64,000 bases of DNA, from the NCBI GenBank assembly GCA_002269645.1, contig NIVC01000324.1:3012-67011 (forward strand), read 5' to 3'. This DNA comes from Macrostomum lignano (lineage: Eukaryota). The notes beneath the pieces are model-generated. The model searched no databases. It saw nothing but the letters and a program-made list of their open reading frames with translations, and was not told the origin of the DNA. Below are positions 1 to 64,000 of the stretch, piece by piece. The number at the start of each line of letters is the position of its first letter. Position 1 is the first letter of the stretch. Both the position numbers and the translations under genes were made by a program.

Positions 1-3000
1 GCGAATCTGGATTTGTTCGCGTCACAGTCGTCTGGAAGCGACTGTTAGTTAACAATGCATGCCGCCGAGTGCGAAAGTATCGGCGAAAAGAACGCCTTCA
101 CTGCGGCCGGGTTCAAGTGCGTCAAGTGTGCGACAGACGGAGCGGCAAATTGAGCGTGTTTGCTATTAGGCCCTACGCCAAGAGTTGCCGTTGTCATAAG
201 CGTGTGGTTCGGCGCCTACGACGATGCGGTGAGCCGATGCTCAAATTATAGATAAATGGCACTTTCCCAATAAGAGCTCATTAGCAGTGCTTCGTCTTAG
301 CTAGTTGTAGCCTACTAGTTGGAGCGTCGGGCTCACGGCTTTGAGGTCGGGGGTTCGATTCTCGACCCATTAGGAACAATTTTTGTCCTTGAGCAAGACA
401 CCTAACTCTGCATTGCGTCAGTTCACCCAGCTGTAAAATGGGTGCCAGCATTAGCTGGGGTAATTGAGGATGGGTGTGGTGACCTCCCCCCCCCCAGTCC
501 TTAGACTGAACAGCCGTACGCAGCCTTTAGATGCGCCGTGTAATAGCTTCGGCTGAGCTGTCGGTTGCACATCTGCCCATTAGTGTAGGTGTAGTCAATT
601 ATTATTCATATTATTAGTGTTATGATATCAAGTAAATCAATGCATCTTTAATAATTTTAGGCTGCCACCAGCGCCGCAAGATGAAGGTTGGAAAGTGCAA
701 CCGTCATACGTGCCGGCAGCGGCTGTTGTATTTGCGTCGAGTATTCAACAAGGCGTCCGAAGAGTGCGTATGGCGACGTTATCAAAAGCAGCGGACCTGC
801 TGCTGTAAGGGAGTGAAACGCCTGGAAAAGTGCAAGCACAAAGAGGGCCAACGAGTCGTCAAGGTTCTTAAACGTGTACTCAAACATTGGAGCTGCGTCA
901 CTGTGGCGACAGAAGTCCGTCATCAAATTAGTAAGTGAAATTAAAGCTTTGCTAGACAACTGGTAATTTTATCTATAATTTCGCAACTATTCGTTCCAGA
1001 ATGCAAGCGTCATTTGACTGTAATGAAAAAGCGTCAGAAGAACGGAGTCCTCAAGCTGGTCAAGTGTTGGACGGTGCGCAAAGGTTGCGGTTGCGGTAAA
1101 AGATGCAAAACAATGTTCCGACGCTACCGTAAGTACTGAATGTTTCGTTGTTTTCCTTTATATTCTAAAGATTGGAAGATTTGGCTCTATTGTGTCAAAG
1201 TAACAATTCATACCCACCCGACAGGCTGCAAGCGTCCATTGAAACGCAAAAGATGCATCTGCGTCAATGGCAAGTGTCGCACCCAGCTTATGTTAAAGCA
1301 TTGGCGTCTGGCCCACGGCGGATGCTACGGCCAGATCCGGGTCCGCACTCGGCCCACCGTTTGTCCGCCAGTGCTATTCAGCCAAAGCAGATGCGCCGTG
1401 CCTACAAAGTACGGCTTCTACCGTGTTAAGCGCACTGTTCACTGGCGCCAGAAGCGCTGCCGTTGTGTGCGCATCATCAAACGTCAATCTGTCGTGTGTC
1501 GCTGCTGGCGATCAAGCTCGAAAAAGCGCTGTCATCGACGACGCGGATTGATTGAGCACATCCGAGTTCACTATCGAATCAACAAGGGCCGTTGCGTGAA
1601 ATCGATCAAGCGAACGCAGCGTCGGGTGAAGTGCGGTCATAAAAACTGGCGCTATTCGCGACGAGTTGCCCACCCGAAGCGCAAGGATGTACACTTGAAG
1701 ATCTACGTAAAACACGTCCGAATTGGTTGCAATTGTAAAAAACAAATTAAGCGAGTGCCCTGCAGATCAAGGTTAGCTGCTTCTGCTAAAATTTCGAGGT
1801 CTGGGCTTCCATTAAAATATAATTAATTTTTTGTTTCTAATCTACTATTTATTTACCCCAGGTGCCGACCATGCATCAAAAAGCGTCGCTGCAGCTCCGC
1901 TGGTAGAGTACTCGTCAGTTCAAGAATTTGCTGGCACCTTTCTAATTGTCGATGCATCCGTCGAGTGGTCGTCAAACGACACCGTGTACGCTGTCCGCGT
2001 TCTCGACGTCGGACAATCTGTCATCGTAACAAAAAGTGTGCCGTTGCAATAGCCACTAAGCAATACCGTGTTCAAGGTTGCCGATGCGTAGCGAAAACCA
2101 AAGTGCATCGAACTGGCCTAAAGTGCTGCTGTCCTGGGCCAAGGAAAAGTCGCAAATGCGTCCGCGGTTCCATACGCCATCGAACTGTCCGTTACCAGTT
2201 GCGCGATGGTCGCTGCCACGCTATCGTTTCCAATGCCTTCCGACCAGTACAATGTCCCAAAAAGCGTCGCCACGTTGTTCGCGGACGCTGCCGTAACGGT
2301 CGACAGGCCTACGTCCAGCACTTTTGGACTAAGCGCGGCTGTCGATGCGTTCGAGTAAAACGCTCCTATCACCGCCGATGCGGTTGTCGGTACAAGATAG
2401 TCGAGCTGGTTGTCGCTGTGGATCTTCATTCTCCGGAGAAGGAAGGCAGTCCAAACTATCGATCGCACGTCTCCGATTTTCTTGAAGTAGTCCTGCGCCA
2501 ATTCGAATCCGGCTCAGCGAAGGTTCGCACGATGTTGTTCACATACAGCTCAACTGTGCGCAAGCATCACATCGAGTCCAGCGAGAATGATGCTTCTGCA
2601 CTGTTCAACGATTTCACTAACAGTAAGACAAATCTTTTCGGCGCTCTGAAAGCTATTAAGGCTCACCTGGTTCGCAGCAGGCGTCAATATTCGAATAAAG
2701 TCAAGCGAATCGTGCTCGTAGTGACCAGAGGAAGGCATACAAAGAGCAGGCGCTCGATTTTACTCGCGGATAAGATCAAACACATGGCTCGATTGTTCGT
2801 CATCGGATTCGGTTCGCTGCCTAAATCAGGTCGCTATGTTAAATGGTTGGCTAGCAGGCCAAGACGGGTGCATTATCTGAGGATGAAGAAGACACAAGAG
2901 TAAGTCTAGGCAATAACTCCTGACTATCCGGACATATAAGTAGTATAAACGCATATAAATTTCAAAAGTACCAAGCACAAAACATCTTGGTACTTAGTAT

Positions 3001-6000
3001 TGTTCTTAATAAGACAGAAAGCATTGAGAGGCTGGTTAAGGTCAGGTAAAGTTCCTGGACCAAGTTCCAGCGTGTTAGTGCTCGTAGTAGTAACGAAAGA
3101 TAAAATATTTACGACCCGCGCAGTCAGTAGTAAGTATTTTTAAGTAGCCAATAGTAAGTACCACTGATTTTTCAGATACAAGTTCATCGCTTCGCGAATC
3201 TTTGAGCACGCCTGTCACAAGCATTGTCGACGACGACCTAAACGTCATATTGGCAAGTGCAAGCGCGACACGTGCCGTCGTCTGCTTACCGAAGTCACGT
3301 GGCATCGTGACAAGCGCAGCGGAAAGTGCGTCCGACGTCGCCGGACAAAATCTCGCACCTGCTGCTGCAGAGGTCACAACTCGAATCGTCTGGTGTGCAG
3401 AAACGGTCGCCGACTTCGAATGATTGTCCGATACAAGTTCGACGGGCGTCGAGGCGTCTGTCATAGGCGAGTTCATAAAATCGACACTTCAGCCTCGCTA
3501 AACGCTCGCTGCCGTCCAGTCAAACTGCGACGTCGCGGCTCTTGCAATGCTAAAGGCTGGCGTCGCGACGTTTTGGTACATCGCTACGTCACTAAGAAAT
3601 CTTGTCGATGCCGCACAAAACGGCGCCACCTACGCGCTGTTCGCTGCCGTTGTCCATCGACTAGGCGTCAGCGAATATGTCGACGCAATCGACGCGGTCA
3701 TTGGTACCGTGTTACCTGCCGTATTGACTACAAACTGCATCGTCGCGGTTGCAAAAAGCGGAAAAATTGTTCAAAGCGTCGAGTCGTTTGTCGACACAAG
3801 AAAAGAGTTGTCCGGGTTCGAGGCCGGTGCCATCGACATAGCTGCCGTCGCCAAAACAGTGTAGTCACATACAGCGTTCATAAATGTCGCTGCAGGAGAA
3901 GAGTCAAGACTTTAACTCAAGTCTGCTGTAAGTATTCGTAAGAGTATTTGCATGCGTGCTTAGAATACAAAAATGCGTCTTGCTCGTTGAAAACCAGCCA
4001 CGTATGCAAAAAGCAGGCGCGGCGCATCCAAAGGCTGTGTACAGCTAGGTGCCCATAACTTCCGTCCAGAATTTTCACCACAGCTCAGGGCCATCTATCT
4101 TATCAGAGTTAGGTAAAGTGAAGCTCAACTTCATTTTTTGTCTTTTCTTACTGTGGCTATTTTGAGGGGTGACACTATACGACGTAGCCTATTAGGTTGC
4201 GCACTAACCGCGAAAAACTCTGCTTAACTTGCCTCTCTAGCAGTGAATTTACTAGCCTACTAAGCTAGGGACCTTCTGGCCTACTAGAGCGCTATTATGG
4301 CATTACAAAAGTCGCTCTATTAAAACATTTTCGGAACATTTTCAACAGGCTGCAAGCGAAAAAGTCGTAAGCACAGTTTCTGCAACAAGCGCCGACACGC
4401 TATAGTTCGAGTTAAAACGCACTACCGCCTGGTTCACGGCGCTTGTCGCCCTGTCTCGCGCAAGACGGAGCACCCCATCCGATGTCGCACCGATCGTCGT
4501 AAGCTACCGGGCCACTGCCGACGCCACAAAAACGGCTTTTATCGACGCGTAGTCACGCAGACCTGGCATCGACGTGGCTGTCGTTGCATTCGACGAACAC
4601 GTAAAAGTGGTTTGCGCCTTTGCCGATGCTCGTCGAAGAGACGCAAAGTTCAGCGCTGTCTGTCGCGACGTGGAGTGATAGTTACAATCGAGAGTTGGCT
4701 GCATCCGCGCGGCAACAGCTGTAAACTGCGCAGTCGCACCGTCGGCCGAGAGCGAGTCACCTGCAGCCATCGTCGCGTTCGAGTTAAGGGTCGCTGCGGT
4801 CGCGGCAAAGCGGCAAAGGCGGCCGCTGCTGCAGCGAAGGACGGTCGGAAATTCGCTATTGAAACTGTCACGTGGCAGCGCAGGGCTGGCTGCAAGTGCA
4901 GGCAAGTTGAAGCGTTTTTGATCTTGATTTGTTTATCTTGTCTTTTATCTTTCTGTTTTATCTTTATCGTCTTTTTGCAGACGGATCCGCCGCTCCCACG
5001 TCCGCCTCTGTGCATGTACAAAACGCGTTCGTCGAGTGACACGTTGCCATGCCAACCGCCAACTTTCGGTTACGCTTTATCATCACCGTCTGGCGCATTC
5101 TCGCAATGGATCTGCGACATGCAAAATCGTACGAAAAACTTGCCGCCACCGAGTCCGCTGCCGTCGACCAGTGATCCGCATGGGACGAAAATGTCACTCA
5201 GGCAAACGAACTGTCATCGTTAAAGTCTTCACGCCGAAGAAATGTCGCTGCAAAGCAAAACTTTACCGACGTTTGATAGCCTGCAAAGCCGCCTGCACTG
5301 ACAAGCTTCCTAGCAAGGTGTGCAAGAAGTGGGCCGCATCTCGTAAAATTAAGATTTGCCGTCGACACCCCCACTTGGCTGATCGGCTGTGCGCTGCAAC
5401 ATGTGGAAAATGTAAGCTTAGGATAGTGGAACTGTCTTCGATTTTCCATTTTTATAACTAAGTTATGACTCTATTTAATTTACCATCAAACAGGCTGCAG
5501 CAAATCGACAATCGTCCACGTAGGAGAGCACTGTCTGCTGGCTCAAAATCGTACACTGCTTGCCAGTCAAAATGATACGAGTAGCAACCATAAACTTACC
5601 CTTGCAAAGCTGACCACGTTTGAGGCCTGCAGCCGTTCCTGCTTGGCTAATCCTCACTGCCGAGCCTTTGACTATAAACGCAGCAGCGGCCACTGTCGCC
5701 TGCTCCGCATCAACCACCACAGCCTCGACCGCGACCTTCCGGAACTCAAGCCCACCCCGGGCTGCCTGCTGTTCGAAAAAGCTTGTCAACGAAAGCCAAA
5801 AGGCTGCCCGCATCGACGCATTCAGAAGTCTTGGGCCTGCGTTTGTCGTCGATTCTTTGGCAAGGATCGACGTCCGCTGTGTTATCGACGCGCTCTCGTC
5901 GCTGTTTACTTCCGACGCAGCCGCCGCCGCTGTGTCCACAAACTTCGCCGAATTTTAATTCCTTGCCACGATTGCGAGGACAAGAAGCGCTGGTGTCAAC

Positions 6001-6900
6001 AAGCCGCTCGTAAGGGCAAGTGCGCCAAGGATTCCCGCGTGAGAAAACTTTGTCCGCACAGCTGTCACAAGTGCGCCCGACATCGCACTCGGGCAGGACG
6101 CGCAGGTCATGGTCATCGGCTAATGCGCCGTCGCATTAGTGCTTGCTCCAAATCTGGCTGGCGTAAGATCGTTCGAGGTGGATTGTACTACGACAGGCGA
6201 CTGAAGCTGTGGCGAGTTTATAAGGGAGTGAGTCACAAACGCTGCATTCGCTGCCCAATCGGTTCCAGACTGATTGTTGGACGCTGCACCAAGCACGGCA
6301 AACGGAAGCTGACCTGGATTGTGGTTACTAGACACAGTCGTCGGGGTCATCACGGTCGACCCTGTCGAATCAAAAAGAAACATCGCGTGGTGAGCTGTCG
6401 CGGCTGCGGCGGACTCGATCTAGTTCGAAAAGTTGGCCATTGCGTTCGCAAGCCGGGACACGGCTGGCACCGCGTGGTGACGAGTACATTCACGGAGCGC
6501 GACAGTCGTAAGCATCGCTGCATTGTGCGCCACCATAAGAACACATTCGCGTGCTCGCCGAAGTGTCCCAAGCGTAGCGTTAGCCGGTCTCGGTGCAAGT
6601 GCGGCCGTCGCGTTGTTTGCACTCGGTATTATGTCACCTACCCCGGTCGGCGCCGCTGCGTGGCTAAGAAGATCACCCGAAGCGAGAAATGCGTCAGTGC
6701 CGCCTCTGGTAAGAACCGTCCTTGACGTCAAATTACTTTTTACAAGCATGAACAAATCCACTATAGTGATCTACAATTTCTAACTCTTTTTAGATTGCAA
6801 CGATCAAATCAAGGCGCACGATTGTCAAGCAATCAAGCACTCGGGAATGTGCTCTACGCTGCACCGTCTATGCGCGAAAACTTGCGGTCGCTGCAAGTAG
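1..6900 (+). CDS. 3' part (10 exons, ~1755 aa visible, 5'-incomplete) of a large Arg/Lys/Cys-rich repeat protein with vWA, PAN/apple and 3 ShK domains; probably secreted
   Basis: Exons join in frame with matching phases: <3-228, 661-930, 1000-1128, 1225-1771 (alternative in-frame acceptor at 1171), 1862-2899, 3176-3927, 4349-4901, 4981-5411, 5494-6708, 6794-6900 (TAG 6898-6900). Total 5268 nt = 1756 codons. Introns are GT-AG except 4902-4980 (GC-AG). AATAAA at 7013-7018. The protein is built of ~45-50 aa units with G-x-C, CxC and CCC motifs and many Arg/Lys. Confidence 0.85.
304..520 (+). mobile_element. tRNA-derived SINE with MIR/CORE-like central domain, copy 1 (intronic)
   Basis: A-box-like TAGCCTACTAGTTGG and B-box GGTTCGATTC, then GTCCTTGAGCAAGACACCTAACTCTG...CAGCTGTAAAATGGG resembling the CORE-SINE consensus. 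A second copy lies inverted at 43461-43670. Confidence 0.75.
2397..2899 (+). other. von Willebrand factor A (vWA) domain within gene 1, degenerate MIDAS
   Basis: IVELVVAVDLHS...FLEVVLRQFESGSAKVRTMLFTYSS...TNLFGALKAI...RIVLVVTRGRH...ARLFVIGFG follows the vWA beta/alpha pattern. DxSxS is changed to DLHSP and TDG to TRG. Confidence 0.75.
5294..5411 (+). other. ShK (ShKT) domain 1 of gene 1
   Basis: CTDKLPSKVCKKWAASRKIKICRRHPHLADRLCAATCGKC: six-Cys pattern ending CxxxCxxC. Confidence 0.8.
5494..5790 (+). other. PAN/apple domain of gene 1
   Basis: ...FEACSRSCLANPHCRAFDYKRSSGHCRLL matches the PAN core C-x3-C-x5-C-x-(A/S)F-x-Y-x6-C-x-L. Confidence 0.7.
5970..6075 (+). other. ShK domain 2 of gene 1
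   Basis: CEDKKRWCQQAARKGKCAKDSRVRKLCPHSCHKC. Confidence 0.8.
6794..6900 (+). other. ShK domain 3 (terminal exon of gene 1)
   Basis: The exon is too short for the ORF track. Manual translation gives (D)CNDQIKAHDCQAIKHSGMCSTLHRLCAKTCGRCK*, in phase with the donor at 6709. Confidence 0.8.
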
Positions 6901-7012
6901 CATTTGCGCTCCGAAACTGAAAACTTTATTCAAAGCACTCAAAGCACTCTGGTCAAGAAAACTGATTACATTTGTTGTGGTGGTTGAACTGAAGCGAGTG
7001 ACGCTACTCAAA

Positions 7013-7018
7013 AATAAA
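7013..7018 (+). promoter_or_regulatory. polyadenylation signal of gene 1
   Basis: AATAAA 113 nt downstream of the stop codon. Confidence 0.55.
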
Positions 7019-7686
7019 ACCATTTAGCTGACGAAATTATATTTATCATTTGACGCTCAACTGACTTTGCGTGCCTTATTTAGGGTAATTAAGCTCTCAA
7101 TTATAATTAAGTTAGGCTGTGTTAAGTTAGACTTGAAAAAAAGGTAAAGTTGCATGCTAAATGGACTAATTTGACCCCAAAAATGCACTCAGTTTGTCGT
7201 GATTAAGCCATTTCGAGCCCGCGAAATCTGTCACAAAGTCAGTCAGGCTTGTCTCTAAAATGAGACACTAGATTATAGAAAGGGAGACGAGGTTGCTCAA
7301 AGCTAAGGAAGGTCCTTCGAAGCGGTCGCATTCACTTCTTCCTTAGTTAACGGGTTGGGCAGGTAATTGAGTTAAACGAAAAAAGAAGGTAGGTAGAAAA
7401 GAAATAAGAGGTTGGACGGTCTGAAGCTGAGAGACGTCAGTCACTTCCTTCTATAAAGGCGTCTGCCCGGATTCAAACCAGCCTGCCTAACCTCATATTT
7501 CCGTGCGCTTAACCCTTCTCAGTTCCTCGTCATAAGGAAGCTTTTATATCCTTCGTGCCTGGAGTTCTCTTTCTCAGTCTCTCATTAGCGGCGAATTTTG
7601 TAAAGCTGCAACTGACCATGGAATGGGTGACAAGTAGATCTTCTCGCCTTAGTAATTCTACTTATCCTGACTGTGGTGCTACACAG

Positions 7687-7862
7687 TGAGCAGGCACACA
7701 AGCGCGCGGATACGTACGCAGTCATACGCACAGGCACACACTCACACAGGACAGTACATCTGCCCTAACTTCAATAATTATCGTTAGGGGCGTTAATTGC
7801 ACGAGCAGAGCGAAGCCGAGATTCAAATTTTGCCTCAAATTAATGTGACTGCACTTGGAATC
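7687..7862. repeat. dispersed ~280-bp repeat family A, copy 1 (internally deleted)
   Basis: Shares GTCATACGCACAGGCACACACTCACACAGG...TGCACGAGCAGAGC...AAATTAATG-GACTGCACTTGGAATCG with copies at 22824-23106, 31837-32110 and 37146-37353. Confidence 0.75.
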
Positions 7863-8581
7863 GCTAGACCACTGACTCTGGTGCTGATGAAAAGCTTTAG
7901 GTATTGCTGACCTGGTCTACCTAAGTAACACTCCATAGTTTATTAATATACTTGAAGCAATTGACTCAATGGTGATACTTTAGCGCCTATTGTATCAGAT
8001 TTTGCGATTCAACTACTCAGATGTAGGGATGAACGTATTTATACTGTGTATAGTTATTGACTAAGCGAGACTTCACTCAACGAGAAATCGGTCCTGCAGT
8101 TGGATTAGGAGCAAATATAGTTAATACAGAGAGAGCATTGTCAACAGAACCGACATAAAGAGAGAGAGATTGCAATGCATTGCTACCTACAAATAAACCG
8201 TATATTATCGATTGCAAAAGCAATTTGCAATGAATATGAATGAGTAGATGAAGCACCTGGCTAGTTACTCTAGTTTATTAGTATTGGCTCCTAAAAATGT
8301 AAGATTCTGCAGGGGAAAATACCGACTGAGACAAGCTGAAATACCGCCAGTTCAATTAGCGCCTTCCCTTATTTAATAACATCAGCGCGAAGCTGGTACG
8401 CAATGAAAAAAGCCACATCACTTTCAAGGCAGGAAATTTGTTTTCTGAGTTGCCTGGATTTATCGTCACACTATCTGATGTTGTACTTGTCGTTGCGTGC
8501 TATAACCACGGAGAAAACCATAGCATTCTGATATTTGAACTATAGTTTAGATGTAACAACAACGGCGAAAATGTCTCATTT

Positions 8582-9965
8582 TGTCTGCCTGTCTATCTGT
8601 CTGCCTGCCTGTTTTAGTGTCAGTCTATCTTCGTTCTGCCTGTCTGTCTTAGTGTCTGTGTCTTAGTGTCTGTCTGTCTGTCTATCTATCTTAGTGTCTG
8701 TCTGTCTTAGTGTCTGTCCGTCTGTCTGTCCGTCTGTCCGTCTGTCTGTCTATCTGTCTGCCTGCCTGTTTTAGTGTCAGTCTATCTTCGTTCTGCCTGT
8801 CTGTTTTAGTGTCTGTGTCTTAGTGTCTGTCTGTCTTAGTGTCTGTCTGTCTTAGTGTCTGTCTGTCTTAGTGTCTGTCTGTCTGTCTGCCTGTCTATCT
8901 GTCTGCCTGCCTGTTATAGTGTCAGTCTATCTTCGTTTCTGCCTGTCTATCTTAGTGTCTGTGTTTTAGTGTCTGTCTATCTTAGTGTCTGTGTCTTAGT
9001 GTCTGTCTGTCTTAGTGTCTGTCTGTCTCTCTGCCTGTCTATCTTAATGTCTGTCTGTCATAGTGTCTGTCTGTCTGTCTCTCTGCCTGTCTATCTTAAT
9101 GTCTGTCTGTCTTAGTGTCTGTCTGTCTGTCTCTCTGCCTGTCTATCTGTTTGCCTGCCTGTTTTAGTGTCATTCTATCTTCGTTTCTGCCTGTCTATCT
9201 TAGTGTCTGTGTCTTAGTGTCTGTCTGTCTTAGTGTCTGTCTATCTTAATGTCTGTCTGTCTTAGTGTCTGTCTGTATGTCTGCCTGTCTATCTGTCTGC
9301 CTGCCTGTTATAGTGTCAGTCTATCTTCGTTTCTGCCTATCTATCTTAGTGTCAGTGTTTTAGTGTCTGTCTATCTTAGTGTCTGTGTCTTAGTGTCTGT
9401 CTGTCTTAGTGTCTGTCTGTCTCTCTGCCTGTCTATCTGTTTGCCTGCCTGTTGTAGTGTCATTCTATCTTCGTTTTTGCCTGTCTATCTTAGTGTCTGT
9501 GTCTTAGTGTCTGTCTGTCTTAGTGTCTGTCTATCTTAGTGTCTGTCTGTCTGTCTTAGTGTCTGTCTGTCTGTCTTAGTGTCTGTCTGTCTGTCTTAGT
9601 GTCTGTCTGTCTTAGTGTCTGTCTATCTTAGTATCTGTCTGTCTGTCTTAGTGTCTGTCTGTCTTAGTGTCTGTCTGTCTCTCTGCCTGTCTATCTGTTT
9701 GCCTGCCTGTTTTAGTGTCATTCTATCTTCGTTTTTGCCTGTCTATCTTAGTGTCTGTGTCTTAGTGTCTGTCTGTCTTAGTGTCTGTCTATCTTAGTGT
9801 CTGTCTGTCTGTCTTAGTGTCTGTCTATCTTAGTGTCTGTCTGTCTGTCTGCCTGTCTATCTGTCTGCCTGCCTGTTATAGTGTCAGTCTATCTTCGTTT
9901 TTGCCTGTCTATCTTAGTGTCTGTGTTTGTCTGCCTTCCTGCCTGTTTTAGTGTCTGTCTGTCTT
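8582..9965. repeat. compound microsatellite/low-complexity array (TCTG, TTAGTG, CTAT units) with higher-order blocks
   Basis: Directly visible. The ORFs here (SVCL repeats) are artefacts. Confidence 0.95.
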
Positions 9966-10331
9966 TCTATGCATTTCAAAGCATCGTGACTCATTGCATT
10001 AGCGGTCTTCATTCGTTTCCAAGCTTTACTTTGATAAAAATTTGCAACTAGCTATACGCCCAAACTCATAAATCTGCACTTTAATCTGCAATATAACACG
10101 TTTTATCCACCTGGAAATCAGAAATTTTCAGTTTCTCTCCTTCCCCCACCGCGATTCCCTCTCAACTGATCTTCACTTCCCCGGCAATTCACCTCATCCC
10201 TACTGTATCCCGAACGGGCTACAGGATTGGTCAAATTTGCCGTCCCATCATGATATTTAGCATCTCCGCCTAGAGAACTCATCCAGCCACTTTCAAATTG
10301 AACCTTGCCGCCTGCAATATCAGCCAGAGCC

Positions 10332-10952
10332 ATGTCTCCGACCGCAACTTTGGCGTCCGCAACTTGGCCAGTCTGTTTGGCACTCGTCACCTCGGCTATC
10401 AGCGCGGGCGTACTGGTGGCAGCGGCTCTCTACTGCTGCCTCCGGGACACAAGTCGGTTCACCTGCTGCGGCGCTGAGTTTTACTTTGCCTCCGAACTGT
10501 CGTCCTGGAGCGACTACGACGAACCCGGATGTACATGTAGCAGCGGAATCGGTGACGCCGCTACCACATCCGGCAGCCACTATTCAACGCACTGTCGATA
10601 TCAGCGTCAGGCTGCACTGTTGTCCTCACCGACAATGTTTCAGCAGCAGGGCGACAACTACAGCCTCAGGCTTCAACCGATGACCTCATCGACTGTGATT
10701 AGTAACCACAGCAACGCGAGCTCACTACCTGTAACGCCTCGAACCGTGGATGAAACTCGAGTGCTGTTAGTACCCACGGTAGTCGAACTAGACGACGACG
10801 AAGAATGCGACGAGTTTGTTGATGGCGACAATGGAGCTTTGCAAACAGCTACTGTGTCGTCTCGGTTTGCTGCTCTGATCAATAGCGGATCTAGTGGGTC
10901 AGCTGGACAGCGAATGGGAGCTGAAGCGCCTTGTAGACGAGAGTGTGTGTAG
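10332..10952 (+). CDS. putative single-pass membrane protein, 206 aa, unknown function
   Basis: GCC-ATG start and a GC-rich open frame. N-terminal hydrophobic stretch (WPVCLALVTSAISAGVLVAAALYCCL) followed by a Ser/acid-rich tail. No family recognised. Confidence 0.45.
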   Translation: MSPTATLASATWPVCLALVTSAISAGVLVAAALYCCLRDTSRFTCCGAEFYFASELSSWSDYDEPGCTCSSGIGDAATTSGSHYSTHCRYQRQAALLSSPTMFQQQGDNYSLRLQPMTSSTVISNHSNASSLPVTPRTVDETRVLLVPTVVELDDDEECDEFVDGDNGALQTATVSSRFAALINSGSSGSAGQRMGAEAPCRRECV

Positions 10953-11049
10953 CGATGTACGTTGAATAGTTGAAGAACGTTTTGCTGACCAAGAATTGCG
11001 TAACCTGCTTTGAAATTTACTTACAGTACGCGTACTTTGATAGCAGCCT

Positions 11050-12330
11050 GTTGAAACGCACCGGAAGAGGGATTAGCAGTTCATTTAAACACACCGAAAG
11101 AAGGATTAACAGTACATTTAAACACACCGGAAGAAGGATTAACAGTTCATTTAAACACACCGGAAGAAGGATTAACAGTTCATTTAAACACACCGGAAGA
11201 AGGATTAACAGTTCATTTAAACACACCGGAAGAGGGATTAACAGTTCATTTAAACACACCGGAAGAAGGATTAACAGTTCATTTAAACACACCGGAAGAA
11301 GGATTAACAGTTCATTTAAACACACCGGAAGAAGGATTAACAGTTCATTGAAACACACCGGAAGAAGGATTAACAGTTCATTTAAACACACCGGAAGAAG
11401 GATTAACAGTTCATTTAAACACACCGGAAGAAGGATTAACAGTTCATTGAAACACACCGGAAGAAGGATTAACAGTTAATTGAAACACACCGGAAGAAGG
11501 ATTAACAGTTTATTTAAACACACCGGAAGAGGGATTAACAGTTTATTTAAACACACCGGAAGAAGGATTAACAGTTCATTTAAACACACCGGAAGAAGGA
11601 TTAACAGTTCATTTAAACACACCGGAAGAAGGATTAACAGTTCATTGAAACACACCGGAAGAAGGATTAACAGTTAATTTAAACACACTGGAAGAAGGAT
11701 TAACAGTTCATTTAAATACACCGGAAGAAGGATTAACAGTTCATTGAAACACACCGGAAGAAGGATTAACAGTACATTGAAACACACCGGAAGAAGGACT
11801 AACAGTACATTTAAACACACCGGAAGAAGGATTAACAGTTCATTTAAACACACCGGAAGAAGGATTAACAGTTCATTTAAACACACCGAAAGAGGGATTA
11901 ACAGTTCATTTAAACACACCGGAAGAAGGATTAACAGTTCATTTAAACACACCGGAAGAAGGATTAACAGTTCATTTAAACATACCGGAAGAAGGATTAA
12001 CAGTTCATTTAAACACACCGGAAGAAGGATTAACAGTTCATTTAAACACACCGGAAGAAGGATTAGCAGTTCATTTAAACACACCGGAAGAAGGATTAAC
12101 AGTTCATTTAAACACACCGGAAGAAGGATTAACAGTTCATTTAAACACACCGGAAGAAGGATTAGCAGTTCATTTAAACACACCGGAAGAAGGATTAACA
12201 GTTCATTTAAACATACCGGAAGAAGGATTAACAGTTCATTTAAACACACCAGAAGAAGGATTAACAGTTCATTTAAACACACCGGAAGAAGGATTAACAG
12301 TTTATTTAAACACACCGGAAGAGGGATTAG
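11050..12330. repeat. 33-bp tandem minisatellite, ~38-39 copies (AAACACACCGGAAGAAGGATTAACAGTTCATTT)
   Basis: Directly visible; near-identical units with no spacers. Confidence 0.95.
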
Positions 12331-14109
12331 GATATTTTTACAAATACAGTACCAATTTTTGTATTTTGTAACTGCATGTTCTATAAACAATGAGTCTTAT
12401 TTGTCTATAAAAAGTTTGCCTATTAAATACGAATAAATATATATATCTACAATAAGCTATATTGTAAAACAAATTAAGTTCATTCCTAAAATACACGCGA
12501 GCCGTTTTGATGTAAACTGTTTATCCGATTAACGTAGACAAATATATATTAATATTGTTATATTCTTTTTTATTAGTATATTTGGCTTTAATTCTTTAAA
12601 AATACAGAAAAATATCTACTAGAAGGCAGCAATTATAATCCAGTGAAAGCAAATTAATCACAAGAGTGGCAAAGAGACAGTTGAAGCGTTGCAAAGAGTT
12701 TCAAAAGAAGTCTTTTTATAGAAAAAATATTCGAGAACAACAGCTTCCGCGTACGTGACAAAACGAAGATTTTTAATTTGTAGCTTAGCAAAGACAAACA
12801 AAGCAAAACGATTTAACTTTTTCCGGCGTTAACTGCGACAGAAGAACAGGTTCTCACATGCAATTAACAAGGACTGCTCAAGTAAAAGTACTTCATTATA
12901 ACTCGATTGATATTCCTATAGAGCTTTTTGTTTAGAATAAAAATGTTTCATTATATTAGGCAAGTATACGAGTATATATAGGCCATACTTATGAGAAAGC
13001 TTACCTAGTTGCTAGTTATGCCATTTTATGACTTTCCGACACAGGAGAAGTACGTACAAGAGGAAATTAGCATATAGAATCCTAATTTTCTTTAAAACAG
13101 CTCTTCGAATATCAATAGAGTTATTATAAACGAAGCCACATCAGGAGATGCAGAAACATTGGGTCTGCCCTACTATCAAAGGCAATTATAAATTTTGCGC
13201 TGTAAAAGATGGAAATCGCTATGATCTCCAAAATTTACTAATTGGTAATAATTGATATAACTGATTAATTGCATCAGTAACTAAATTGAAACAATTTTGG
13301 CTAAAAAAAATTAAAGTTAGCTAGAAAGCTTCAATAATGAAGACATTAAGGAGGTCAGGGAAACAACAAATCAGTTGACAACGCACATAAAACGTTTAAT
13401 AAAGATGAGAACGCGATATTGAGAAGGGATTTGAAAACGAAGCTCTTAAATCTCCAAAAAAATATAGAAAAAGCGTCTTCAACTGAAATTTTATCAAGTA
13501 GGATCGAGTGTTGAGTGCTAGCTAACTTCCTAAATCCTAACCCACAGAGGCATCAAGTCAGATTAACGCCCATCTCAAGTCTCGGGCACAATTAGCAATT
13601 CAAGACTCCTCATGGGAACAGAAAAATCCTGGCGCCTAATCAGTGCGACATGAAAATCAATTCTAGATCTTATAGCTGACACTTTTTCAGGGGGGATATT
13701 TCAGCGCTTCTATAGTGGATTAAAAATTTTCATTCCAACACGAAATTAATTTGACACACAACAGACGGTTTGGTAAACGTGCGCTCGCGCTTACTACAAG
13801 TAGCATTTACAGGTAGCTAAAGTTATCTTGTATAAAAAATACAGTTTAAAGTATAAAAAATAAAGAGAATTTTATGACTCAATGGGTAAAAATTCTTAAT
13901 ATCTCACTCTCCATTCAACCCGAATGCTTGGTAAGTATTATAGTGTCGGTTTTGGGGGCGTTAGAGCTTCTGTAGAAAGTATTTACATGTAACCAGGCTG
14001 ATCAACAAGCCTATAAGTTCTATAAATCTAAATCTAAGAAGTATTAATTTAGCAACCAATTTTCACCTATCTAAATATACCCTTTTTGCAGCATATATTG
14101 TTATACTGT

Positions 14110-14275
14110 AAAGAGACGAGAGAGGAGAGAGAGAGAGCAGAGATGAGAGAAAAGAGATGAGATAAAAAGAAAATTGATAAAAGAGGAGAGAAGAGAGAGA
14201 GAATACAAGAGGATAAATAAGATGAGAAAAGAAAATCCGAGAGGAAAGAGGAGAAAGGAGAGAAGTTTCAAAGAA
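14110..14275. repeat. GA-rich low-complexity tract
   Basis: Purine-rich AG/AAG runs. Confidence 0.7.
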
Positions 14276-14686
14276 GCCCACATGCTTAAGACAGACATTT
14301 AGAGAGATTCATTCTGCGTGGCGGCACCCCAGCTGACCAGATCAATGCTTGGCTCAAATCTTAATTTAACACGAATTTACTCCATTTTTCAAACCTCTAT
14401 ATCTTAAATATTGACAAGTTTTTGTTTGAGTATTAGTATGACTTCAAAATAAAGAATTTTTGCAAAAATAGGTCCGGGGATCGGAATTCTGCGGGTTTAA
14501 AATCCGCGGTTTTCAACAGCTTATACTTTAATATGAAGCACTTATTATTTATTCACCATTTTTTGTTAAACCAGGTGCCAAAGCGCCCCGCAATGCAAAA
14601 CACTGGCTAGCTACAGCTAGCCTGGTCTAAAGCATCTCAAGTTTTATATATCGGTGCTTTTCGTTTACCGAGCTTTCTTCAACGTT

Positions 14687-30558
<15,872 letters not shown>

Positions 30559-31836
30559 GACCACTGCGTCTATGTGCGAGGTCTAATGACTTTATAGAGT
30601 GAGTGAAAGTGTCCGGAAGGAACCACTAAACAGTCTGCACGGATACTACGACAAAGGATGCGGCTTAACTTATCAGTAATAGATTTCTAGTCCTAAGAGC
30701 TCTCACCCCCTGCTCTGATCCGAATTGGCTGGCCGCAGAGCCGAAATCCCCCAGCCACTCAGCAATAATTAGTAATTGGGGGATAATTCCTGCCGTCTCC
30801 ACCCCGCGTCCCCCTTCCAGTTTCCCTGCCGGGCCACACTCAGCAAATCAGCTTTGCAGAAAGAGAATGGCTGGTTACTATGGACGACAACAACGAATGA
30901 ATGGTAAAAAAGAGACTGGAAGAGTGAATAGAGATGCGTAGAGGCAGAGGCAGGGGGAGGTACTTGGCTTAGTGGAAGGACAAACCAGCTGAAGTGCCCG
31001 GTTGGCTTGCAGGTCTGACTCTCGCCCACACGCCCCAGCAGTAAGATTCTAAGCTTCTTTTGTGTCCGCGAACTGCAGCAGCTGTCTCCAGCGGCTGGGA
31101 GCAGCAGCAGTCGCTATTGTCACGGGTCGGGCCTGCAGCTGTGGAAAAAAGCATGCAGTCATACACAGCATTACATGTGTATCTGTCAGTCTTGCAGCTT
31201 TCGCCCCGCAGCGGTACCGCTATCTATTCGTCTATGGATGCCACGCAAGGATGAACCCTTAGGCAGGGAATATCTCGATGAAAAAGTTGAGGCCCTCATG
31301 GAATCCTTGTAGAAAAGATCTTTACTATCTATAGTTTACTTTTTTCGATTCATTCACATTGAGTCTTGAAAGGCTTTGTCAATTTTTTGGCTTTGCGGGC
31401 TTTGTCTTCAAACATTGCTGGCTCCCATGGCAAAGAAATAACAAATAGACGACTACTTCGTTAATTCAGTATCGGAAATGTCTATTGAAATGTTCAACAA
31501 CAGCATCGGCAGGGAGCAAGAGAGCATTTAAAAGATCTATTTTTAAAATCACTCTTCAATTTGCACAATGCGTTCAATTTTTCATTAAATAGAAAGCTCA
31601 ATTAGGAGACCAATTTAAATGTCGCTGGTCCGGAAACAACCAAGTTGCAAGCTCGTAAAAAAGTAGTCGATAAGTTGCTGCTCAACAAAATGACAGCGTT
31701 AGGTTAGTAGTATATTTAGATTCAAATTTGTTGCTTAATTCAAACCTATAAGCGGAAGGCGTCTTGCATTGTCTAATGGAATAAAAAACTTTAAAGGCCA
31801 TAACATTAGTTACTTAAGTTAGTTAGAGGCAGTGAG

Positions 31837-32110
31837 CTGTGTGCACTCTGGCGCACTTTAAGCGACATTGTCTCACAACCGGCGGAAGGCATTACTCATG
31901 CCCATTCCACCGACTGCCCTTGAGCAGTCATACGCACAGGCACACACTCACACAGGAGTTTACAGCGGCCCTGACTTTGTTTATCGTTAGGCATGTACAA
32001 TTTACTGTGCCTTGGGGGTTGACCCTCAATGGCGTCAATTTGCACGAGCAGAGCCAAGCCGAAATTCCAATTTAGGCCCAAATTAATGCGACTGCCACTT
32101 GGGATCGAGC
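31837..32110. repeat. dispersed repeat family A, copy 3 (apparently full length)
   Basis: Reverse complement of 22824-23106. Confidence 0.8.
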
Positions 32111-32161
32111 CCGATGTTATACTTTCGGATATCCGTGTCTTGTGTTATCCGCCCAGATAGT

Positions 32162-32962
32162 ACAAGTGCTTTCTGATCCCCCCTGGACATTGCAAGTGCT
32201 TTCTGATCTCCCCCCTGGACATTGCAAGTGCTTTCTGATCTCCCCCTGGACATTGCAAGTGCTTTCTGATCTCCCTCTGGACATTGCAAGTGCTTTCTGA
32301 TCTCCCTCTGGACATTGCAAGTGCTTTCTGATCTCCCCCCTGGACATTGCAAGTGCTTTCTGATCTCCCCTTGGACATTGCAAGTGCTTTCTGATCTCCC
32401 CTGGACATTGCAAGTGCTTTCTGATCTCCCCCTGGACATTGCAAGTGCTTTCTGATCTCCCCTTGGACATTGCAAGTGCTTTCTGATCTCCCTCTGGACA
32501 TTGCAAGTGCTTTCTGATCTCCCCCTGGACGTTGCAAGTGCTTTCTGATCTCCCCTTGGACATTGCAAGTGCTTTCTGATCTCCCCCTGGACATTGCAAG
32601 TGCTTTCTGATCTCCCCTGGACATTGCAAGTGCTTTCTGATCTCCCTCTGGACATTGTAAGTGCTTTCTGATCTCCCCCTGGACGTTGCAAGTGCTTTCT
32701 GATCTCCCCTTGGACATTGCAAGTGCTTTCTGATCTCCCCCTGGACATTGCAAGTGCTTTCTGATCTCCCCCTGGACATTGCAAGTGCTTTCTGATCTCC
32801 CCTTGGACATTGCAAGTGCTTTCTGATCTCCCCCTGGACATTGCAAGTGCTTTCTGATCTCCCCCTGGACATTGCAAGTGCTTTCTGATCTCCCCTTGGA
32901 CATTGCAAGTGCTTTCTGATCTCCCCCTGGACATTGCAAGTGCTTTCTGATCTCCACCTGGA
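32162..32962. repeat. 30-32-bp tandem minisatellite (TGGACATTGCAAGTGCTTTCTGATCTCCCCC), ~25 copies
   Basis: Directly visible. The length of the C-tract varies, so the overlapping ORFs are artefacts. Confidence 0.95.
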
Positions 32963-33351
32963 CACCCGGATGTTTCAAGCGTCTTAAAGTATCCGGTCCG
33001 GGTAGCTCAAGCTGCTTTACGTTCTCAGGGGTGCTTGCAGTCTCCCCGGAAGTCACAAGCTAAGTTGAAACATCCTGCCGAAAAACTAAGGTTTGTTTTG
33101 AGATATGCGGATTGTGATTTCCGGGTCAAAGAACGATAATGTACTAAAACGATTAGTCTTGGAACAAAAAGATTAAGTGAAAGTGCTTCAAGGATGTAAA
33201 ATTACTGAGTTAGGAAATTTTTTAATGTTTCTATAGACCCCATGCCTCTATCAAAGTTTAGGTTAAAAATCGATCCCCACATGAAGAATCTCGCCACCCT
33301 AAAACCCCCATTCCCCATGTCCCGGTGGGTGGCTTTAAGTAAGTTTTCGCT

Positions 33352-33635
33352 GTAAAATCGCACAGTAAAGAGGCCAGTGGTGCTCTTCATTCCCATTTAA
33401 CATGACTCGACGTGCAGTGTTTTGATCTTTTCCCTGACTTCATCCTCCGTAAAAAGCACACGCCGCTGATGTTCTGGGCGCCTTTTCTTGCAGCAGCTCC
33501 AGTTTCTCACTTTTTAGAACAATTGACCGTCTTGGAAGAAAAGCCTTTATACTTTCTCTGGAATTTTGCGCTTCAAATTGTCCCTCACTTTTGCCGGCAA
33601 GTCTCCGGGAATTTTGACGTACTCGTTCAGTACGA
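33352..33635 (-). pseudogene. possible Ginger/GIN- or Gypsy-type integrase N-terminal fragment
   Basis: Across frameshifts and stops: LNEYVKIPGDLPAKVRDNLKRKIPEK...FQDGQLF*...RRVLFTEDEVREKIKTLHVESC*MGMKSTTGLFTVRFY. This resembles the HxxxxHxG...T...RFY integrase zinc-finger lead-in, but the CxxC part is not seen. Confidence 0.4.
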
Positions 33636-35000
33636 GCCCGTAAAAGAACACTTGGTTTAGACTCGCCTGTCATGTCTGTCCCCACTTGAAACTGCAAGTA
33701 CCTCAGTCACGCTTTGCAGCCTTCTAAATTCTTAATTTAATAGCTTTTAAAATACTAGAGCATCAGTGAGAATGAATTGTATACATTGCGCAATTACACC
33801 GACAACTCATCTAGAGCTGTGTGGGCCGTGTGAGTCCCTGCACATGCAACCAGTAATTCTTTGGCAGAGTTGTAGCCTCGTGTCTGTACACCGCTCATGT
33901 ACATTTTTACCCCCCAGAGTTCTCAAATCAAGGAAAACGCAAGGCACGACTGTTATGATATGCCTTGCATTGTCCGGGACTGGAGATCGCAAAGCAAAGT
34001 CACATTTGTCTTGCGATCTCCGGCCGCTGGCACACCAGAGCGCCGCTCTGGACCATCTAGTCTACGACACCCCACTACGTCACGCCTAAATGTGTGTTTC
34101 TTATCCTTTTTAAGTCTCAAATTGAAGATACCAACAATGAAAAAAGCGATTTCAAACAAACTTATAATATTTGCACATATTATCCTCTGATACCATAAAT
34201 CGTGCTTTCTTTTCGCTTCTTAAAATCAAATTGATATGTTAAATTGAATTCTCTGTATCGCAACTTGCTACTGTAAGTAGCGGAGCAATTGCGCATTGGC
34301 GCCCTGTCTTGCAGTTGGCAGCAGAACTCAGCATGTTTCAGAAACGTTCAATAGAAGGAAGAATTGACACAGATAGAGAAGCAGTCTGTACAGCTCTACC
34401 TAACGTGAGCATCTGCTGCAGGTGGACCTGCAGGTGAGGCGATATGCCTGCATATAAAACGGTCGCATGCGGGGAAGGAAATAGAGCGAGCTGGGCAGAG
34501 AGGGTGGAGAGAGACGAAGCAAATTAAAAGCCAAGATGAAAAAGAAGCAGCAGCGTTTTTTTAAAAATGCAGCCAGCGAGAAACTCACTCGCGTTGTCAT
34601 GGAGACGCCGCGTTCGATCAATGCATTGCTGAGGGGGGGGGGGCAGGTGGAGCCTTACTTGCCAAGCCTAGAGCGTACTCTCTTCCTTCACCTGCCCGCG
34701 ATTCCTACCAGTCCTCTCTTACCTTCACTCTGGATGCTCTCTAGCCAGGGTTGCCATGGCTTGGTAAGGTCTGCGCACAGCACAGCCCCCTGGTGCTCAT
34801 CATTCATTAACTCCATGCGAATACAGTGCGACGCTACCTTTCATAGTGAAAGCAGAACAGAATAATACACATAGTGCAGTGGCATTGAATTCTTCGGCAC
34901 AATTTTGCTGCACATTTTTCTGCGCACAACGGCCGACCTCCCCTCCTTAGCTTCTCTTGCCCAGCACTGTGCAAAGTGTCCACGAATTAAAAATAAAAAA

Positions 35001-36638
35001 ATGACTGACGACCAGCGGGTGTTCGGAGACGGCAGCGCTACAAGCCGAAGCAGAGTGTGCACATTTCACTATCTGGTGGGTAGCTCACAGCAGAAGCAGC
35101 CGCAACAATTGGAAAGTAAGCAGCAGCAGCAACAACAGCCGCAGCAGCAGCATTCTGACGCGCTAAGGATGCCTTCCAACCGAGACATGCCCTCTTTCGA
35201 GGAGTGGAAACGCCGTCGAGCCAATCGTCCGTTCGGTCAAGAAGTGGTGCTGCTTGAGCTCGATCCAAAGGAGGAGCTGGCCAGAAAGAAGCAGCGAGAC
35301 CAGCGCTTGATGTCGCTGATGCAACCGGAGGAGCAAGAAAGGTTCTACACCTACCTGGATCATTACGACCGACTGCAGGCTAAAGTTGAGCGCGACCGTG
35401 AAGAACGCGAGCGGGCAAAAGCCGAAGCCGCCAGGGAGGCCTCTGCAAAGGCGGCGGCGCGGAAAAAGGAGCAGCACAAACTGCACAAGCGTCTAGACAA
35501 GGTGGACCTCGCCACCGACTCGCAGTTCGTCGCCGACGTAGCCAAATCAAAGTACTACCGGCTGGTGCAGCGCGAGCAGAAACAGCAGTTTAGATCGCGC
35601 GACGATCACGACCAATTCTGGTTGGGCGAGCTTCAAACCAAAGGACTGCTGCGGCCTACGGAGACGTCGGCGCTTGGACGACGGCAGCGCAGACACATGA
35701 CTGGTGCCGCCGGTGCCGGTTCGGGTGCACACTCTGCAGCTGGAGATGATCTGCTACAAGCGGACGATCAAGAGTTGCATCCCACGTTGCACTGGGAAAG
35801 AACGGACGATACGCTCCAGCTGGGCGCGAGCCGAAACGCTGCTGGTGCTCGCAGCGGCGGCGGATTTCATAGCATGTCGCGCGCTCAGCAGAACCGCATG
35901 CTCGATGAGCTATTCCCACGAGCTGAGCGGCCCAAGCTCAGCAGCTTTAACGTTGACTTCACCAAGAAAGAGGAAAAATCAGCCGACGAATTGGAACTTG
36001 AACGCCTGAAGGAGCGCCGACGCAAGCGGCTGGACGAGTGGCGCGAGCATCGGCACATGCAGCAGATGGCTGTCACGTTCGGTGTAGCCACTCGACGCAT
36101 TCTGGACGAGCGACCAGTCCGCGATTCCGCCGATCGGCTCATGGATGAGGCCGAGGCGGACCTTGGCCAGCTGTTCGGCGGAGCGCTCGAGAGGGCTCGC
36201 CGTCGGGAGCAGCTCGAGTTGGAGTCACGACGAGGGGGCGACGGCGAGCTTGACCTGACAGATCCCCGCCTATTGCAATCGTGGCGTCGGAATCCGGCCG
36301 GAGAGCGACGACGAAAACAGCTGCGCGGCGTCGACGGAAGCTCGTCAACGTCGACTTTCTCCAGCGCCCAGCGCCCAGGCAAGCGGCCGCTGACAACGCC
36401 GGCAACGGAGACCTACAACGACGATGACGACTACGACGAAGCGGGCTATCACGATCGGCGAAGGACTCAACGACCGATGCTTTCGTTGGCTGACGCGCAC
36501 AAAGAGCTGCCGCACATCGAGGCCAAAGGTCAGAGCACCCTGTGGAACAATTATATGGGCGCCGGCAATGTTCGCTTTGCTCCGCTCGATGATGACGCCT
36601 GGTATCGAGAGGCGACAACAGCTGCGGTCACCAGCTAG
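35001..36638 (+). CDS. uncharacterised charged/coiled-coil protein, 545 aa, intronless
   Basis: Long GC-rich open frame with ATG at 35001 after an A-run; poly-Q and E/R/K-rich helices; AT-rich sequence after the stop. No family recognised. Confidence 0.7.
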   Translation: MTDDQRVFGDGSATSRSRVCTFHYLVGSSQQKQPQQLESKQQQQQQPQQQHSDALRMPSNRDMPSFEEWKRRRANRPFGQEVVLLELDPKEELARKKQRDQRLMSLMQPEEQERFYTYLDHYDRLQAKVERDREERERAKAEAAREASAKAAARKKEQHKLHKRLDKVDLATDSQFVADVAKSKYYRLVQREQKQQFRSRDDHDQFWLGELQTKGLLRPTETSALGRRQRRHMTGAAGAGSGAHSAAGDDLLQADDQELHPTLHWERTDDTLQLGASRNAAGARSGGGFHSMSRAQQNRMLDELFPRAERPKLSSFNVDFTKKEEKSADELELERLKERRRKRLDEWREHRHMQQMAVTFGVATRRILDERPVRDSADRLMDEAEADLGQLFGGALERARRREQLELESRRGGDGELDLTDPRLLQSWRRNPAGERRRKQLRGVDGSSSTSTFSSAQRPGKRPLTTPATETYNDDDDYDEAGYHDRRRTQRPMLSLADAHKELPHIEAKGQSTLWNNYMGAGNVRFAPLDDDAWYREATTAAVTS

Positions 36639-37145
36639 GCCTTTTATACTGCAGCATTTCGAATTCTGAGTCTTTGCTTGTGAATTGCCGGTTTCGTTAT
36701 GCTATGATCGTTTCTAATATTTTTCTACTTTACAGCTGATTGCAACATGACGATATTGTTCAGAACTGTAACGCTTATTTATCTTTTATGTAAATTAAAT
36801 TTCGGAAAATTATATTAACTTACATAACTAAGTTTTGTGTTTATGAGTATTTATATCGGCTTAAGATTATGGATTTAACAAAATAATTAATGTTGCTCTT
36901 TTCAATAAAAAAGAAAAAGAAGAGCAAATTTGTAGCAAATCAAAAATTTATTTTTTTTATTTTTATAACAAAATAAATTAGCAATGCTCATAAGTTTCCA
37001 GCGATTCTTGGTGGAAATTTTGACAAAACAGGGCTCAGTGTGTGATACGCGAAGAACGCGCAGTGCTAAATTATAACAAACAAATGATTTTTTTGATCCA
37101 AGGCATAAGCGTCTAGCGAACATCAAAACAGGTACATCACGTATA

Positions 37146-37353
37146 GCTCGATTCCAAGTGCAGTCGCGTTAATTTGGGGCACAATTGGAATCTCGTGCAA
37201 TTAATGGTCTTGAGGACCAACCCCCAAGGCGCAGTGAAGTGTACATGCCTAACGATAAATTAAGTCCGGGCCTCTGTACATTCCTGTGTGAGTGTGTGCC
37301 TGTGCGTATGTCTGCTCAGGGGGAGTCGGCGGGATGGGCAGTAATGCCTCTCG
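37146..37353. repeat. dispersed repeat family A, copy 4 (truncated)
   Basis: Same orientation and same GCTCGATTCCAAGTG end as the 22824 copy. Confidence 0.8.
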
Positions 37354-37450
37354 ACGCGCGGTTTTATAACAATGCTTGACAGCTTGACAATGAGCTTTAT
37401 TAAGAAAATAGAGTGCTAATTCGAATTCGAATTTACATGATAAAGAGGGC

Positions 37451-38509
37451 TCAAGGCAAAGCGCTGAAAAAGTTGTTAATCTGTTTCTCATTCATGCTGA
37501 AATTGGCGATAGCCACAGCAGAAACAACGCCTATTAAATGGGCAGTGTGTCCAGCATAGAAGCGACGGCCGATCGAAACAGCAAAACACGAAGGAGATCC
37601 GCCGAGAACTGCCGACCCAACTGCAGAGGGTACAATAAACCCTTTGTTATAAAATAGGGCAGATTCTGCAGTGTAAGAAACGGTAGCAGAAAACGCCACG
37701 TCCATCCAGGTGTTTTCATCTAAAGATAGCAGTCCGACTGCAGATTTTACGTAGTAATAGTTCCTTGCATTAAAATAGAGTTGGCCTGCTTGACTGTATT
37801 CCCACAGATGAGGACCGAAAGTTATGCTGACAGGATCGGAGCAAGACACCGCCTCTATGAACGGCTGGACCCTTGGCTTTCTCTTCAGCCGCATCAGCCA
37901 AGTGAACCCGCCAGCAAAGGCGGCTCCAGAGAAGCGACTGTCGTTGAGCAGCGCATATGAGGACACCCCGTCGAACACGGCGCCCTCTTCGGTCCACTGC
38001 AGGTTCCCACTTTCCAGTCGATGGCTGCTGCCGCTGCTTCCCGGAGCATCGCCCTGGCACGCCAGGTTGCCAAATCGGTGTCCGCCTCCAGCCAGCCACA
38101 GACCCAGTAGTCGGTCGTGCACCGAGGTATCGCAGTTTGTCAACGATTTGGTTCGAAACACATAACACTGCGCCGCTTCTTGCTTGCTGCTCAGCACCTG
38201 GTCAGTGCCAATTAGCTGGGCTTCAACTGACTGCAGGACGCGGCACACGCGCTGGTAGTGGAAGAGCGAGCACGCACCTGTCTGCCTGTCCCACTGCAGG
38301 ACGAGGTCGTCATCAGAATGGCCGGTGCTCGACGCTTTGAGCATGCAGCTTTGCAGGTTTTGGGATTGCCACGAACTCAGAGAGGAGCTCTCGTTGATGC
38401 ACAGCGGTGAGAAGTATTTGCACCACTGTTTAGCGCAGTCAACAGCCGATAGTAACGGCCATGCGCTAACTAGCAGCATGGCGAATCGAATTCTGGCTAT
38501 TAGACACAT
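37451..38509 (-). CDS. secreted protein with PAN/apple-like and LamG/ConA-like (pentraxin-fold) domains, 352 aa, intronless
   Basis: Signal-peptide-like MCLIARIRFAMLLVSAWPLLSA. Cys-containing PAN-like part (LQSCMLKA...WDRQTGACSLFHY). LamG-like part (LLGLWL...GAVFDGVSSY...FTWLMRLK...WMDVAFS...IGRR...LIGVVSAVAIANFSMNEKQI). Confidence 0.7.
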   Translation of the reverse strand: MCLIARIRFAMLLVSAWPLLSAVDCAKQWCKYFSPLCINESSSLSSWQSQNLQSCMLKASSTGHSDDDLVLQWDRQTGACSLFHYQRVCRVLQSVEAQLIGTDQVLSSKQEAAQCYVFRTKSLTNCDTSVHDRLLGLWLAGGGHRFGNLACQGDAPGSSGSSHRLESGNLQWTEEGAVFDGVSSYALLNDSRFSGAAFAGGFTWLMRLKRKPRVQPFIEAVSCSDPVSITFGPHLWEYSQAGQLYFNARNYYYVKSAVGLLSLDENTWMDVAFSATVSYTAESALFYNKGFIVPSAVGSAVLGGSPSCFAVSIGRRFYAGHTAHLIGVVSAVAIANFSMNEKQINNFFSALP

Positions 38510-38955
38510 TGTCGTCGAACTTGACAACCGTTCTATAGCTTTGAGATGTCGTATCATGCAAATTTTCTCTTTAATTTTTTTGCTGTTTTTCACGCTATTA
38601 AAGATAATTGGGAATCAGCTTGACTGACAAGCATTTTTTATTTGCAGATGCCAGCTGTGACAATTCCCAAGCCATTATCAAACTGAAAGCTCTTATGTGT
38701 TTCTGGCTTCTGAATTTTAATTAAAAGAAAAAAGAGAAGAGAAGAGATGTCTTCAACAAGAGGCATGCTATTTGAATTCTCATGAATTGGCGTGAATTAA
38801 GCCAGCTGACAGGCTGTTTCGAAGCATATGCATATTGATGAAGCTTTTCTTTATCCATTCAAATATAATTTACCTTAGGAAATGCTTTCGTTCGTTCAAA
38901 TTAAAAGCTAGATACAGTATAATGGTTTTACTTAGGAAATGTACATAGTTTAGCG

Positions 38956-41900
38956 CAGGGGTCGGCACTCCGGCCCGCGAAGCCTCTCTATACGGCCCTC
39001 GGGTTCTTTGAAACTTCAAAATAGCAATTCGGCCCGCTAAAGGTTTGTGGCTCTCTCACCTCTCTCTTCTCCTGTCCCCTCTCCCTTCCTCTCCCTCACT
39101 CTCTTCTCCCCCTCTACACTCTCCTTTCTCCTCTCTCTTCCCCCTTCTCTCTTTTCCCCTCTCCGGTCTTTTCCTCTCTCCTCTCTCTCCCTCCTTTCCT
39201 TTCTCTTTTCTCCCTTTCCTCTCTCTTCCCCCTCTTCTCTCTCCCCTCCTCTCCCTCACTCTCTTCTCCCCCTTACCTTTCTTCTCTCTTCTGTATTCTC
39301 ACTCTCTGATCTTCCTAGATTCTAGCATTGCTTTTAATGGCTTTATGAATTGTAGCCTTAATGACTCATTGCTTAACCTATCTTGGCCTCACCTGATAAT
39401 AGATACAGAAGTGTTAATAACGTCAGTGAATTAGATCTGGCCAACGGCCAAGAGCAATTGCATTTTTTGAAAACAACAACACAGAACGAAAAATAAGATA
39501 TATTTTGTAAACAATAAATGCTTACAAGCAATAACACACATAAACTGTAAATGAACATAAAAACAACGAATAGGAAGATCTTAAATTTGGAAAATTTTTG
39601 AAATTATAAGAAACCCAGTAAAACATCAACTGCTTTGTGGGTTAAGAAAAACATAAAACAAAATGTACGAAAATGCACCAAACGTCTAACAAAAGAAACC
39701 ACAAACAAAAAAATGCGACTCGAATTGAGCCTTAAATGTGATAAAAACTGAGTAAACATGGGACTGGTGGAATCATTGAAATGACCAACACTTTAACCGA
39801 ATTTTAGTGTTTTACTATTTTACGGGCTAACTAAAAAGAAAACAAACAAATTTCAGACTAATTAAGATATAAGCCTAAGCCAATGAAACGCTTGCTAAGT
39901 GACAAGTCAAATGAAGCACCATCATGGAAATGTTAAATCGTGCTAATTATAAGCCAACTTCAGAAGGACCAACCGGTTCCTATTAGAAGTGAAGGCTAAC
40001 CACCTCGCGTTGTCTTTTTCAACCAGCTCCAGACGTTCAATATGGCCACAAAGTCCAGTCTCCTTGACAGGAAGCTCAAACGAGTCAACAAAAACATCAT
40101 CGCCAGTTGAGATGACAATTTCATTGCCGGTCAATTTAACAATGAAGCCTTTGCTATCAATGGCCAGCCTCCTAACTCTCGCGGCCGCGTCAACGGGTTC
40201 CTCGTCATCGTCGGAGTCTTTGTCCGGCAGCGAACTGATGGCTTGGCCAGTGATGCCGCAGATTTTCAGCACCGATTCAAGAACGCCCCAGTTAAACAGC
40301 AGCAATTTGCTGCCGACAAGAGCTAGATCGGTGAAGAAAATTCCTTTATCGTGAAGAGGCCACAAGTCAATCACTGACAGCAGTTCGGAAGAGTCTTTGT
40401 CGATAGAAAAAACGCACTGCTTTGCCAAATCAAGGAAGCAAAGCTTGTCAGAATTGCCCGCAATGGCGTCGAACGATCTGCTGACGCCGTCAAAGCTGCT
40501 GCCACTGATCACTTTGACCAAACCGCCGCTAAGGTCAGTCACAGTTACAGTGCTGCGATGCGCCACAAACAACTGCTGACGGTTGCTGTCACAGTGCAGC
40601 CCAGTCACTTTACCTGACGTTGAGCTGAAATTGCACCCGACATTTAAAACGTTTTTATGCTCCGCTGAAAAGGCCAGAATGTTCTGCTTGTCGTCGGTTT
40701 GTCTTTCGAAAAATACGCACGGTGCGCCAAGAGGTTTAACGTTGCCGCGGCCAGTGCAATCAGCTGATCGCTTTACAAAACCGACCGAATCGACTACAAA
40801 GCCAGCTGTGTTGCTACAGGCTGCCAAGAACTTTGGCTCAGACTGAAGATTCACCTGGAACACTTGATTGGATGAAACAGGCGTGATATCAAGATCATCG
40901 ATATCGTCACCGCTATCGTCCAAATCAAGCCAGCAGTCGGTCATCACGCTGGTCATATGGTCGTCAATTGTAGACTGGAACTGTTGCACTCCAGAGGCCA
41001 CGTCGCCAAACAACCTTAGCCGCATCTCGGCTCTAGGACCAGCGTCGATGTAGTCACGCTGAAACTCTCGAAGTTCGTATCGCTTGTTATTAAAATCTTT
41101 GCATCGTTTAGAAGCGTCTACAAGCCAGGCGCTGTTTTTCTTGGATAGCTCCGCCAACTTTTTTATCTCCTGGGCGGCCAGGGCGAGCGAGGCCTCCTTC
41201 TCGCGGGTCTCAGCTTCGTCAGCGTCTGTCAGCCTCTCTGCCACCGATTGGTGCACCAACTGCAGTCGGTCCACCGTTTTCTGGCGCCACTGCTGCAATT
41301 TTTCCTGAACTGCGTTGAACATTTCGTTGACTTCCTGCACCTCGACTGTAAGAGCCTGCAGTTCCTTCATCATCTTTGCTCGTCGTTTTGCTCCGGGAAC
41401 TAGCTGTCTCATTTTCCACGATACATCAGCTGCTTGCTTGCGCACTGTCTCGGACTCCTTATCCAGGTGCTCCTGGCAAAGAACTTTATTGTTACCGAGT
41501 AAGCCAACTTCTACTGATGGATTGTCGCAAGATTTGACGCTGCAAGTTTCGCGTTGTTTTTTTATTGCTTCTCCACGACGTGGCATAGTAGTGAAGTGTA
41601 GTTTGGCTGAAAATTAGATTTCAATGAGAACCTGTGCTTTGTCAAATTGATAATAGGGTATAACTTGGCTGTTACGGTTGCTTATGTATTAAGAAATGCT
41701 TGAGTGGCCTAAAGTGACTTGGACTTATTGTAAGCGTCATTTAAATGTACATAGTATCTACTATTTGAGACTGTAATTTATAAAATTGATAAGATTGTAC
41801 TTTTACGACTAGTGCGAGCGACAAGCTCTCATCTCATCTCTTATCACATTCCCCGCCTCTCCTCTCTTCTCTCATCTTTCGTAGTTAATTCCCTTTCCTT

Positions 41901-41977
41901 TCCACTCTCATCTGGTCCGCAGACAAGAGCTGAATTACCTATCACGCCCTTGAAGCAAAAAAGTTTGCCGAACCCTG
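38956..41977. mobile_element. hAT-type TIR pair enclosing CT-rich tracts and an intronless gene
   Basis: Left end CAGGGGTCGGCA; right end (reverse complement) CAGGGTTCGGCA, 11/12 match. 8-bp flanks GTTTAGCG and CTTTAGGG (6/8). CT-rich tracts lie just inside both ends (39045-39310, 41825-41905). Confidence 0.6.
39943..41586 (-). CDS. coiled-coil plus beta-propeller (NHL/TRIM-like) protein, 547 aa, intronless
   Basis: N-terminal Cys/His cluster (CSVKSC...LCQEH, B-box-like), long coiled coil, acidic linker, then beta-strand repeats (VTGLHCDSNRQQLFVA, LCFLDLAKQCVFSID, VRRLAIDSKGFIV). Confidence 0.75.
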   Translation of the reverse strand: MPRRGEAIKKQRETCSVKSCDNPSVEVGLLGNNKVLCQEHLDKESETVRKQAADVSWKMRQLVPGAKRRAKMMKELQALTVEVQEVNEMFNAVQEKLQQWRQKTVDRLQLVHQSVAERLTDADEAETREKEASLALAAQEIKKLAELSKKNSAWLVDASKRCKDFNNKRYELREFQRDYIDAGPRAEMRLRLFGDVASGVQQFQSTIDDHMTSVMTDCWLDLDDSGDDIDDLDITPVSSNQVFQVNLQSEPKFLAACSNTAGFVVDSVGFVKRSADCTGRGNVKPLGAPCVFFERQTDDKQNILAFSAEHKNVLNVGCNFSSTSGKVTGLHCDSNRQQLFVAHRSTVTVTDLSGGLVKVISGSSFDGVSRSFDAIAGNSDKLCFLDLAKQCVFSIDKDSSELLSVIDLWPLHDKGIFFTDLALVGSKLLLFNWGVLESVLKICGITGQAISSLPDKDSDDDEEPVDAAARVRRLAIDSKGFIVKLTGNEIVISTGDDVFVDSFELPVKETGLCGHIERLELVEKDNARWLAFTSNRNRLVLLKLAYN

Positions 41978-43460
41978 CTTTAGGGGAAGAATATTAAAAA
42001 GGCTATTTGTAAACACATGGAGTTTAGGTATAATTGTCATTGAGTAACTGTGCAAAGTACACTAAAATGACACTTGCTTATAGCGCTGCTACATATATAA
42101 TCGGTAGTAAAACTAAGTAATTAATACCGTTAAATATAGAATCTTATAGACTTTTAGTAAACTTCCATATCTTAGATATATGGAACTTCCAACCTCTAAA
42201 TCCTACTAAACATACTGTATGCAAAAATTAATTAACGTCAAATGTTACAAATAAATTTGAGATTCATTAAAGCAATAGTTTTAAAGCAAAGCCAGACGCG
42301 TTGCTCTGCAAAATAAATTGTTAAATCTATTTTCTTTGAAACACACCAGGTAGGTCTGTCCAGGTAATAACTGACTTAGGTAACATTATATAGACTTTGA
42401 AGCTCAGATTCACAGACTGACAGAATAAAGCGAAAGCAAAGCTGTAGCCAACGCAGACTCTTGCGGTACAATTCGGAAAAAAGACGATCTATAAACTTTT
42501 GATATTACTACTTTAATAATAAAGTAAGTAGTGCAGTGTGAGTGTTGCGGAAAATACCAACTATAGGTGACGTATTGCAAAAAGTGGCAGAAACATTAAT
42601 AATAACAATAACAATTTTATTAATACAAATGAGTGAGACTTGGGTTAGAGAGATAAGCAAAATGCTATATCAATATATATATAACCTTTGAGTATTCTAT
42701 CCCATCGCGCTAATTGAAGTACTTTATGTTAAAGTAACACTTATTTTTGAAAAAAATACAAAAATATTTAAAGCCTAATTGCAAAAAATTCATTCGATAT
42801 CTTTGCAATTGCGAAATTGCAAAGGTATCGAGCTATTTCAACTATTCAATAGTTGAAAGTGGAAAATATGAAAAATAATAGATTCTTTTTTTCTAAGTGC
42901 AATTGCAACTTAAATAAAAGAAAAAAGGTCACCACATTTATTAACAACATTAAGCGACTAGCATTATGACAGTACAAAAATTATTACAACAGGATAACTA
43001 ATTAATACTTTATTCTGTAGGCATAAAATAAAAAGTTGTCTCTTCACTTCAAGCAATAAAATTGATTGCAGCTTGAATAAGTTTTTTATTGAGGTATAAC
43101 AGTCGAATTACGATGACATGAATATAATGATTATCAAGACTTTTAAAGAGATTGTTAGTTTATTTTGGCCAAAATCATATTGTCAATTTATGGACCATCT
43201 GATAGTGCGAGAAAATAGCTGTATGCCTAACAATATATAAAATCATCTATATTTATTCTTTTAAATGAGTAAGGAACACCTCGACCTGCTAAACTTAACT
43301 TGAGAAACAAAAATAAGTAAATAAATATATTGCAAAGAATGACTAATGACATATTTTAATATAGTGTGTTTTAGATTTACTCAGTAGTTAAGTTTAAGTT
43401 AAGTTTAAAAGGGGTACAATATGCTTCTGGCTAACTAGAGCGCTTTAACCATAACCTTAT

Positions 43461-43670
43461 GTACGGCTGTTCAGTCCAAGGACTGGGGGGTCGCCACACA
43501 CACCCTCAATTACCCCAGCTAATGCTGGCACCCATCTTACAGCAGGGTGAACTGAAGCAATGCAGAGTTAAGTGTCTTGTGCTCAAGGACACAAATTGGT
43601 CCAGTGGGATCGGGAATCGAACCCCCGACCTTCAAGTTTGAGTCCGACGCTCTGACTACTAGGCTACAAC
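43461..43670 (-). mobile_element. tRNA-derived CORE-like SINE, copy 2
   Basis: Reverse complement matches 304-520 end to end (A box, GGTTCGATTCCC B box, CORE-like domain, GAACAGCCGTAC tail). Confidence 0.78.
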
Positions 43671-43878
43671 CCGCCTTCCGCATTCATACACACGCTCACA
43701 CAGGGTGTACACAGGCAAGAGTCAGAGATGCGCCCAACCCTGCGATGTAGATATGCAAAATGAAACAAAAACATTGATTGGAAACAAGCGATTTATAGTA
43801 TAAAAAATGAAGGACGAGAACAAGAATCGAACAGAGTTTTATCGACAGTCTAACTGTTTAACAAACCAAAAAAGCTGC

Positions 43879-46800
43879 TCAATGATCGTCATTAAGCATC
43901 TGCTTCATCAGCAACTGCTGGTCCTGGTAACAGCGAGAACACAGGAAATTGGTCTCCTCTCGAGCGAACATGTCGCAGTTCGGGCCGACACACTGCATCA
44001 GAGCCGAACGGCGCATTTGTTGGTCGATAATTTCGGCAGACCGGCGCTTCTGTAATTCGTCTAATTGTGAGAACCGAGCCATAGCCGAGGTCAGGTAGCT
44101 GCTAACTGCGTCAGTGAAATGTGGCGGTCGATTAGTAACGCCCAGGTGGGCGCATAGCAACCCGGTTGAGGCGCTATCCAGTAGCGCCTGGTCCGCCACC
44201 GAGGAGGCATCAGCTGATGAAGCTGGCGTTGCAACCGACGGCCATTTACTAGATTTACCTGTTCGCCTAATTGGTAGACGCTGCTGCATGGCTTTGAGCA
44301 GTTGATGGCCAAGAGATCGGCTCGGGTTCTGTTGGCCCTGCGACTGGGAAACAAGGACGGGAGGGGTAGGTGTTAGTACGATAAACTAGTACTAGTATAA
44401 CATGATCCACTACGTTACACTGTTACACTACATGTTACAGTAGATGTTACACTATACTTTACAGTAGCTCTTACACTATATGTTACAGTAGCTGTTACAC
44501 TATATGTTACAGTAGCTGTTGCACTGTATGTTACAGTAGCTGTTACACTATATGTTACAGTAGCTGTTGCACTGTATGTTACAGTAGCTGTTACACTATA
44601 TGTTACAGTAGCTGTTACACTGTATGTTACAGTAGCTGTTACACTGTATGTTACAGTAGCTGTTACACTGTATGTTACAGTAGCTGTTACACTACATGTT
44701 ACAGTAGCTGTTACACTACATGTTACAGTAGCTGTTACACTATATGTTACAGTAGCTGTTACACTACATGTTACAGTAGCTGTTACACTACATGTTACAG
44801 TAGCTGTTACACTACATGTTACAGTAGCTGTTACACTACATGTTACAGTAGCTGTTACACTATATGTTACAGTAGCTGTTACACTACATGTTACAGCAGC
44901 TGTTACAGCATCTGTTACACTATATGTTACAGTAGCTGTTACACTACATGTTACAGTAGCTGTTACACTACATGTTACAGTAGCTGTTACACTACATGTT
45001 ACAGTAGATGTTACACTACATGTTACAGTAGCTGTTACACTACATGTTACAGTAGCTGTTACACTATATGTTACAGTAGCTGTTACACTACATGTTACAG
45101 TAGCTGTTACACTACATGTTACAGTAGCTGTTACACTACATGTTACAGTAGCTGTTACACTACATGTTACAGCATCTGTTACACTACATGTTACAGCATC
45201 TGTTACACTACATGTTACAGCATCTGTTACACTACATGTTACAGCATCTGTTACACTACATGTTACAGCATCTGTTACACTACATGTTACAGCATCTGTT
45301 ACACTATACTTTACAGTAGCTGTTACACTACATGTTACAGCATCTGTTACACTACATGTTACAGCATCTGTTACACAACATGTTACAGCAGCTCACCATG
45401 CCCCCTGGATACAATCCATCAACACCGCCGCGCATTCTACGACAGTCGAGAGTAGCAGATCTCTGCTGCAACTGCGAATGCAACTGTTGTTGCTGCTGCT
45501 GCTGTTGATACTCAACAAAGCCGCTATCGTCTGCTGAAACAGCACCGACTGTTGCCATAGACAACTGCGCCGCATTGCCAACTGAACTACCCGAACGAGT
45601 TAGTCCAACTACTACTGGGCGTTGAGTAACAGCAGCAACGGCAGCCTGAGCGACAGCCGCCGGAAGCGGCTGCGGCGGAGCCACAGGCAATCTCAGAGTT
45701 GAGCATCTCAGATAAGAAGCCAGCAGTTTAGCTCGAAGCCTGCCGCCCATTTCTGTATCGGGCGTCGCCACTGGAGCGTCGTTAACAACAGCCGCAGCGG
45801 CAGATTTCGACGACCATTTCCAGTGCGGCCCGGGATCGGCACTAAAGTGCAGAGGCAGCGGGGTGTGCAGATCGCAGCAGCACAATGGAACAGCGTAGGG
45901 CAAGTTTACAGCAGTTTCCATGGGAACCAATGCGGAGAAATGAGCTGCATCGTAGGCTAGCAATACCGGATGCTTAGAACAATGCTCTGGTTTCTCTAAC
46001 AGCGGCAGATAGATTCCGGCAAACGGTATTGGAGCTAAATTGTCACCTTCGGAGTCTTTGACAAACTGATCGGCTATCACTATGATGGGCCGGCGGAATA
46101 CATTGGCGGCTACGAATACGTGGATTTCTTCTAGAGAATCCAGCTGATGCTGATGCTGCTGACCGATCTGCTGCTGTTGTTGCAGCTTAGGCTGGGCGCT
46201 AGCCAGTTGTAGCAACGATTTCCATTCCGATTGCCATTCCGACTCGCTTAATCTCAGGCCCGTGGCTCGGTACAGCTCCCGGGCTGTCTGCCATCTCCAG
46301 CGCCTGTACACAGCTGCACTATGAGACAGCAAATATTCGTGCAACGCGCTTCGGAATACCAATTGACGATCGTGGAAGCCTAGACTGCTCAGACTGATAG
46401 CATGTAGAAGGCAGTTGCCATCGCCGCTCGTTTGCAGAGGCCACAATCGTTGGGACAGGCCAAGGTCGTGCCTAGGTATTAGTGTGAGGACTTACGCGTC
46501 AGCTGCTTGTACTCTAAGCATATTAAATCTCTAGTCTACCTTCAGGAAACTGGTAACAATGTCAGGCAGAATCCCTAGTTTACTTTCAGGAAAAAGTAAC
46601 AATGTCAGACTATATCTCTAGGTAGTTTACTTTCAGGAAACTGGTAACAATGTCAGGCTACACCCCTAGTTTACCATTAGGAAACTGGTAACAATGTCAG
46701 GCTACATCCCTAGTTTACCCTCAGGAAACTGGTAACAATGTCAGGCTACATCCCTAGTTTACCCTCAGGAAACTGGTAACAATGTCAGGCTACACCCCTA

Positions 46801-48048
46801 GTTTACCATTAGGAAACTGGTAACAATGTCAGGCTACATCCCTAGTTTACCATTAGGAAACTGGTAACAATGTCAGGCTATATCCCTAGTTTACCATTAG
46901 GAAACTGGTAACAATGTCAGGCTACATCCCTAGTTTACCATTAGGAAACTGGTAACAATGTCAGGCTACATCCCTAGTTTACCCTCAGGAAACTGGTAAC
47001 AATGTCAGGCTACATCCCTAGTTTACCCTCAGGAAACTGGTAACAATGTCAGGCTACACCCCTAGTTTACCATTAGGAAACTGGTAACAATGTCAGGCTA
47101 CATCCCTAGTTTACCATTAGGAAACTGGTAACAATGTCAGGCTACATCCCTAGTTTACCATTAGGAAACTGGTAACAATGTCAGGCTACATCCCTAGTTT
47201 ACCCTCAGGAAACTGGTAACAATGTCAGGCTACATCCCTAGTTTACCATTAGGAAACTGGTAACAATGTCAGACTACATCCCTAGTTTACCATTAGGAAA
47301 CTGGTAACAATGTCAGGCTACATCCCTAGTTTACCATTAGGAAACTGGTAACAATGTCACGCTATATCCCTAGTTTACCATCAGGAAACTGGTAACAATG
47401 TCAGGCTACCCCTTACTACTAACCAATGGTAGACAAAATTAACCAAAAGTAAACTTACCACCAATTCAAACAACCAGCTTGCTCCAAGTTAACCAGAGTC
47501 CCCGTATCCAACAGTTCCTTCTCCAAAAAGGCTCGAAATTCCAACGGATAAGTTGACAAGTCAGGCAATATGAAGGAATAACTACCATTGGCGCCGCAAG
47601 CACTACCATTTCGTGACAGGCTGCGACCATTGCCAGAATTAGAGCAACCGCTACCAGCTGTACCGCCACATCCGCCATTGTTGTTTACCCTCCTACCCGG
47701 CACATTTTCCGCTTGCACAACAGCCCTATTCGATGCCAACACTTCGTCAAATGCGCACGAGAAGCCGCGTTGGGTGCGAGATTCTACGCTCGAAGAGGCT
47801 GAGGAAGAATTTATAGCGGCACAACGCGCCGACACCATTCTGGATGCCTCGCCTACAGCAGCTGGCATGCTTGGTGACTGCTGCATCTGTTGCTGCTGGG
47901 CCGGCGAGTCTTCGCTACTAAAAGCGCTGCTGCATGCGCTACTACTGCTACTACTGCTAGTAGCGGTGCTACTATTACTTCCGATTAAATTGGCATTGGT
48001 TTTGACAGTTAATGGCTCCGGTTTGCTATCTAAATGTACAGTGTTCAT
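43879..48048 (-). CDS. OTUD7B: OTU deubiquitinase of the Cezanne/OTUD7 (A20-family) type with C-terminal A20 zinc finger; at least 3 exons, ~709 aa
   Basis: Exons (-): 48048-47459, 46471-45397, 44343-43879; phases match, 2130 nt. LEQAGCLNWW/HDLGLSQRLWPLQTSGDGNCLLHAISL...GFHDR, LEEIHVFVAANVFRRPIIV, IYLPL, LAYDAAHFSAL. A20 finger CVGPNCDMFAREETNFLCSRCY. An acceptor at 48051 suggests an upstream exon. The symbol indicates the OTUD7A/B family, not proven orthology. Confidence 0.88.
44421..45390. repeat. 24-bp tandem minisatellite (TGTTACAGTAGCTGTTACACTACA), ~40 copies, filling an OTUD7 intron
   Basis: Directly visible; starts about 6 nt from the donor at 45396. Confidence 0.95.
46540..47408. repeat. 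44-bp tandem minisatellite (AGGAAACTGGTAACAATGTCAGGCTACATCCCTAGTTTACCATT), ~20 copies, filling an OTUD7 intron
   Basis: Directly visible. Confidence 0.95.
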
Positions 48049-51000
48049 TGCTGCATCAAAATAAGATTGTTCATGTCATGAATTGAATTTATTGATTTGG
48101 AGTTTGGTAGTGTATTTGGTTATAAAATTGTACAATTTACAGGTTTTTTTCCTGGAGCTCCACACTTATTCAAAATCCTTGAAGTCTATCATTTTGGTTG
48201 GGAATCAGTTTCATTTTTACTTAGCTAGTGATATTTGGGATAGATAAATCCCTCTACATAGCTCTTTTATCTGAATTCATTATACAACATGGCTCTAGCA
48301 CTATTTGACTGTTTTTCATCTGTCTTACCAATATTTAGATTATCTTTACCTTCTTACTAGCCAAAAAATTAAAACTAGCATAAGCAAGAAAATCAAACCA
48401 AAGACACTAAAAGTTTAATTAGAAAATATTTTAAAAAATATATTATTTGATATTTTTCGAAATTAATATTGTGCAAAATGAGTTAAACATAGTATATTTC
48501 TAGAAGTAGTGCAATTGATGTGTTCTACATCAAAATTTCAAGGGAATTTTTAGTTTGATAGCACTATTTAGCTATTAAATAGCCACTGCTGCAACAGTTA
48601 AGCATGGCATATTCAAGGATAGTTATTTAAGGTATTTTAGTAAATGGAACAAGCTGTACTTTTTGTAAAGACTTAACCATTTGACTAAATTATTTATACC
48701 ATATCAACTGAGTCATTTATTATTAGGTAATCTTTAAAAAAATTAGGTCAATAATGAAGAAATGGAACCCAGCCTATGGTAGCAAGGAGTTTTTTCACGT
48801 GAAATCAAGTCAAATGTTGACTTTGTTGGTATTATGTTTCTGCAGATTTGAGTTTTTACACTTTACCCTCCTTCCTATTGCCTATTTGACTATTGTCTAA
48901 GTGACTTTGACTTTTAATACCCTGTGGTTCAGGTAAATAAATAATGCAAATAAACATAAATTTCAAATTTTTATCTAAATCTTAAGTACTGCTGAATGAG
49001 ACTGACAATGGCCAAGAAACAATGGCTTATGTAAGGTATAGGAGTTTTAAAAAGTGCTTTGTTGACTTACTTTTACAGTTGGCATATCATGTTCACAATG
49101 GTAAAAGATAGTATATAATATGAATACATATGCGTGTTACTGATTTTTTTTAACACCATGTTTTTTATATGCATTGCAAGAAATTCTATCATTATATTTC
49201 AGATTATATAATTAGTTTAGTTATAACAGTAGCACTATAACAACCATTTAGTTAAAGCATATTTTGTTAAATAAATTTATCAAACTATCATTTCGCAACT
49301 GCTTGCAACGAAGTTGGAATTTGAAGTGCATTAACTTGTCAACCCTCTTTACACATATCTATAGACTGAGTTAGCATCTAATGTCTATATCTATATACCA
49401 AGGACACACCTAGCCTTGTTGCATCTTGTAGCCCCTTTAGTCTAAGCCTAGCAATACATTGTTCTTAGCAACAAATTGGTAAGGTATTTTGCAAGTCATA
49501 GTCCAGCAGAAAACTGGTTATTTTTATCAACAATCATGGTCATTGCAAGTTCTAGCCTAGTAGCAATTTTTTATCTGCCTTTAATAAAGCTACTAATGCA
49601 GCCTCTGGTATATTCAAGGAACCACAAGCCAGACCACTCAAGGTGGAAACTGCCTGCTTTAATTTTGATGCCCATTCCTTGACACAAATGCATGTTGAAA
49701 TTTAGAGAAAACTAGGTGTAAGTTTAACTACCTCTAAAGGTCAAATATATCTGCCTTATTAAACATTGACATTTAAATACTATACAAAAGCATCTGCAAA
49801 GGCATGACATAACAAATGGAAGCTAGCTTCAAAGAATTGTGTTTAAACTATTTTGTACCCATGGCATGTATACAGATAAGCAAACTGGTATCATAGACCA
49901 ATAAGAATTGGCAAGATAGCAATGCAGTTACTAGGTTCATCTAAGGCTGAGTCTAAGTCTCAAATAGACTATTAAAAAATTGAAAAAGACCAAAAGACAT
50001 GCATAACATATATACTATCATCAGATAGAAACTAAGAAGAACTTAGTTAAATTAGTATCTCTATTTTTTCTATGGCAATACAGTGGCTAAATTGTAGCTA
50101 TGCAATAGTTGCAAGGGAGCTGGCCATTATAGGCCATTTGTAACTGGCACATTAGGACTATATTTAAATATTGATTTGTACTTTCTATTTTTAGGTTCAA
50201 AATGAAACTATATTTAGGTTGACAAATGCAAATTTGTCTCCATATGTTAGTTTTTATGTTCTATTTAGTATATAGCATTGGTTTTTCTTTGGAAACCTCA
50301 AAGGAGCAAAGATATATTTTAGAATCCAGCCTTATAGATAGCAATTATACAAATTGTTCTTTCCTTCTGCTACAATTATTCAACAAGCATGATTGTTATT
50401 TTTTGTTGTATAAGAAATTTGCTAATATAAGAATATGTTGTATAATATTGTAAATATGTTTATTTTAGAAGACTTTTTGATATTGCTAAAGGAGATAGCA
50501 AGCAGCTTTTAATGGCTTTGTACCTTTATATCACTTGGGTATATTTTTACTACTCCTTGATTTCAATCACCCACATTAATCTTTAGGCATGACCTTAATT
50601 AGACTCAACGATAAAGGATATTTCTAGCAATTAGACCTCTTTGTCCATTGGATGGAGTGCTGAAGGAATATAAAAGGTGAAATTTAATTATGCTATAGAC
50701 TTTGATTGTAAAGCTATATCCTTGCTATTTGTCTATTGCCATTGCCTGCTTATCTTTTTATTTTCCTATTCCCCTTTTGTGCCCCATATTTATTTACATT
50801 TATTCATTCTGTTGATTGTCTTGCTTATCTTGCTCCCTTTTTTGTTTACTCTGCCTATCATTGTCTTTTTTCTTGCCCCCTTCAAGACTTCCTTGCAATG
50901 CCTAACAATTTGCAATGGGAAACATAGCAACTCTCCAAGCTCCACCATGGCCCTAGAAAGCCCCAAGCCACACTGTGCAACATGAAACACCCTGGCTAAT

Positions 51001-52208
51001 AGAGGCAAATGCAAAGTATACCCAGTTACTTGTGGAGGCTATGTGCCAAATAACTATATATATTATCAGTAAATAGCTAAAGATGGCCTTATTCTGCATA
51101 TATGTATGGCACCTTGGCACTTTAGTATATGTAGGAATGAGACTATTACTCTTTCTTTGTGAACTTTTGTATAATTAATTTGTGCCCCAGGATAGGACAC
51201 TGCAGGCTATTAAAAAGTTCTATATGATTTAATACTTGTTCTTTTATTGGCCTTACTTCTGGTCCTTTTAGTGGTCCTCTCTTTCTTTTTTGTGCCATGG
51301 ATCCAATTGCTCTTTTTGGTTTTTTCTATTTCTGCATTCATTTATTGAAATGCCATATATGGGATCAATATTGGATCTCCTATTTTTCTATGTTGCCTTA
51401 ATGTTTTTGCTATATGCCATAGATGTAACTTGCTAATTTTATTCTCTTTTTGCTTGCTCTCTTTTCTTTTTCAAGTAATTACTTTTACTATTAGCTATAT
51501 CAAAATATATTTATTATTGTAATTATGCTTATGATATCATTATTATACATATTAGGCCTACTTATAAAAATATTGTTTTTCAATGAAGAAACTATTCATT
51601 TTTATTTTCTATATTGATTTCTAATATATCATTATATGTGCTAATAAAATTTTTTACAATCTAATAGGTGGTCTTTTTGTTGTAGAAATTTTAGTTAATA
51701 TTATAGATTATAACACTCCTATTTTAGCCATTTATGCCTGTTGCTATTAGGCCTAGACCATTTAAGTTTCATTGAAAAAATGTTTTAAACTGCAATAGAA
51801 AACTAACTAAATATAAACTTAATTTAATAAACTTAAATAAAAATGTCATCTTTTTTGGTTTTATGCTTGGCTTAAACATAAAATAAATTAACAAGTAAGA
51901 TGCCTATGTTTTGCTTTGTATTTTGGCAAATTGCCAACAATATCAAGATGAAAGCTAATAAATAACAAAATGTTTGATTCTTCTGATTCACAAAATTTGT
52001 AAAAGTAGGCAAGCCAAAACAAATAGATCATATAAACAAAATCATCATTTATTGTATTTAGTCCTTTTTATCAAAAAGTAAATGCTCAAATATTCACTCA
52101 AGACCAAAGATTAGTTAAGTTTCAGGCCTTTTTAAAACTTGAAAATTAAACAAACATCAACCTTATATCCTCTTATATTTATTTATTTCATATCCAGCAG
52201 TAGTAACC

Positions 52209-52239
<31 letters not shown>

Positions 52240-54659
52240 TTCCATAAGCCTAGCTACAATCTAGACCCATGTTATACTAGCTATTTTATTCATACTTTAG
52301 CTTTAGGCCTAGCTATATTTGATTTTATAAATATCTTAAACTAGCCTACAGCCATAAAAAATAAATATAGCTATAATTATTTGAGCTGTATATAGGCCTA
52401 GTTATATGTCTGTTATAGCTAGGCCTATTGATAGCCGAGTATAATAATTTTACAATGAATATTTCTATCTATCTATTCATTCTATAATTTATCTAATTCC
52501 AACAAGCTAATTTGGTCCTAATACTCTACCTTGCTAGCCCTATTAACCACCCTTGCTAATCTAGTCTTGTTGTCCTATCCTTGCTAATCTAGCCTTAATG
52601 CCTCACCCTTTGCTAATCCAGTCCTGCTGCCTTACACCCTGCTTCCCATTCACCCACCTTGCCTTATACCTGCTTTCCTATCCACCCACTTTCCCCTCTA
52701 CCTATCTTCCCATCCACCTACTTTCCCATCTACCCACTTTCCCATCCACCTGTTTTCCTATCTACCCACTTTCTAATCTATTAGCCTCCCTCCTTTTCAA
52801 CCTCCCCCTTCTACTTGTCATGCTACATTTGTTTAATTAAGTGTGATATTACCATATCTATATCTATCAACAAGTTAAAAAATAATCATTGTCAAAATTG
52901 TGAAGAATGATATATATTGTCATATGAGCCCATTTTATGCATTAAGAAATTTATTTATAATTGGTTATAGCTTAATGAATATTTTTAGGGACATCAATTA
53001 ATATTGAATATAGTTAACAAAATAAAAGGCATTTGCAGTCACCACAAAAGAAAAGTCAATGCCTAGTCTATGTTTATCAAGGCCAAGGGAGCCAATAAGT
53101 GTCACTAGTAAGATCAGCTAGTAAGATTTGCTTTAGCATTGTGAATGCTTTTGGTATGGAATATGCTTGTATATTTATCTTTCAAATAATTTTTCAAAGC
53201 AAAGAATAGCCTTCTTAAGTGAAGCATTTAAGCATCTGAGTGCCAAGGAAAAACAAGCATATAAAAATGCCACTAAAAAAGCTTGTGTTCGAGGTCTGTC
53301 AGGTCTTGAATTGGAGCAAATGGTGATCTAGTAATTTTTTTAAATATTTGCAGGAGGATTATAGGCACCATGGCACAAGGCCTTTGAAAAGATCATTCCA
53401 CAAACAGTGAAAAGGCAATTCTGCCTATTCCATTTACTCCTTAGCTTACTCTTCACAAACATACATGGATATGTGTGTAGGCATACACACAACTTGTCTA
53501 TCTGCTTTAGATGACTCTATCATCCTCAGGCTATTATCAGCCTCAGAATATTAAAGAGCCACCATGTCAAACATAGAAGAGCCACCATGTCAAACATTAA
53601 AGAGCCACCATGTCAGCAACCTTATTTATACCCTATTTCACCCCATTCCAGCCAATATAATATTCCAGATTATTTAACTTATTTGTTACTTGATCAAGGA
53701 AGTCTTTGTACTTGACAAACATTTCTGATGATCTAGAACATAGACTATTGATATAAGAAAATAAGCTGAAGTGCAAGTTCAAGTTTTTATTATAGAAATA
53801 AGAGAAGAATAGGAACAAAAATGGTGGTAAACTGGTATATTACAATACTTGTACTACCTATCTATGATTTGAGCTTCTTTTTAGAGAATTTGCAATGCTG
53901 TTTGATGTTTGTTAGCCTTAATAATATCTTTTCACATGCAGGCACATGCCCTATAGGAAAACATTGTAAAAAATGATTTCTAATAATCCTAAAATGCGGT
54001 AAAATAATTTGACTCCTTTTCTAAAGTGCGCATCTGCGAGTTTTCAATGTAATTGTAAAGAAGCATAATGGCACACATTTCTGGTCATGTGTTTCTCCAG
54101 AAGTTTCTAGACCTCTCAATTCTGCCAGTAGAGTTAGTTATATAGGTACGAGTAGGCTCATAAATCTGCAAGAGTTGAGGTTATAGGCATTATCATTTAT
54201 AATTTCTATTGACTTCAAGTTCAATATGAGTGATGATGTACAAGTAGGCCTACTTCTATTTGAAAATCAAGAGTAGCATAAAATACTGTCATTTTACTAT
54301 ACTATTGTCATTTTTGCCAAAAATGTATTTGCTTTATCTACTTGTTGGAAAAGCATAATTAAAAAATAGAATATACAATTAAAAGAGTAAACTAAAATCT
54401 GTCAAAAACATAACATTTTATAGAGCATGGTTTGCCTTTCAACCAGCTATTTGAAACAGAAAAAAATATCTCACTAAAATGGGGGAAAAATATGTTTGAC
54501 CTTTTCATCCAAAAAACTGTGTTTACATAAAGCCTTCTAAACACCTGATGGCTAGCTCTGCAGCATGAATTAAGTAGTTTATTGAAACTACTATTAATTT
54601 ATTGCACTAATACTTATACAAAAAGAAAAGTAGAGGAGTAAGCAGCTGTGAGTCTAGTT

Positions 54660-55200
54660 AGGAACAAGTCAACAAATTCAACCCAAATTTGCCAAGCCAG
54701 ATCAGCAGATTAGAGGCTAAATTTCTACAGGCTACTAGACCACACTGATACATGTATGATGCAGAAATAATTGTTTAGGTAAGTCAATTGGCTTCCAAGA
54801 TAAGCAAAGGTGGAGAAATAGAGCCATCTTATAGTGTATTTAGATAGGAGAAAGTCAATGAATTCAACCCAAATTTGCCAAGCCAGATCAGCAGATTTGT
54901 GGCTAAATTTCTACAGGCTACTAGACCACACTAGTACATGTATGATGTAGAAAGAATTGTTTAAGTAAGTCAATCGGCTTCCAAGATATGCAAATGCAGA
55001 GAAATAGCCATCTTGTAGTGTATTTAGATAGGAGAAAGACAACAAATCCAACCCAAATTTGCCAAGCTGGATCAGCAGATTAGCGGCTAAATTTCTACAG
55101 GCTACTAAACCACACTGATACATGTATGATGCAGAAAGAATTGTTTAAGTAAGTCAATCGGCTTTCAAGATATGCAAAGGCAGAGAAATAGCCATCTTAA
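54660..55200. repeat. three diverged tandem copies of a ~185-bp unit
   Basis: AACCCAAATTTGCCAAGC...GGCTAAATTTCTACAGGCTACTA...CATGTATGATG...GAGAAATAGCCATCTT repeated at ~54661, ~54847 and ~55031. Confidence 0.85.
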
Positions 55201-55982
55201 TAGCAGCTAGTACATACAGCGACAGCAGTGGTTTTTTCACTGTATTTACACCGACGGACTGCCAATGAATAGAAACTCTTGCGGCGCATTCCTAGGATTC
55301 TTATTCGCTCTTTAACAATAGCGCCGGAAGTTTGTAGCGAGTATCTTTGGCTATATGTATCCAGCAATAAGATATACTTAGTTTTTTTCTTAAACCTTCT
55401 AAACATTAAATCAACAGCATTCGAACCATTTTTGCAACTGCTAATCTGAAAGTTTTTGGAGGTCACTTCAAACATTGTTAAGTCAATTTTGCTGGCTTGT
55501 ATACTTATACTCATATTTTACTTTTGCTACATTGTCAACTTAGAGTACTTTGCCTACTTAACCTAAATAACCTACCTTTTCTCCCCAACCTACTTTGCCT
55601 ACCTATGTAGACTGTCTTGCCTACTTAACATACTGTACTATTTAAATAAACTATTTTGTCTATAATTAACCAACCTTATCTACAACCTACTTTGCTTACT
55701 TAACAACCTTGTCTATTTAACCTACTTTGCTTACTTAACCAACCTTGTCTACTTAACCTACTCATACTTTGCCTATTTACAATAACTTACTGTATTATCT
55801 AAATAAACTGCTTTGACTATTTAACTAGCCTTGTCTACTAAATCTACTTTGCCTACCTAAACTGCCTATTCTACTTTATCTACTTTGCTTACTTCTTAGC
55901 ATATTTTTTCCTGTATACTTTGTCTACCTGTTAGAATTTTGTTTAAGACTAGGCTAATGGCTAAAATCAGGTAAGATCTTGA

Positions 55983-58300
55983 GTGAAGGACCTTGATGAA
56001 GCTGTGCAGGTTGTTATTACATTCCTTGAAGCAGGTGAAAAGTTAAGTTATAGGAGCATTGTGCAGCGATTTGGTGTTTTTCATCAAATTTTGCTTTATC
56101 ACATAAGGAAGGTTTCATCTAACAAACCCCAAAAGCCTTTTAATTCACAGAAACAGGTTTTCACAGTCAAAGAGGAAGCTGTCTTTGTTGAGACATTAGC
56201 AATGCAAAGGCAGCATATCCCAATGACTAGAGTACAGGTCTTGGAAATGGCCTCTCTAGCCCTAAAGAAAATTTCTGCTTTTAGTGACAACTCAGATCAG
56301 TTTAAAAACTGTAAAAAAAGTGACGCTGACAGAAGGTTGGCTAAACTGCTTCTTTGTGTGCCACCAGAGTGTCCTGTCAATCTGGACACCTCAACCGATC
56401 AACTACACCCAATTTAGTCACTAAGAAGCAGATACTTCAGCCGCTTACTTTGCTAGAAAGTCCTGCAAAGTAGTTGTTAGAAAGGGATCCAAATTTGTTT
56501 ACACTAAGACAGTAGAAAAGAAAATGCTACCATCATGGTTACAATCCAGGCTTGTGATCTATGCTGCCACCGCATTTTGTTTTTGCAGGAAAGAGACATA
56601 ATGTTGCAGACATTTACAACTATTCCATGACAAAGAAAGGTTGGTTGACCAGGGAGTCATTTTGGAAGTGGGTCATGGAGACATTCCTATTCTACCTAGA
56701 GTAGAAAAAAATCAGAAGACCTGTGATTTTATTTTGCAATAATTACAATTTGCAACATAATGCTTAGATGTTGGAGCTGCTAAGCAAGGAAAATGTAAAC
56801 AGGCTTTAACTGTAATCTATCTAATTATATGAGTTCCTGAAAAGTAAAAAAACTAGCTAGTATATTTTGTTTCATTCTGATCTTTCTATCAGGTATTGTA
56901 TATCTTGTTTTAATTGATAATCCCTTTATCTTTTTTTCTATCAGTTGACAATTCATAGATATTTATTTAATTCTGAAATTATTAAACAGGTCTACATTTT
57001 TGGCCAAGTCCCAAACACAATGCATGTAATGCAGCCTTTGGATGTTGCAGTCTTTTGATCAGTTAAGGCTGCTTGGAACAATCTCATTGCGCAGCAAGCG
57101 AGGCTAGATTCAGCTGGAGTTCTGTGTAATATGGACTTTATACAACTGTTTTTGTCTTCTTTGGCTGAGTCAGTCTCCATTACCAATGTAAAGTCTGGGT
57201 TTCGAGTGTGTGGCCTCTTTCCATTCAACCTAGAAGCCTTATTATATGACAAGTTGTATGTTGCCTCCAGTTTGGCCAGCCAGCAAGTGGGTGCAACTGC
57301 GACAATGACTGCCCAAGGCCATGGCAAGGCATCGAGCGGCAATGCCACCTTGGCTGTCCAAGGCGATGGCGAGGTGCCAAGCAGCAATGTCACCTCAGCT
57401 GTCTAAGGTGATGGCGAGGCACCGAGCTGCTTAGTGAGCACCACTAGCATTGATTTAGATGCCGATCAAAGTGCTATCTCTCTGACTCTAAAGTCTTCAC
57501 CGAATTCAACACTTGAAATTTTACGTTCAGTGGCTCGCCAATACAACCATCCTGAAATGTTGTAGCCTAAGCCAAAAGCTAATCAGCCTAAGCGACAGCG
57601 GCCTTCAATTGCGAGGGAAGCGGGCATGCCTAAATTGACCAGCCCAAAGTTTCTGGAAGTTCTTCGTCAAAGAGAAATCCAAAAGCGAGAAATCGACAAT
57701 TGGCACAATTAAAATGCCAAAGAGTGCTAGCTGAAATGAAAAAAAAACAAGGCCACAGCAGCACAGCAGTGGCAGCTACAGAAGATGGCCCAGATTAGAA
57801 GTCTCAATCCAGTGGCTGAATTGCAGAATGCAAAATCTAAACTGCGCTTAATTGGCAAGAGGCTAGGGTGCATCTTGGGTGATGCTGCTGCTGATAGCAA
57901 TTGCTTTTTTGACTCTATTTGCCAACTGCTTTCCCAGGAAGGCATTGTTGAAAACCCTATAAGACTCCACACTTTGGCATGCACCAAACTAATAAACCCA
58001 GAATTTTTTAAAGTTTCTAAAGACTTCAACGAATCTGGCATGAATCTGATTACCTACCTGGACAACATGCGAAAGCTAACTTCCTACATTGAGAATATTG
58101 TAGTACTGTCTACTAGCCATATATTAAAGTGTGAAATTCATATTTTCCTACCCACTGCATTGAAAAAGTCAAGAACTTGCATGCCGCATCAAAGCCATCT
58201 ATAGAGAGTTATTGAACCATTGCAGACAAAGCCAACCAGTGGTCCTCTACTGGTGGCTCACATTGCAGAACATCATTACATGCTGCTTTTGTCTATATAG
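55983..58300 (+). pseudogene. decayed pogo/Tigger-type (DDE_1) transposase with C-terminal OTU-like cysteine protease domain
   Basis: HTH (LSYRSIVQRFGV), CENP-B-like HTH (VFTVKEEAVFVETL...IPMTR), NLDTS, KVVVRKGSK, KENATIMVT, KKGWLTRESFWKW. From 56990 one frame reads VPNTMHVMQPLDVAVF*SVKAAW...KSGFRVCGLFPFN...LTSPKFLEVL...AADSNCFFDSICQLL...YLDNMRK...LLVAHIAEHHYMLL, interrupted only by in-frame stops. Confidence 0.8.
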
Positions 58301-58577
58301 TGCGCCAGCTTAGGTTCTGCCACAGGGCCAAGTGATTTAAGAATACATACTAATTAAAAATAAATAATTTACCGACTGACCAACTGACCCTCACCGACTT
58401 GAGCTCCAGTGCATTTGCGGCTGGCGAGTCCCTTGGCTGTCTCTGGCATCTGACAGTTAACCATTGTCAGGAGATTCAATGAGCACATTCTGACATCATC
58501 GGAATTTAAGATCCGAAAAAAAATTTGGTCAAATATTTATTATGAAATCTTGTCAATAAGCATCCTACAACTAATTG

Positions 58578-59000
58578 CACTCACTATACTTCCTATACCA
58601 TCCTGACCATCTGGATGACCATTGGGACCTTCAACAGATATGTCCATTGGACTTCTAGCAGTCTAGCATATACTTTGGCTAGAAATTCTTGATCAAGCCT
58701 CACCAATGAGCAACATGACACTACCTGTCGCACTCACTATACTTCCTGCACCATCCCGACCATCTGGACAACTATTGGGACCTTCAACGGATGTATCCAT
58801 CGGACTTCTGGCAGTCTAGCATATACTTTGGCTAGAAATTCTTGATCAAGCCTCACCAATGAGCAACGTGAAACTCCCTGTTACACTCATTATACTTCTT
58901 GCACTATCCCGACCATCTGAACGACTGTTGGGACCTTCAACGGAAGTGTCCATCGGACTTCTGGCAGTCTAGCATATACTTTGGCTAGAAATTCTTGATC
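58578..59000. repeat. three tandem copies of a ~152-bp unit
   Basis: CACTCACTATACTTCC...GGGACCTTCAAC...GCAGTCTAGCATATACTTTGGCTAGAAATTCTTGATCAA at ~58578, 58731 and 58883. Confidence 0.85.
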
Positions 59001-60637
59001 AATGAGCACCCTAGCACTCTAAGCGTGCAACTAAACTAATGAGCAACCTGCAAATCACTGCAATCACACCTAGTCATTTTGCACTGTTTTGCTTATCAAT
59101 TGTTAAGAAAAATGTCCAAGGATCAATTTGAAAAAAAAACAGAGTCACACAAAAGAAAGTGCTTGTGAATTGTTCTTAAAACTGGTACAACAAAGTAAAG
59201 TAGCTTTGGAACTGTGTCATTGAATAAACAGTCTAATAGACATAGAATAAACTGTTGTAAAGGAATAAACAGTCTGCAATGATCTACAATAAACAGCATG
59301 CAAGGGTGTACATATCAAAACCAAAAGTGTACACAGCAAGGCCTCCACTTTTTTTTATTCACCGCCATGTCTTGTCCCACTAGAACTCATAAACCTGCCT
59401 TTGTGCCTGTCATTAAATGTGCAAGTTGCACAGTAAAAGAATTGTTTCCGCTGTGACAACAATCAAAATTTCAGTCTGAAATTAGACCATAACTGTTATA
59501 AGAGCATTTCGAATTTCTACTGCAAATGTTGGCAGTTTTAAGCATAAAGCATAAAAGCATAAAGCATAATTTAGACAAAACTAGGTACATCTTTTAGTGT
59601 AAAAGTCTGAGTGAGTAAGAGAAAGTGACAATAAAAGTTTATAGATTATAATGGTACTTACAAGCAGTCGAAGCAAAAATAAAATGTGTCATGCACTTTA
59701 CATGCCATGTGCGAGCTGCAAAGACATTTTTCACAGACATAGCACCATCAACGTTTGCCTACATTTTGTGTAGCTTCCTTACCACAAGTCACACAAATTC
59801 ATTCCCTGTCATATCGTGGTGAACTTGTGGGCAGGTGTGTCTGCTGCATTTCCACCCATTATGCTACGCAAGTAGCATATGCAACTACGCAAGGACTACG
59901 AAAGTTCTTGTTTTTGCCAAACTGCTTTAAATACCTTGCCTATGTAGTATATGCATCATATCTTGCTTCTTTACTGTGACAATTTCTGTATCTCTTGCAC
60001 CAAGAAATAAAGTTTCTGATTTCTTTCTCGCGTACACCATTCCTGGATAAATACTCCTATAAAACGGTCTTGTCAGAGGTTGGAAAGCTCATTTTAGCGG
60101 CACAAAAATGGAAAAGAAAACTAAACATGTTAGATTGTGTCCTTTTGCTTACATGTAGAAACTTAATAAATGATAGTGAATTCTAAGTGACAAACTCTTA
60201 ACTTTTAGTCAGTCAGTAGATGTTGTTGTTATTTTTCCTTTTAACAATTTTTTGGACTTAGGTGAAGTTAATTTAGTCATTAGCCAGCTTAGTCCTAGAA
60301 AAGTAACTTTGATTTAGTCAGCAGTTGTGGTTTGCCATAGACTATAGTTACTTATTACCTTGCTTACTTCACTTATTGCTGTTTCTTTGCACTTTAAAAA
60401 ACATAATTCGCATTTCAAAAGTTGATTGAATCTGTTTGGATGGCTTTTTACCATAGACAGCAAGAGATACCTCCTACTTATCTGCAAAATTCATTTACTG
60501 TCTTGACTGAAAGACAAATTCACACCATAGACAATAAATGCTTGTGGCCAGAGGAGGACAATAGAATCTAAAGAGTGAATTTAACTTGCAATTTTTCAAG
60601 TCACCCTGCCACTCTGATGAGGATACCTCTGCACTTT

Positions 60638-61143
60638 TGTGGTAGAGTTGCTCGCTTAATTAATAGCAAATAAATAAAGCTTAAGATCAACATTTATGGC
60701 AAAAACCAACGCATTTCAACCCACTAGGGCCATCGTCAGGGTATATTTTATCACTGAACGAAACACTCAATATAAATAAGCAAACGATTGTACTATCTCA
60801 AGTGTCAAATTGAAAATGGGAGGGTACCAATGTACGAAAAACATAAAAAACTAGGGTTGGAGTTAAGCGAGAATAATGAGAGAGAGAGAGAGAAGGCAAA
60901 CAGATGTAAAAAAAACAAATGTACGCGCAACAAAAAATAGTCAAACTCAAAACACCCTAAGAAGGTGGCCCGCACCACTATGTAGCAATTGCACATTGAG
61001 ACTGGGATTTTGAGCTTTGATGTGCAGCGCTTCAAGAATGCTAAGCTTGAATTCAGAGTTAGCACAGTCAATAAAGACCGTGCCACGATAAAGAAGCCAC
61101 TATTTTTTGTTGCGCGTACATTTGTTTTTTTTACATCTGTTTG

Positions 61144-61192
<49 letters not shown>

Positions 61193-61365
61193 TTCTCGCT
61201 TAACTCCAACCCCTAGTTTTTTATGTTTTTCGTACATTGGTACCCTCCCGTTTTCAATTTGACACTTGAGATAGTACAATCGTCTGCTTATTTATATTGA
61301 GTGTTTTGTTCAGTGATAAAATATACCCTGACGACGGCCCTAGTGGGTTGATCTTAAGCTTTATT
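60638..61365 (+). mobile_element. Penelope-like element remnant: ~270-bp inverted arms around a 157-bp spacer, 14-bp TSD
   Basis: Arms 60671-60941 and 61099-61367 are reverse complements. TACCTCTGCACTTT occurs at 60624-60637 and 61366-61379. The arm ends carry CTGACGA-stem-GAAA followed by an AATAAA-like tail. The spacer weakly resembles a degenerate GIY-YIG C-terminus (H..DWD...TVNKD). Confidence 0.7.
60700..60748 (-). ncRNA. degenerate minimal hammerhead-ribozyme motif in the Penelope-like arm
   Basis: Minus strand reads ATACC-CTGACGA-T-GGCCC-TAGT-GGGTT-GAAA-TGCGT-T-GGTTT. Restoring CpGs gives GGGTCGAAACGCGT. The plus-strand copy (61328-61350) has lost GAAA through a 29-nt deletion between TTGA repeats. 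Confidence 0.5.
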
Positions 61366-61613
61366 TACCTCTGCACTTTGCCTTAAGATTTTGCAAAACT
61401 TTCAGTGTATAGCAGATTCAAGTTTTAGCTTATCTGCTTTGCTTTCTAGTAAAGTAAACATTGCTGACTGAGCAACCTGGACTAAAGGACGCATTTGGCT
61501 ATATTTCTATTTAACAACTACTCAATGGCTGACGCCAGCCGCAATGATATTCCGTCGAGGATGAATTCATCCTGGATCCTGAAAACTTTGTTCAGCGAAG
61601 GGCCATTTTTCCG

Positions 61614-62130
61614 GTGCGTGCAGAGACTATTGATTGGACTGACATGCCACCAAGGTCAAGAAAGTGGCCAAGCGACAAGGTGCCTTGTCTGAGAGACGAA
61701 TTGAACCCTTCAATCAACTGGCAAGCAATTGGTCAAACAGAACGCAACGTTGTGATGGGCTTCTTTGATTTGGGGATGACGAACAAAAATCTTTGGGAGA
61801 GCCATGAGGACAGTTTTGAACTAGTAGACAGGATTGAAATAGAAGGAATCATAGGCGTTTTGCTCTATTGCGGTTGCAACAACCTCAGTAATGTTTTGGT
61901 CCACAATTTATGGAGCATGGATGTAAAATTTGGATACCATTCTTTGCTACAGTGTGCTTTTAGCAGGGATCAATTTGAAATGATTTGGCACAATTTATGC
62001 TTCGACATGGCCAAAAACTAGATGCAAACTGCAGCATATGACAGTATGTATGGAGTCAAGAGACTGTGGGACTCTTTTGTGTCTCGCCTGCAGGTTCTAG
62101 TACTCCCTAGGTCGTATCTATGTATTGATC
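61614..62130 (+). pseudogene. piggyBac-family transposase fragment
   Basis: IEIEGIIGVLLYCG...NLWS...AFSRDQFEMIWHNLCFD...RLWDSFV...YLCID matches the piggyBac (DDE_Tnp_1_7) N-terminal core; contains stops. Confidence 0.72.
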
Positions 62131-62389
62131 TGATTTGATTGAAAGCTCCTCATTCCTTGAGAATCGCTGAATATCTCAATGATCTCGATGTCGGAGAGGG
62201 TCGGTGATGGCTTCATCAGATTCCTTGATAAATTTTAGCCCATACTGTGAATTTTCAGATGAATCCATTGTTGGGTTCAAGAGTTATAGTGTGGATAACT
62301 TTTTGGGTATTTGAAATACCCCCTTATTGGCATCTGTGCAATGGAAAAATAGAAATGGAAAAATACTTTAAGAAAAATCTTAAAGTGCA

Positions 62390-63215
62390 GTAAAATAATT
62401 TGACTTTTTTTCTAAAGTGCCCATCCACAAGTTTTCCACACTCCAGATCATGTAGTATTGTAGTATATGTCTCAAAATTTGGATGTGCATTGGCTTTGCA
62501 CACCAAAATTAGGCGTGCATCACTCCTGAGAAGATAGTATACATGCACACTTGGCGTGCACTTTATAGAATCATGTGTAAGAGTTATTGTGAAGTAAAAA
62601 AAGATGAAAAGGTTTTTTTCAAGCTTTCAAGCTTTTATCTCAAGCTTTCCAGTTTTTTCAAGCTTGTGAAAGGGCAATGTGTGTAAAAATTTTCTGTTAT
62701 AAATAGTATCGCCAAAAAGCATAAAAAGTAACTGGTAATAGGGGTCTATTATGCAATTTAAAAAAAATATTTTATTGTCACAATGTAAAAAAGGTCATTT
62801 ATTGTTGCAAAACCAACATATTTTTGGAAATGGGCATGCACTACATTTTTTCAGCATGCATTTGTAATTATTCCATTTTTGTTTAGGCATGCACCTAGCA
62901 TGATCCAGACTATGGTAAGTTTTCAACATTTATTCCAATAGACAGCATGCGGAATGTTTAATGACTACCATATATTAGTTATTGTAATTGTAAAGAAACC
63001 TGATGACACACATTTCTGGTCGTGTGTATCTCTAGAAGTTTCTAGACCTCTCAATTCTGCCAATTGAGATATACAGGTACAAGTAGGCCTAGGCTCATAA
63101 ATTTGCAAGAGTTGAGGTTATAGACATTATGATTTATAATTTCTATAATATATGAGTTCAATACAAATGATGGTATATAAACAAGGAAATAGGTCTACTT
63201 CTATTAGCAAATCAA
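62390..63215. repeat. diverged dispersed repeat sharing blocks with 54000-54270
   Basis: AAATAATTTGACT..TTCTAAAGTGC and CACACATTTCTGGTC..AGAAGTTTCTAGACCTCTCAATTCTGCCA..GGCTCATAAAT.TGCAAGAGTTGAGGTTATAG occur in both places. Confidence 0.7.
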
Positions 63216-64000
63216 AAGTATAAATTAATGTTTCTAAATAAGCTCTAAGTTCCTTCATATGGGCCAATAGCTAAGCATAAATAAAATACTTATAGTTTAG
63301 GATATTTATAAAATCGAATAGGCCTATAGCTAGGCCAAAAGCTAGAGTATGAATAAAATAGCTAGTATAACAGTGGTCTAGATTGTAGCTAGGCTGACTT
63401 ATATACAAATAGTGGCTCCTTTCTTCTTATTAATATTTATATATTATTAATACATGCAACAACAATATCATGTTGCAAGTAGAGCCTAATTATTTATAGA
63501 GAAAATGGGCAATCTTCAAGTTTCGTTCGTTAAATTATTTTTTCAATGATTTCTGAATTATCTTGCTCTGAGATGATTTTTTTCGAGTTCTCCAGTGTAC
63601 CCAGCCCTTTCCTAGTTGAGAAAGTAGCAGTTTTGTTAATATTATATATCTAATGTACCGTAAAGCCGTTGGTAGGCAAAGGAATGTCTATGGCCCATAT
63701 TAGGGTAACGTAATGATGACGTGGCTTTCACTGACGTGGCATTTTAGCAAAGAACGTCTATGGGAATAAAGATGCTACTGTACGCAGCTTTAGGAGTGGC
63801 ATGGAGTAGTATCATAAGCAGTTAATAGACAAGCAGCTAATACACTATAAGACTAATACACTATGGCAGGACGACCAGCGGCACCCACTTTTATTATACC
63901 AGTAGCACAAGTGCAACCAGCTGCAGCTTTGTGCGACATCGCCCTGACAATGCGGGAACTGGCTGTGATTACGGCAACAACAAGGGATACCATGAATTGG

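Follow-up and report, generated by a model that had tools for sequence, protein, structure and literature searches.

Between 55.5 and 58.3 kb of the window (the whole 64-kb stretch of Macrostomum lignano DNA analysed here) lies what is probably a single decayed transposon gene of the pogo superfamily (IS630-Tc1-mariner group), with an OTU domain belonging to its ancestral ORF. From the N-terminus onwards, the product of that single ORF would have had helix-turn-helix domains for DNA binding, the catalytic DDE_1 transposase domain, a linker of variable sequence, a basic patch resembling an NLS followed by a long helix, and, at the C-terminus, a cysteine protease domain of the OTU family. The features of the window copy are collected in Table 1, where L001 denotes a near-intact relative and P0003-P0005 three pogo transposases that lack an OTU domain (all described below).

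Table 1. Features of the pogo-like element in the window, in order along the forward strand.
Feature	Position	Strand	Basis and remarks
Tandem ~18-nt repeats (CTTTGCYTACTTAAC core; 7 copies or more), lying ~100 nt 5' of the ORF	55548..55861	+	Motif matches and TRF
N-terminal DNA-binding region (equivalent of HTH_psq / start of HTH_Tnp_Tc5)	55983..56321	+	First reading frame, stop-free
Equivalent of HTH_Tnp_Tc5 end (TEGWLNCF) and DDE_1 start; first catalytic Asp 56431-56433; A7-run frameshift near 56320, stop 56422, ~30 codons missing ahead of this Asp, two more frameshifts (near 56521 and near 56559)	56320..56558	+	Three-frame translation, alignments with L001 and P0003-P0005
Central DDE_1 block (LPPHFVF ... 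IRRPVILFCN); stops 56702 and 56765	56561..56794	+	tblastn block, 36% identity to L001
AT-rich intron-like insert of 195 nt with GT..AG ends, inside DDE_1	56795..56989	+	Absent from L001 and P0003-P0005
DDE_1 C-terminal half, third catalytic Asp (HVMQPLD, 57041-57043) to GFRVCGLFPFN...YDKL; stop 57056	56990..57259	+	tblastn block against L001, 40% identity, E 6e-18
Variable linker; stops 57404 and 57563	57260..57565	+	No alignment with the longer acidic, Pro-rich linker of L001
Conserved basic patch ANQPKRQRPS (57578-57607, NLS-like), LTS..LE motif and long charged helix into OTU; stops 57710, 57728, 57737	57566..57799	+	Homology with L001
OTU-like cysteine protease domain; stop 58202, natural stop 58298-58300	57800..58300	+	Pfam OTU, two-sequence profile against PDB, phmmer

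The initial annotation had proposed an ancestral in-frame fusion of a pogo-like transposase with an OTU-like domain. Translation of 56990-58299 (+) gave the single reading frame it described, holding PNTMHVMQPLDVAVF, KSGFRVCGLFPFN, DSNCFF, YLDNMRK and HHY, and the seven in-frame stops fell exactly where it had put them (57056, 57404, 57563, 57710, 57728, 57737 and 58202). This frame contains 8 stops (the natural stop counted) compared to 24.5 +/- 4.4 expected from shuffles, and the other five frames contain 14-27. The depletion was seen for the OTU part (2 stops vs 10.2 expected from shuffles) and for the C-terminal part of DDE (1 vs 4.9); for the linker (57281-57799) the difference between 5 stops and the 8.5 expected is not significant alone. 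As stated there, no frameshifts were found from the DDE C-terminal half to the OTU, and both tblastn blocks against L001 lie in one frame. The N-terminal half (55983-56794), with frameshifts near 56320, 56521 and 56559, extra stops at 56422, 56702 and 56765 and a gap of about 30 codons, is more damaged than had been implied. The argument for ancestry based on stops that arise from CGA, CAA or CAG by one C>T change had to be dropped, as it holds for every TGA, TAA or TAG and is uninformative; by site context, at most two of the seven stops (both TGA) could be attributed to CpG deamination.

In all, the window copy carries 10 in-frame stops, 3 frameshifts, the gap before the first catalytic Asp and the 195-nt GT..AG insert. 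Its CpG observed/expected ratio is 0.31, compared to 0.79 for the whole window, which shows methylation-type decay. It is a long-dead, CpG-depleted pseudogene with no coding capacity left, and it is the single copy of the element in the 64-kb window, where no further copies were found.

The N-terminal part aligned by tblastn (55992-56264) with residues 10-101 of L001 at 30% identity (E 1e-6); the Pfam scan of the window-copy N-terminus gave no match of its own, and the region is collinear with the HTH region of L001. The conceptual protein of the window copy, after removal of the 195-nt insert and bridging of the frameshifts, scored 33.3 bits (E 4.4e-8) for DDE_1 (PF03184; gathering threshold 22). 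Deleting exactly 195 nt gives gap-free collinearity (SKEN joined to VYIFGQVPN, vs RQEQVILYGLVPN). The 8-mer TAAACAGG is found at both ends of the insert, and an origin of the insert with target-site duplication was considered and rejected, because a 187-nt removal breaks the frame whereas the 195-nt removal gives exact collinearity. The first and third catalytic Asp are present. The second catalytic position is Asn in the window copy (AAT, after TGC, at 56738-56740) and also in L001 (AAC, after ACT), whereas it is Asp (LFLD/LFVD) in the OTU-less P0003-P0005; the spacing from the second to the third position is 35 residues (D-N-35-D), within the roughly 29-36 of the superfamily, and a triad with three Asp is absent in both OTU-bearing copies. 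This Asn in both copies may point to a transposase that is inactive or has been domesticated; the ancestral state of the residue is uncertain since both copies are disabled.

An exhaustive phmmer search of 1.84 billion representatives with window 57740-58201 as query detected one close relative, P0001 (E 4.6e-9), and a total of 2 representatives at E<=1e-3. P0001 is an uninterrupted 644-codon ORF that starts in the C-terminal half of DDE_1 and continues via a linker into the OTU, with DDE_1 and OTU both present in its precomputed Pfam annotation; it is encoded by L001, a 3.2-kb Logan contig from run SRR30276804. The full frame of L001 comprises 893 codons with one TAA stop and reads HTH_Tnp_Tc5, DDE_1, linker, basic patch plus long helix, and OTU. 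The three domains that the initial annotation had listed for a Pfam check were all above threshold in L001: DDE_1 at 47.7 bits (threshold 22), HTH_Tnp_Tc5 at 30.5 (threshold 22.2) and OTU (PF02338) at 33.0 (E 1e-7; threshold 23.3); HTH_psq was weak (12.4 bits).

Four collinear tblastn blocks at 30-40% amino-acid identity, the last three in the same frame, join L001 to the window copy from the N-terminus to the OTU, and the motifs LPPHFVF, IRRPV.LF.N and HVMQPLD are common to the two and absent from P0003-P0005. Overall amino-acid identity is about 32-33%, and codon nucleotide identity is 46%, which makes the split between the two copies ancient. The aligned codons include all substitution classes (381 changes from G/C to A/T vs 184 in reverse); together with the low identity, this led us to reject the idea that the window copy is an L001-like sequence recently decayed by C>T changes. 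The collinearity argues strongly against both a chance juxtaposition and an assembly chimera. It is very improbable, indeed, that a pogo fragment came to lie beside an OTU fragment of a Helentron, a Ginger1 element or a host gene and shares its frame by accident: unrelated fragments do agree in frame one third of the time, the stop depletion of the linker is not significant, and an OTUD7B-like host gene is found 10 kb away; but L001, where a single unbroken ORF has the two parts in this order, effectively refutes such an accident, the homology of the two copies crosses the junction region (basic patch and helix included), the exon of the host gene is unrelated to the element OTU (hhalign probability 0.8%), and a reading by eye of the neighbouring ORFs showed neither a Rep/helicase nor an integrase. 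The order common to the two copies shows that the predicted OTU domain was already in the ORF of their common ancestor; the fusion of a pogo transposase with this putative protease is real and old, and the central proposal of the initial annotation stands.

A full-length two-sequence profile, used for a word-indexed protein search, returned P0001 and the three OTU-less pogo transposases P0003-P0005 and nothing else; the latter are ordinary HTH_psq/HTH_Tnp_Tc5/DDE_1 transposases and the nearest database proteins. Word-indexed protein searches with the window OTU plus linker, and with the C-terminus of P0001, gave no matches. Exact look-ups of three ORFs of the window and an Rfam search were likewise empty. 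The OTU-profile scan of the metagenome collection gave one unrelated HNH-SAP-OTU locus (L002) and nothing else, and scans of the viral and prokaryotic collections gave no matches. Across the protein, metagenome, viral and prokaryotic collections searched, the known OTU-bearing members of the family thus number two (the window copy and L001).

Within the OTU domain of the window copy, DSNCFF is located at 57893-57910 (Cys at 57902-57904), YLDNMRK at 58055-58075, and EHHYM has its His codons at 58271-58276 (HHY at 58271-58279). The score against OTU (PF02338) was borderline: the domain queried on its own reached 24.2 bits and longer queries 20.8-21.5, the gathering threshold being 23.3. A two-sequence profile run against the PDB matched OTUD3 (4bou, E 1.2e-3), and also OTUD5, with the whole domain spanned and the Cys and His motifs aligned; the single-sequence PDB search with the window OTU gave no match, so that these two structures were reached by the two-sequence profile only. 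The catalytic motifs DSNCFF and EHHYM of the window copy, and YGNCFF and EHHYM of L001, align with DGNCLF and HY of OTUD3. The third catalytic residue is not conserved: His+2 is Met in both copies, and Cys-3 is Asp in the window copy and Tyr in L001. AlphaFold models of the OTU-bearing sequence, made from shallow alignments, had pLDDT values of 51.8 and 48.1, too low to support a fold, and the top Foldseek match of the model, the OTU domain of yeast Otu2, was not significant (E 1.9). The host gene mentioned above, about 10 kb from the element, has an exon that matches the human OTUD7B structure at E 6e-59, which suggests an animal genome, OTUD7B being a metazoan gene; copying of the element OTU from this neighbour was considered and rejected, as the two are unrelated in the hhalign comparison.

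Viral OTU-like or PRO proteases cleave their own polyproteins, and an OTU fold may serve here for something other than deubiquitination, i.e., as a self-cleaving protease of a transposase polyprotein, or as a catalytically dead module that binds ubiquitin. The acidic third catalytic residue is unconserved at either canonical position, the domain is very divergent (as seen from the 2 matches among 1.84 billion representatives), and transposon OTUs have never been assayed for catalytic activity (PMC9741609). Against these points, NCFF and EHHY are the same in two copies whose identity elsewhere is about 32%, which speaks for catalysis having been kept in the ancestor, and the best structural-family matches, OTUD3 and OTUD5, are bona fide deubiquitinases; we give such a loss or change of function only a slight chance. 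The ancestral domain is a putative deubiquitinase.

The linker contains an in-frame tandem repeat of 45 nt (15 codons; 2.6 copies by TRF) at 57309-57427. The tblastn homology block with L001 that follows it starts about 110 residues before the OTU catalytic Cys, and AlphaFold modelled the L001 equivalent of 57566..57799 as a 55-residue helix (pLDDT 68-84). Upstream of the ORF, the CTTTGCYTACTTAAC core with up to 2 mismatches had 8 matches where chance would give 0.44, and 7 of these cluster on the + strand within the array at 55548..55861, for which TRF reported periods of 18 and 36. The counterpart in L001 is a 19-nt x7 array (CGTTGCTTAAYTACTTAA) immediately upstream of the ATG. The units of the two arrays have C(G/T)TTGCTTA...CTTAA in common, and the array-to-array alignment score of 35 exceeds the shuffle maximum of 32 marginally. 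These arrays are candidate subterminal transposase-binding repeats. The flanking arrays of 184 nt and 153 nt are unrelated to each other. For the window copy and for L001, comparison of one flank with the other by seeds or by Smith-Waterman gave no TIRs above shuffles, the former copy being old and L001 starting inside the 5' array; TA target-site duplications were not found in either, and their ends may be eroded or missing. The flanks of the two copies had no similarity to each other.

Some of these observations bear on whether the DDE_1-OTU sequence was instead a host gene derived from a pogo transposase (cf. POGK and POGZ), in which a dead transposase targets a deubiquitinase to DNA, the window copy then being a pseudogenised paralogue. 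The Asn at the second catalytic position of both copies, despite their identity of about 33%, fits domestication, and DN35D is listed for the domesticated POGK (PMC7386202); also in its favour are the TIRs and target-site duplications not found in the flanks of the window copy or in L001, the extreme rarity of the family in the databases searched, and the intron-like insert of the window copy. We nonetheless hold domestication to be unlikely. Both known copies are disabled (L001 by one stop, the window copy by many stops and frameshifts), the CpG depletion of the window copy resembles that of a methylated repeat, the 18-19-nt upstream arrays of both copies are more readily seen as subterminal binding sites than as a conserved promoter, and the dissimilar flanks likewise count against a host gene. 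The two Asn may have arisen separately during decay; alternatively, Asp301 of L001, which lies three residues further on, may take over the role.

For the transposon gene that we prefer, the upstream 18-19-nt repeats would be the binding sites of the HTH domains, and the cut-and-paste chemistry would fall to the DDE_1 domain, while the tethered OTU would be a nuclear deubiquitinase or ubiquitin-like protease. Its target might be the transposase itself, which would be stabilised, or, at the break, chromatin or repair factors that carry ubiquitin. A like role has been put forward, as a hypothesis, for the OTU and Ulp1 domains of Ginger1 and Helitron elements. A role in protecting the transposase or in blunting ubiquitin signalling is purely speculative. 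We propose only tentatively that a pogo lineage in animals captured a catalytically competent OTU apart from Ginger1 and Helitrons, that the DNA-binding and DDE module brings the predicted enzyme to transposon ends, where it would edit the ubiquitination of the transposase or of factors that repair the break, and that the element, or a host-domesticated DN35D derivative of it, would represent a DNA-targeted deubiquitinase.

Proteases directed at ubiquitin or SUMO are found in several transposon classes that are unrelated to one another: Mutator-like elements and Ginger1 carry Ulp1, Ginger1 and Helitrons carry OTU, and Helentrons carry VTD. Herpesviruses and nairoviruses make comparable use of deubiquitinases. 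The present case, if true, would be a third independent OTU capture, by an element of the Tc1/mariner group, and would strengthen the case that removal of ubiquitin is generally useful to DNA transposons. To our knowledge, pogo and Tc1/mariner are the easiest eukaryotic transposases for cell assays, and an intact pogo-OTU element would provide a tractable system for the function of a transposon-borne deubiquitinase. The window copy, being dead, is itself of limited practical weight; the useful lead is the near-intact L001.

The two-sequence profile has its best solved-structure matches in OTUD3 and OTUD5, which cover the full length of the OTU domain and put the Cys and His motifs in register, at weak E values of 1e-3 to 5e-2; the element differs from them in having Met for the acidic residue after His and in being without UBA or UIM modules. 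POGK and POGZ, domesticated vertebrate genes derived from Passer (PMC7386202), are similar in that a pogo transposase has gained an added functional domain, and POGK is also listed with D-N-35-D; but theirs are N-terminal KRAB or zinc fingers, in vertebrate genes under purifying selection, whereas here the OTU is C-terminal and both copies are disabled.

The initial annotation had noted OTU domains in Ginger and Helitron elements, as is borne out by published work (PMC2836005, PMC9741609, PMC11417382), where a role in transposition or repair has been proposed for the OTU or Ulp1 of Ginger1 and for the OTU of Helitrons. Helitron/Helentron elements carry OTU and/or VTD deubiquitinase domains, with a suggested role of protecting proteins needed for transposition (PMC9741609, PMC11417382). 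They resemble the present element in encoding a papain-fold domain of deubiquitinase type, and differ in that their protein is a rolling-circle RepHel, with the OTU usually upstream of RepHel, rather than a DDE transposase. No Rep/helicase was found in L001, nor by eye among the ORFs >=70 aa at 48-64 kb of the window outside the pogo-like element; of the neighbouring ORFs, only a host ORF at 47455-48048 and a piggyBac-like ORF at 61614-62021, also in the window, were scanned with Pfam. Ginger1, described from invertebrate animals by Bao, Kapitonov and Jurka (2010; PMC2836005), resembles it in having an OTU or Ulp1 protease domain at the C-terminus of a cut-and-paste DDE transposase, and introns interrupt the transposase gene of some members. 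The Ginger1 core, however, is Gypsy-integrase-like (YPYY, H2C2 zinc finger, GPY/F), whereas the present element has a DDE_1 pogo core with a Tc5/psq HTH; by Pfam it contains no rve/integrase domain, DDE_1 and HTH_Tnp_Tc5 being its only transposase domains. As the cores differ, the two OTU fusions would be independent.

The survey of the pogo superfamily by Gao et al. (2020; PMC7386202) covers Tigger, pogoR, Passer, Lemi, Mover and Fot. The present element shares with that superfamily an HTH_psq/HTH_Tnp_Tc5 N-terminus followed by DDE_1, and with Passer and Fot (DD35D) a spacing of 35 residues from the second catalytic position to the third; it differs in the Asn at the second of these, in having no TIRs or TA duplications found, in its 18-19-nt upstream tandem array, and in its C-terminal OTU, which is unreported in the survey. 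Our literature search found no description of an OTU domain in a pogo element in the searchable papers, in agreement with the initial annotation, which knew of none. Whereas OTU domains were already known in Ginger1 and Helitrons, what appears to be new here is the OTU-transposase fusion in the pogo group.

Three-frame and single-frame translation placed PNTMHVMQPLDVAVF and KSGFRVCGLFPFN, which belong to a pogo-type DDE C-terminal half, in the frame 56990–58299 of the decayed transposase-OTU gene (the window copy), together with DSNCFF (57893–57910), YLDNMRK (58055–58075) and HHY (58271–58279). This frame carries in-frame stops at 57056, 57404, 57563, 57710, 57728, 57737 and 58202 and a natural stop at 58298; the motifs, frame and stop positions quoted in the initial annotation were thus all reproduced, and its argument that the stops arose by C>T change from CGA, CAA or CAG was uninformative, since this is true for any stop codon. 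The frame held 8 stops (natural stop counted), far fewer than expected by chance: shuffles had 24.5 +/- 4.4 and the other five frames 14–27 over the same segment. The deficit lies in the DDE and OTU parts; by part, stops numbered 1 versus 4.9 expected in the DDE, 2 versus 10.2 in the OTU, and 5 versus 8.5 in the linker, the last not significant by itself.

A word-indexed protein search with the OTU part of the window copy gave no match. With the stop-free stretch 57740–58201 as query, exhaustive phmmer searching of 1.84 billion representatives returned two proteins only: P0002, a generic cellular OTU protein (E 4.9e-4), and P0001 (E 4.6e-9, 35% identity), a 644-aa product of L001, a 3191-bp Logan contig from run SRR30276804. 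P0001 holds, within one uninterrupted ORF, the DDE C-terminal half (…RRPVVLFTN…VPNATHVMQPLDLAVF…GFRKSGIMP…YDKL), a long linker rich in Pro and acidic residues, a basic patch with charged helix, and the OTU domain (…YGNCFFES…YIASMRR…RVAHIPEHHYMPLL), in that order. In L001 a single frame (142–2820) forms an 893-codon ORF with one TAA, at codon 229, and Pfam scoring put all three domains above threshold there (DDE_1 47.7, HTH_Tnp_Tc5 30.5, OTU 33.0 bits). By tblastn this ORF matched the window in four collinear blocks (55992–56264, 56561–56797, 56984–57352 and 57566–58297), blocks 2–4 sharing one frame at 31–40% identity; since the last block starts ~110 residues ahead of the catalytic Cys, the homology covers the junction and reaches beyond the two domains alone. 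The idea that pogo and OTU pieces lie side by side by chance is effectively refuted by this homology across the junction, and we give it almost no weight; the same collinearity removes chimeric assembly in L001. Codons aligned between the two copies show 46% nucleotide identity, and they therefore diverged long ago, with the fusion older than their split. The claim of an ancestral in-frame fusion is accordingly backed by an independent relative with collinear domain order, and its architecture and ancestry are supported by sequence comparison: a single ancestral ORF joined HTH, DDE_1, a nuclear-localisation-like patch, a helix and the OTU domain. The element is present as a single copy within the 64-kb window, and no family members beyond L001 were found across the accessible sequence collections searched.

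Features of the window copy and of the surrounding window (positions in window coordinates)
Feature	Position	Strand	Remarks
(TGTC)n	8582–9876		very long simple repeat, ~1.3 kb
33-nt minisatellite	11054–12329		x38.7, 96% identity
(TTAG)	19618–22357		very long simple repeat, x685
LINE AP endonuclease ORF	25323–26192	+	
LINE reverse transcriptase ORF	26301–27611	+	
LINE RNase H ORF	27608–28723	+	
31-nt minisatellite	32163–32964		x26
Minisatellite flanking host OTU exon	44420–45393		24/48-nt unit
Minisatellite flanking host OTU exon	46527–47409		44-nt unit
Tandem array upstream of element	54655–55199		184-nt unit, x3
18-nt unit array	55548–55861		at least 7 copies; 8 matches versus 0.44 expected by chance
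N-terminal HTH region	55983–56321	+	
Frameshift	~56320		within A7 run
Tc5 HTH end and first catalytic Asp	56320–56558		Asp at 56431–56433; stop 56422
Central DDE_1 block	56561–56794		stops 56702, 56765
AT-rich 195-nt insert	56795–56989		GT..AG ends
DDE_1 C-terminal half	56990–57259		third catalytic Asp 57041–57043
Variable linker	57260–57565		45-nt tandem repeat in frame
Basic NLS-like patch and long helix	57566–57799		ANQPKRQRPS, conserved
OTU domain	57800–58300		
Tandem array downstream of element	58577–59002		153-nt unit, x2.8

Segment 56320–56558 of the window copy has a ~30-codon gap relative to all four relatives, with frameshifts near 56521 and 56559. When the 195-nt insert was taken out exactly, collinearity with L001, which is without it, and with the OTU-less transposases P0003–P0005 became gap-free, and the insert thus behaves like an intron; the 8-mer TAAACAGG lies at both of its ends (56796–56803 and 56983–56990). 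In-frame stops number 10 in total and frameshifts 3, and there is one deletion; the window copy is thus long dead. Its CpG observed/expected ratio was 0.31, against 0.79 across the entire window, and TG and CA were elevated, a pattern that fits deamination-driven decay of a methylated repeat.

The nearest other proteins, P0003, P0004 and P0005 (22–32% identity), are ordinary HTH_psq/HTH_Tnp_Tc5/DDE_1 transposases without OTU; they group together and do not have LPPHFVF, IRRPV.LF.N and HVMQPLD, motifs common to both OTU-bearing copies. A single gain of the OTU, in the lineage that led to L001 and the window copy, fits this pattern. P0003 (contig L003, Logan SRR26533679), the nearest of the OTU-less pogo relatives, has a ~150-aa C-terminal extension of its own (residues ~600–757) that ends in a compact, conserved-looking stretch (…EEGNFVIFKYEEDFFPGQILEK…) and matches no Pfam family; what is added at the C-terminus may vary within this pogo clade. 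The second catalytic position is Asp in P0003–P0005 (LFLD/LFVD) and Asn in both OTU-bearing copies (L001 ACT AAC, 1030–1032; window TGC AAT, 56738–56740), and the second-to-third spacing of 35 residues in the latter (D-N-35-D pattern) is that of Passer and Fot (DD35D). The Asn may be ancestral, which would imply an inactive or domesticated transposase, or Asp may have been lost independently in both copies; alternatively, Asp301 of L001, three residues downstream of the Asn, could substitute. Both Asn and spacing match the domesticated gene POGK, listed as DN35D (PMC7386202), and a domesticated DN35D transposase might serve as DNA-targeting module for a deubiquitinase, a reading that we consider unlikely.

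At the sequence level the C-terminal domain is an OTU, because L001 lies clearly above the Pfam threshold and the two-copy profile matches solved OTU domains end to end, namely OTUD3 (4bou, E 1.2e-3) and OTUD5. The window segment itself scores right at the OTU gathering score of 23.3 (24.2 bits isolated, 20.8–21.5 bits in longer queries). The Cys and His motifs align with those of OTUD3/OTUD5 in the profile and are identical between copies; at +2 from the catalytic His both copies have Met, where OTUD enzymes usually have Asp, Asn or Glu, and at -3 from the catalytic Cys the window has Asp (DSNC) and L001 Tyr (YGNC). That this OTU-fold domain cleaves its own protein, or acts only as a ubiquitin binder, seems very improbable. 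AlphaFold on three- and four-row alignments yielded poor models (pLDDT 51.8 and 48.1) without fold-level confirmation, and the top Foldseek match of a poor model, the yeast Otu2 OTU domain (E 1.9), was not significant. The first model had a 55-residue helix before the OTU (pLDDT 68–84), matching the coiled coil noted there in the initial annotation.

A long exon-like ORF at 45352–46446 (-), 10 kb upstream of the transposon OTU, carries the OTU domain (TSGDGNCLLHA) of an OTUD7B/Cezanne-type deubiquitinase of the host and matches PDB 5lru at E 6e-59. OTUD7B is a metazoan gene, and so strong a match to the human protein suggests an animal genome. Derivation of the transposon OTU from this host gene was rejected, the profiles being unrelated (hhalign probability 0.8%). 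Elsewhere, a GC-rich (54–57%) LINE-type retrotransposon at 24229–28723 (+), whose three successive ORFs are all open, seems far younger than the pogo-OTU copy, and a piggyBac-like transposase fragment at 61614–62021 (+) matches Pfam DDE_Tnp_1_7 (28.9 bits) over profile positions 21–95 only. ORFs at 1965–2903 (+; VWA domain, 36 bits) and 5643–6725 (+; PAN domain, 22.9 bits) are presumably exons of host adhesion/extracellular genes. The 33-nt and 31-nt minisatellites give long spurious ORFs on both strands.

Terminal inverted repeats and TA duplications, proposed as a check in the initial annotation, were found in neither the window copy nor L001, and the ends of the element are thus undefined; the 184-nt and 153-nt flanking arrays have no mutual similarity in either orientation. 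Directly upstream of its ATG, L001 has a tandem array of 7 copies of a 19-nt unit, which shares C(G/T)TTGCTTA…CTTAA with the 18-nt window unit at an alignment score only marginally above shuffles; these arrays are candidate transposase-binding repeats. The pogo-OTU protein would bind the array upstream of its ORF, the DDE module would perform, or formerly have performed, cut-and-paste transposition, and the tethered OTU would act inside the nucleus to strip ubiquitin, or a modifier resembling it, either from the transposase, preventing its degradation, or from chromatin/repair factors at the break. The same role has been proposed, and never tested, for the Ginger1 OTU and Ulp1 domains (PMC2836005), and for Helitron deubiquitinase domains, with no transposon OTU assayed so far (PMC9741609).

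Among domesticated genes, a systematic survey of the pogo superfamily lists additions of KRAB, zinc-finger and CENP-B dimerisation type, and it nowhere refers to OTU, protease or ubiquitin (PMC7386202). A fusion of pogo/Tigger/Tc1/DDE_1 with an OTU or deubiquitinase was described nowhere in the searched full texts (an unpublished entry, or one only in Repbase or Dfam, is possible), in line with the initial annotation, which knew of none. The window copy is a fossil; L001, its nearly intact relative, provides the valuable lead. As the initial annotation stated, OTU carriers are established among Helitron/Helentron elements and in Ginger1, where the OTU is fused C-terminal to an integrase-like DDE core; the pogo-OTU core differs from that of Ginger1, so its OTU was acquired independently, and the element is a known theme, the transposon-borne deubiquitinase, in a superfamily without an earlier report.
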